A DNA stretch of 40,000 nucleotides, taken from contig NZ_CP072110.1 of NCBI RefSeq assembly GCF_017638545.1, forward strand, positions 2,571,181 through 2,611,180, read 5' to 3'. Shown piece after piece: positions 1 to 40,000 of this stretch. Origin of the DNA: Psychrosphaera ytuae (lineage in GTDB: Bacteria > Pseudomonadota > Gammaproteobacteria > Enterobacterales > Alteromonadaceae). Made by a program: the position numbers and the translations under genes. A model generated the notes under the pieces. That model made no database searches. It had not been told where the DNA came from and worked only from the letters and a program-made list of their open reading frames with translations. How positions within the stretch are numbered: position 1 is the stretch's first letter; each line of letters starts with the position of its first letter.

Positions 1-693
1 TATGTTATGCATCTTCTCATCCAAAGAGTCTAGCAATAAATTAGCAATTACATGACTAAATGCCGGCCCTGTCAGTAAACTAGGTTCACACTTAAGAGAA
101 GCGTTTGAGTGCTGTTGTCTATTAAGTAAATTATGTCCTAATAATTCAAACTTACTTTCCAAATCCGACTTCTGGCAAAATTTTTGCCAGACTTGGATAG
201 CCAAATCAGTATGTATACTGGGGTAAAATTTCTTAATATCTGTAATAAGCACCATACCATTTTCTACAGACCAACAGGCGTTGGCAATATCAGCTTGCCG
301 CTCTTTGTACCCGATAAAATAAGGGTTAAAAACGCCTGATTTATCTGATTCCTCTGTAAATCGATAGCTATAAACATATGGTTTCGGATGAAATATAGAA
401 TGTTTAGAAAGCTCCACTAACAAGGCGGTCTCAGATAAAGCCTCATTAGGAGCAGGCAAGTATATTTCTCTATGGGTAATAGCACCGCTTTCTGATAATT
501 CCTTAAAATGGAACGTTTTTAGATAAGAAGCTTCACCTTGACAACTTGACAATCGTGTAGATACATCACGAATCCACCGACATTTTTTAGCCGAGACGTT
601 TTTGAGGTAATACCTGAGACCTAAATAAGATAGAACGTCTCGTTTACGATATTGATTAAGAGTTTTTACTGCTAATAATGAGGAGTTTGGCAT
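1..693 (-). CDS. Reverse-transcriptase-like protein, N-terminal 231 codons; the ORF continues beyond the left window edge
   Basis: The minus-strand frame starting at ATG 693-691 has no stop in any of the 231 triplets down to base 1 (checked triplet by triplet). It is missing from the ORF track only because it is truncated. The translation MPNSSLLAVKTLNQYRKRDV... carries RT motifs in canonical order. These are HREIYLPAPNEALSETALL (R-x-I-x-x-P), MVLITDIKKFYPSI (motif A with the catalytic Asp, coords 214-255) and LLTGPAFSHVIANLLLDSLD (motif B). Motif C (YxDD) would lie outside the window. The start is 4 nt after the upstream gene's stop. Confidence 0.6.
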   Translation of the reverse strand, partial: MPNSSLLAVKTLNQYRKRDVLSYLGLRYYLKNVSAKKCRWIRDVSTRLSSCQGEASYLKTFHFKELSESGAITHREIYLPAPNEALSETALLVELSKHSIFHPKPYVYSYRFTEESDKSGVFNPYFIGYKERQADIANACWSVENGMVLITDIKKFYPSIHTDLAIQVWQKFCQKSDLESKFELLGHNLLNRQQHSNASLKCEPSLLTGPAFSHVIANLLLDSLDEKMHNI

Positions 694-697
694 ATTA

Positions 698-1648
698 TTA
701 ATCCAAAGGTAAATCAAAACGAGCAATAGTTAAACGAATAGGAAATGTTCCATCTTTAATAGGTTGTTCACACTTGATATCCGCTAACCCATATGGTTCA
801 TTTTCTTCGCTCTCACCGCCTACAAAAGTTAAAATAGGTTTAAATAGTTGCTTAAACCAAGTACTCATTCTTGGAAAAAAGTGATCCAGGACGTTATTTT
901 TTTGCGGTTCGATCCAGATAGCAGCGCTCAGCTGATCTCTACTGTGAATGAATATTTCAGAAATCTGTTTTTCAGCTTCTTTCCATTTACTGTTACCTTC
1001 CAAAAGCCCTGAAAAATTACTTACGACAAGAAGCCTTGAGTCGCAATTTTGGCTTCTTATTGTAATTTGACGAATTAAATCTGCATTGTTTATTCGATCC
1101 AATACATCCCAATGTAAAATTGTATATTCGAAACTTATTGCTTGTTCTTTTAACGGCTCTATTAATTCATCAAGTTGTTTCTTAAGATAGCTTCTAGCTG
1201 ATTCAGATATTTCCCCTGCGACAATTGATATATCTAGAGGAATACGAGGTAATACACTTTGAGTTCTCAATTCAGCTAATGTCGTTAAGATACTAATGAC
1301 AGCGGCACCAGAGCCACTAGGCAAATCAGCTAAAAAGACTCTTTGACCTGCAAAAATCTCAGCATAAGCGTCAGAAACTTTTGACAATTGGTTTTTGGGA
1401 TCGAGTAATGAGAGAATTACTCTCCCACAAGAACCATTATACCTCCAAGCTAAGTGCTTATCAGTTTCTTCCTTGCTTATGCCACCAATAAAGCCTTTAT
1501 CTGCCTTTTTTGTAGCTAATTCTGATAAGTTATTATCTTCAAGCAACAGCTTCCATTTCTCAACTAGCAAGTTCGGTAGCTTTATTATTTTCCTATCTTT
1601 ACACCATAAGGAGTTAGGTAAATCTTCCTTTTTAATAAACCGTTCCAT
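698..1648 (-). CDS. Short HsdM-like Rossmann-fold (gamma-class N6-MTase-like) protein with non-conserved catalytic motif IV; function unknown
   Basis: 316 aa, with ATG 3 nt after the hsdR stop. The motif order mirrors the two HsdM copies in the same operon. Motif I is VFLADLPSGSGAAVISIL (cf. DPACGTGG/DPTCGSGG). Motif II is ISIVAGEISESARSYL (cf. LFGQEKNL/LYGQEINL). Motif III is ILHWDVLD (cf. ILRGDTLR). LLVVSNFSGLL sits where VIANPPFSL/ILANPPYSI (motif IV) is expected, so NPP[FY] is absent. There is no HsdM N-terminal domain. By-eye comparison only. Confidence 0.45.
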   Translation of the reverse strand: MERFIKKEDLPNSLWCKDRKIIKLPNLLVEKWKLLLEDNNLSELATKKADKGFIGGISKEETDKHLAWRYNGSCGRVILSLLDPKNQLSKVSDAYAEIFAGQRVFLADLPSGSGAAVISILTTLAELRTQSVLPRIPLDISIVAGEISESARSYLKKQLDELIEPLKEQAISFEYTILHWDVLDRINNADLIRQITIRSQNCDSRLLVVSNFSGLLEGNSKWKEAEKQISEIFIHSRDQLSAAIWIEPQKNNVLDHFFPRMSTWFKQLFKPILTFVGGESEENEPYGLADIKCEQPIKDGTFPIRLTIARFDLPLD

Positions 1649-1651
1649 TTA

Positions 1652-4618
1652 TTAATAATATTCCTTGATGTAACCATATGCTCTATCAAACAGCACTTGG
1701 TCTTTATGTAATTTGTATTTAAGCAAAGCTTTGCGTAGTGATTTTTGTACTTCTCGTTCACCACCTACCGTGTTTTGCCAGCCTGGGAAGTTGACTACCC
1801 TTACGATTGCATCAATGTCAGTAACTATGCGTTCTACAACCGTAGGGGTTTCATCAGTTTTAAGTTCAAGGAACAGTTCTGTAAGTGCAGCTTTTGGTGA
1901 TTTCTCTTGAAGTTCTTGTTCTAACTCTTTTTCAGCTTTAACCGTGTCTTTGGCTATAGCGCAGAGCTCTTTTACGAATTCAATTGAAGTGATTAAGCCT
2001 TTCTCCGCTTTGTCACGTAGCTCTTCTAAACGCTCACTTAACTTTTTAAAATTGGCGTTTCCGCCGTGCTTAACAAAGCGTTTAATTAGGTCTTTTTCGA
2101 GCTGTTTAATTTTCTTGGGATCAGGGTTGTTAAAGATGTTTTCGATAACATCTGCATCTAAAACAAACTCTTCTAGCGTATGCACTTCACCTACATGAAT
2201 GTTCTCGTGGATTAATTGTGTGGTTTGCGCACCCAGTGCCAACCACAGTATTTTACCTACGTTATCCGATGCCGGTTTTACCGATTCAAATACCTGAGCA
2301 AGCCATTTGTAGTCTTGGTTATAAACATCCAAGATATTATCAGGTGATAAAGACTCCCATAACTTAGCAAGGTACTTAAAGTCTTTGGCAAAGGCATCTT
2401 TCTTTTCATCGGTATTAATAGCGTTCTGTGCCGCTTCTAAGCCTTCAAACCCATCAAGAGTTCTATCTACCCCTTCAAAGTGTCTTAACGCATCAGCCAT
2501 TGCTTGTGGCAGTCGAGAACGTAAATCGCCAAGATTAGTAATAACCTGTTTAACACTTTGCTCGTCAAACTCTAGCGCTTTAGCGGCATCATCAAACACA
2601 CCAAAGTAATCAACAATACAACCAAATGTTTTTTGCGGATATAAACGGTTTGTGCGACAAATTGCCTGTAGTAACGTATGGTCTTTTAATGACTTGTCTA
2701 AGTACATGGTTTGACAAATCGGGGCATCAAAACCGGTTAACAGCTTTGCTGTCACAATGATGAATTTAAGCTCTGATGTTGCGTCATTGTACTCATCAAC
2801 AATCTTTTCTTGCTGGCTTTTATCTACCGCCCACTTTTGCTTAAACTCAAAATCATCGTTGGCAGTAGTCGAGATTACAACTTTACTGGCCTCTTCTGGG
2901 AAGTACTTATCTAATTCTTCTTTGTATTGCACACAAGCATGACGATCTGGTGTGACTATCATGCCTTTAAAACCATGAGGCGCTACTTTTGCATTAAAGT
3001 GTTCAGCGATGTCTTTTACGATTTTTTCAACACGTTCAGGTGATTTCAAAAACGCTGACATTTTTGCTGACTTCTTGTTTAGCTCATCGGCTTCTTCGTC
3101 AGTTAGCGCAGCACTTTCTTTAAACTCTTCAAACGCTTTATCTAATGCGTCTTTATCAACATGGACGTCAACCAGTCGTGGTTCAAAGTGCAGAGGTAGT
3201 GTTGCTTCATCTCGAATTGAATCATGGAAGGTATAACGTGACATATAGCCACCTCTATCTTCCTCTGAGCCAAACGCCCAAAAGGTATTTTTATCTGCCT
3301 TGTTAACTGGCGTACCGGTTAAACCAAACAAAAATGCATTGGGTAATGCCGCTCGCATTTGTCGTCCTAAATCACCTTCTTGAGTTCGGTGAGCCTCATC
3401 CACCAATAGAATGATGTTTTCTCTATCATTCATATTAGGTTTAGCGTCTCTGAATTTATGGATCATTGAAATAATGATCTTACGAGTATCACGCTCCAAC
3501 ATTTGTTGAAGTTCTTTAATGCTTTCTGTGCTTTCAACATTGGCCACATCTGCCGCATTAAAGGTTCCGCTTATTTGTGTATCAAGGTCGGTTCTATCAA
3601 CAAGAACAATTACGGTTGGGCTTTTAAGCTCTGGTGCTCGTCTTAGCTTTTGTGCAGCAAACACCATGAGTAATGATTTACCTGAGCCTTGGAAGTGCCA
3701 TATCAGGCCTTTCTTAATTTTGCCTTCAATAACACGCTGGACGATTTTATTCGCCCCTTCATACTGCTGAAAGCGAGGAATCACCTTAATGCGTTGTTTT
3801 TTCTTGTTAGTGGTAAACAAAGAGAAGTTACGCATAATATCGAGTAATCGAGCCGGGCTAAGCAAGTCTGTGAGCTCTTTACCAATTTCAGCTAAACCTA
3901 GTGCTTTAGATATTTGACTGTCATTTTCTTCTATACGCCATGGAGCCCAAAACTCTAACGGACAGCGAATCGCACCATAAAACAGCTCTTTGCCTTCTGT
4001 GGCAAAAGACAAAATGTTTGGCACAAACAATTGCGGTACGGCATTTTCGTAAATTTGATGGATGTCATGGGCACCATCTAACCAACTTACTGAGGGTCTA
4101 ATCGGTGTTTTGGCTTCACCAACCACCACAGGTATACCGTTAATCATTAATACCACATCAGGTATTTTGGTTTCTCTGTGGTGAATACGAAACTGGTTAG
4201 TTAATATATAATCGTTTCGAGTTAAGTCTTCAAAATCAATTAGCTTAACGGATACATGACGATTGTTTTCACCAAACGGCATGGTTTTTTCGCCAGTCAT
4301 CCAAGCGAAAAATTCTTCGTTGGCTTTAACCAGTCCAACCTGATTTACCGAAATTAAAATAGCTCGGAGTTTATGTATTACTTCATCCGCCAAGTTTGGG
4401 TTAGCCTCAATCTCAGGGTTAAGACGAATTAACGCCTTAATCAGCTGCGATTCAACTAATACTTCATTTACACCACGCCCTAGCTTTTCTGGCGGTTGGA
4501 ATTGCCACTTAACACCCAAAGTTGGTTGTGGCTCTGATACTTGATTGGCATTTAAATTAATGCCACTTAGTTGATGGATGATGTAGTGTTCCACACTATT
4601 TAATTCGGTAAATCCCAT
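1652..4618 (-). CDS. hsdR: Type I restriction enzyme R subunit (HsdR)
   Basis: 988 aa. SF2 helicase motifs are present: WHFQGSGKSLLMVF (Walker A), LLVDEAHRTQ (DEAH), FGLTGTPV (motif III) and QAICRTNR (motif VI). It has the long N-terminal nuclease region and C-terminal helical region typical of HsdR. It lies immediately downstream of hsdS with a 2-nt gap. Confidence 0.95.
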   Translation of the reverse strand: MGFTELNSVEHYIIHQLSGINLNANQVSEPQPTLGVKWQFQPPEKLGRGVNEVLVESQLIKALIRLNPEIEANPNLADEVIHKLRAILISVNQVGLVKANEEFFAWMTGEKTMPFGENNRHVSVKLIDFEDLTRNDYILTNQFRIHHRETKIPDVVLMINGIPVVVGEAKTPIRPSVSWLDGAHDIHQIYENAVPQLFVPNILSFATEGKELFYGAIRCPLEFWAPWRIEENDSQISKALGLAEIGKELTDLLSPARLLDIMRNFSLFTTNKKKQRIKVIPRFQQYEGANKIVQRVIEGKIKKGLIWHFQGSGKSLLMVFAAQKLRRAPELKSPTVIVLVDRTDLDTQISGTFNAADVANVESTESIKELQQMLERDTRKIIISMIHKFRDAKPNMNDRENIILLVDEAHRTQEGDLGRQMRAALPNAFLFGLTGTPVNKADKNTFWAFGSEEDRGGYMSRYTFHDSIRDEATLPLHFEPRLVDVHVDKDALDKAFEEFKESAALTDEEADELNKKSAKMSAFLKSPERVEKIVKDIAEHFNAKVAPHGFKGMIVTPDRHACVQYKEELDKYFPEEASKVVISTTANDDFEFKQKWAVDKSQQEKIVDEYNDATSELKFIIVTAKLLTGFDAPICQTMYLDKSLKDHTLLQAICRTNRLYPQKTFGCIVDYFGVFDDAAKALEFDEQSVKQVITNLGDLRSRLPQAMADALRHFEGVDRTLDGFEGLEAAQNAINTDEKKDAFAKDFKYLAKLWESLSPDNILDVYNQDYKWLAQVFESVKPASDNVGKILWLALGAQTTQLIHENIHVGEVHTLEEFVLDADVIENIFNNPDPKKIKQLEKDLIKRFVKHGGNANFKKLSERLEELRDKAEKGLITSIEFVKELCAIAKDTVKAEKELEQELQEKSPKAALTELFLELKTDETPTVVERIVTDIDAIVRVVNFPGWQNTVGGEREVQKSLRKALLKYKLHKDQVLFDRAYGYIKEYY

Positions 4619-4620
4619 AC

Positions 4621-5787
4621 CTAAAACACCTTGCTAATCAATATAGATTGTAATTTGAAAACAGACTCTATTTTTGTTTTTTGCGCATTAATATTTTTCT
4701 TTATTTTGTCTAGTTGATTCACAGTAGCTAATTGCTTCTCTTTAGACTCAGGGTATCGAACCTTAAAAGCTTTAAACGTATCAATGCTAAGATTTTTCTG
4801 AGCGCTTTCTGTTGCCAAGCCATCTACTATTTTTTGTTTGTAATTCAGATAATAATATAAGTATTCTTGGCTTATTTTTTCTGGCTTAGCTTGTATACCG
4901 ACTAAGCTATCAGTAAAGGCACTATCAAAACTCAATAACCCCACATACCCGATATTGGCAGCTATTGTCATAACAATTGTTCCTTTCGGAAACATTTTAC
5001 TAATAGATAAGCCAAGCTCATTCAATGTTTGCGAATAAGACGTTATATATTTATCAGAATTAACTACTTCACTTGTTTGAATGAATGGAATTTTCCCTCC
5101 ATAAAATTGAGGAGCATTCCTAGGGCGGTGTGCAAATTTTCCTCTTTGAACTGAGGCGACTTCCAAAATTCCTTCCTTATTAAACCCCTTACCATTAAAT
5201 AGCTCTTTCTCAGAACTATTAAAAAGGATTTGTAAGTTCGAAAGTAAATTGCGTTCAACTTCAAGTAACTGACTTACTTCTCTAAGCAATTTTAACAAGT
5301 ATTGTTGTTTCTCTATGTTTGGAAGTAGAAACTCAAAATTCGATAAATCTTTAAACTTCACTCTCGGAGACAGACCTCCTGCTGAATGAGTCACTGCATG
5401 ATCAAAAAACTTTTCATTGTTTACAACGAAAGGTAATAGTTCAGGAAGAAGCAATGCTTCTCTAGCTCGCATAACCGTGATATCGCCCGAACAAATACCT
5501 TCAAACCCGGCTTTGGCAGCCTTCTTCAAATAAGCTCGGCGGCGACCAAATAAAACGTCACCTTTACAAAACTTTTTGGTAAACGTTGTACTACCTTCAA
5601 TACTAGCAGATCGGCGTAAATTCATATCGCCACTATCAATATGCTCTAAACCTACAACATGCTCTATACCTTCAGTAACTGGGTCTTTAACTGACTCTTT
5701 TGGCTCAAACACCACATCGCCAAACTTTACTTTTTTCCAGTCTGATTTATCGATAGAAAAGTTTTTAATAGCTTCCATGTCGAACAT
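4621..5787 (-). CDS. hsdS: Type I restriction-modification specificity subunit (HsdS), two target-recognition domains
   Basis: 388 aa. Two TRD-like halves are separated by a helical spacer (QQYLLKLLREVSQLLEVERNLLSNLQILF) and end in a second coiled region (QLDKIKKNINAQKTKIESVFKLQSILISKVF). The start overlaps the hsdM stop by 1 nt (TAATG). Confidence 0.9.
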   Translation of the reverse strand: MFDMEAIKNFSIDKSDWKKVKFGDVVFEPKESVKDPVTEGIEHVVGLEHIDSGDMNLRRSASIEGSTTFTKKFCKGDVLFGRRRAYLKKAAKAGFEGICSGDITVMRAREALLLPELLPFVVNNEKFFDHAVTHSAGGLSPRVKFKDLSNFEFLLPNIEKQQYLLKLLREVSQLLEVERNLLSNLQILFNSSEKELFNGKGFNKEGILEVASVQRGKFAHRPRNAPQFYGGKIPFIQTSEVVNSDKYITSYSQTLNELGLSISKMFPKGTIVMTIAANIGYVGLLSFDSAFTDSLVGIQAKPEKISQEYLYYYLNYKQKIVDGLATESAQKNLSIDTFKAFKVRYPESKEKQLATVNQLDKIKKNINAQKTKIESVFKLQSILISKVF

Positions 5788-7253
5788 TACACTAGCTCCT
5801 TAAATAACTTTTCCATTGATTGTTTTAGGTTATCTGATGACTGTTGCCATTCTTGATAAGCTGCCGTAAAACAGGCTTCCTCGCTGCTAACTAAAGAGTC
5901 TGGTCGAACATAAAGGTTAATCGCCATATTAGCTTTTCTATCTAGAACCTCTTGTTTATCGACTAACAAAGCAAAGTTCTCTTCACTTTCAAAATTGCTA
6001 TACGCATTAAATATTTTGTCTATATGCACTTGGTCTAGGTAGCCAATGTTTTTATCCTGTCTAACTTCTTTTACCGCATTTATAAACAAGATTTTTCCCT
6101 TCTTATGATCTTCCTTGTTTGTTTTAGTAATCAACAAACATGCTTCCATTGGCGAGTTATAAAAGAGGTTTGGCCCCAAGCCGATTACACACTCAACTAA
6201 GTCTTGCTCAATCATTTTCTTGCGCATTTCTGTTTCAGCATCGCGGAACAAAATGCCGTGTGGCCAAAGTGATATTGAGCGGCCATTGCCTAAATCTAAG
6301 CTTTTTTGAATATGTTGCTGGAATGCATAATCGGCACAACCTTGCGGTGGTGTGCCCCACAAATTACGCCCATACGGATCATTTTCGAATGCGCCACGAT
6401 CCCATGATTTAATTGAGTATGGCGGGTTAGCTAGGATGACGTTAAACTTTTTAAGCTCATCGTTCTCTAGCAAGCCTGGATTAGACAAAGTATTGCCTCG
6501 CACAATATCGAACTCCTCGATGCCATGCATAAACATGTTCATACGAGCAATAGCGGAAGTTAACAGGTTAATTTCTTGACCATATAACTTCAGTGTTCGG
6601 TATTCTTTGCCTTCGTCTTTTAAATGCAAGGCGCAGTTAAGCAATAAACCACCAGAACCACAGGTTGGGTCATATACCGACTCACCTGGTTGTGGGTCCA
6701 TAATCATAGTCATCAGCTTAACTACTGTACGGTTGGTATAAAACTCCGCTGCGGTATGGCCGCTGTCATCAGCAAACTCTTTAATTAAGTACTCGTAAGC
6801 GTTACCTAATTTATCGTCAGGCACATTTTTAAGATTCAGTTTATGCTGCGAGTAATGCTCAATAAGGTTAGTGAGCATGGCATCAGAAAGTCGGTCTTTA
6901 TTGGTCCAACTGGCATCACCAAAAATACCATCTAAGGTATCCGGGTTAGCTTTTTCAATAGCACGCATAGCATTTTGCAGTGCTAAGCCTACGTTGGTTG
7001 TCACCTCACGAACATCTTGCCAGTGAGCACCAACCGGGATTTGGAAATGGTGGTTTTCTGCAAAAGCAGCATATTCTAAATCACCATCACTTTCCGCTAA
7101 GGCGTTGTCAAACTCTTCATCATATACATCTGAGATGCGTTTAAAGAACATTAACGGGAATATGTACTGCTTGTAATCACCCGCATCGATAGTGCCACGT
7201 AAAGTAGTTGCAGCACCCCAAAGGTATTTTTCTAATTCTTGTTGAGTCATCAT
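5787..7253 (-). CDS. hsdM: Type I restriction-modification methyltransferase subunit (HsdM), S-proximal copy
   Basis: 488 aa. It has the HsdM N-terminal domain (YIFPLMFFKRISDVYDEEF), SAM motif I (VYDPTCGSGGLL) and catalytic motif IV (ILANPPYSI). It carries FYTNRTV where the paralog has the canonical FYTPRSV. Its start overlaps the DUF262 gene stop by 4 nt (ATGA). Confidence 0.93.
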   Translation of the reverse strand: MMTQQELEKYLWGAATTLRGTIDAGDYKQYIFPLMFFKRISDVYDEEFDNALAESDGDLEYAAFAENHHFQIPVGAHWQDVREVTTNVGLALQNAMRAIEKANPDTLDGIFGDASWTNKDRLSDAMLTNLIEHYSQHKLNLKNVPDDKLGNAYEYLIKEFADDSGHTAAEFYTNRTVVKLMTMIMDPQPGESVYDPTCGSGGLLLNCALHLKDEGKEYRTLKLYGQEINLLTSAIARMNMFMHGIEEFDIVRGNTLSNPGLLENDELKKFNVILANPPYSIKSWDRGAFENDPYGRNLWGTPPQGCADYAFQQHIQKSLDLGNGRSISLWPHGILFRDAETEMRKKMIEQDLVECVIGLGPNLFYNSPMEACLLITKTNKEDHKKGKILFINAVKEVRQDKNIGYLDQVHIDKIFNAYSNFESEENFALLVDKQEVLDRKANMAINLYVRPDSLVSSEEACFTAAYQEWQQSSDNLKQSMEKLFKELV

Positions 7254-9037
7254 GCCTCAGCTACCTCTTCAGCGTCATGATGGACAGTAACATCTAGCAT
7301 TTTTATTAACGTTGATTTCAATTTCTTTCGTCTGTTTTCGTTAAATATTAAATAGTCTTCAAACTCTAATGATTCTTCCGAATCTATATAATGCTGTCTT
7401 AAAAAGCTTTGCTGATCAGATTCACTTTCATACTCGGCTTTTAGCCATTCTTTAAATGGTTTGTTGCTCTTTTCTATATTTGTAGTGGCATGCAATAGCT
7501 GCAAATTTGCTAATTCATTAACACTGTCGTTGTATCTTTCAATTTGATCTTCACTGAAACCAAGTTTTCTCATATTACGTTTTTTGAACAGAGATTTTGG
7601 ATGTATATGATCTTGGTGATATTTGAAAGTGTAATTCAGCCCTGGGTATAGCAAAGTGAGTGCGCAATATGTTTTAGCTTTGCCGTATTGGAGGTCTAAT
7701 AAACTTTCTATATCGTCTTCAGTGAAGCTGATAGTTTTTCGTCGTCCACGGTAGTAAGCAATTGTTTCTGCGAGAGGGAATTTTCCTAAATTATCGTTGA
7801 TAAGTTCTCTCATTGCTGGATAAATATTATCCGGTTGCCCACCAAATGTCCCCTTAAGAAGCACTCGTGCTAACCACTCCCTAATAGCCTTTCTATCTTT
7901 TTCTCGTTCAGCACTATGCAATATTTTGCTATCTAAACGATTTTTGTAAATGAAATAAGCAATGGGGATTATGGTGTTCGTAGCAAGTAAATTATCTCTG
8001 CTGTATCCAATTTTTGACACTAGCTCTATCGCTAGCTTTAATGCACCTGACGCTTCATCCCAGTTTTCCTCAATTTTAGCCATGTTAGCTTTGTTGAAGT
8101 TATCAACTTTAAATTTAACATCTTTAAAATCGGCTAAAACTAAGCAGGCCTTTAGCACCAGGTCTTTATTGAACGAGAAGCCATCACCTATCTGGTTGAT
8201 ATCATCAACAAAATCATGAATAACTTCTCTAGCATCTTTTTCTTGCCATTGAGCTGTCGCAATTGAAAGCAATAAATCAGAATAACTTAACTTTGTTCCG
8301 CCACTGTTTATTCGTATAAATATCTGTAGCACTTTATCAAGCTCTTCACCTTTTTCTTCGTAATAGCTTATCGTGCCTTTTTGGTGCACTACGTTAAAAA
8401 ACTCATTTAATGTGCGCAACGCAAATGTAGTACTTTCTTGAGAATATTTAGATGTATCAGTTAAGCCCTCTAACATCATGTATTCCATGACTTTACTAAC
8501 ATCACTAAACTCTAAAATTTTTCCACATTCAAACCAGTAATAGCCCTCTTTTGGCTTGGCATCACTCTCTGTAAGAAACTTAAAATCATATTCAACTTCA
8601 ATGTCATCAGAACTTTTAAGCAGGTTTAAGTACAACTTTTTCTTAGGGTAAGCATGTGAACTACTTTTTCTGTAATAAGGCATCTTTTTAGAATAAGAGC
8701 CTGTTAGCGCCACATACATTGAAGTCATACGTTGTTGACCATCAAGTAAAGCAATTATGTCTTCTTCATCAGACAGATCAGCTTTTAAATTATGGCGACT
8801 ATCTTTTTCATGGTAGTTCTTTAGAAATTCATAGAACTGAAAATCCTTTACTTTATTCTTATCAACTTTCCAGAACAAAAAGGTACTAATTGGATAGTCT
8901 CGCATTAAAGAATCAAACAACGTCTCTATTTGACCCGTATCCCAGACAAACTCTCGCTGTATTGCCGGCAAAACATAATGACGTTTTCTGATATTGTTTA
9001 TTGCGTCTTTTATGGTAATTGGTATCTGATACGCCAT
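7250..9037 (-). CDS. DUF262/DUF1524 (GmrSD-like) putative modification-dependent (type IV) restriction nuclease
   Basis: 595 aa. The N-terminal DUF262 signatures are LPAIQREFVW and LLDGQQRMTS (DGQQR box). The C-terminal His-Me/HNH-like DUF1524 signature is YHQDHIHPKS...NLQLLHATTNIEKSNKP. The gene is embedded between the two hsdM genes with zero spacing or overlap. Confidence 0.8.
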   Translation of the reverse strand: MAYQIPITIKDAINNIRKRHYVLPAIQREFVWDTGQIETLFDSLMRDYPISTFLFWKVDKNKVKDFQFYEFLKNYHEKDSRHNLKADLSDEEDIIALLDGQQRMTSMYVALTGSYSKKMPYYRKSSSHAYPKKKLYLNLLKSSDDIEVEYDFKFLTESDAKPKEGYYWFECGKILEFSDVSKVMEYMMLEGLTDTSKYSQESTTFALRTLNEFFNVVHQKGTISYYEEKGEELDKVLQIFIRINSGGTKLSYSDLLLSIATAQWQEKDAREVIHDFVDDINQIGDGFSFNKDLVLKACLVLADFKDVKFKVDNFNKANMAKIEENWDEASGALKLAIELVSKIGYSRDNLLATNTIIPIAYFIYKNRLDSKILHSAEREKDRKAIREWLARVLLKGTFGGQPDNIYPAMRELINDNLGKFPLAETIAYYRGRRKTISFTEDDIESLLDLQYGKAKTYCALTLLYPGLNYTFKYHQDHIHPKSLFKKRNMRKLGFSEDQIERYNDSVNELANLQLLHATTNIEKSNKPFKEWLKAEYESESDQQSFLRQHYIDSEESLEFEDYLIFNENRRKKLKSTLIKMLDVTVHHDAEEVAEA

Positions 9038-10516
9038 TTATAAAAATCCTTTTAAAACTTGCTTAAATTTTTCTTCAGCTTCAAGGCTTGCTTGCCATGC
9101 TTGTTTTAAATCAGCCATAGCTTCTTCAACAGACGGTAAGTTGTCTTCAATGATCTTTTCTACATAAAGTGGAATATTAAGGTTAAAGTCGTTTTCTTTT
9201 AACTCTTCCATTGAAGCGACTTTCACGTAGTTCTCGACATCTTGATAGTCGTGATACCAATCGTAAATTTGTTGAACGTGATTTGGCTCTAAGAAGTTTT
9301 GAGCTCGGCCAACTCGAATTTGATCAGAGGCATCAATAAACAACACTTTACCTTTCTTATCAGCCGGTTTATTTTTTTTAAAAACCATGACACAAGCGGC
9401 GAGTTGAGTTCCGTAGAATACATTTGGTCCTAAACCGATTACCGCTTCTAATAAATCGCTTTCTAGCAGTTGTTTTCGGATTTTCCCTTCGGCAGCTTTT
9501 CTAAATAACGCACCGTGCGGTAATACAACAGTCATACGGCCGGTGCTGTTCATTGACTTAACCATGTGTTGCACCCACGCCATATCACCATTGCCTTTTG
9601 GTGGTACCCCAGCAATGTTACGCCCATAAGGATCATTAGCCCAAGTATCAGCGCCCCAATCTTTTAACGAGAATGGTGGGTTGGCAATGACACAGTCAAA
9701 GGTTTTAAGGCCATCCGCCTCAAAGAACCCCGGATGACGCAATGTATCGCCACGCAATATTTCAAAGTCTTCTATGCCATGTAAGAACATATTCATACGA
9801 GCAATTGAACTTGAAGTTAGGTTCTTTTCTTGCCCAAAGAGTTTTAGCGTTCGATAATCTTCTTTATTGTCTTTAAGGTGATCAACACACTCAAGCAACA
9901 TACCGCCTGTACCACACGCCGGATCGTAGATAGTTTCACCTTCGTGCGGATCTAGGATTAAGCCAAGAAGATGTACCACAGAGCGAGGCGTGTAGAACTC
10001 CCCAGCTTTTTTATTGGTTAAGTCAGCGAAGTGTTTAATCAAGTATTCGTAGGCGTTACCCAACATGTCTGGGTCAACATTTTGATTTCCTAGGGTGTAC
10101 TGAGAAAAGTGTTCAATTAGGTTTATCAGCAATTCATCCGATAGCTTATTTTTGTTGCTCCACTGTGCATCACCAAAAATTCCGTATAAAAATTCTTGGT
10201 TAGCTTGTTCTATACCTCGCAGAGCATTTTCAATTGCAGAACCTACATTGGTTGTGATCTCACGTACATCTTTCCAATGGCAACCGTCAGGTATTTCAAA
10301 GCGGTGAAATTCTGGTAATGCTGCGTACTCTTCATCACCATCTGATTCTTCTAGAGCAATACGAAACTCTTCATCGTATACATCGGAAATACGCTTAAAG
10401 AAAAGTAATGGGAATATGTATACTTTGAAGTCAGAGGCATCAACTGGACCTTTTAATATCCAGGCAGCTTTCGATAAGTATTGCTCTAGTTGGGAAAGGG
10501 TTATTTTTGTCGTCAT
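9038..10516 (-). CDS. hsdM: Type I restriction-modification methyltransferase subunit (HsdM), promoter-proximal copy
   Basis: 492 aa. Motifs present are YIFPLLFFKRISDVYDEEF, GEFYTPRSV, IYDPACGTGGML (motif I) and VIANPPFSL (motif IV). It aligns full length with the other HsdM but differs by many substitutions. It is the first gene of the operon, preceded by a ~230-bp non-coding region. Confidence 0.93.
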   Translation of the reverse strand: MTTKITLSQLEQYLSKAAWILKGPVDASDFKVYIFPLLFFKRISDVYDEEFRIALEESDGDEEYAALPEFHRFEIPDGCHWKDVREITTNVGSAIENALRGIEQANQEFLYGIFGDAQWSNKNKLSDELLINLIEHFSQYTLGNQNVDPDMLGNAYEYLIKHFADLTNKKAGEFYTPRSVVHLLGLILDPHEGETIYDPACGTGGMLLECVDHLKDNKEDYRTLKLFGQEKNLTSSSIARMNMFLHGIEDFEILRGDTLRHPGFFEADGLKTFDCVIANPPFSLKDWGADTWANDPYGRNIAGVPPKGNGDMAWVQHMVKSMNSTGRMTVVLPHGALFRKAAEGKIRKQLLESDLLEAVIGLGPNVFYGTQLAACVMVFKKNKPADKKGKVLFIDASDQIRVGRAQNFLEPNHVQQIYDWYHDYQDVENYVKVASMEELKENDFNLNIPLYVEKIIEDNLPSVEEAMADLKQAWQASLEAEEKFKQVLKGFL

Positions 10517-10745
10517 TAATTTTTTACTTTTTAATTAAGCCGTAAATTTAAAGTAGGTGGCTATCTTCTCATTGTCTGATAACTGTCCTCAATGGCTTTT
10601 GTATATAGTGCGGACCAATAAATTCGGCTGTTCTAAGGCTGTACGTTTTTGATTAGTCAATGTTCTATGCTAGCTCATAGAGTACTACAAACTAAGTCAA
10701 TATTAATAGTAGGTACAACAAATTGAAAATTATGGAATTGTTAAT

Positions 10746-10766
10746 TGGTAACCGGATTAGTAACCA
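10746..10766 (+). repeat. Left copy of an imperfect 21-nt direct repeat (candidate att or arm site of the integrative element)
   Basis: TGGTAACCGGATTAGTAACCA here versus TAGTAACCGATTTAGTAACCA at 23440-23460. They are in the same orientation and 18 of 21 positions are identical by direct comparison. Both contain two GTAACC/GGTTAC units. Confidence 0.45.
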
Positions 10767-10839
10767 AATCTTTTAGCCATGAATGGATAAATAAATTAGG
10801 TAGCGCATTACCTTGCATAAGTCATTTTAGGCCTAGTAC

Positions 10840-11139
10840 TCAGCGCTCTCGTTGTTTGATTAATAACTCAAGTTCAGCAATAGATAGGTTACTGTATTTT
10901 TTATATATCTCTATTGTGTTTGATGATGCGTTTGAAGGATTATTAATACCAGCTACTGATTTATAGTTTGAAACTTTAGCGTTAATACTTGTAGCTTTAA
11001 GGTCAGTAATTGATGCCATTTCTTGACAAAGTTTGTTTTGTTTTTGTTTTGGGAAGTTTTCAGCACGCAGTATTTTAAAAATCAATAAGCACCTAATCTC
11101 ATTTAGTTCGTTCCAAGCTGAGTTGTTTCTATAGGCCAT
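10840..11139 (-). CDS. Hypothetical small protein (99 aa), second gene of a two-gene module
   Basis: Good SD (AAGGAAAC, then 4 nt, then ATG) 18 nt after the upstream gene's stop. The segment LCQEMASITDLKATSINAKVSNYKSV resembles the small N-terminal helical module seen in some HNH-type restriction proteins. That resemblance is weak and from memory only. Confidence 0.55.
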   Translation of the reverse strand: MAYRNNSAWNELNEIRCLLIFKILRAENFPKQKQNKLCQEMASITDLKATSINAKVSNYKSVAGINNPSNASSNTIEIYKKYSNLSIAELELLIKQRER

Positions 11140-11157
11140 TTCTGTTTCCTTATATTT

Positions 11158-11631
11158 CTATGCTTGTCTTACATAATTGGAAGATACTAAAAAACATTGC
11201 AGGTTTAACTTTTCTTTTACTCGTTCAGGGATTTTAGTAATTTGGCGATTCCATTCAGGTAGGTCCGGCACTGCGATAGCATATTTTATGCTTTTACAGG
11301 ATCTATTCATCAATATGATTGCTTGGCCTAATGCGGAATACATAGCTTGTTCTTTCTGTTTACTAGATTGCCCTTCTACTTCAATTAGGTAAGTGCCATA
11401 TTTGGGATGAGTTGCACATATATCGACTCTTCCATATTCTTTATGTGCTCCAAAAGTTACTCCTAGCCCATCGAGTAGTCTTTCTGCCTTAAGTACTTTT
11501 TCTTTTTTGTCAGGCTTATGCTGTGGACCCTTTGCTCTCTCCATTGAGTCAATATCTACCACAACTTGCCAACCTTGTTTTGGTGAAAACAAGTTGTTTA
11601 CCAAATGAAATTTCACTTCTAGTTGATACAT
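11158..11631 (-). CDS. Hypothetical protein (157 aa), possible restriction-endonuclease-like (PD-(D/E)xK) fold
   Basis: The segment GRVDICATHPKYGTYLIEVEGQSSKQKEQAMYSALGQAII has an Asp in a beta-strand context followed by hydrophobic-E-V-E-G, similar to D...(D/E)xK cores. The canonical Lys is not at +2. An AAGG SD lies upstream of the ATG. Confidence 0.5.
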   Translation of the reverse strand: MYQLEVKFHLVNNLFSPKQGWQVVVDIDSMERAKGPQHKPDKKEKVLKAERLLDGLGVTFGAHKEYGRVDICATHPKYGTYLIEVEGQSSKQKEQAMYSALGQAIILMNRSCKSIKYAIAVPDLPEWNRQITKIPERVKEKLNLQCFLVSSNYVRQA

Positions 11632-11736
11632 GATGGCCTTGATATATTGCTATTTTTTAACCATTCAACCAGAAAACCTGTCAACTCAATAGTAAATTTT
11701 GAATTTAAATTTAATTGAGTTTATTTAAAATGAGGA

Positions 11737-11765
11737 CTGGCGCGAGCATAAAACTAACGCGCCAG
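11737..11765 (-). terminator. GC-rich hairpin downstream of the 139-aa gene (possible weak terminator)
   Basis: CTGGCGCG, a 13-nt loop, then CGCGCCAG form an 8-bp perfect stem that stands out in AT-rich sequence. On the minus strand it is followed by TCCTCATTTTAAAT, so the T-run is not immediately adjacent. Confidence 0.35.
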
Positions 11766-11792
11766 TGATTGGCTCATAAGAGCAATTTTAAT

Positions 11793-12212
11793 CTAAGCAC
11801 CTGGGCCAAATTCAATTTTGAGCTCGCGAACTCTGGAACAGAGTGTTTCTATAAGGTGCTCTCTTTGTTTCTTGTTTGGACTTTCGAATTGTTCCCCAAC
11901 AATTTTAATGCTTTTTATGATCATTTCAGTTTGTAGATTAGTGAAATCTACGTAATGTTCTTTTATTTTGTTGGCTTTATTATTAATAAATACGCCTACG
12001 GCATTTATTAATGCCTCTTTTGCTAAAGTTCTTCCATTAGGAAGCTGAGGCTCAATTAAATCAAATACTCTCTGGCACACGTTCTGGCAAATTAATGCAC
12101 AGTCACTGGCACTTGCATGAAGCCTCTTATTTGTATAATGAAGAGGGTACTCCTTAGAAAATTCGATCATCACGTTTGAAAAACCTACGTATTGTGTATC
12201 TTGTATTGTCAT
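11793..12212 (-). CDS. Hypothetical protein (139 aa from ATG 12212; the ORF-track start at 12245 is a TTG)
   Basis: A strong SD (AGGAG, then 5 nt, then ATG at 12212) supports the shorter start. No motif recognised. Confidence 0.55.
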   Translation of the reverse strand: MTIQDTQYVGFSNVMIEFSKEYPLHYTNKRLHASASDCALICQNVCQRVFDLIEPQLPNGRTLAKEALINAVGVFINNKANKIKEHYVDFTNLQTEMIIKSIKIVGEQFESPNKKQREHLIETLCSRVRELKIEFGPGA

Positions 12213-12262
12213 AAAGACTCCTGTTGAAAAATATCCGCACTTCAATTACGCGCGGAGTTTAA

Positions 12263-13744
12263 TTAATTTAAAAAGTCTAAGAATTCTTCTTCGACTACGT
12301 TGTTTAAATCTATGCATTCTGCATTACTTGGATTCGCCAAAAACATGAAACAGTAAGTGTCTGACCTGTCTGGCGATTTAAGGTTGTGGACTTCTCTCAT
12401 TTCTTTTTTACTACAAATAACCCACTTACCTGACTCATTCAGTTGGACTGGTATTTTGCTTATTTGTGACTTTGTATTTTCGTCTTGATCTATTTTTAAG
12501 CGACCTGTCTTAATTGCATCCCTCATCATTATGTGAGCATATGCTCGTTGGTTTATAAAACGGCTTCTGAGCTTATTGTTAAATAGGGGCTTGCCCCATC
12601 GAACTTCCTGAACGTTTAGCCCTAATTCTTTTGTTACTTTCACAGTTGCAAAGCCAACTCCATCTCCATCAATCAAGACCGTTATGTTTTGTAATATGTA
12701 AGGTTCGACATGTTTTTTTATTTCATGTCCAAAGTCGATTGGATCGATGTTACTTTTCATTTCGATGATATCCACATTGATTACAACTCGTTGCTCAGCA
12801 GGTCCTAAAGAAACTTTGCAAATATTGATGACGGACTTATCTCTTCCATTTCCAACGTCACAAGCCGCCACCCATCCCCATTCGTGTTTATCCAAATTAG
12901 GTTTTGAGTTTGCGGCCAGTTCACAGTCTTTTCGGGAAAGTAGATACCCCTCCAAACTAGACGGAAAACAACCCATTACCTTTATTTGGTATTCTGGTGA
13001 ATCTTCTCCCCCATATGAAACTAGCTTTTCTGATATGAACGAGGGAGAAACAAGTGGTGATTCTTCAGAGTTAAGTCTAATAGCGGTCCAAATACCGTTA
13101 GGGTTTTTATGAGTTTTTGCTAAGCGGTGATGACTATCATAGAAAAAGCCTGAGTTACGAGTTGGCTGGCTAAGCATACACATATTGTTATTGGACTCTG
13201 TAAGTGCCGAGCTTAAGACCTGTAGCGCTTTATCAGGTATTCCACTAGCTTCATCAACAACAACTAGATAAGTATGACAGTGCTCACCTGCTAATGCTTC
13301 TTCGTTACCTCTTCGAGCTGATTTCGCTATACAACTCCATACGCCTTTGTACCCGACCGCATAAAACTCTCGTTCATTTAGTGCGAAGTAGCTTTCTATC
13401 CACGGCAGGTTTCTACATAACGTTTTAAAGTTAGTTTTAATATATTTCCAAATAACGTTCCGAACTTGTGCAGCATTGTTGGCAACTACCACTACACGAC
13501 TTTCGGGGTTTAGAATAATAAAAGCGAGGATCATGATACTTGTCATGTCACTCTTTCCTGTCCCGTGACCACTAGAAACAGAAACCCTAGCTCCACGCTG
13601 TTGCGTTTCTGCAATGATTTGTCGTTGTTGCCAAGTAGGCTTTTTGTCTATCAAAACCGCTGCAAAAGTGGTCCAGTCAGATTGATATTTGAGCACTAAA
13701 TCCAAATACCTTGGTTCACTTAAGATTGTTTTCAAACGTGCCAT
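12263..13744 (-). CDS. Terminase large subunit-like protein (ATPase plus RNase H-like nuclease)
   Basis: 493 aa. It has a Walker A (VSSGHGTGKSD) and Walker B (TYLVVVDEASGIP). C-terminal nuclease-type acidic motifs are WVAACDVGNGRDKSV and VLIDGDGVGF, in the order typical of TerL. Confidence 0.6.
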   Translation of the reverse strand: MARLKTILSEPRYLDLVLKYQSDWTTFAAVLIDKKPTWQQRQIIAETQQRGARVSVSSGHGTGKSDMTSIMILAFIILNPESRVVVVANNAAQVRNVIWKYIKTNFKTLCRNLPWIESYFALNEREFYAVGYKGVWSCIAKSARRGNEEALAGEHCHTYLVVVDEASGIPDKALQVLSSALTESNNNMCMLSQPTRNSGFFYDSHHRLAKTHKNPNGIWTAIRLNSEESPLVSPSFISEKLVSYGGEDSPEYQIKVMGCFPSSLEGYLLSRKDCELAANSKPNLDKHEWGWVAACDVGNGRDKSVINICKVSLGPAEQRVVINVDIIEMKSNIDPIDFGHEIKKHVEPYILQNITVLIDGDGVGFATVKVTKELGLNVQEVRWGKPLFNNKLRSRFINQRAYAHIMMRDAIKTGRLKIDQDENTKSQISKIPVQLNESGKWVICSKKEMREVHNLKSPDRSDTYCFMFLANPSNAECIDLNNVVEEEFLDFLN

Positions 13745-13766
13745 AAACAGTCTGTAGCCTTTTAAA

Positions 13767-14465
13767 CTAATTTTCTGAGCTAATTAAGTTTTTATTGTTT
13801 CGGAGTCTTCGTTTCGCTATCGCTATGGACTCCTCTCTAGCTATTTTCTGATCTTCTTCTTTTGCGACGTCTTCCCAATAACTTTTAGCTTTTTGTTCTA
13901 ATTCTTCTCGTGTAAAAATTTCATCTTCTACGTCCGTAGTTTGATTCTTTAATTCAGCTATCAGTGCATACATTATGAATTGTGGAACTGACCCTAACTC
14001 ATGTAGTTCATAATTAAATGCTACTTCTGACGCAGTAATTTGCTGGCTTTGAAACTTTTTTAAGATTCTCTTTTTAGTTTGTTCTTTTTTTAAATTAGGT
14101 AGCTGGTGGTGAGATAACTCTGATTCTAGGAGTTTTTGAACTTGAGGAGCGAGCTTGGCTACTCGGTCAGCGCATGCAAGGGCTAAGTGAAGCGCACTGA
14201 CTTCGTCACCGCTTTCCATTAATTGGTGAACTGCTGTTGTTCCTATTGTTGTTATGTTGAACAGTTGCCCTTTCAATATACCAGTTTCAAAAGCTAGATC
14301 GTTTTCCAATGCCGAGTTTAATAATGATTCATCAACATTTTGTGAGTAGCCACCATGAACTAAAGCAGCTTTGTTGTTTTTGAGAAATCGAGCACGTCTT
14401 GTAATTGGGTCGATTGAGTAATCTTCCGTGCCTTTATTTGTTTTAGTTTTTCTTCTTTGAGTCAT
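13767..14465 (-). CDS. Hypothetical protein, possibly terminase small subunit-like
   Basis: 232 aa, directly upstream of the TerL-like gene (22-nt gap). It has a basic N-terminus and a NNKAALVHGGYS motif resembling the N-x-N-A-x-K-H-G-x-Y-S motif I recall from some TerS-like proteins. Weak evidence. Confidence 0.35.
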   Translation of the reverse strand: MTQRRKTKTNKGTEDYSIDPITRRARFLKNNKAALVHGGYSQNVDESLLNSALENDLAFETGILKGQLFNITTIGTTAVHQLMESGDEVSALHLALACADRVAKLAPQVQKLLESELSHHQLPNLKKEQTKKRILKKFQSQQITASEVAFNYELHELGSVPQFIMYALIAELKNQTTDVEDEIFTREELEQKAKSYWEDVAKEEDQKIAREESIAIAKRRLRNNKNLISSEN

Positions 14466-15283
14466 ACATTAGCCCCTGAGCACAGTGAACATTGTGGTTT
14501 TGCTTTACGTAGTTCGGCACTGTTTAAATGGAACTTCATCTCAGCTTTTTTATGGAGGGCTATCCTTTCATTGAGCAAAGGAGTTAAGGATAATTTATCT
14601 TGTTTAGAATACAGGGAACAATAAGCGCTCAAGTCACTGTTCTGTACCTTTCTACGCACAGTACACTCTGGATCCACCAGCAGCAGAGCATTGCTTAATA
14701 TTTGGCGCTTTTCTTCTATTGTGTGTTTCGAAATAATAAAGCTGCGGTTGTTACCATTGAGTTGCTTACTAAACCTCTTAGCCAGGTAACTGAGGCGATA
14801 GATTGCCTCGTTGATAGTGTTCTTCATCCCTCTTTTGATTGTGTAAAGTGGATGTTTTACATATTTTGTTGAGCCTTTGGATCTAGAAATCCATAGTTTA
14901 TTTATATGCTTTTGTAGGGAACTAGGGTGATTTACTTTGTGCCCGCTAAGAAATACAGCTAAGTGGTAATGCTCTTTGTTTGATTTGTTTTGCTCACGCG
15001 TACAAAAGTATTTAACAGTACATTTATACTCCTGCTTTAATTTAGTACAGAGCTCAGCCAAGAATGAGCGAATTAAATTGTTGTTAGTGTTGTAACTGTA
15101 AGGGTGAAGATCTATGCGAAGCATAGAAACACGGGAATAGCGAAGTAGCATTGACTCACATAACAAAAATGCGTTCTTGAGAGCGCCTTCGTTTATATCT
15201 AGCGAGCGCGGCTTATAAATCTGATAAGAGTGATCTTTATAGACATAAAATGTTGAATTCTTTTTTGTAATTTTGAATGTCAT
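14462..15283 (-). CDS. YagK/YfjJ (inovirus Gp2-like) family protein, possible HUH-type replication initiator
   Basis: 273 aa. The segment RIDLHPY...EQNKSNKEHYHLAVFLSGHK contains H-Y-H (HUH-like) in the context characteristic of the YagK/YfjJ family from CP4-6/CP4-57 prophages. The stop overlaps the next gene's start (ATGA). Confidence 0.6.
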   Translation of the reverse strand: MTFKITKKNSTFYVYKDHSYQIYKPRSLDINEGALKNAFLLCESMLLRYSRVSMLRIDLHPYSYNTNNNLIRSFLAELCTKLKQEYKCTVKYFCTREQNKSNKEHYHLAVFLSGHKVNHPSSLQKHINKLWISRSKGSTKYVKHPLYTIKRGMKNTINEAIYRLSYLAKRFSKQLNGNNRSFIISKHTIEEKRQILSNALLLVDPECTVRRKVQNSDLSAYCSLYSKQDKLSLTPLLNERIALHKKAEMKFHLNSAELRKAKPQCSLCSGANV

Positions 15284-15363
15284 CGTAAGTACTACTTTTT
15301 AATAAACGAGGCGGCTTATATATTTTAAATACCGCCAATCGGGCTAAAAAATTATTTGGAGTG

Positions 15364-15576
15364 CTAAAAATTTTTGGATTGAAGCCAAGCGTTGACATGC
15401 TTGAACTGCCAATAAGAGCGTTGATTTTGGATAAAAGTAGGCTGCGGAAATTTACCGGTTTTCACCCATCGTCCCAGTGTTGACCGGCTAATATTAAGCA
15501 GTTTCTGTATATCAGGCTTGCGCATTAGTCTTTCATCTTCGATGTAAAGCTCTAGGTGATTTAAAACCTTATCCAT
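15364..15576 (-). CDS. alpA: AlpA-family (prophage CP4-57-type) HTH transcriptional regulator
   Basis: 70 aa. LMRKPDIQKLLNISRSTLGRWVKTGKFPQPTFIQNQRSYWQFKHVNAWL matches the AlpA pattern: HTH, then G-x-FP-x-P, then W-x-x-x-x-V-x-x-W. Confidence 0.8.
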   Translation of the reverse strand: MDKVLNHLELYIEDERLMRKPDIQKLLNISRSTLGRWVKTGKFPQPTFIQNQRSYWQFKHVNAWLQSKNF

Positions 15577-15802
15577 TGCTCACCTCATAGTTATTAATTA
15601 CTTCACGTGATTGCACCCACTCGACAAGCTCTGATAAAAGCCATGCTACACTTGAACCTGAGGGAGTTAACTTTCTCCGTTTGGGAAATAGCCCTTTCTG
15701 CTCTAGTTTCCATGCCTGTACGCGGGATATTGAAGTTATACTTTTACGCTCCGGCTCTTTTACTAATCGATCAAATTGGAATGTCATAACTTGTTCTTTC
15801 AT
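15569..15802 (-). CDS. Second AlpA-like HTH protein (start uncertain: ATG 15802 or 15787; the ORF-track start at 15865 is a GTG inside a hairpin)
   Basis: RLVKEPERKSITSISRVQAWKLEQKGLFPKRRKLTPSGSSVAWLLSELVEWVQSR fits the AlpA pattern. Its stop overlaps the downstream alpA start by 8 nt (ATGGATAA). Confidence 0.65.
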   Translation of the reverse strand: MKEQVMTFQFDRLVKEPERKSITSISRVQAWKLEQKGLFPKRRKLTPSGSSVAWLLSELVEWVQSREVINNYEVSNG

Positions 15803-15853
15803 GTTTTCTCTCGTTACTTTGTGTTTGCGAGAATACTGACAAGTTCTAGCCTT

Positions 15854-15881
15854 AAAAACACCCACACCACAGTGTGGTGTG
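15854..15881 (-). terminator. Rho-independent terminator or attenuator-like hairpin between the 271-aa gene and the AlpA-like genes
   Basis: The minus strand reads CACACCAC-ACT-GTGGTGTG (8-bp stem, 3-nt loop) followed by GGTGTTTTTAAGG. It begins 11 nt after the stop of the 271-aa gene. Confidence 0.5.
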
Positions 15882-15891
15882 TATAAAATAA

Positions 15892-16707
15892 TTATTTCAC
15901 AGATAGCTTTTTATGGATTAGACGGTCAGGAAAAGCCCCCTTGATTAGAGGGATAACGTCTTCAACGCTTAACTTTGGATGCCCGGAAGGCCGAGTTCTT
16001 GGAGGTGCAGTAGAAATATATTGTTCAATTTTGCGTATTGAAGGGCAGCGTTGTGGGTAGCCTTTAAGCGCATCCAAGTTGCTGTTTCCTTGCAATAAGC
16101 TGAAATTATTAATGATCTTAAAAATGGCCTCTGCAATAATTAGTTTTGAAGTAAATCGAGTTCCATCATAAAAAAAATCGGACATTTCATTAACCAGATT
16201 TTTGACCGTTTCAAATTTTTTTGCGCTGAAACGGCCATTTTTAATAGGCTTCGAAACCTTTACTTTGTAGCCTGTCAAACAATGACGGCCCATACAAACT
16301 TCTGTATCATGTGCCCCTGCTGAGTACCCTAGCATTAAAGCTTTGGCAATTACCCTGTTTAAATTCTTCGTATTTTGCTCGCCACAAAGTCCTTGTAACT
16401 CCAGGCTATTTTTTAATTTCGTATACTCGTTTAGGTTTTGAAACACATATTTTAATGACGTGTCTATTGTCACATTACCTATAGACTCTTCTAGTTTTGC
16501 TCCTTTTTTGACTGCGTTTCTAGCTCGAGCAGCCAGCAACATAAGCAACGCGTCAGCTGGGTACGGTGAATCTAGCATTTTTGAGAGTTGGCTTTGATCT
16601 GCTATGTGGGTTTGTCCAAGGGCCTCCAACTTGTTGGTGTATAACTCAACGAATAGCATTTGTTCCAGTTCTAATAGTTGGGCCTGTTTTTCTTTTGCTG
16701 TGATCAT
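15892..16707 (-). CDS. Hypothetical protein (271 aa)
   Basis: A long ORF with no competing frame. It is preceded by a 378-bp non-coding region. No motif recognised. Confidence 0.6.
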   Translation of the reverse strand: MITAKEKQAQLLELEQMLFVELYTNKLEALGQTHIADQSQLSKMLDSPYPADALLMLLAARARNAVKKGAKLEESIGNVTIDTSLKYVFQNLNEYTKLKNSLELQGLCGEQNTKNLNRVIAKALMLGYSAGAHDTEVCMGRHCLTGYKVKVSKPIKNGRFSAKKFETVKNLVNEMSDFFYDGTRFTSKLIIAEAIFKIINNFSLLQGNSNLDALKGYPQRCPSIRKIEQYISTAPPRTRPSGHPKLSVEDVIPLIKGAFPDRLIHKKLSVK

Positions 16708-17085
16708 GTTTGTTCCTTTAGTGGTTCAAAGTGTGTCACATTAAAAGAGGTGCTAATTTTGTTCTAGGGATTCTCTAGGGGAATTAAAGTTTCTTCCGTT
16801 TAAGAAAGTATTTACGAGCTTATCTATTACAGCCTTAATACTTTCTAATGAAATTAAGTGATAGAGTGGCATTGATATACAGAACATTTAAGTTCCTAAA
16901 GCTGTTTGAAGTTGCGCTTTTATAAAGCTGCTCTGTTGCTTTAAAGTCGACAGTTTTGATAAGTAGCAATGCTTTGTCAGTGGGGGGCGCATGCTATTTC
17001 TGTTATCAATTTGAAAACTCAATGAAATGGACTTAGGAATTTTGAGACCGTTTAGCTTTTTAAACTGACGTAAGGATTATTAGTA

Positions 17086-17559
17086 GTGAATAAATTTTTG
17101 ATGAACATCTTGTTAATAGCTGGTTTTTGGTCGCCTGTTGCATTGGCGTCGGCGACCCCAGACAGTTTTGAGTTAATTTGTGACAAGATAGACGTGATTG
17201 GTAGGTCATTTGATGAGTCACGAGTTTCTAGCTCTTACATTAAATGGGATAAAAAAAAGAAGTCTTTATCTATCAAAAGTGAAGAGTTAAATGAATTTCA
17301 TGGCGAGTTAAACGGTAACTACAATGATATTTTTGTTCGTCAGGAGAACATGGATTCCTATCCCAGGATTTATTTCACTTTTAAATCTAATCCATCTTTT
17401 GACAAGTGGGAGAATGGCCACGGCACACGATTTGTTAGTACGCAGGTTGATATTTCACCTGAATCAAAACGAGCTCTATTCAATTTAACGTCATTTAATC
17501 AAACAGGTGGAGTTATTTCAAACGTGACAACGAAACGAGCTTGGTGCAAATTACGGTAG
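17086..17559 (+). CDS. Hypothetical secreted protein (157 aa), the only plus-strand gene in the island
   Basis: The signal-peptide-like N-terminus MNKFLMNILLIAGFWSPVALA|SATP has an A-L-A cleavage motif. The start is GTG 17086 (SD TAAGGA upstream) or ATG 17098. No lipobox. Confidence 0.6.
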   Translation: MNKFLMNILLIAGFWSPVALASATPDSFELICDKIDVIGRSFDESRVSSSYIKWDKKKKSLSIKSEELNEFHGELNGNYNDIFVRQENMDSYPRIYFTFKSNPSFDKWENGHGTRFVSTQVDISPESKRALFNLTSFNQTGGVISNVTTKRAWCKLR

Positions 17560-17831
17560 TTATATAAAGTTAAAGTGTACTGGCTCGAACCTGAACTGAT
17601 ATTCGGGCCGCGAGCCTAGGCTTAAACTGACAGGTAGAACAAGTCTGAGTTAGCACATATTATTGTAAGGCTTACTTGTGCCATTTTTAGCTATTTGAGA
17701 CATAGCTTTTTGTCATTGATCATGCTCTACCTCAGAACTAAGCTATCAGCGGCTTATAATTGTTTACTAAAATGTAAGGTGAAGCGGAGCGAACTTTAAT
17801 AAGTCCCGTGCTTAATGCGTTTGTTAGGGAA

Positions 17832-18653
17832 TTACTCCCCGGGATCAAATGTGTAATCTTCATAATACCTTAAGATTTTATAAAGCTTGGGAACCCCGCT
17901 TATAGTCTGAACTTCAATATCTACTACGTAGGCTAATTCATGCCATTGCTTATTAAAACTGTTATGTCCATGTAACATTGCTTCTTTTACTGCATTATTT
18001 TCAAAAATTACTTTAGTAGGATTCTTTCTAATAGCTTCAACAATTGCTTTGTCACCTGTTTCTGAGTTGGAATCAAACTTCGTTTGATACCATACAAGAA
18101 CTTTCTTTTTATGAATGTGATCGGCTGGCTCGTCTATGTTGGCAATTTTTCGATTAATAAAGTTTTGAGCTGCATTTGCTTGTTCAGAACTTAAGATCAA
18201 TTGATTAATAACGGTGGCGTTGTCACTAGCGGAAATAACTAATTGAGAACCTGCGTCTTTTGCAACCGGCTCAATAATATTTTTCCATTGCAAAAGATCT
18301 TTCTTAGTTAAATCCTGAGGTGGGTTTTTAGCCTTACCTAGAAACCAATCAATAATATTAGAAGCAGTTGCAACCCATTGATAAAGTGAACCTCCTTGCC
18401 AAAGAAGAGGAACAAGAGGCGCAGCTTTAGTGACCAATTCTACTACTATTGACCCAGATCGCACTTCTTTAATTAGAAGCTCACTTGATATGTCACAGTC
18501 TTCTGAAGACTCATGCTCAACAAACCGTTGAAATTGAGAACTAAGGTCCAACAATGAAACAGTTAAATCAGTCAAATTAACTGGCCTTTCATTATTAATC
18601 TTAACTTCTAGTTTTTTATCAAAATCGATGTCGATAGTATTCATTGGCTCCAT
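17832..18653 (-). CDS. Hypothetical protein, third gene of the SieB-like/Ntn-hydrolase operon (273 aa from ATG 18653; alternative GTG 18728 gives 298 aa)
   Basis: ATG 18653 is preceded by TGAGGT and a 6-nt spacer. GTG 18728 has no SD but lies 3 nt after the upstream stop. No recognisable motif and no Walker A. Confidence 0.6.
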   Translation of the reverse strand: MEPMNTIDIDFDKKLEVKINNERPVNLTDLTVSLLDLSSQFQRFVEHESSEDCDISSELLIKEVRSGSIVVELVTKAAPLVPLLWQGGSLYQWVATASNIIDWFLGKAKNPPQDLTKKDLLQWKNIIEPVAKDAGSQLVISASDNATVINQLILSSEQANAAQNFINRKIANIDEPADHIHKKKVLVWYQTKFDSNSETGDKAIVEAIRKNPTKVIFENNAVKEAMLHGHNSFNKQWHELAYVVDIEVQTISGVPKLYKILRYYEDYTFDPGE

Positions 18654-18731
18654 GCTTAACCTCAATAATGTTTGGTTAAAAGGGGGCTTAAGCCCGTTCC
18701 AGTCTGTACACCGGACAGTTTGAGTCACTTG

Positions 18732-19535
18732 TTAGGAAATATTGGTGTGTTTGACTATTTTCATGGTGTCTGGATCTAAAACACCGTATTCAGACTGTTC
18801 GTAGTCAAGCAGCGGCCTGCCACTAAGATTTATATTTCCAAAATCTTTATTGGGCCAGAAAATTGCAAAAGGCTTGGCATTGGAGTACTTATATATTTTG
18901 GTTACCTGTGGTGCCCCACCAATTTTATCGTAGGTATTCTCGCGCAACATATCTCGAAGCACCTCTAATGGCTCCATATCAAATCCACCCTCCTTTATTT
19001 TGCCTCTTTCTTTCAGCAACCTAACCAGGTTTTCCTTAAACGCGTCTTCGTAATCGCCTGTAATGGCGAGAAGTTTATCTTGATTTGGCCCGGTCCAGCT
19101 TCGAGAGGGCCTGAAGGTGAATCGTTTAATACTTGCGTCGTAATGTAATAACCATGACCGGAAAGCTCCTAATTTCCAAGACCAACCAGCTACTAAAAAA
19201 GTCGTGTCCGGTTCGTTCTTAAGTCCTACTGGCAAATCGTGAACGAGTGTAACCATGTTATTTAGTATGCGCAGTAGGTGACCTTTAAGATCTGTAATAT
19301 CCATTGCTCGGTTCAGTAATTTAGGATGTTGTGCTACAGCTGATTGCATTTGGAGCATTATTGGGTAGGCATACATTGTATCGCCTGCAAAACAAACTAC
19401 CACGTCATTTCTCGGGAGGATTCTGATTTTAGGGCAACAGTCCCAACGACAGCCAAAGCTCAGGCGGCTATCGGTAGCGACAATAAGCTCTTCGATCGAT
19501 TCTACTTTTCTTATCCATGCTAAAGATATAGTCAT
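18732..19535 (-). CDS. Proteasome-beta/HslV-like N-terminal-nucleophile (Thr) hydrolase-like protein
   Basis: 267 aa beginning Met-Thr. The blocks are MTISLAW, ELIVATDSRLSFG, CPKIRILPRNDVVVCFAGDTMYAYPIMLQMQSAV, TFLVAGWS, LLAITGDYEDAF and IGGAPQVTKIY. They align in order with the HslV blocks [58 protein letters not shown] and LIAIGSGGPYA. Equivalents of the Thr1/Asp17/Lys33 triad are present (T2, D22, K36). By-eye comparison only. Confidence 0.5.
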   Translation of the reverse strand: MTISLAWIRKVESIEELIVATDSRLSFGCRWDCCPKIRILPRNDVVVCFAGDTMYAYPIMLQMQSAVAQHPKLLNRAMDITDLKGHLLRILNNMVTLVHDLPVGLKNEPDTTFLVAGWSWKLGAFRSWLLHYDASIKRFTFRPSRSWTGPNQDKLLAITGDYEDAFKENLVRLLKERGKIKEGGFDMEPLEVLRDMLRENTYDKIGGAPQVTKIYKYSNAKPFAIFWPNKDFGNINLSGRPLLDYEQSEYGVLDPDTMKIVKHTNIS

Positions 19536-19567
19536 ATTTTGCCCAATTTAAACAGGTTGTTTTGCTT

Positions 19568-20065
19568 TTACTTAATCAGTTCAGGGTTCTTATTTAAATA
19601 ATCCCATGCCCATGGCTGAATGTTGTATGGAAACACATCGTGGTAATGAGCCAGGTTTGAAGCTCTTCGAATAACCATTGCTGCCTCTAACTCTTTTGCT
19701 ACACCATTAGAGTATTTGATTGAGGTTGTTCGCGTGTTCCTGTCTATATATTCAGATAATAGTTTTTTTTCTTCTACCGTAAGAGCATGCAAGCGTTGTT
19801 GATAACTTTTTAATTTGAAGTGCCATTTTATTTTTTGTGAAATCCATTTAAAAGCTGGGAAAATGCTCTCAGACAAAAGTACTGATATTGAAATCAGCCA
19901 AATTAGAGAAATCCATATTTGAAGACTATTTTTCGCTTCAATTAAAGCTAATTTATAAAGGAATTCATCCCCTGAAAAGAGTATTGTTGAGGTAATAACA
20001 CAAAGGATGAAAGCTTGTTTTCCAGACAACTTTAACCATTCGAATATTTGCTTAACGTCCATCAT
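19568..20065 (-). CDS. SieB-like (superinfection exclusion B family) small membrane protein
   Basis: 165 aa with a strong SD (AAGGAGAG). It has two hydrophobic helices (AFILCVITSTILFSG and IWISLIWLISISVLL). The C-terminal pattern LTVEEKKLLSEYIDRNTRTT..GVAKELEAAMVIRR..PWAWDYLNKNPELI is one I recognise from SieB-family proteins, from memory only. Confidence 0.45.
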   Translation of the reverse strand: MMDVKQIFEWLKLSGKQAFILCVITSTILFSGDEFLYKLALIEAKNSLQIWISLIWLISISVLLSESIFPAFKWISQKIKWHFKLKSYQQRLHALTVEEKKLLSEYIDRNTRTTSIKYSNGVAKELEAAMVIRRASNLAHYHDVFPYNIQPWAWDYLNKNPELIK

Positions 20066-20415
20066 GATCTCTCCTTAATGCATGACATTGTATTAACCGG
20101 GACTCATTTTAAGTCGTACGTTAAAAAAACTTTGCCCATTCATAAAAAATATAAGATGTTTTAACACTTTAGCTGAATTAATTCTATTAGTTAAAACCTT
20201 TGTCGGTGAAGAAACAGAGACTTCCTTATAAAGAACCTCACACCGTTTTCATTAATCTAATCAGCATTATCTTTGCATAAACCATACACATATGTATTCC
20301 ACAAACTAAAAGCTAACGACTCTATCGAAAAAATTAAGTGAAATGCTCGCTGTAGCTGCCTAATTTCACACATCCGGGTAATTGAAAATATTACGTCAAA
20401 ATTATACTAATACAT

Positions 20416-21921
20416 TTATTGTATTAATTTTCGTAGCTCTGCGATCTTTGACTTGTACATATTAATATCTTCATCTTTGAATTGACTTCCTGAACGGTCT
20501 AACCTTTCTGTCAGTTTTGCTATAGCGCTTTCAAACTCTATAAAGGATTTACTTTTCAGCTTACCGAACTTAAAAGCTGATTTGCTTATTTGAAACCCAA
20601 GTGACTTTGAAATTAACTCAGTTTTATTGAGAGCGTCGTTGAAACTTTTTTTTGCGGCTTTATCTGATTTAGTGCGAATAGGTGATAGTTGTGTAAACGA
20701 GTTAATTTTATTGCTTTTAGTTTTTGTCGGGGGCTCAATTAAATCATTTGATTTTTTAATTTCAGTTTTTGTTTCTTCTTGGGAAAGCACTTCACTTTTG
20801 GCTCTTTTAGACAATCTTTGTAGAACAATGTTAGTTTCAGTGGTTTCTGTTGAAGTTGATGGAGATGTTTGTAAAGATTCTCCTGACAGTAAAGTCAATT
20901 CGTGTTGTCTGTATAGTGCTAATTCTTCCTCATTCTGTAGCTGAATTTCTGCAATCAAAGCATTTACTTCATTAATATTTGGCTCGGGACTACTAGAAAC
21001 TTCTTGTTGGCTTTTAGCATCGATTAAGTCCGAGTCTATAACCCCTATGTCTACAGTTTTATTTGTCAGTTTTTTTTCATTCGTTAAGGTGAATTTGTTG
21101 AGCCAATTTCGCTCGGGGTTGTATCCGTTTTTGTTTGAGTCACCCTGGCCATCTTTGGTTTGATTGAATCCATATTTGTAGGTTTCAAATGTGTCTATGT
21201 ATTCAAGCTCTTTTGAATCTAATAAATCAATAGTCGTCTCTTCAACCAGCTCAAATGTTAGGTTGTTAGAGTATGGTTGTTTTGACAGCCATAATGTTTG
21301 CATTGCTGGATTATGATGAATTCCTTTTTTAAGGTCCCTTATATGTGCTTTTAAACGCTTTCCAACATTTTTCGATTGTCCTATATACGTTTTAAAATCT
21401 TTGCCGTAAATGCAATAAATGCCAATTTTGCCATTTAATTTATTGCAGAAGGACTCGAGGTTTCGCTTTGGGGCGAAAGATTTATTAGTAATAGGGTGTT
21501 TCGCTCTCGGTGATAATGGTGCAGAGATAGGCTTTTTTTTGTTGGTAGTTTTGTTGGGGGATTTGGTTGGTTTCAAAGGTGGCTGAGACTCTTCTGTTCC
21601 CAGATATTCAAAAACATTAATAAACGCCTTTCCTACCACGTAGGTTAGTGACGTTTTTGGCTCAATTTCACAATAGATGGAATCAAACTGATCAATATAC
21701 TCTTGATATAGTTCGTACTCTGCTTCGTCTATGAAACCGAGTAGTGTTCTACTACCCCAAACATACACGTTAGCTTTCTTCTGATTTTTATTGTTAGGGG
21801 TGATATAGCAACGAGTTTTTTTAGTATATAAATTATTAAACTCTGACTCTGTAAGATCCTGGACCTGTTTACACCATGTCGTGCCGTTAATTAAGAATGA
21901 TTTAGGCAGGTTGAACTCCAT
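20416..21921 (-). CDS. GIY-YIG nuclease-domain protein with an unknown N-terminal domain and a long low-complexity/coiled C-terminal tail
   Basis: 501 aa. Residues ~165-255 (coords ~21157-21429) read GIYCIYGKDFKTYIGQSKNVGKRLKAHIRDLKKGIHHNPAMQTLW...FELVEE...ELEYIDTFETYKYGFNQT. This matches the I-TevI/Seg-type GIY-YIG pattern: GIY, YIG, R, H-x-x-x-L-x-x-G-x-H-x-N, E, N. Residues ~110-160 and ~260-440 are K/S/T/P/E-rich low complexity. The last ~60 aa are amphipathic and coiled-coil-like. Confidence 0.7.
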   Translation of the reverse strand: MEFNLPKSFLINGTTWCKQVQDLTESEFNNLYTKKTRCYITPNNKNQKKANVYVWGSRTLLGFIDEAEYELYQEYIDQFDSIYCEIEPKTSLTYVVGKAFINVFEYLGTEESQPPLKPTKSPNKTTNKKKPISAPLSPRAKHPITNKSFAPKRNLESFCNKLNGKIGIYCIYGKDFKTYIGQSKNVGKRLKAHIRDLKKGIHHNPAMQTLWLSKQPYSNNLTFELVEETTIDLLDSKELEYIDTFETYKYGFNQTKDGQGDSNKNGYNPERNWLNKFTLTNEKKLTNKTVDIGVIDSDLIDAKSQQEVSSSPEPNINEVNALIAEIQLQNEEELALYRQHELTLLSGESLQTSPSTSTETTETNIVLQRLSKRAKSEVLSQEETKTEIKKSNDLIEPPTKTKSNKINSFTQLSPIRTKSDKAAKKSFNDALNKTELISKSLGFQISKSAFKFGKLKSKSFIEFESAIAKLTERLDRSGSQFKDEDINMYKSKIAELRKLIQ

Positions 21922-22155
21922 TCATGCTAAACATACTCCCCCATTGGAAGCAAATTGACGATCCTAACAAAAAAACATCATTTTAATTAATCTTTTAGCA
22001 AATAAAAGCCAAACTATTAATCTTAGCTTTATGGACCGTTGATCTCGGCTATTTGTTTTAAATAAATTTGAATTGGCATTAATTCAATTTGTAACGCGCT
22101 TTTTAGCTTATCTATTGAATTGATGCCAATAATCTAAGGGGACTGTAAGACCAAT

Positions 22156-23376
22156 TTAAAGAAAAGGCTCTATGACTTCAGATAGTTTTTGTAACGCTTT
22201 TTTTCTGTCATCAAAATAGTCGTGTCTGTTATAAACACCTTCAACACCCGTGATTTTGTGGTTGAGACACCGTTCTGCAATATCGCTAGGCGTGCCTAGT
22301 TCAGAAAGTAGACTTCTAAATGTTCGCCTAATATCGTGAATGGTAAACTTTTCAATGCCAGCCCGTATTAAGTAGTTGGGATAAGGTTGTTTTTTACTAT
22401 CTACTTTCTCTCCAAATAATTTAGACAATGCATGGTTTAAGGTGTCATCAGAAATGTATGCTCTTCGTTTGCTAGCTCTTCGTGCTGGAAGTAAGTAATC
22501 GGAACCGGCAGCTCTCACTTTCAATTCAATCAAAAATTTGATTGCTAAGTCTGAAAGTGGAATTTGAATTGCTGAACTTGTTTTATTTCTGTTCTCATCC
22601 AAACTCCAAACTTTATTCTCAAGATCAAATTCTTCCCATTTTGCTGCTGTAAGCTCTGTTTTTCTGACGCCCAGACAAAGTAAGAGAGCCATAGCAATAT
22701 AATTATCGCGGGTAAATATCTGTGATTGTTGACGGAATACTTCAAATGTCACTTTAAGCTCATCTAATGATAGGGCTCTCGTCCTACTTTTTTCAGTACC
22801 ACCAGCGTCTGATAATTCGAAAGCTGCAGCGGGGTTACCACCTTTTAAATCAAGCTTAATTGCGTGATTAAATAACTTCTTTAATAAACGAAGAGTTTTA
22901 TTTGCTATTGACGGTCGATTACTTTTGGCGACGGTTTGAATTATATCTCTAATGTCTCTGGCATTAACACGTTCAATAGCAAGCTCACCAATATATGGTT
23001 TAACTTCGTTTTCGTAATATCGTTTTTCTATATGAGGATATTTTAGCTTTCCTGAGCGGCCATTGAACCAATCTTCAAATAATTCATTTACAACCCTAAT
23101 TGATTGAGACTTACCTCTGACTTTTTCAGCTAAAGGATCTATGCCTTCTCTAACTTGCTGAATTATTAAAGCGGCTTGGAGCTTGGCTATAGCTAAGCTC
23201 ATTGCAGGGTAAGCCCCGCCAGCAATTCGCATAAACTTTCTTTTTCCATTGATGCTGTAACGAACTTCCCAGTAAGCCTTTCCTAATGTTTGAACTCTAA
23301 TGTAAAGGTTATCAGCAACAGCCTTTCTTCCTTTGGTCTCTGATTTTATAAAGGCTTTAATTTGTTTATCGTTCAT
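22156..23376 (-). CDS. int: P4-type tyrosine integrase
   Basis: 406 aa. The N-terminal DUF4102-like arm-binding region is LYIRVQTLGKAYWEVRYSINGKRKFMRIAG. Catalytic-domain motifs are LLCLGVRKTEL (Arg), FTIHDIRRTFRS (H-x-x-R) and GVYNRHDY (Tyr). Confidence 0.92.
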   Translation of the reverse strand: MNDKQIKAFIKSETKGRKAVADNLYIRVQTLGKAYWEVRYSINGKRKFMRIAGGAYPAMSLAIAKLQAALIIQQVREGIDPLAEKVRGKSQSIRVVNELFEDWFNGRSGKLKYPHIEKRYYENEVKPYIGELAIERVNARDIRDIIQTVAKSNRPSIANKTLRLLKKLFNHAIKLDLKGGNPAAAFELSDAGGTEKSRTRALSLDELKVTFEVFRQQSQIFTRDNYIAMALLLCLGVRKTELTAAKWEEFDLENKVWSLDENRNKTSSAIQIPLSDLAIKFLIELKVRAAGSDYLLPARRASKRRAYISDDTLNHALSKLFGEKVDSKKQPYPNYLIRAGIEKFTIHDIRRTFRSLLSELGTPSDIAERCLNHKITGVEGVYNRHDYFDDRKKALQKLSEVIEPFL

Positions 23377-23389
23377 ATCACTCCGTGCT

Positions 23390-23461
23390 GGTGGTTACTA
23401 ATTTTACTTTTTATGGTTTTAGGTGGTTACCATTCTTTTTAGTAACCGATTTAGTAACCAC
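23390..23461. repeat. Array of four GTGGTTAC-type motifs (two direct, two inverted) just upstream of int: candidate integrase/Xis arm-type sites or int operator
   Basis: GGTGGTTAC occurs at 23390-23398 and 23422-23430. GTAACC occurs at 23443-23448, and GTAACCAC (the reverse complement of GTGGTTAC) at 23454-23461. All lie within 72 bp between the int start codon and the yicC terminator. Confidence 0.5.
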
Positions 23462-23502
23462 TAAATAGTTAACTTAGGGAAACATTGCAGAACACTATAT
23501 AA

Positions 23503-23530
23503 TAAAAAACCCCGCAAATGCGAGGTTTTT
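23503..23530 (-). terminator. Rho-independent terminator of yicC (bidirectional hairpin)
   Basis: The minus-strand RNA is ACCUCGC-AUUU-GCGGGGU (7-bp stem including one U-G pair) followed by UUUUUUAUU. It lies ~40 nt after the yicC stop. A T-run also follows it on the plus strand. Confidence 0.75.
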
Positions 23531-23566
23531 CAGGGTTTTATATATTTCTGGAAACAGGTAGAAACG

Positions 23567-24430
23567 CTACTCTATGTTTTGGATCTGCTCTCTCATCTGC
23601 TCTATCAACACCTTCAATTCAACCGCTGCGTTAGTGATTTCTGCACTGATTGATTTAGATGCTAGGGTGTTGGATTCGCGATTAAACTCTTGCATCATGA
23701 AGTCGAGACGTCGACCGCAGGCGCCGCCTTTTTTCATGATTTTTTGAGTTTCGCTGACGTGTGATTTTAGTCGGTCGATTTCTTCGGCTACGTCGGTTTT
23801 TTGGGCCAAATAAATTAGCTCTTGTTCTAGGCGTGCTTCGTCGATATCGACTTTGGCTTCGGCAAGTTTATTGGTGATGCGCTCTTTTTGCCAAGTCATG
23901 ATGGCTGGCATGTGTTCTTCGACAATGGCCGCTTGCTCTAAGATCGCATCTAGGCGTGTTTCGATCATGGTTTTGAGGTTGGCTCCCTCGCTAGCACGTG
24001 CTTCGATGAAGTCACGGGTTAAACCGTCAAAGCCGGCCATAATGGCTTTTTGGATCTCGTCCATGTCGGTTTCTTCGGCTTCCATCACGCCTGGCCAGCG
24101 CAGGATATCCACTGGATTTAATTCACCGCCTGCAGCTTCGTTGCTGACCCAATTGGCGCTGTCGATAAGTTGTTTGGCTAATGATTTGTTGATGGTGAGT
24201 TGGCTCACAGCGGCTGGGTTAGCAGTGTATTTTAAGAAAACTTCGACCTTACCGCGTTGTAATTTTTTGCGAAGGCGCTCGCGAAGAACTGCCTCTAAAG
24301 AGCGAAATTGCTCCGGCAGTCTGATGTAAGTCTCTAAGTATCGTTGGTTTACAGAGCGGATTTCCCACACTGCTGTGCCCCAATCGCCTTTTACTTCACT
24401 TCTGGCGTACGCCGTCATACTTTGGATCAC
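23567..24430 (-). CDS. yicC: YicC-family protein (stress-induced endoribonuclease YicC)
   Basis: 287 aa. MIQSMTAYARSEVKGDWGTAVWEIRSVNQRYLETYIRLPEQFRSLE is near-colinear with E. coli YicC (MIRSMTAYARREIKGEWGSATWEMRSVNQRYLETYFRLPEQFRSLE). Confidence 0.93.
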   Translation of the reverse strand: MIQSMTAYARSEVKGDWGTAVWEIRSVNQRYLETYIRLPEQFRSLEAVLRERLRKKLQRGKVEVFLKYTANPAAVSQLTINKSLAKQLIDSANWVSNEAAGGELNPVDILRWPGVMEAEETDMDEIQKAIMAGFDGLTRDFIEARASEGANLKTMIETRLDAILEQAAIVEEHMPAIMTWQKERITNKLAEAKVDIDEARLEQELIYLAQKTDVAEEIDRLKSHVSETQKIMKKGGACGRRLDFMMQEFNRESNTLASKSISAEITNAAVELKVLIEQMREQIQNIE

Positions 24431-24707
24431 ACAATCACCTTTTTTAATTAAGCACGGAATGAATCCGTTTTTACGATTTTAGCTATTATAGCGACTAGTT
24501 TAGTAACATATAAAACATTTATACAGGCGTTTTGACAACTTTATCTTGTTGTTTGAATTGCAAATATTGTTATTGAGCATTGGGGTTTTGACAATTTGAT
24601 AGTGTTTGTATACAAAGTGAACAGTAATAGTTCGATAGAGTTACCACCGAGAAGCTGGTGAGTTTAGGTGGTTTAGATAAGTTTTAATCGTTCGGAAGAG
24701 GTGTGTC

Positions 24708-25475
24708 ATGGAGACATTTTCTTTAGGTTTTGTATCCAGTTTTTCTATCCCTGTCTTGCGTTTGGTTAGCGGGCTTCGGGCGATTGTGGTCTTGGTTTCG
24801 ACCGTTAGTTTTTTGCTGCACGCTGAAGAGTTAGAACAAACTAAAGGACAATGCGACCTGTCTCAGCCAGTAATGCTTTCTTCGATCAATCACCCTAAAA
24901 TTCAACAGTATTTTGAACCACTTATCAAAAAGACCTACGCGGATATTGGCGTCAACGTAGATTTTGTTGTTACTAGTTCTTATCGGGACTTGATGTTGGT
25001 TAATCGAGAAGCGCTCTCTGGTAGTGTTGCGTTTGCTGAAGATATTATCGATACGATTCCCGGCCTTATCAAAGTCGCACCACCTCTTAGCATCATGTCG
25101 TACATGCTCGTCTGTAAAAAGGGTAAACCCTGTAATCTAGAACAATTGCATAAATTGATTGAAGTTGGTGGATTGGCGGTAACAAATGCAATGAGTATGG
25201 GGGTTGTGACTAATTTTCCTCAAATAGACAAAGACAACCTAGTGATCGTATCGAAAATGGGGCAAGTGTTATCAATGCTGTCAGAGGGGCGGGTTGACTA
25301 TGGTGTATACCCTGTATCAGATCGCAGTAAAGGCGGAACAGAAGAAATCCCGGTTGAGTTTGACTACGAGCCTATGTACGACATTGCGACTTACCATGTC
25401 ATTAACAACAACTTATTGTGTTTGTTGCCAAAAATTGAAGCGTCATTAAGCCAAAACTTAAAAACATTTAAGTAA
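24708..25475 (+). CDS. Hypothetical periplasmic protein, possibly of the family-3 solute-binding-protein type
   Basis: 255 aa with a GAGG SD 7 nt upstream and a hydrophobic N-terminal signal-like segment. The size and layout resemble orphan substrate-binding-domain proteins. No strong motif. Confidence 0.4.
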   Translation: METFSLGFVSSFSIPVLRLVSGLRAIVVLVSTVSFLLHAEELEQTKGQCDLSQPVMLSSINHPKIQQYFEPLIKKTYADIGVNVDFVVTSSYRDLMLVNREALSGSVAFAEDIIDTIPGLIKVAPPLSIMSYMLVCKKGKPCNLEQLHKLIEVGGLAVTNAMSMGVVTNFPQIDKDNLVIVSKMGQVLSMLSEGRVDYGVYPVSDRSKGGTEEIPVEFDYEPMYDIATYHVINNNLLCLLPKIEASLSQNLKTFK

Positions 25476-25660
25476 TTACTCAAAAAAGATTAAAAAATAG
25501 TCAAATGTGGTCGCTATTAACTAAAATAAAGCGTACAATGCGCGCCCTTTTGAATTCCCCCACAGACAGGCTTAGCTCAATTGAATCTCTTGCGATAGAG
25601 GTGCGGACGTTGAGTGATGATGGATTACGCGTGAAGTTGGGGTAGAGATGTGAGTAAAAA

Positions 25661-27511
25661 ATGACAGAAAATGTAACCCCAAAGTTTGTTGACTTAGGTT
25701 TAACCCCAGCCGTTTTAGAAGCGGTTCAACACGTTGGTTATGAAACCCCTTCACCAATCCAAGCTGAATGTATTCCACATATCCTTAATGGCGACGATAT
25801 TTTAGGTATCGCCCAAACGGGTACTGGTAAAACGGCGGCGTTCGCGCTTCCAACTTTGTGCCACTTAGATCCAAGTATCAATTCGCCACAGATCTTAGTG
25901 TTAGCACCGACTCGTGAATTAGCGATTCAGGTTGCAGAAGCATTTACAACTTATGCTGAAAAGCTTGACGGTTTCCACGTATTACCAATTTACGGTGGTC
26001 AGGATTTCCGTACTCAGCTACGTGCACTTAAGCGTGGTGTTCACGTTGTTGTTGGTACACCAGGTCGTGTTATGGACCACATGCGTCGCGAAACTCTCGA
26101 TTTGTCTAACCTTAAAACAGTGGTACTAGACGAAGCCGACGAAATGTTGCGTATGGGCTTCATCGATGACGTTGAGTGGATCATGGAGCACGTGCCAAGT
26201 GAAGCACAAATCGCGTTGTTCTCGGCGACTATGCCAGCGCCAATCTTAAAGGTGACTAAGCAGTACCTTAAGAACCCTAAAGAAGTGCGCATTAAGCCAA
26301 AAACGGCGAGTCACTCTAACATCACACAGCAGTACTGGATTGTGAACAACAACCAAAAACTAGACGTGTTAACACGACTTCTAGAGCTGACTGAATTTGA
26401 TGGCATGATCATCTTTACGAAGACGCGTCAAGCAACCTCTGAATTAGCAGACAAGCTATCTGCGCGTGGTCACGCTGCAGCAGCGCTTAACGGTGACATG
26501 AACCAGTCTCACCGTGAACAGTGTATCGAGTCATTAAAGTCTGGTCGTTTAGACATTATTATCGCAACAGACGTTGCAGCACGTGGTATCGACGTTGAGC
26601 GTGTAAGTCACGTTATTAACTATGACTTACCGTACGATGTAGAATCTTACGTTCACCGTGTTGGCCGTACAGGTCGTGCGGGTCGTAAAGGTAACGCTAT
26701 CTTGTTTGCAACGCCACGTGAGCGTCGTTTATTAAAGACAATCGAGCGTGAAACTAAGCAAACAATTTTGCCTTACGAGCCACCAACAAATGAAGAAGTT
26801 ACACAGTTACGTGTTGCTGCGTTTAAAGAGCGCATTGCAGATGTAATCGGTGGTCAGGACTTAGACTTTTTCACTAACTTAGTGAACGAGTATGCAGAAG
26901 AGCACGGTCAAGAGCTTGGTGAAGTTGCTGCTGCATTAGCGTTTATGGCACAGCAAGAAGCACCGTTACAAGTAACGGGCAAAGGCATGCCAGGAAACAA
27001 CAAGTTTGAAGATCGCAACAGTCGTGATCGCAACGGTCGTGACCGTGATCGCGGTGAACGTGGCGAACGTGGTGGCCGTGGTCGTGATACTGGCGTTCCT
27101 ATGCAAGCATACCGCATCGAAGTTGGTCGTGAGCACGGTGTAACACCTAAAGATATCGTTGGTGCGATTGCAAACGAAGCAAACATTAGCTCTAAGTTCA
27201 TCGGTAACATCAAGCTAATGCCGAACTTCTCTGTTGTTGAACTACCGGCAGACATGCCAACAGAAACAGCTGAACAGTTGAAGAAGACACGTGTTCGTAA
27301 CCAACAGCTAGACATCAAGGTTGACCCTCGTGGCGGCCAAGGTGTTGGTGAGCGTGGTGGTCGTCGTGATGGCGGCGGTCGTGGTCGAGGCCGTGATGAT
27401 CGCGGTGGTCGTGGACGTGGTGGTAATCGTGATGGCAATCGCGAAGGTAACCGTGGACGCGGTGGTGAAGGACATCGCGGTCGTCGTAATGACCGTAAAC
27501 CTCGCGACTAA
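25661..27511 (+). CDS. deaD: DEAD-box ATP-dependent RNA helicase DeaD/CsdA
   Basis: 616 aa. Motifs present are the Q-motif (GYETPSPIQ), AQTGTGKT, VLDEADEML (DEAD), SAT and HRVGRTGRAG. A C-terminal DbpA-like RNA-binding domain (YRIEVGREHGVTPKDIVGAIANEA) is flanked by RG/RD-rich tails. Confidence 0.95.
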   Translation: MTENVTPKFVDLGLTPAVLEAVQHVGYETPSPIQAECIPHILNGDDILGIAQTGTGKTAAFALPTLCHLDPSINSPQILVLAPTRELAIQVAEAFTTYAEKLDGFHVLPIYGGQDFRTQLRALKRGVHVVVGTPGRVMDHMRRETLDLSNLKTVVLDEADEMLRMGFIDDVEWIMEHVPSEAQIALFSATMPAPILKVTKQYLKNPKEVRIKPKTASHSNITQQYWIVNNNQKLDVLTRLLELTEFDGMIIFTKTRQATSELADKLSARGHAAAALNGDMNQSHREQCIESLKSGRLDIIIATDVAARGIDVERVSHVINYDLPYDVESYVHRVGRTGRAGRKGNAILFATPRERRLLKTIERETKQTILPYEPPTNEEVTQLRVAAFKERIADVIGGQDLDFFTNLVNEYAEEHGQELGEVAAALAFMAQQEAPLQVTGKGMPGNNKFEDRNSRDRNGRDRDRGERGERGGRGRDTGVPMQAYRIEVGREHGVTPKDIVGAIANEANISSKFIGNIKLMPNFSVVELPADMPTETAEQLKKTRVRNQQLDIKVDPRGGQGVGERGGRRDGGGRGRGRDDRGGRGRGGNRDGNREGNRGRGGEGHRGRRNDRKPRD

Positions 27512-27537
27512 TTTAGTCCATACCCAAAAATAAAACA

Positions 27538-27561
27538 CAAAGCAGCTTTCGGGCTGCTTTG
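27538..27561 (+). terminator. Terminator-like hairpin after deaD
   Basis: CAAAGCAGC-TTTCGG-GCTGCTTTG forms a 9-bp stem 27 nt after the stop. The U-tract is partly inside the stem and the trailing T-run is weak. Confidence 0.55.
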
Positions 27562-27611
27562 TAGTATCTTACAATAGTAAAAAAAGAATCGATAAAACAA
27601 GGCAAACAATT

Positions 27612-28325
27612 ATGCGTCCAAGCGGTAGAACCACTTCTCAAATTCGTCCCGTCACTATTACTCGTAACTTTACAGCGCACGCTGAAGGTTCGGTGTTGAT
27701 TGAAATTGGTGACACAAAAGTATTATGTAATGCAACGGTTGAAGTGGGCGTGCCTCGTTTTATGAAAGGTCAGGGCAAAGGTTGGATCACAGCTGAATAC
27801 GGCATGTTACCGCGCTCAACTCACACTCGTAACCAACGTGAAGCAGCGAAAGGCAAACAGTCTGGCCGTACCATGGAAATTCAACGTCTGATTGCTCGTT
27901 CTTTACGTGCAGCAGTCGACTTATCAGCGCTTGGCGAAAACACCATCACAGTTGACTGTGATGTTATTCAAGCTGACGGTGGTACTCGTACCGCATCTAT
28001 CACAGGTGCATGTGTGGCATTAGTTGATGCGATTAACTACATGCGCAAAGAAGAGATCATCAAAGCCAACCCACTTAAACACATGATTGCGGCGATTTCG
28101 GTTGGTGTGTATCAAGGTACACCAATTGCGGATTTGGAATACGTTGAAGACTCTGAAGCCGAAACCGACATGAACGTTATCATGACTGAAGATGGTCGTT
28201 TAATCGAAGTACAAGGCACTGCAGAAGAAGAGCCTTTCACCTTTGACGAAATGCAAGAAATGATGGCCCTTGCCAAAAACGCCATCGGTGAGCTCATCGA
28301 CGAGCAGAAAAAAGCCTTAGCGTAA
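27612..28325 (+). CDS. rph: Ribonuclease PH
   Basis: 237 aa. [39 protein letters not shown]...[48 protein letters not shown] is colinear with E. coli RNase PH. Confidence 0.97.
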
Positions 28326-28340
28326 ACAGAGTAAAAATTG

Positions 28341-28370
28341 AAAAAGCCAGCAGTATTGCTGGTTTTTGTT
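28341..28370 (+). terminator. Rho-independent terminator of rph
   Basis: AAAAAG-CCAGCA-GTAT-TGCTGG-TTTTTGTT, starting 16 nt after the rph stop. Confidence 0.8.
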
Positions 28371-28424
28371 AGGTCTAAAGACCAGGCAATGTAGTAACCC
28401 GCAACAAACAGTAGGACACAAACC

Positions 28425-29066
28425 ATGAAAGATTATCAAAAAGAGTTTATCGAATTTGCCCTTGAGAAACAGGTACTAAAATTCGGTGAATTTACCCTTA
28501 AATCTGGCCGCACAAGCCCGTATTTTTTTAACGCTGGTTTGTTTAATACTGGTCGTGATTTGGCGCGTTTGGGGCGTTTTTATGCGGCGGCGTTAGCAGA
28601 CTCTGGGATTTCATTTGATGTGTTATTTGGCCCTGCTTACAAAGGTATTCCTATCGCAACAACTACAGCGGTTGCGCTTGCAGATCATCACGACGTTGAC
28701 ACACCTTACTGCTTTAACCGTAAAGAGAAAAAAGACCACGGTGAAGGCGGAAGCCTGGTAGGTGCAGAGCTTAAAGGCGACATCATGCTAGTCGATGATG
28801 TTATTACCGCAGGTACTGCAATTCGCGAATCGATGACCATTATTGAGCAAGCTGGCGCGAGTTTAGCGGGTGTCTTAATCGCCCTTGACCGTCAAGAAAA
28901 GGGCAAAGGCGAACTATCAGCGATTCAAGAAGTTGAGCGTGACTTCGGTACTAAAGTGATTTCGATCGTTACCTTAGGCGATGTAATTGAATTTGTGAAA
29001 CAAAACGAAGAATACGCGGCCTATTTACCAAGCGTTGAATTATATCGTGAGCAATACGGTATCTAA
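28425..29066 (+). CDS. pyrE: Orotate phosphoribosyltransferase
   Basis: 213 aa. [47 protein letters not shown] and the PRPP-binding loop [16 protein letters not shown] are near-identical in pattern to E. coli PyrE. Confidence 0.97.
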
Positions 29067-30111
29067 TTTAGTACTTATCATTGCGCTTCTGTTTGGTTTT
29101 GAAGCGAAGTTTGTCTTCGCTCAAAATCGAACGAGCTGTGACGTCAAAGCGGACTTCGCTTTTCCATTCAATCACCCCTGCCAAACGCTGTTAGACCTTA
29201 CAACACTAAGCTCCGATACAATGCAAGGGCGCGCACCTTCTACTCAAGGCCAACAACGCGCAAGTAACTATATCATTGAGCAATTTAAGTCTATTGGATT
29301 GCTGCCAGTATCCCAACTGGGCTTATTGGATACTGATGGGTTCAAGCAAGTCTTTCAATATGATCACTACGGCACAGCCACTACAGGCGAGAATATTTTG
29401 GGTTTTCAACGTGGTCAGCAATATCCCAATCAGGTGCTGATCATCACCGCACACTATGATCACTTGGGAACCAAGGGCAAACGGATAATGAACGGGGCCG
29501 ATGATAACGCCTCTGGAGTAGCCGGACTCTTGGCCATTGCCCGTTTTTTCAGTGTGCTAGCACCAAACTATTCGATTCTTTACGTAGCGACTGATGCTGA
29601 AGAACATGGCTTACATGGTGCTCGGTACTTTCTTGAAAATTGGAATAGCGTATATGGTAAGCCGAGCCTTAACACTGATCTTATTGACGAGCCCATAGAC
29701 GCTCCCATTGAAATAAAAATGAATATCAACCTAGATATGATTGGTGGCACAAAGGGCAATCTGTATTTTACTGGAGCTCGCAAAAACCAAGCCTTTCTCG
29801 CTATTTTTGATACGGTGACACAGCAAATAGGCAGAAAACATATCCGTTTGAAAAGGGGCCATGGCAGTGCACGGCTTAGCAGAGATGCTTTATCTGGTAA
29901 TATAGACTGGCGAAATGCGAGTGATCATGCTGTGTTTAGAAAACAAGGTATTCCATACTTGTATCTAGGTGGAGATTTACACGATTTTTACCATACCTCT
30001 GACGATACCATTGACAACATTGATCAGAATGCCTTTATGGCTTCTGTAAAAGCCGCTCTAATGACAGTAATTTTGTTAGACGGTCTGCCGTCACAGTATT
30101 TTGAGTTTTAG
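29035..30111 (+). CDS. M28-family zinc aminopeptidase, secreted (start uncertain: ATG 29035 overlaps the pyrE 3' end; GTG 29047 is also possible)
   Basis: It has a signal-like N-terminus ([19 protein letters not shown]). M28 motifs are [27 protein letters not shown] and [15 protein letters not shown]. Confidence 0.8.
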
Positions 30112-30181
30112 TGTTACACTGTGGTGAATCGTCAAGGCAGAAACCACTATGGTAGAAATCTAAAAGGTACAGGAGTTTCGA

Positions 30182-31189
30182 ATGCGAACCTTATTCCCTG
30201 AAATTAACCCCAACCAAACGTTCCATTTGGATGTCGGCGATAGCCATCAGATTTATGTCGAAGAATGTGGAAACCCCGATGGTATTCCTGTGGTGTACGT
30301 TCATGGTGGCCCAGGCGGTGGTAGCAGTCCGATGCACCGTCGCTTTTACGACCCAGAGCAATATCGCATCATTCAATTTGACCAGCGTGGCTGTGGTAAG
30401 TCGACACCGCACTGCGCTGATGATATCAATGCGTTGTTTAGTAATACCACTCAGCATTTATTGCGTGACATGGAGCAAATAAGAGCTCATTTGGGCATTA
30501 CTTCTTGGGTCGTTGCGGGTGGTTCTTGGGGAACGACGTTGGCACTCCTATATGCGATTAAGTTTCCGTCTGTCGTCAAAGCACTGATATTGCGCGGGGT
30601 ATTTTTGGCTCGAAAACAAGATTTAGACTGGTTTTTGTCGCCCAAACAAGGCGCGAGCCAAATCTTTCCTGAATATTATCGAGATTTTGTTCGCGGTCAT
30701 GATATTGAATCTGTCGATAGTGAAGACTATGACGCAACTCAAGAAATACTCGAGTCGTATCACGAAAAATTAACCGGCGATAACGATTTTGAGCAGCTCG
30801 CAGCGGCCAAACAGTTTATGAATTGGGAAGGCCGGATAGTGTCAGTCAATTATCAGCAGTCTGCGCCAGCGATGAGTAAACACGAAGCCATCGCTATGTC
30901 GCTGCTTAATACGCATTATTTTACGAATGACGGATTTATTTACGAGTCAGAAATCATCAGTGAAATCGCGGCAATATCACATATTCCAGGTTACATTGTC
31001 CATGGGCGAAATGACGTAGTATGCAAGCCAGAAGGGGCCTTTACCCTCGCTGAACATTGGCCAAACGGCGTATTAGAAATGGTCCCAGCCGCAGGACACA
31101 GTAGTACTGAGCCTGGTATTATTGACGGCTTGGTAAGAGCGAGCCAAAACATCGCTAAATTCTTAAATGAAAAAGATCAGGAGAAGTAG
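30182..31189 (+). CDS. pip: Proline iminopeptidase
   Basis: 335 aa. [47 protein letters not shown] matches the Pip N-terminus. The nucleophile elbow is GGSWGTTL. Confidence 0.9.
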
Positions 31190-31191
31190 TT

Positions 31192-31629
31192 GTGATTGGA
31201 TTAATTCAGCGCGTAAGCGAAGCCAAAGTTGACATCGACGGTCAAACTGTCGGAAGTATTAACCAAGGTTTATTGGTGTTGCTAGGCGTTGAACAAGCTG
31301 ATGACGAGGCTAAAGCGAAAAAGCTTGCTGAGCGAATCAGTAAGTATCGTGTGTTTAATGATGAAAACGGCAAGATGAACCTAAATGTTCAGCAAGTCGA
31401 AGGCTCGTTGTTAGTGGTGTCACAATTTACCCTTGTTGCTGATACCAAATCGGGTAATCGTCCGGGCTTTTCGCGTGGCGCAACGCCGGAGCAGGGCAAT
31501 CGTTTGTACGAATATTTTGTCCAATGCTGCAAAGACTTAGGGTTGCCAGTCGAAACGGGTCAGTTTGGTGCTGATATGCAAGTTAGCTTGACCAACGATG
31601 GTCCGGTGACCTTTCAACTTACGGTTTGA
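31192..31629 (+). CDS. dtd: D-aminoacyl-tRNA deacylase
   Basis: 145 aa with a GTG start. MIGLIQRV...[13 protein letters not shown]...[21 protein letters not shown]...[15 protein letters not shown] is colinear with E. coli Dtd. Confidence 0.95.
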
Positions 31630-32391
31630 TTATTGGCTTTTGAACAAATTGTGTTGTTCGATATCCTTTGGAAAAACAAACGGCGTCTGAGTTTCGGGCG
31701 CTTGGTGTTTTAACAAAAATATGTGATTTTTTTGACCCGGAACGGCAAAGGCTTTTACCCCAAATGCCGGATTGACCGTACTTATTTCAAAGCCATTGTT
31801 AATACTGTCCCGTAATAAATTCAATTGGGCTTTATCATCCGTTAAACAATTAACGATGAGCCAACCCCCGGGGTTTAACAGTTGTTTAAGGTCTCGATAA
31901 AAAGAATCTGATTTTGTTTGAGCGGGCGCATCTGCCCCGGCAAACAAGTCGACGATGAGCCAATCAAAGTGACGATTGTTATTCTTGCACTCTTTAATAT
32001 GTTCAAACGCGTCTGTTTGTACGATGGATAGTTGGTTAAACCCAGGTAATGATTGCAGCGCCAAATTTACGTCTTTGTCGGCTTCGATACTGATAAAGTC
32101 AATATGAGGAAAGGCGTGCTTAAAATAACGCTGTAGAGATTGGCCGCCACCGCCTAACTCAAGAACGCTCGTCGGTCGGCTATCGTGAAGTAAAGGCAAC
32201 AGCATTACAGCACAATGTGAAAGTGCCGGCATATATGGCGCGGTGTTTGCAAACGCACTTTGGATTACACCATTTATTTCAAGACGATAGAAATCTTTGT
32301 TTTGAATGACCTCGATACGAAAGCCGTCTTTTTGAAAAAAGTACAGCTGTTTAGCTTGCTCGTTACTTAATAGAGTTTGCCAGAGGTCCAT
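31630..32391 (-). CDS. Spermidine-synthase-like SAM-dependent methyltransferase-fold protein
   Basis: 253 aa. It has a Gly-rich motif I (VLELGGGGQSLQRYF), then FISIEADKDV (motif II) and DWLIVDLFAGADAP (motif IV-like, as in aminopropyltransferases). Confidence 0.5.
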   Translation of the reverse strand: MDLWQTLLSNEQAKQLYFFQKDGFRIEVIQNKDFYRLEINGVIQSAFANTAPYMPALSHCAVMLLPLLHDSRPTSVLELGGGGQSLQRYFKHAFPHIDFISIEADKDVNLALQSLPGFNQLSIVQTDAFEHIKECKNNNRHFDWLIVDLFAGADAPAQTKSDSFYRDLKQLLNPGGWLIVNCLTDDKAQLNLLRDSINNGFEISTVNPAFGVKAFAVPGQKNHIFLLKHQAPETQTPFVFPKDIEQHNLFKSQ

Positions 32392-32451
32392 AGATGGTTT
32401 TTAATTAAAGTGGCTCAACGATAATAACAAGCATAACAAAAGAATGATTCG

Positions 32452-33396
32452 TTGAGTCAACTATTTAGGATAAAGGGGAAGAGTATGTACCAAGTTGTGG
32501 CGCCACAAACAGAGTCCGACTGGGAAGACTATTACGAAGTTCGATGGCAAATCCTTCGCGCACCATTACAGCAACCTCGTGGTTCTGAAAAAGACGAATA
32601 CGAGCAACACGCATGGCACCGCATGGTCAAAGACGATAACGGTGAAGTTGTGGGAGTGGCTCGTTTACACCTTGTCAATTCAGAAGAGGCGCAAATTCGT
32701 TACATGGCTGTGATTGATAACCACAGACGTAAAGGTTTGGCGACCATGATGTTGGAATCCCTCGAAGCCATTGCGCGACAAGAAGGGGTTGAGCGAGTTA
32801 TCCTAAATGCTCGAAAAACCGCCACCAACTTTTATGAAAACCTAGGCTACTCGGTTACCGGAGACGCACCGGAGATTTTTGGTTCGATTCCTCATGTACA
32901 AATGTGCAAACCTTTGGATAAAGTCGAGGTGATTATTCGCCACCCTCAGTGGTGTGTTGATCTGCAAAATATCTGGCACCAGCAAATTCCTATCACTCAG
33001 CTTATGGGCATTCGAGTATATCAATACACGGGCAAAACCTTTGAGACCCGAGCAGCCTTAAATCCCAATATGAATTTACACGGCACTATGTTTGCTGGCT
33101 CTATCTATTCGTTGGCGACATTAACCGGTTGGGGTCTCGTTCATTTGATGATGAAGGAAAATGAAGTAGACGGTGACATTGTGTTGGCTGATGCGGACAT
33201 TCATTACCACAAGCCGGTAACCGAACTGCCGAGATCGATAGCGCATTTTGAGGATATTAAAGGTGATTTTGAGCCATTAAAAGACAATAAAAAGGCGATG
33301 ATTAGTGTTCAGGTAGAAGTATTAGACGGCCAAAAGAAAGTCGCAAAATTTGTTGGCCAATATTGTGTGATCCCTAAGTCTGATAAAGCAGAATAA
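32452..33396 (+). CDS. yiiD: GNAT acetyltransferase fused to a YiiD C-terminal thioesterase-like domain (YiiD/FabY homolog)
   Basis: Colinear with E. coli YiiD. Matching segments are VAPQTESDWEDYYEVRWQILRAPLQQPRGSEKD, IRYMAV, NPNMNLHGTMFAGSIYSLATLTGWGLVHLMM and ADADIHYHKPV. TTG 32452 gives MSQL..., as at the E. coli N-terminus. ATG 32485, with SD AAGGGGAAG, is the alternative start. Confidence 0.88.
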   Translation: MSQLFRIKGKSMYQVVAPQTESDWEDYYEVRWQILRAPLQQPRGSEKDEYEQHAWHRMVKDDNGEVVGVARLHLVNSEEAQIRYMAVIDNHRRKGLATMMLESLEAIARQEGVERVILNARKTATNFYENLGYSVTGDAPEIFGSIPHVQMCKPLDKVEVIIRHPQWCVDLQNIWHQQIPITQLMGIRVYQYTGKTFETRAALNPNMNLHGTMFAGSIYSLATLTGWGLVHLMMKENEVDGDIVLADADIHYHKPVTELPRSIAHFEDIKGDFEPLKDNKKAMISVQVEVLDGQKKVAKFVGQYCVIPKSDKAE

Positions 33397-33438
33397 CGAC
33401 TAATAACAATCCGTTTTAACAACCATAGAGAACAAGTC

Positions 33439-34296
33439 ATGCAACGTGTCGGTATCATAGGCGGCGGTTTTATCGGAACCGCCCTTGCCGAAGCCTTAGT
33501 TGAAAACAGCTCAGATAAACAAAAATATCAAGTTTGCCTTTCTTTTCGTACAAGTCGTCAAAAACTAACAAACTCTTCCATCAATCAGGCTTTTTGTAAC
33601 GTGTCTGATGGTGAGCTTAACGCTGATGAGGTCCTATTTAACGTGGATTCCTTGGTGATTTGTATTCCACCAGGATTTAAAAAAGGATTGGGTGATTCTT
33701 ACTCAACCAAAATAAAAAGTTTAGTCGAGAAGGGCTATTCTAGTGGTGTAAAACAGATCATTTTTACCAGCTCCATTGGGATTTACCCTGAAGGGGCTGA
33801 AGTTGATGAAAACACCGCCCTTGATTTATCAACTGAAAAGGCCAGAGCCTTGTATGACGCAGAGCAAGAGGTATTGACTAGCCGGGTGAAAAATAAACAG
33901 GTAATAAGATTAGCTGGTTTAATTGGAGCTACTCGTCATCCAGGCCGCTTTAAGGTCAAACTCACTGCGGATAATGCTCTCGAGCCAGTAAATATGGTGA
34001 CTCAAAAGGATGTTGTGGCGGCGATAAAATTATTATTAGAGCAGGGAGCTCGCGAGAATAATGGCGATATCTACAATGTTGTAGCACCGCATCACCCAAG
34101 TAAACAGAGCTTTTATCGTTATGCCAGACAGCAGCTTAACGATGAGCGAATTAATGAGCCTTTGGTTGTACCGGAGGTTGCTCCTACAATGGCAAGGAAT
34201 ACAACAATAGGTAAACGCGTATCAGGCCTAAAAATTTGTCACAAACTCGGATTTGAATATCAAACCGATAATTTATTACGTTTTGTGTTTAGCTAG
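33439..34296 (+). CDS. NAD(P)-binding Rossmann-fold protein (SDR/epimerase-like)
   Basis: 285 aa. The N-terminal dinucleotide-binding motif is [20 protein letters not shown]. The size and layout are those of an atypical SDR. Confidence 0.5.
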
Positions 34297-34725
34297 GTAT
34301 CGATCAAGTGCGTTGGCAAAGGCTTGTTTTTCTTTGTCACCGTATTTTGCTTGCCCGCCTGATTGCACACCACTAGCTCGCATTGTATCCATAAAGTCAC
34401 GAATATTAAGGCGTTGTTTGATATTTTCTGGTGTGTAAAGCTCGCCTCTTGGATTGAGAGCTATGGCTTTTTTGTCGATGACTTCAGAGGCAAGAGGAAT
34501 ATCTGCGGTTACAACTAAGTCGTTTGGTTGGCACTCTTTGGCAATGTAATCATCGGCCACATCAAACCCGGCGCTGACTTGCATGCGTTTGATAAACGGT
34601 GAAGGTGGCACATTCACAAATTGATTGGCGACAAAAATAGTCATGGTTTTGGTTCGCTCTGCTGCCCTAAATAAGATTTCTTTTACGGCAACGGGCGTAG
34701 CGTCAGCGTCGACCCATATTGTCAT
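34276..34725 (-). CDS. yaiI: YaiI/YqxD family protein (UPF0178)
   Basis: 149 aa. [35 protein letters not shown]...[51 protein letters not shown] is colinear with E. coli YaiI. Confidence 0.9.
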
Positions 34726-34819
34726 CTTGGTTTCTCTTTTTGTGCATTTCGACTAGTCTGGTGGAGAGCGCAGTGTAGGGGAAGAAGGCGACAGTTGCAA
34801 AAAAGGTAGACAACATACA

Positions 34820-35956
34820 ATGAAATATTGGTCAGTTAGATTGGTCTCAATGCTATTGAGTGGTTTATTTTGTGCTGAAAGTTATGGCGCAGAGGTTTAT
34901 AGTACGGCTCAACGAATCGAATCATCACTCGCAGTAACAGAGGGATATCAGGTAATGATGTTAAAACAGCAACGCGAAGCCGATTTTGGCGCTTTTGTGA
35001 AAACAGAGTTAGAGCCATTTTGGGAAACGCATGCTAAGCCCGGTCAATTTGTTAACAAACAAGGGTTAGTGTTGCACTTTGTCGAAGTGAGTCTTGAGGG
35101 TGCGCGAAATACGCTAGTCATTTCACCTGGGCGAGTGGAGGGGTATTTAAAATATAAAGAAATGGCCTATGACTTCGCAAAATTAGGTTATCGGGTTTTT
35201 ATCTTGGATCATCAAGGCCAGGGTCTTTCCTCGCGTTTGTTGGTAAATAGTCACAAAGGTCACGTGAATAAGTTTTCGGACTACACCCGTGATTTTAATC
35301 AATTTGTGACTGAAATTGTTGAGCCTAAAAAGGTCGGAGAAATGCACTTATTGTGTCATTCAATGGGCGGCGCAATCGGTTTGCGTTACTTACAATCTTA
35401 CTCTCACCCATTTGCTAAAGCTGCGTTTTCTTCACCTATGTGGGGATTGCCGACAGGTCCAGTGCCGGCGATGATCCTTAAACCTATGGTGAAATCTGCT
35501 GCTTGGTTGGTGAAGCAAGTTGAGCCAGAGAGCCCTTATTTTTTAGGTCACAGTGATTACAAAAAGGTTCCATTTTTGATCAATACCTTAACCCACAGCA
35601 AAGCGCGTTATGAGTATTTTAGAGAGACCTACGAACAAGAGCCGAAGCTACAACTAGGTGGTATTACTTATGGTTGGATCACTTCGTCTATCAATGGTTT
35701 GGATCGCGCATTTAGCGAGCTTGAAAAAGTGTCGATTCCTTTGCTTGTGTTGCAAGCAGAAAAAGACATCGTAATTGATAACTCAGCTCAAGATAAGTTT
35801 TGCACGCGCCTAACCGAGGTTGGGAAAAGCTGTCACAGTGGTAAACCTGTTGTAATAAAGGGCGCCAAACATGAGATTTTTATTGAAAGTGACGAGATTC
35901 GAAATAAAGGGTTAAGTGAGGTTTTGGCTTTTTTCTTGGATGAGCAAGCTATTTAA
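34820..35956 (+). CDS. Alpha/beta hydrolase, lysophospholipase L2 (PldB)-like
   Basis: 378 aa with a signal-like N-terminus. The nucleophile elbow is LLCHSMGGAIG, and a C-terminal GAKHEIF (catalytic His) is present. Confidence 0.65.
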   Translation: MKYWSVRLVSMLLSGLFCAESYGAEVYSTAQRIESSLAVTEGYQVMMLKQQREADFGAFVKTELEPFWETHAKPGQFVNKQGLVLHFVEVSLEGARNTLVISPGRVEGYLKYKEMAYDFAKLGYRVFILDHQGQGLSSRLLVNSHKGHVNKFSDYTRDFNQFVTEIVEPKKVGEMHLLCHSMGGAIGLRYLQSYSHPFAKAAFSSPMWGLPTGPVPAMILKPMVKSAAWLVKQVEPESPYFLGHSDYKKVPFLINTLTHSKARYEYFRETYEQEPKLQLGGITYGWITSSINGLDRAFSELEKVSIPLLVLQAEKDIVIDNSAQDKFCTRLTEVGKSCHSGKPVVIKGAKHEIFIESDEIRNKGLSEVLAFFLDEQAI

Positions 35957-35991
35957 ATTATCAGATGCTGAATCAAGTTTTGATATGCAAT

Positions 35992-36026
35992 AAAAAGGGC
36001 GCTGTAACTCAGCGCCCTTTGTTTTT
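35992..36026. terminator. Bidirectional rho-independent terminator between convergent genes
   Basis: AAAAA-GGGCGCTG-TAACT-CAGCGCCC-TTTGTTTTT. An 8-bp GC-rich stem is flanked by an A-run and a T-run. Confidence 0.85.
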
Positions 36027-36043
36027 CATCGACACAACTTTAA

Positions 36044-37882
36044 TTAAAACAATACGTTTGATTCAACAGAACACGTTGACGTACCAGCTTCACAAACTTG
36101 GTAAGTGTAGCTACCGCCACCTTTACCACCGATTGTATCAGTGTACTGACCGTCGTTTTGTGTAGTCGCTACGATAGAACCATTGCGATAGATATCAACT
36201 GACGCCGTAGTTGCACCGGCCCAGCTAAGGTCTACGTATTTAGTACCTTTTGACTTGTAACCGTTTGCACTTAAGTCAAAGCCAGTACCACCAGTACCGC
36301 CGCCTGTGCCACCACCTGTGTCACCAGAACAACCATTCGCAGTTAAGTAGTCACTCGCTGCTTTCGCTTTTACGATACCGTGACCGAAGTAAACATCATG
36401 ACCTGGAGCACCTTGATCTTCTGCAGTTGCTTTTAATGCGTTACGGATCTCTGTACCAGTACACGCACTGTGATTTGACCATACTAGTGCTGCAATACCA
36501 GCAACACCTGGTGTCGCCATTGATGTACCGTCCATATAGCCGTAATCACTTGGACCGATGTTAATACTTGCACTCGTCGCTGCTAACAGGGCTGCACGAT
36601 CTTCTTGCGCGGCACCGACTGCAGGAATTGTTGTTGCATTTGTGTCACCTAATGTGCCGTATAACATACCAGGTTCATTGTTAACGATGATAGCGCCTAT
36701 GCCACCAGAGTTTTCACAGTTAAGAACCTTGTCATGGAAGCTGATCACACCACGGTCGATTAAACAAATTGAACCATTAGCGCCAGAATCAGCTGATTCA
36801 GCAGTGCCCATGTAATAAAGTGAGCTAGTTGCATTACCTGTATTTTCCATTGCTGATGTTGCAAAACCACTACCATCAACAGTCAGGCTTGCTAGAGACG
36901 TCATACCCGCTGGATACGTTGATAACGTACCTACACCACCTGCTGTTGCTTCAACACAGATTGTTTCGTCTGTTGTAACGCTTTTACCACGGCCAGTTGT
37001 ACAGCTTGGGAACTGTGAAAATGACGCAATATTATTATCAGCGTCATTAGCACCGATCATCATAACTGACGGGTAACCAGCTGGATATGAACGAACGCTG
37101 TTACCATCATTACCAGCCGCTGCTAATACTAGACCACCGTTGTCAGTGAATGTTTGGAATGCATTTGATTCTGTGCTGTTTGAACCGCCGCCACCAAGAC
37201 TCATGTTGATGATATTTGCACCTGCTTGAGCACATTTATCCGCTGCATAAGCAAGGTCAGAAGAGTAACCCCAGCCGCTTTCATTGAATACTTTGATGAT
37301 GTGCATGTCGACACCCGGTGCCATACCTACAACACCAACGTTGTTATCAGCTGCACCAATCGTACCTGCTACGTGTGTGCCATGTGGACCACCGTGTTGA
37401 TCCCAATTACCTGTACCAGGGTCATTATCACCTGTAATGCCACCCCAGTTAAAATCTTGATTCGAACGGTCTAAACCAGAGTCAATAACACATACTTTCA
37501 TGCCAGCATTTGGGTTAAACGTCACCAAGTTTGCTTCTGACTGATAAATTGCATACGGGTTGATTTGTTGGGTCATCGGGTTACCAGCGTCGTCGTTGTA
37601 GACAGCTAGTGGAACACGACGTAAATCGTTTTCGATTAATTTAATGTGAGGGTTGTTAAGTAGTCCCTTAACTTCAGCTAAGTTTTTTCCTGTAAACTCA
37701 GCCGCAAAAAATCCATTTGCGTCTACTTTAATGTTCCCGCCAAGTTTTTTAGCAAGTGCTTTAACTACACCTTTTTTTGAATTGTCGACCTGAATGATGA
37801 AACGGTCATCGTCAGCTTGTGCTGCAAAAGAGGCAGAGAGAGCTAGTGCGACTAGCGAACCAGTGAACTTCTTGTGGTTCAT
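36044..37882 (-). CDS. Secreted subtilisin-family (S8) serine protease with an inserted PA-like domain and a C-terminal beta-rich domain
   Basis: The catalytic triad contexts are VCVIDSGLD, HGTHVAGTIG and GTSMATPGVAG. The signal peptide is KFTGSLVALALSASFAAQA. A Gly/Thr linker GGGTGGGTGGTG precedes the C-terminal domain. ATG 37882 has GGAG plus a 6-nt spacer, while the ORF-track start at 37894 is a TTG. Confidence 0.9.
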   Translation of the reverse strand: MNHKKFTGSLVALALSASFAAQADDDRFIIQVDNSKKGVVKALAKKLGGNIKVDANGFFAAEFTGKNLAEVKGLLNNPHIKLIENDLRRVPLAVYNDDAGNPMTQQINPYAIYQSEANLVTFNPNAGMKVCVIDSGLDRSNQDFNWGGITGDNDPGTGNWDQHGGPHGTHVAGTIGAADNNVGVVGMAPGVDMHIIKVFNESGWGYSSDLAYAADKCAQAGANIINMSLGGGGSNSTESNAFQTFTDNGGLVLAAAGNDGNSVRSYPAGYPSVMMIGANDADNNIASFSQFPSCTTGRGKSVTTDETICVEATAGGVGTLSTYPAGMTSLASLTVDGSGFATSAMENTGNATSSLYYMGTAESADSGANGSICLIDRGVISFHDKVLNCENSGGIGAIIVNNEPGMLYGTLGDTNATTIPAVGAAQEDRAALLAATSASINIGPSDYGYMDGTSMATPGVAGIAALVWSNHSACTGTEIRNALKATAEDQGAPGHDVYFGHGIVKAKAASDYLTANGCSGDTGGGTGGGTGGTGFDLSANGYKSKGTKYVDLSWAGATTASVDIYRNGSIVATTQNDGQYTDTIGGKGGGSYTYQVCEAGTSTCSVESNVLF

Positions 37883-38038
37883 ATGAGACTCCAAATATGT
37901 TTTTTATAATAATTATCCATCGACCCGTCTAACTGCAGGTTTTTAACGATGAGCTAACACTGTACATAATTTGATCCCAAATGGAACCTCTTTTTAACAA
38001 AAGTTTAACAATTGGTTCATATTTCTTTTCTGGTCGGA

Positions 38039-38734
38039 TTAGTAGAGATTTTTTGCTTCTCGCCACATAACCCACGAGGCAATAACGTATTTGTCAGAAG
38101 AACGGGGCGCTAGACCTCTGTGAGTGTGAGTGAAATCACAAGGTGCCAATACCACACTGCCGGCTTTGGGTTTTACTTTAGCCTGTTGGTAAAAAAACTC
38201 CGTTTCTCCTCCGTCTTCAATGTCATTGAGGTAAAACAAGACGAGTAGACTGCGCCTCAACGAACGCTGAGTTGTGTCAGTTGGGTGTGGGAAGTGCTCA
38301 GAGTGCCAGTGAGGATATCCGCCGGCACTTTGTTGATACTTTTGAATATTTAAAATATCGAGCTCATACAAGCGGGTGACTAGCTGTTGGATTTGTTCGT
38401 CACTCATTTTCGCAATGTCGTTGTGACTCAAGGTAGTAATTTGTCCCGTTTGAGGATTTTGGATTGAGGTCGATACGGCGCCAGTTAACATCATTGGATG
38501 CATTTTGGCGTATTGTACTAAGGCCCTCAAAGTCGTTTGCGCTAGTAGGTTGTGTTCTTGTTGCCACTGAGGATGGCTATCAATCGTTAGATCCAAGCTG
38601 TTCTTTTTTGTGGTATCCACGCCATTCCCAGTTCTGCCGGGGTGTTTGTTAGGATCTTGCTCAAACTTATCTATTAATTGCTGGCATTGTTGCGGCGAAA
38701 GGGCATGGTTAAACTCTAGAATAAATTGGCTCAT
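38039..38734 (-). CDS. 2OG-Fe(II) oxygenase superfamily protein (prolyl-4-hydroxylase-like)
   Basis: 231 aa. HWHSEH (H-x-[DE]-type metal site), LLVLFYLNDIEDGGETEF and THTHRGLAP...KYVIASWV follow the double-stranded beta-helix pattern of this family. Confidence 0.5.
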   Translation of the reverse strand: MSQFILEFNHALSPQQCQQLIDKFEQDPNKHPGRTGNGVDTTKKNSLDLTIDSHPQWQQEHNLLAQTTLRALVQYAKMHPMMLTGAVSTSIQNPQTGQITTLSHNDIAKMSDEQIQQLVTRLYELDILNIQKYQQSAGGYPHWHSEHFPHPTDTTQRSLRRSLLVLFYLNDIEDGGETEFFYQQAKVKPKAGSVVLAPCDFTHTHRGLAPRSSDKYVIASWVMWREAKNLY

Positions 38735-38882
38735 AACGACTACTTATTGTTATTTTTATCTAATCAATGTGACATAAGTACAGGTACGATGTCCAGTCTA
38801 CAAAATGCGTAACTAAGACTAAACCCCAACAGGGCTTTGGGTTAAACTAGCGTAATAGCAAAGAATAAATAGAGTTACTTTT

Positions 38883-39347
38883 ATGATTAACGTTGTTTTA
38901 TTTCAGCCAGAAATTCCACCAAACACTGGCAATATTGTTCGACTATGTGCAAACAGTGGGTATCAATTACACCTGATTGAACCCTTGGGCTTTGACATCG
39001 AAGAAAAAAAGGTTCGCCGTGCGGGGTTGGATTATCACGAGTTTGCTGCGGTGAAAAGGTATCCAAATTTTCAAGCGTATGTGGACGCTCATCCGGACAG
39101 CAGAATGTTTGCCTGTACCACCAAAGGAAAAGATTACCATCATCAGGTATCTTACCAACCGGGGGATTCACTCGTGTTTGGCCCAGAAACTCGAGGGTTA
39201 CCCGATGACGTATTAGCCCTAATTGGTCAACAAAACTGGTTGCGTATTCCAATGCAGCCCGATAGCCGTAGCATGAACTTGTCAAATGCCGTGGCAGTAT
39301 TTGTATTTGAATCTTGGCGTCAGTTGGACTTTGCTGGTTCAAAATAG
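38883..39347 (+). CDS. trmL: tRNA (cytidine/uridine-34-2'-O)-methyltransferase TrmL
   Basis: 154 aa. MINVVLFQPEIPPNTGNIVRLCANSGYQLHLIEPLGF...RRAGLDYHEF...FGPETRGLP...RIPMQPDSRSMNLSNAVAVFVFESWRQL is colinear with E. coli TrmL (YibK). Confidence 0.95.
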   Translation: MINVVLFQPEIPPNTGNIVRLCANSGYQLHLIEPLGFDIEEKKVRRAGLDYHEFAAVKRYPNFQAYVDAHPDSRMFACTTKGKDYHHQVSYQPGDSLVFGPETRGLPDDVLALIGQQNWLRIPMQPDSRSMNLSNAVAVFVFESWRQLDFAGSK

Positions 39348-39516
39348 TACTCACATTTCCACCCACAAAAGTGCCAATGAGAATGTTGGCAGTTTGGAGC
39401 TAAACTTCTATTCTTAAAGTTGATTTTATCAATGATGGGACGCTTCAGACTTGCTGTCGATTTGCTACAGGTACATCGAATCATTGCCTTTTTGGCGACC
39501 GAACTTGGTCGCCAAG

Positions 39517-40000
39517 GTGCGTTACTGCCTGCAATTTGTTTATCGTTTTATCCTCTTAATAAGCCTATTTCTTACTTTTTGTTTTTCTAAAGCTCACGCT
39601 ACTGACTTAATTCTACAACCTGAGGTTTATGGGTTTGATCAAAATACACTCATCCTGATTGTGGCAATTTTTTTGGCTGGCTTATTGGCCATAATGGCTT
39701 ATGGCAAGTGGATCACTATGTCTCTGACATTTCACAATAACCGCCGTCAAACCTTTATCGATTCATTGATGGAAAACACCAAAGAAGGCATATGGATAGC
39801 CAACAAAGACCGAGAAATCGAGCAAGTAAACAATGCCTTTACGGAGATAACCGGGATCAAGTCAGAAGACGCCTTAAACAAGTGTTTCAAAATCATGAAA
39901 GACTCAGGGCGAAATTACGAAGTCGAAAATCTCATATGGCAAGAAGTCGTAAAGTCTGGGTTTTGGCATGGCGAAATTTGGAGTTATCGAGAAGATGGCC
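39517..40000 (+). CDS. Membrane-anchored PAS-domain sensor protein, N-terminal part (continues beyond the right edge; start uncertain)
   Basis: The frame is open from 39436 to the window end. GTG 39517 gives (M)RYCLQFVYRFILLISLFLTFCFSKAHA|TD, a signal or TM-like segment. A second TM follows (LILIVAIFLAGLLAIMAY), then a PAS-type segment: MENTKEGIWIANKDREIEQVNNAFTEITGIKSEDALNKCF...FWHGEIWSYREDG. It is absent from the ORF track because it is truncated. Confidence 0.6.
   Translation, partial: MRYCLQFVYRFILLISLFLTFCFSKAHATDLILQPEVYGFDQNTLILIVAIFLAGLLAIMAYGKWITMSLTFHNNRRQTFIDSLMENTKEGIWIANKDREIEQVNNAFTEITGIKSEDALNKCFKIMKDSGRNYEVENLIWQEVVKSGFWHGEIWSYREDG

What the first reader, a model, noticed from the sequence alone, without database searches (positions are those of the whole stretch)
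1..1648. Reverse-transcriptase-like gene and a catalytically degenerate HsdM-like protein translationally coupled to the 3' end of a type I R-M operon
The hsdR stop is followed after 3 nt by a 316-aa ORF. That ORF is followed after 4 nt by an ORF whose first 231 codons carry RT motifs 1/2, A and B: HREIYLPAP, ITDIKKFYPSI and LLTGPAFSHVIANLLLDSLD.

The 316-aa protein reproduces the motif I-II-III order of the two HsdM proteins upstream. At the motif IV position it has SNFSG instead of NPP[FY]S, and it lacks the HsdM N-terminal domain. This suggests a SAM- or DNA-binding module rather than an active methyltransferase.

Defence RTs (retrons, Abi RTs, DRT/UG groups) normally pair with an effector. 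I do not recognise an MTase-like partner fused into an hsd operon from described types. There is no intergenic room for a retron msr/msd between these genes.
Basis: partly seen in the sequence, partly recalled or inferred. Interest (0 to 1): 0.75.

Follow-up and report, generated by a model that had tools for sequence, protein, structure and literature searches.

The report
UG36 reverse transcriptase with methyltransferase-like partner
The two genes after the restriction enzyme gene are an already catalogued but never tested candidate anti-phage pair: a "UG36" reverse transcriptase and a conserved methyltransferase-fold partner, here carried at the end of a type I restriction-modification operon, a position this pair occupies repeatedly in other bacteria.

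Summary
On the minus strand, hsdR (1652-4618) is followed after 3 nt by a 316-aa ORF (698-1648). That ORF is followed after 4 nt by an RT ORF that runs off the window (1-693).

The RT is a UG36-group UG/Abi reverse transcriptase (PADLOC RT_UG36: E 1e-89 for the fragment, 1.6e-191 for the 577-aa source protein P0137). P0137 carries motif C, RYVDD.

The 316-aa protein has a confident class I SAM-methyltransferase fold. It shows no detectable sequence relation to HsdM. Its "SNFSG" is not decay: N211-F212 and the SAM-binding motifs are kept in about 93-100% of 243 relatives.

The partner-RT pairing held in every locus with enough sequence, about 70 loci. Mestre et al. 2022 already described UG36 as linked to a methylase-domain gene, so the pairing is known. 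It has not been tested experimentally in the papers I could search.

Three points may be new:
- The pair recurrently sits directly beside type I R-M operons of at least four hsdR types, and beside BREX.
- The RT fold resembles class 1 enzymes (DRT4, DRT6, AbiK) that make untemplated, protein-primed DNA.
- A cyanobacterial variant adds a DEDDh exonuclease.

Verdict: a new member of a known kind, of moderate interest.

The parts
1..693 (-). 5' 693 nt (codons 1-231 of 577) of the UG36 reverse transcriptase gene, cut by the window edge
   Evidence: Translation. PADLOC RT_UG36 E 1.1e-89, profile positions 2-220 of 557. Identical to residues 1-231 of P0137 from the source genome. P0137 matches RT_UG36 at E 1.6e-191 over profile 2-556.
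214..243 (-). RT motif A (TDIKKFYPSI), with catalytic Asp D152 at 238-240
   Evidence: D152, I153, F156 and Y157 are invariant in 36 RT homologues. The stretch aligns to motif A of DRT6 and other RTs.
19..78 (-). RT motif B (LLTGPAFSHVIANLLLD)
   Evidence: L207, G209, P210 and H214 are invariant. Motif C (RYVDD, residues 238-242) lies 7 codons beyond the window edge and is seen in P0137 and in all 17 full-length locus homologues.
698..1648 (-). 316-aa class I methyltransferase-fold partner of the UG36 RT ('MTL')
   Evidence: AlphaFold2 pLDDT 92.9, with alternating beta-alpha Rossmann core strands at 103-109, 138-146, 171-179, 204-210 and 241-248. Foldseek against PDB returns only SAM-methyltransferases and MTase-fold proteins among the best hits (DOT1L E 7e-7, PH1948, CmoA). 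Weak match to the N-terminal methylase region of RT_UG35 (E 5e-4). A relative, P0316, matches that region at E 2.9e-16.
1304..1327 (-). Motif I of the partner protein (D108-LPSGSG-A115), the presumed SAM-binding loop after strand 1
   Evidence: D108 242/243, G112 243/243, G114 237/243, A115 232/243 across the family.
1007..1018 (-). Motif IV position of the partner protein (N211-F-S-G214), directly after strand 4
   Evidence: N 225/243, F 230/243, S/T 230/243, G 202/243. Kept as SNFSGA in the 22%-identical Aliarcobacter homologue.
1652..4618 (-). hsdR, type I restriction subunit; its stop lies 3 nt before the partner gene's ATG
   Evidence: Pfam HSDR_N, SWI2_SNF2, ResIII, T1R_D3-like. PADLOC REase_I E 1.4e-132.
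4621..5787 (-). hsdS specificity subunit
   Evidence: Pfam Methylase_S. PADLOC Specificity_I E 2.4e-90.
5787..7253 (-). hsdM2, an active-looking N6-adenine methyltransferase (NPPY)
   Evidence: Pfam N6_Mtase 1.1e-81 and HsdM_N. Motifs checked.
7250..9037 (-). GmrSD-family (HEC-05) nuclease gene embedded between the two hsdM genes
   Evidence: Pfam GmrSD_N and GmrSD_C. PADLOC HEC-05 E 7.4e-229.
9038..10516 (-). hsdM1, the first gene of the operon (NPPF)
   Evidence: Pfam N6_Mtase 4.8e-105 and HsdM_N. Motifs checked.

Best explanation
Shown:
- Window 1-1648 encodes a UG36-type UG/Abi defence-associated reverse transcriptase system. It has two overlapping or near-abutting genes: a conserved SAM-methyltransferase-fold protein followed by a ~577-aa RT with an intact palm (D152, YVDD) and an all-helical C-terminal half.
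- The pair is an autonomous cassette. It also occurs on its own among housekeeping genes.
- Here, and in its close relatives, it sits at the 3' end of a type I R-M operon with 3-nt and 4-nt gaps and no terminator-like site.
- The operon lies on a low-GC island bounded by an integrase.

Inferred:
- The pair is co-transcribed with the R-M genes and probably translationally coupled to them.
- The RT works like the class 1 UG/Abi enzymes it most resembles in fold (DRT4, DRT6, AbiK, AbiA, Abi-P2). It would make DNA without a dedicated non-coding RNA template, primed from one of its own invariant tyrosines. That DNA product, or its accumulation during infection, would cause abortive infection.
- The partner protein binds SAM. 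It acts with the RT as regulator, sensor or modifier, possibly as a real methyltransferase with an unusual N-F-[ST]-G catalytic loop.
- The R-M operon and UG36 are separate layers of defence sharing one transcript.

I rate the identity (UG36 plus methylase-like partner) at about 0.95. I rate the proposed mechanism at about 0.35.
For: Identity:
- RT_UG36 E 1e-89 for the fragment and 1.6e-191 for full-length P0137.
- YVDD in P0137 and in all 17 full-length homologues from the loci.
- Mestre et al. 2022 describe UG36 with an associated methylase gene and predict a defence role.

Pairing: the partner gene is followed by the RT in every locus with room. This covers 18 genome loci, the L024-L035 contigs and about 50 metagenome loci. 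The two genes usually overlap by 4 nt.

Partner fold and conservation: pLDDT 92.9, methyltransferase hits only, and motif I, II, III and IV residues kept in 93-100% of 243 relatives.

Class-1-like RT:
- The AF2 model has pLDDT 89.2, and residues 294-572 are all helices.
- The best PDB matches run over 550-675 columns: DRT4 9vdo, DRT6 9wy8, UG15 9l9s, AbiK, AbiA and Abi-P2.
- The best sequence match among solved structures is DRT6 (E 1.3e-10).
- DRT4 makes template-independent, Tyr-primed ssDNA (PMC12783706).
- In UG36, Y15, Y23, Y28, Y29, Y57, Y110 and Y125 are invariant.

No dedicated ncRNA slot:
- Flanking gaps range from 2-3 nt upstream and 12-67 nt downstream in compact loci to hundreds of nt elsewhere.
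- No flanking sequence is conserved across the family.
- The window has no Rfam hit.

Autonomy: stand-alone pairs occur among housekeeping or IS genes, and neighbours of 16 loci carry few defence genes.

Operon link: the 3-nt and 4-nt gaps and the absence of a terminator-like site.
Against: - No experiment on UG36 exists in the searchable literature. Defence itself is a prediction.
- Mestre et al. left UG36 unclassified and saw no evidence of a C-terminal alpha-repeat domain.
- My structural matches to class 1 enzymes have modest TM-scores (0.32-0.47) and high rmsd.
- An RNA template could lie inside coding sequence or be the operon mRNA itself. I could not test that.
- SAM binding and methyl transfer by the partner are inferred from fold and motif conservation only. 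No Pfam family and no solved structure matches it by sequence.
- The recurrent adjacency to R-M and BREX may mean the systems are functionally dependent rather than independent layers.
Confidence: 0.6

Rival explanations
1. UG36 is a guard for SAM-dependent restriction systems. The methyltransferase-like protein would monitor SAM, or the integrity of the methyltransferase complex. When a phage disables type I R-M or BREX (SAM degradation, Ocr-like DNA mimics), it would release the RT to make toxic DNA. This would be a second line of defence, analogous to PrrC with EcoprrI.
For: The pair directly abuts type I R-M operons of at least four different hsdR types:
- The window type: window, L024, L025 and L028, with hsdR 90-93% identical to the window's.
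- The L007/L046 type: hsdR 43% identical to the window's.
- The EcoEI_R_C type: L026.
- The EcoAI type: Aliarcobacter plasmid and L064. L066 carries an hsdM/hsdS of this type, but no hsdR was seen on that contig.

It also follows a BREX operon (PglX-GmrSD-PglZ-BrxL, 34-nt gap) in L001. Counting both unbiased samples, about 7 of 43 loci with context are adjacent to R-M or BREX.

In the partner protein, the SAM-binding residues are the most conserved part.
Against: Most pairs stand alone, some among housekeeping genes with no R-M nearby, so the cassette must work without a linked R-M. Type I R-M and BREX operons are known hot spots where unrelated defence genes are embedded; this very operon carries a GmrSD/HEC-05 gene. 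No physical or genetic interaction has been tested.
Confidence: 0.12
2. The partner is an active methyltransferase whose substrate is the RT's own DNA product, its nucleotides, or the RT protein. The pair would then write modified DNA, and methylation would be needed to stabilise or weaponise the product.
For: - The full set of class I motifs is conserved, including a motif IV asparagine directly after strand 4.
- The genes are strictly co-inherited and overlap with the RT.
- Methylase-RT fusions exist in the related groups UG25 and UG35, with PADLOC RT_UG35 N-terminal matches.
- The best structural neighbours include amino-group methyltransferases such as DOT1L. From memory, DOT1L has an N-N-F loop at the same position.
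Against: N-F-[ST]-G is not a recognised catalytic motif. GRAS-domain proteins, which to my knowledge share this fold without known methyltransferase activity, also appear among the hits. No substrate can be inferred from sequence.
Confidence: 0.2
3. The pair is not an immune system at all. It would be a selfish or housekeeping retroelement-like cassette that happens to land in genomic islands.
For: Several loci lie among metabolic genes or next to IS elements. Only a few of 141 neighbouring proteins match PADLOC models. Mestre et al. could predict defence for UG36 only from selected loci, not from a statistical enrichment.
Against: - There is no integrase, endonuclease or intron RNA in the cassette, and no Rfam hit.
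- The RT's nearest relatives by profile and by fold are all defence RTs.
- Tight operonic placement after hsdR, after BrxL and before Mokosh genes is typical of defence cargo.
- The partner and the RT evolve faster than the adjoining hsdR (80% and 74% against 93% identity), as expected under an arms race.
Confidence: 0.08

Closest known systems
UG36 group of UG/Abi reverse transcriptases (Mestre et al. 2022, NAR 50:6084, PMC9226505)
   Same: The RT matches the UG36 profile end to end. An adjacent gene has a methylase fold, as that paper reports for UG36. A defence role is predicted.
   Different: Nothing differs in kind; this is a member. What this analysis adds: recurrent operonic placement beside type I R-M and BREX; a class-1-like predicted fold of the C-terminal half, where the paper saw no alpha-repeat evidence; a conserved N-F-[ST]-G loop in the partner; and a three-gene cyanobacterial variant with a DEDDh exonuclease.
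UG35 and UG25 RTs (N-terminal methylase fused to the RT)
   Same: They combine the same two activities. The window partner, and more clearly its relative P0316, match the N-terminal part of the RT_UG35 profile (E 5e-4 and 2.9e-16).
   Different: In UG36 the two parts are separate, overlapping genes. The UG36 RT matches the UG35 RT domain only weakly (56 bits). UG35 is reported with a UvrD-like helicase and UG25 with DUF1848; neither belongs to this cassette.
DRT4 (UG15), DRT6, AbiK, AbiA and Abi-P2: class 1 UG/Abi polymerases
   Same: They are the best full-length structural matches, and DRT6 is the best sequence match among solved structures. They share an RT palm plus a helical C-terminal domain. 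There is no obligatory flanking ncRNA. DRT4 synthesises untemplated ssDNA primed on Tyr125.
   Different: Those are single-gene systems or carry other fused domains, and none has a methyltransferase partner. TM-scores are only 0.32-0.47. Protein priming and untemplated synthesis are not shown for UG36.
Defence genes embedded in type I R-M operons (PrrC-EcoprrI from my own knowledge; PADLOC 'HEC' candidates)
   Same: A non-R-M defence gene shares the operon with hsdM, hsdS and hsdR. This operon also holds a GmrSD/HEC-05 gene.
   Different: PrrC is an anticodon nuclease held in check by the R-M complex. No such dependence is known for UG36, and UG36 sits at the operon's end rather than inside it.
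Retrons
   Same: Both have a defence RT with an accessory protein.
   Different: Retron RT profiles score at most 38 bits, against 636 for UG36. There is no msr/msd region: the gaps are 3 and 4 nt, and Rfam finds nothing.

Membership tests
UG36 (UG/Abi RT group) | RT matches the UG36 profile over its full length and better than any other RT group | tested here: met
   Fragment: E 1.1e-89, profile 2-220 of 557. Source protein P0137: E 1.6e-191, 636 bits, profile 2-556 of 557. The next best model is UG17 at 57 bits.
UG36 (UG/Abi RT group) | Intact RT palm motifs A, B and C (YxDD) | tested here: met
   Motifs A and B lie in the window. Motif C, RYVDD, lies just outside the window and is seen in P0137, whose first 231 residues equal the window ORF, and in 17 of 17 full-length locus homologues.
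UG36 (UG/Abi RT group) | Adjacent gene with a methylase domain (Mestre et al. 2022) | tested here: met
   The 316-aa ORF has a class I methyltransferase fold. It lies upstream of the RT in all loci with room.
UG36 (UG/Abi RT group) | Anti-phage activity | not testable with these tools
   This is only a published prediction. I found no experimental paper.
Class 1 UG/Abi RTs (untemplated, protein-primed) | C-terminal alpha-helical repeat domain fused to the RT | tested here: inconclusive
   Model residues 294-572 are all helical. Full-length Foldseek alignments to DRT4, DRT6, UG15, AbiK, AbiA and Abi-P2 have TM only 0.32-0.47. Mestre et al. found no such domain.
Class 1 UG/Abi RTs (untemplated, protein-primed) | Priming tyrosine and template-independent synthesis | not testable with these tools
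   Invariant tyrosines exist (Y15, Y23, Y28, Y29, Y57, Y110, Y125), but none could be mapped onto DRT4 Tyr125 or AbiK Tyr44.
HsdM / gamma-class N6-adenine DNA methyltransferase | Match to Pfam N6_Mtase and HsdM_N | tested here: not met
   No Pfam family matches the window protein or any of 32 relatives, even at E up to 1. hhalign against the window HsdM2 gives probability 1.4%.
HsdM / gamma-class N6-adenine DNA methyltransferase | (N/D/S)PP(Y/F/W) motif IV | tested here: not met
   The window protein has SNFSG. The family consensus is N-F-[ST]-G, with no member showing PP. The two true HsdM proteins have NPPF and NPPY.
Class I SAM-dependent methyltransferase fold | Seven-stranded Rossmann-like core with a glycine-rich motif I, an acidic residue after strand 2 and a motif IV loop after strand 4 | tested here: met
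   The AF2 strand order, Foldseek probability 1.0 to many SAM-methyltransferases, and D108/G112/G114, E/D146 and W180-D/N181 conserved in at least 97% of 243 sequences. SAM binding itself was not tested.
Retron | msr/msd non-coding RNA next to a retron-clade RT | tested here: not met
   The gaps are 3 and 4 nt. Rfam finds no family. Retron RT models score at most 38 bits, and NCBIfam retron_St85_RT scores 31.5 bits against a cut-off of 235.
Group II intron RT/maturase | Maturase-type RT inside an intron RNA | tested here: not met
   TIGR04416 scores 13.3 bits against a cut-off of 300. There is no intron RNA hit in Rfam.
Type I restriction-modification operon (context) | hsdM, hsdS and hsdR genes together | tested here: met
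   Pfam and PADLOC matches for all three, with two hsdM copies.

The most novel reading that the evidence does not exclude
UG36 may be a dedicated back-up for SAM-dependent restriction systems. Its methyltransferase-fold subunit would sense loss of SAM or sabotage of the R-M or BREX methyltransferase complex by phage anti-restriction factors. It would then license the RT to make untemplated, possibly methylated, DNA that aborts infection. This would explain why the cassette has repeatedly been attached to the ends of unrelated type I R-M operons and of BREX.
Probability: 0.12. Interest if true: 0.8.

Novelty: new member of a known kind. Interest (0 to 1): 0.4.

Why it matters
UG36 is one of the UG/Abi reverse-transcriptase groups for which no mechanism or phenotype has been reported. 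Its relatives have turned out to write unusual DNA: random ssDNA, poly-dA, protein-templated repeats.

This locus offers a compact, natural test case: R-M plus UG36 on one transcript in a culturable marine bacterium, Psychrosphaera ytuae. The comparative data sharpen three questions:
- Does the methyltransferase-fold partner bind SAM, and does it methylate anything?
- Is the RT an untemplated, protein-primed polymerase like DRT4?
- Is the repeated attachment to type I R-M and BREX functional or only positional?

If the attachment is functional, it would add an RT-based guard to the known ways bacteria back up restriction. If it is only positional, this is one more defence gene using R-M operons as a landing site.

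Tried and rejected
- Recovering the sequence left of the window failed. Exact-protein look-ups of the 316-aa ORF, of P0001 and of P0137 all found no contig on record. The source genome was not among the genome-contig loci. The full RT was obtained as a protein only (P0137).
- A homology search with the 231-aa RT fragment returned only short fragments. I repeated it with a full-length relative.
- A profile search of the partner family against PDB sequences gave nothing meaningful (one hit, E 0.21).
I therefore rejected both 'HsdM-like' and 'Dot1-like' as membership claims and kept only 'class I MTase fold'.
- Retron and group II intron readings are rejected on profile scores and on the absence of RNA elements.
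- I looked for a conserved non-coding element beside the cassette. Only a ~55-nt upstream block turned up, shared within one stand-alone subclade, most simply a promoter or 5' UTR. Nothing is shared family-wide.
- The promoter and terminator scan of 1-12500 gave fewer promoter-like sites than shuffles and nothing at the hsdR/partner junction.
- Phage and plasmid collections: no phage hit and one distant plasmid hit. The plasmid hit proved informative.
- The representative search lists only the top 150 of 402 hits, so I could not inspect the weakest relatives, which might include UG35-like fusions.
Full report
**1. What is in the sequence**

Seven genes run head to tail on the minus strand:
- hsdM1, 9038-10516
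- a GmrSD-family gene, 7250-9037
- hsdM2, 5787-7253
- hsdS, 4621-5787
- hsdR, 1652-4618
- a 316-aa ORF, 698-1648
- an ORF starting at 693 that is still open at base 1

There are 3 nt between the hsdR stop and the next ATG, and 4 nt between the 316-aa ORF's stop and the next ATG. No terminator-like hairpin lies between these genes, and promoter-like sites are fewer than in shuffled sequence. Pfam and PADLOC confirm the R-M genes and call the embedded gene GmrSD/HEC-05. Both HsdM proteins have NPPF or NPPY.

**2. The RT**

The 231-codon fragment matches PADLOC RT_UG36 at E 1.1e-89. Every other RT model is at least 80 orders of magnitude weaker in E-value. NCBIfam retron and group II intron models fall far below their cut-offs.

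The source organism is Psychrosphaera ytuae. Its annotated 577-aa 'RNA-directed DNA polymerase' (P0137) begins with exactly the 231 residues encoded in the window. It continues ...TEGKYFRYVDDIAFVG.... Motif C therefore lies seven codons beyond the window edge and is intact.

P0137 covers the UG36 profile from position 2 to 556 of 557 (E 1.6e-191). All 17 full-length homologues taken from genome loci have YVDD. In 36 diverse homologues these residues are invariant: D152, G209, P210, Y239, V240, D241, D242 and seven tyrosines (Y15, Y23, Y28, Y29, Y57, Y110, Y125).

**3. The 316-aa partner**

It matches no Pfam or NCBIfam family, and neither do any of 32 relatives.

An AlphaFold2 model built on 32 homologues is confident (pLDDT 92.9). 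It shows a helical N-terminal part followed by an alternating strand-helix core. Foldseek against PDB gives 59 hits at E below 1e-3. Nearly all of the 50 listed are SAM-dependent methyltransferases (DOT1L, PH1948, CmoA, MnmM, GNMT and others); the rest are GRAS-domain proteins, which share the fold. TM-scores are 0.3-0.4.

The methyltransferase fold is therefore supported. A specific relation to HsdM is not:
- hhalign against the window's own HsdM2 gives probability 1.4%.
- No HsdM or N6-DNA methyltransferase is among the 50 listed structural hits.

Across 243 family members (median 37% identity to the window protein, minimum 23%) the residues below are retained:

| Residue | Retained in |
|---|---|
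| D108 | 242 |
| G112 | 243 |
| G114 | 237 |
| E/D146 | 243 |
| W180 | 239 |
| D/N181 | 241 |
| N211 | 225 |
| F212 | 230 |
| S/T213 | 230 |
| E247 | 240 |

A 22%-identical homologue on an Aliarcobacter plasmid still reads LPCGSGAG ... SNFSGA ... WIEP. This is a conserved, distinctive motif set, not a degenerate one. Whether it catalyses methyl transfer is unknown.

**4. The pair is a unit, and it is already described**

Wherever a contig leaves room, the partner gene is followed directly by the RT, typically with a 4-nt overlap. This holds for:
- 18 genome loci;
- the contigs L024-L035;
- about 50 metagenome loci.

Mestre et al. 2022 (PMC9226505) defined UG36. They left it unclassified among UG/Abi RTs. 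[quoted passage not shown]

PADLOC supports the homology with the UG35 N-terminal region. The window partner scores E 5e-4, and the relative P0316 scores E 2.9e-16. That paper is the only one in the searchable library that mentions UG36 as an RT group.

The pairing is known bioinformatically and is uncharacterised experimentally.

**5. Context: attached to R-M and BREX again and again**

The closest relatives of the window cassette have the same arrangement, hsdM-hsdM-hsdS-hsdR followed after 2-3 nt by the partner and the RT. These are L024 (preceded by BrxR), L025 and L028. L007 from Methylophaga lonarensis also has it, although its hsdR is only 43% identical.

Further cases involve unrelated R-M families:
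- L026: an EcoEI_R_C-type hsdR, then a 428-aa unknown gene, then the pair.
- L046: an L007-type operon, then a 304-aa gene, then the pair.
- L066: an hsdM/hsdS of the EcoAI-operon type overlapping the partner gene by 4 nt.
- L064: the pair lies upstream of an EcoAI-type hsdR.
- Aliarcobacter faecis plasmid pAFAEC: hsdR(EcoAI type)-hsdM-RNA-binding-hsdS-DUF4297-570 aa-partner(304 aa)-RT(577 aa), with both cassette proteins only 22% identical to the window's.

In L001 the pair follows BrxL of a BREX operon (PglX-GmrSD-PglZ-BrxL) after 34 nt.

In the two unbiased samples (genome and metagenome scans), roughly 7 of 43 loci with enough flank abut type I R-M or BREX. That is far more than a random gene would.

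The rest stand alone, some among plainly housekeeping genes or IS elements. Only a few of 141 neighbouring proteins from 16 such loci match defence models. The cassette is therefore autonomous but has a marked tendency to join methylation-based defence operons.

Between the window and L024, hsdR is 93% identical, but the partner is 80% and the RT 74%. Either the cassette evolves faster than its R-M host operon or it has been exchanged.

**6. How it probably works**

The AF2 model of P0137 is confident (pLDDT 89.2). It has an RT core followed by an all-helical C-terminal half, residues 294-572.

The best PDB matches align over nearly the full length and are all class 1 UG/Abi enzymes: DRT4 (9vdo, E 6e-9), DRT6 (9wy8), UG15 (9l9s), AbiK, AbiA and Abi-P2. 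Retron, DRT2, DRT9 and group II RTs match only through the palm. By sequence, the closest solved structure is DRT6.

DRT4 synthesises random ssDNA without a template. Synthesis is primed on its own Tyr125, and the product becomes toxic when a phage DNA-binding protein protects it (PMC12783706). Reviews and preprints group class 1 DRTs as untemplated and class 2 as ncRNA-templated.

UG36 loci leave no fixed place for an ncRNA. Flanking gaps can be 2-3 nt upstream and 12-67 nt downstream. No flank is conserved family-wide, and Rfam finds nothing in the window.

I therefore infer, at about 0.35 confidence, that UG36 is a protein-primed, untemplated DNA polymerase, and that its methyltransferase-fold partner binds SAM and regulates or modifies the reaction. 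This is inference from resemblance. The TM-scores are modest, and Mestre et al. did not see a C-terminal repeat domain.

**7. Rivals**

- A guard model is attractive given the R-M and BREX adjacency. The many stand-alone loci count against it, as does the general habit of defence genes to embed in R-M operons. This operon already carries a GmrSD gene.
- A product-methylating enzyme is compatible with the conserved motifs but has no direct support.
- A non-defence role is unlikely given the RT's relatives and the operonic company it keeps.

**8. Verdict**

It is wrong on 'HsdM-like', unsupported on 'degenerate', and mistaken about novelty.

This is a new member of the known UG36 kind. The remaining interest lies in three things: the lack of any experimental work on UG36, the conserved unusual motif of the partner, and the recurrent attachment to SAM-dependent restriction systems.

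Noticed in passing
window 5787-10516 (-): The type I R-M operon has two paralogous hsdM genes, both with NPPF/NPPY. The slot between them holds different cargo in different relatives. The window has GmrSD/HEC-05; L007 has 252-aa and 116-aa unknown genes; L025 has a 436-aa unknown gene plus transposon insertions; L024 and L028 have nothing there. The two-hsdM layout itself is conserved down to 43-55% identity.
   Followed up: partly
window 1-24000; integrase at 22156-23376 (-): The R-M/UG36 operon lies on a low-GC stretch (35-40%, against 42-48% beyond 24 kb). The stretch ends at a tyrosine integrase with a P4-type arm-binding domain, next to the housekeeping gene yicC. It also carries a YagK/YfjJ-like gene (14462-15283), a GIY-YIG protein (20416-21921) and several ORFs with no family match. 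No tRNA gene is in the window. It looks like an integrated mobile island with defence cargo.
   Followed up: partly
L024 12798-19204; L028 11006-17412: In the two closest relatives, the UG36 RT is followed after 67 nt by a type I Mokosh system: MkoA of 1662 aa (E 0) and MkoB of 472 aa (E 1e-106). Whether the source genome has the same genes left of the window could not be checked.
   Followed up: partly
L010 12701-13381, L011 12708-13418, L012 12711-13391, L018 12732-13439, L022 11341-12051, L054, L057, L058, L074: A mainly cyanobacterial subclade has a third gene 11-30 nt after the RT. It is a 226-236-aa DEDDh (RNase T/DnaQ-like) 3'-5' exonuclease (Pfam RNase_T; PADLOC DEDDh E 2e-23). Host exonucleases control the DNA products of DRT4, so this could be a built-in product-trimming or regulating subunit.
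   Followed up: partly
L036/L037 (Aliarcobacter faecis plasmid NZ_CP053838.1, record 109807-122027): A very distant UG36-like pair (22% identity for both proteins; hhalign probability 99.8% for the partner) ends an EcoAI-type R-M operon. That operon also contains an RNA-binding-domain gene, a DUF4297 gene and a 570-aa unknown gene. It was the only plasmid hit, and there was no phage hit.
   Followed up: partly
P0316 (663 aa, metagenomic protein): A single polypeptide joins partner residues 1-245 to RT_UG36 profile positions 150-555, so it lacks the RT N-terminus. It is either a deletion-generated pseudogene or fusion, or a natural step toward the fused UG35-like architecture.
   Followed up: no
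L002 ~9920-9974, L014, L029 ~6976-7030, L033, L034 (upstream of the partner gene): A ~55-nt non-coding block just upstream of the partner's start codon is 75-80% conserved among stand-alone cassettes from different organisms. It is absent from other clades and from the R-M-linked loci. It is most simply a promoter or 5' UTR travelling with the cassette.
   Followed up: partly
window 698-4618 compared with L024, L025: hsdR is 90-93% identical between these loci. The adjoining partner is 66-80% and the RT 63-74%, and hsdS is 44-51%. The cassette and the specificity subunit diverge much faster than the R-M core, or they have been swapped.
   Followed up: partly
L064 10001-19224: Here the pair lies at the 5' side of a type I R-M gene set: the RT stop is 54 nt before an EcoAI-type hsdR, with hsdS and hsdM further on. 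The association with R-M is therefore not tied to one position in the operon.
   Followed up: no
window 10840-12245 (-): Three small ORFs upstream of hsdM1 (99, 157 and 150 aa) have no Pfam, NCBIfam or PADLOC match. The relative L024 instead has an HTH gene and a BrxR-type WYL regulator in that position.
   Followed up: no

Follow-up and report, generated by a model that had tools for sequence, protein, structure and literature searches.

Three adjacent genes in a Psychrosphaera ytuae island are probably separate cargo modules, one of them a stand-alone proteasome-like hydrolase

Three neighbouring genes of Psychrosphaera ytuae, encoding a SieB-family membrane protein (gene 1), a proteasome-beta-like Ntn threonine hydrolase (gene 2) and a conserved protein (gene 3), are probably three separately acquired single-gene cargo modules which are neighbours within the variable, integrase-proximal part of a CP4-57/P4-like island, and not a functional three-part system. 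A sequence-only reading of the 40,000-nucleotide stretch of DNA analyzed here (the window) had taken them for a single three-gene defence system. No two of the three families were seen together in 63 loci from other genomes, an outcome set in advance as refuting, and as a conserved system the proposal is refuted. Since the trio is not a system, effort on a three-gene model is saved, and gene 2 becomes the narrower, testable lead. Its family combines a proteasome fold and an intact Thr/Asp/Lys site with the lack of a Pfam model or partner ATPase, and behaves like a mobile conflict gene.

The island and the gene cluster

The following features of the window, all on the minus strand, are referred to below.

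1652..10516, minus strand: defence cargo in a low-GC region, namely type I RM (HsdR, HsdS, HsdM), GmrSD/HEC-05 and a second HsdM (Pfam and PADLOC)
15364..15865, minus strand: a pair of island-core regulators of the AlpA family (70 aa and 98 aa; Phage_AlpA in Pfam, E 1.1e-12 and 1.6e-4; HTH_17)
17832..18653, minus strand: gene 3, conserved protein of 273 aa, phrog_9226 member (a GTG start at 18728 gives a 298-aa alternative)
18732..19535, minus strand: gene 2, stand-alone proteasome-beta-like Ntn threonine hydrolase, 267 aa (AF2, Foldseek)
19568..20065, minus strand: gene 1, SieB-family membrane protein, 165 aa (Pfam PF14163, hydropathy)
20066..20415, minus strand: AT-rich leader 5' of the SieB-like gene, 350 nt (GC 31.7%, Shine-Dalgarno)
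20416..21921, minus strand: GIY-YIG domain protein, homing-endonuclease-like, 501 aa (Pfam GIY-YIG, E 8.6e-7)
22156..23376, minus strand: tyrosine integrase, located at the island's right end (Pfam Arm-DNA-bind_3, Phage_int_M, Phage_integrase)

The trio had been placed in the integrase-proximal cargo of a satellite-like element, and the integrase-proximal position was borne out, in a P4/CP4-57-like island which also carries type I RM and GmrSD/HEC-05. The integrase abuts the housekeeping gene yicC (23567-24430), beyond which lie deaD, rph and a gene for a phosphoribosyltransferase, and the GC content is 37.6% to the left of 23.5 kb versus 44% to the right. The defence cargo was identified through matches to REase_I (E 1.4e-132), Specificity_I (2.4e-90), MTase_I (1.8e-206 and 2.9e-166) and HEC-05 (7.4e-229), and a YagK/YfjJ_C / Rep-like gene was also recognized by Pfam. 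Neither att repeats flanking the island nor a tRNA gene were found within the window, and the left end of the island probably lies outside it. A DNA search of the region against phages gave no match. The island has no identified psu/delta/sid or capsid-redirecting genes and is described here as P4/CP4-57-like only. In 2022, Rousset et al. reportedly described defence hotspots in P4-like satellites and in integrative islands; like these hotspots, the island has variable cargo between the integrase and the element core, beside known defence genes (type I RM, GmrSD/HEC-05, SieB). The GIY-YIG gene is neighbouring cargo outside the trio; its product matches PADLOC HEase models (E 1e-7) and, weakly, PDC-S14.

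The open reading frames and their common direction (20065->19568, 19535->18732 and 18728 or 18653->17832, all on the minus strand) are as had been read from the sequence, with spacers of 32 nt and then 3 or 78 nt, depending on the start of gene 3. Position 18653 is the most likely start judging from the sequence, because GAGG lies 6 nt upstream and the homologs are about 273 aa long. The leader was also correctly described as AT-rich and carries AAGGAG 5 nt before the gene 1 ATG. It gave no Rfam match, and its one promoter-like site (TTCACC-18-TAGAAT at 20210->20181) is weak; shuffled sequences yield sites of this kind at least as often, so that the promoter call carries no weight. No terminator was predicted between the trio genes, which may be read from one promoter. 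Co-transcription in the P. ytuae island is plausible and is not proof of a system.

Occurrence of the three families in other genomes

We scanned 61 external loci with profile HMMs built for each of the three families; 48 held the gene 2 (Ntn) family only, nine gene 3 only and four SieB only; no locus held two. Two further loci contain neither SieB nor gene 3; their Ntn copy is 89% identical to gene 2 (238/267), and its flanking genes are a NACHT gene and a lambda Ea47-like gene. Similarly, a 92%-identical copy of gene 3 adjoins a T5orf172 gene and has no second trio family at its locus, while SieB copies with 63-85% identity adjoin integrases with other cargo, and their neighbours are unrelated. 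The GC3 values of genes 1, 2 and 3 are 0.319, 0.414 and 0.270, respectively.

These observations bear on the proposal of one cooperative abortive-infection system, in which the SieB-like protein would serve as membrane sensor/effector, gene 2 as protease and the third protein as adaptor. Such a system would suit the common direction and short spacers (32 and 78 nt) of the genes, their single AT-rich leader with a strong Shine-Dalgarno sequence, the lack of a predicted internal terminator and their location inside a defence-rich island. It is nevertheless very improbable in view of the lack of co-occurrence in the external loci, including those with 89-92%-identical Ntn and gene 3 copies, and of the unequal GC3. 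The SieB protein of lambda and P22 moreover works as a single gene, and the Ntn and gene 3 families each occur alone. Cooperation limited to the P. ytuae lineage may exist.

Fold, active site and possible roles of the gene 2 product

The gene 2 product (WP_208831412.1, J1N51_11520) is annotated as hypothetical. Its AF2 model (pLDDT 88.6, pTM 0.88) was compared with the PDB by Foldseek, and the top 50 matches were all 20S beta subunits, with E-values of 3e-9 to 7e-8, a probability of 1.0 and TM-scores to target of 0.52-0.70; the best was 1ryp_K (E 3.4e-9, prob 1.0). The proteasome-beta/HslV-like fold which had been proposed, a four-layer alpha-beta-beta-alpha Ntn arrangement, is supported by this search. 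The accompanying claim of a block-for-block match to HslV holds for the structure and fails at the level of sequence, where similarity is non-significant. NCBIfam HslV (TIGR03692) gave 15 bits against a cut-off of 157.75 (E 0.015), a weak N-terminal similarity, and a PDB profile search gave an HslV chain at an E-value of 0.51. Probabilities from hhalign were 1.2% for E. coli HslV and 0.4% for the T. acidophilum beta subunit, and these alignments served as a register check only. There was no Pfam match at E <= 1, including Proteasome PF00227, and no match in PADLOC or PHROGs.

As had been read, the protein opens Met-Thr. Its ATG is only 4 codons from the upstream in-frame stop, which leaves no room for a propeptide. 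In the register of the HslV alignment, which is non-significant in itself, D22 corresponds to D17, K36 to K33 and FAGDT to FAGGT. The proposed catalytic residues T2, D22 and K36 proved invariant in 40 homologs. When 150 representatives at 50% identity were aligned, T2 was present in 124/125, D22 in 133/133, K36 in 134/134 and G51 in 136/137; 111/121 had an MT start, and profile position 1 aligned to residue 1 in nearly all 150. Based on these alignments, D22, K36 and G51 are the conserved counterparts of Asp17, Lys33 and Gly47. Thr being a permissive second residue, as in HslV, methionine aminopeptidase would be expected to remove Met1. The exposed Thr2 would then act as nucleophile in a triad with Asp22 and Lys36, and the oxyanion hole would be formed by Gly51. 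Such an enzyme would act on a peptide bond of a specific target, by cleavage or, like connectase, by transfer, and would need no ATP-dependent unfoldase. The absence of an AAA+ unfoldase partner was upheld: Walker A is missing from all three proteins of the trio and from the GIY-YIG neighbour, and no recurrent neighbour was seen in 45 Ntn loci.

The C-terminal extension, put at about 90 aa in the sequence-only reading, was set too high. The predicted secondary-structure order covers the beta-subunit core to about residue 226, so that, as judged from fold topology, the tail comprises about 40 aa and internal insertions account for about 35 aa. G239, R240 and E246 are conserved within the tail. 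Gene 2 thus shares with HslV and 20S beta subunits the Ntn fold, the Asp17/Lys33/Gly47 equivalents and, after the presumed removal of Met1 as in HslV, an N-terminal Thr. It differs in reaching no sequence-family threshold, in having no HslU/AAA+ partner, and in its insertions and tail; HslV and 20S beta are core proteins, whereas the gene 2 family is mobile and sporadic.

The Ntn family comprises 822 clusters at 50% identity and has neither a Pfam model nor a conserved partner. Neighbours in the 45 loci, which were retrieved by pattern and are biased to sequences keeping two peptide motifs, nearly all fall in singleton clusters. In 39/39 loci the GC content of the Ntn gene is below that of DNA more than 4 kb away (mean 10 points, p = 5e-8). 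Among the neighbours are TIR, CAP12-PCTIR_TIR, FRG and SNF2 genes and matches to LmuB, GajA/AriA-like, AbiLi and HEC-01A; the association with defence is qualitative, and some loci have housekeeping or metabolic neighbours. Copies were found on an IncFIB conjugative plasmid, beside a GTPase and LeoA-family dynamin-like GTPase pair, and on an Agrobacterium plasmid, beside an AAA ATPase and helicase pair and a PIN gene. Further contexts include two tyrosine recombinases together with HNH and CHAT genes, and IS21 with a group II intron. A decayed P4-like island with the Ntn gene occurs in 128/5426 E. coli genomes (2.4%); the gene there has a premature in-frame stop, in place of the Met187 codon, and is therefore dispensable in that lineage. 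This distribution marks the family as a candidate horizontally moving conflict gene, of defence or counter-defence.

We tentatively suggest, as one possibility, that members of this family are widespread stand-alone proteasome-like threonine hydrolases which act alone as a phage-conflict module, either in anti-phage defence, cleaving a phage or host target, or as a counter-defence protease of mobile elements. If this is true, it would be the first time that an enzyme of the proteasome family is assigned to bacterial immunity. A protease of this type, whether for defence or counter-defence, would represent a new catalytic class in bacterial immunity and would provide the proteasome homologs catalogued in 2021 with their first functional context.

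A narrower reading, that gene 2 is a counter-defence or host-takeover factor of a phage, plasmid or island and would degrade host immune or regulatory proteins, appears rather unlikely. In its favour, the Ntn gene occurs as a moron inside phage head modules, between the large terminase and portal genes of four viral contigs, and is carried on conjugative plasmids. Structural relatives were found in many phages (BFVD), and the phage-borne proteasome homologs PPH and AAH have been described by Fuchs et al. (PMC8665760). However, most Ntn copies are chromosomal, beside defence genes and outside recognizable prophages, and the family is absent from isolated phage genomes, where neither gene 2 nor an actinobacterial homolog had a protein match in a collection of 50,697 records. 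Morons, furthermore, are often defence genes themselves. A role as prohead protease was rejected, as the four contigs already encode an S49 prohead protease after the portal gene and most members lie outside prophage structural modules.

That gene 2 lies in the island by chance and encodes a normal housekeeping protease, as a diverged paralog of HslV or Anbu, is scarcely credible. The weak N-terminal HslV similarity (E 0.015) and the metabolic neighbours at some loci are consistent with it, but the family is sporadic, as seen from its frequency and premature stop in E. coli, is AT-rich relative to the host in every one of the 39 loci, occurs on plasmids and phages, and is without an HslU-like partner.

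Proteasome-like subfamilies catalogued by Fuchs, Alva and Lupas in 2021 include BPH, Anbu, PPH, RPC, DPH, DAH, GPH and PMI-1 to PMI-6, among others, and no conserved context or AAA+ partner was found for the new ones (PMC8665760). Gene 2 resembles them as a divergent stand-alone homolog with an intact triad and without a propeptide, AAA+ partner or informative context, and some of them are phage-borne. The link to defence islands and AT-rich islets seen here for the gene 2 family is, on the other hand, not reported in PMC8665760. Compared by description only, DAH or PMI-4 are possible identities of gene 2, based on phylum spread and C-terminal extra sequence. The long post-H2 insertion of PMI-4 is not evident in gene 2, whose loop 98-110 has only 13 aa, and the family accessions retrieved here do not coincide with the representatives of Fuchs et al. 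(HDY66466.1, WP_085249540.1 and others).

Genes 1 and 3

The assignment of gene 1 to SieB, originally based on its C-terminal pattern, was confirmed by a full-length match to Pfam PF14163, which spans profile positions 3-147 of 147 (E 1.4e-32) and, at 112.8 bits, is far above the cut-off of 26. The name [quoted passage not shown] is given to a protein with 100% identity. The two N-terminal hydrophobic helices which had been noted were located by hydropathy alone (Kyte-Doolittle 19-residue windows >1.6) at about residues 18-36 and 46-72. The protein has a conserved C-terminal domain, and its C-terminal half shares 40% identity with YopH of SPbeta, itself annotated as a SieB family member; gene 1 had no match among the PADLOC-DB v2.0.0 defence models. 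Gene 1 resembles SieB of lambda and P22 in its full-length family match, N-terminal membrane helices, existence as a lone gene and location in an integrated mobile element, and differs in riding a P4/CP4-57-like island rather than a lambdoid prophage. By homology, this first module would be an inner-membrane protein that aborts lytic growth of superinfecting phages, a function which in SieB goes together with an Esc-type self-immunity product.

Gene 3 had been called an orphan with no recognizable motif. It is not an orphan, since it matches phrog_9226, an unnamed phage protein family, over nearly its full length (E 2.7e-48, residues 31-288 of the long form) and has at least 250 homologs, mostly of 272-274 aa; no known fold was recognized. 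A PDB profile search gave no match, and the AF2 model (pLDDT 78.4) had no fold match in the PDB at E <= 1e-3. The phage SAM lyase 6zm9 (E 0.012, TM 0.23/0.40) was rejected as a generic alpha/beta resemblance, and PADLOC-DB v2.0.0 returned only a marginal PtuA match (E 0.0034). The third module would be an alpha/beta protein which occurs in bacteria and some phages. Although phrog_9226 is a phage family, most gene 3 homologs come from bacteria or metagenomes, in surroundings unrelated to one another; one phage homolog, from Bordetella phage PHB09, is located beside a BrnT toxin gene.

Organization and assignment of the three genes

Three co-directional open reading frames were found exactly where the sequence-only reading had placed them:

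Genes of the trio
Gene 1: 20065 to 19568, minus strand, 165 aa
Gene 2: 19535 to 18732, minus strand, 267 aa (WP_208831412.1, "hypothetical protein", J1N51_11520)
Gene 3: 18728 or 18653 to 17832, minus strand, 298 or 273 aa (J1N51_11515)

Genes 1 and 2 are separated by 32 nt, and genes 2 and 3 by 3 or 78 nt depending on the start. Since gene 3 homologs are almost all 272-274 aa long, 18653 is the likely start, and GAGG lies 6 nt ahead of its ATG. Gene 1 follows a non-coding stretch of 350 nt (31.7% GC) and has AAGGAG before its ATG. The window lies on the Psychrosphaera ytuae chromosome, for which records 100% identical to all three proteins exist, that for gene 1 being named "superinfection exclusion B family protein". 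As had been noted, none of the three proteins carries a Walker A motif.

The proposed SieB identity of gene 1 was borne out by a match to PF14163 across the full profile (E 1.4e-32), on the basis of which it is assigned as a clear member of the family; two hydrophobic segments lie near its N-terminus. Gene 3 matched phrog_9226 (E 2.7e-48), a family without assigned function, and has at least 250 homologs. Its predicted model was of moderate quality (pLDDT 78.4) and gave no significant structural neighbor.

Gene 2 had no match in Pfam, PADLOC or PHROG, and its HslV signal was marginal (E 0.015; 15 bits, where the cut-off is 157.75). An AlphaFold model built from a 40-sequence alignment was confident (pLDDT 88.6, pTM 0.88), and each of its top 50 Foldseek matches in the PDB was a 20S beta subunit (best match E 3.4e-9, probability 1.0); the sources were yeast, Mycobacterium and mammals. 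Thr2, Asp22, Lys36 and Gly51 were invariant in the same alignment, which together with the Foldseek matches confirms the proteasome-beta/HslV-like identity claimed from sequence. Among 150 divergent representatives of the family (50% identity) these residues were retained in 124/125, 133/133, 134/134 and 136/137 of the aligned sequences, respectively, and 111 of the 121 with an aligned N-terminus start with MT. The only hhalign stretch against E. coli HslV was not significant (probability 1.2%); in its register D22 falls on D17, K36 on K33 and FAGDT on FAGGT. A propeptide is impossible, because an in-frame stop lies just 4 codons upstream of the ATG. The C-terminal extension, put at about 90 aa in the sequence-only reading, does exist; it is predicted to be only about 40 aa, with the other extra length in internal loops, because the predicted order of strands and helices spans the entire beta-subunit core to about residue 226.

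Methionine aminopeptidase would take off Met1 and expose Thr2, as in HslV. Thr2, Asp22 and Lys36, with Gly51, would then catalyze peptide-bond hydrolysis or a connectase-like transfer without an unfoldase, and the conserved tail (G239, R240, E246) could serve target recognition or assembly. Such an enzyme may act in host defense or in service of the mobile element.

Distribution of the three families

Viral contigs and genomes spanning many phyla supplied 45 loci that encode the proteasome-like family, to which contigs of close relatives of each trio protein were added. Profile HMMs of the three families were run against six-frame translations of all 61 external loci, of which 48 held the proteasome-like family only, nine the third family only and four SieB only; no two families occurred together in any of the 61. 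Genes flanking the proteasome-like family were almost all singletons on clustering.

This separation persists even where the copies have diverged very little. A copy of gene 2 at 89% identity (238/267) has neither a SieB nor a third gene beside it; its neighbors are a NACHT gene of 739 aa and a lambda Ea47-like gene. These, with a 105-aa ORF, make up an islet of 44-45% GC inside a genome of 60-66% GC (L062:5127-9789, metagenome contig NODE_56, ERZ27337199), inserted with an MFS transporter gene on one side and a globin gene on the other. A T5orf172 domain gene adjoins and precedes a 92%-identical copy of gene 3 (external locus L055), and SieB copies at 63-85% identity adjoin integrases or unrelated genes. 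Within the window, GC3 was 0.319, 0.414 and 0.270 for genes 1, 2 and 3. Lack of co-occurrence in other genomes is an outcome that the sequence-only reading had itself named as refuting, and the three-gene abortive-infection or defense system proposed earlier is therefore not supported. The genes are tightly spaced and no terminator is predicted inside the trio, so co-transcription is plausible, but this would characterize the island and would not make the genes a system.

The proteasome-like family as a mobile accessory gene

What remains of interest is the proteasome-like family, a candidate conflict module consisting of a single gene. It comprises 822 clusters (50% identity, E <= 1e-3). Nearly all have a single domain, are 260-300 aa long and align from their first residue, and no source gives any member a functional name. 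Its neighbors were as follows:

Neighbors of the proteasome-like gene
Pseudomonas: TIR, CAP12-PCTIR_TIR, FRG and SNF2 genes
Elsewhere: DUF6602 and DUF4062 genes; NACHT gene (islet described above)
Klebsiella IncFIB conjugative plasmid: GTPase and LeoA-family dynamin-like pair, which we take to resemble the Eleos defense system
Agrobacterium conjugative plasmid: AAA ATPase and helicase pair; PIN gene
Rhodococcus plasmid: two tyrosine recombinases, HNH gene, CHAT gene
Lactiplantibacillus plasmid: IS21 and group II intron

PADLOC matches among 150 nearest neighbors include LmuB, GajA/AriA/PtuA-like ATPases, AbiLi and HEC-01A; in Pfam, ArdC, DUF4238 and phage terminase and portal were among the matches, and housekeeping genes occurred as well. 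In four viral contigs the gene lies between a gpA-type large terminase and a lambda-type portal, with an S49 protease and the major head protein downstream. This is a moron position, the head module already having its own protease. In these contigs (L042:5798-13184, IMG/VR UViG_3300039331_000277, and L043-L045) an 82-aa ORF follows the large terminase, and the insertion lies between this ORF and the portal gene; the proteasome-like gene is far more AT-rich than its surroundings, with 30-35% GC against 45-46% for the phage DNA.

Of 5426 complete E. coli genomes, 128 carry a 39%-identical homolog (L067:12001-12840, strain SCU-482 chromosome NZ_CP053247.1; also L064); it lies near ypjA in a P4/CP4-57-like island (AlpA/DUF927/integrase) that has decayed. 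The copy that was translated has an in-frame stop in place of the conserved Met187 of the FDMEPFE motif, and RefSeq annotation covers the first 191 aa only. Either the gene is a fixed pseudogene here or something more unusual is at work.

At 39 of 39 loci the GC content of the gene fell below that of DNA at a distance of over 4 kb, on average by 10 points (Wilcoxon p = 5e-8); the DNA immediately around it was also depressed, by a mean of 3.5 points. Taken together, the contexts and the GC deficit show that the gene is accessory, stands alone, moves horizontally and tends to land in mobile or defense-rich DNA; they do not reveal its function.

The catalog of Fuchs, Alva and Lupas 2021 (PMC8665760) contains 22 proteasome-like subfamilies that lack characterization, some phage-borne; its authors reported neither informative genomic context nor an AAA+ partner for them. 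The family described here may belong among them, and by phylum spread DAH or PMI-4 would fit. Full-text searches found no literature linking proteasome-like proteins to phage defense.

The island around the trio

The setting is probably an integrative island of CP4-57/P4-like type whose cargo region lies beside int; searches for att repeats, tRNA and Rfam families found none. The low-GC region (37.6% versus 44%) stops at the integrase, past which lie yicC, then deaD, rph and a phosphoribosyltransferase gene. It contains two AlpA regulators, a YagK/YfjJ_C / Rep-like gene, and type I RM genes among which a GmrSD/HEC-05 gene is embedded.

Other features of the island
5787-7253 and 9038-10516: HsdM methylase genes of the type I RM locus
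7250-9037, minus strand: GmrSD-type gene between them (PADLOC HEC-05, E 7e-229)
12263-13744, minus strand: 493-aa island-core protein
17086-17559, plus strand: 157-aa ORF converging on the trio end
20416-21921, minus strand: 501-aa GIY-YIG protein directly upstream of the trio
22156-23376: integrase, abutting yicC

The two hsdM copies share 70% identity over 151 nt (6401-6551 and 9655-9805). The GIY-YIG domain is central (residues 166-247) between long, low-complexity, Lys/Ser/Thr-rich flanks, and the protein weakly matched homing-endonuclease models and the PADLOC candidate PDC-S14. The 157-aa ORF, with a signal-peptide-like N-terminus (MNKFLMNILLIAGFWSPVALASA), matched no family in Pfam, PADLOC, NCBIfam or PHROGs; it may be an additional cargo gene. 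The 493-aa protein matched phrog_5902 (E 1e-108), a family without assigned function. Its matches to terminase-large-subunit PHROGs and a helicase domain were weaker, and the protein may be the replication or packaging ATPase of the element.
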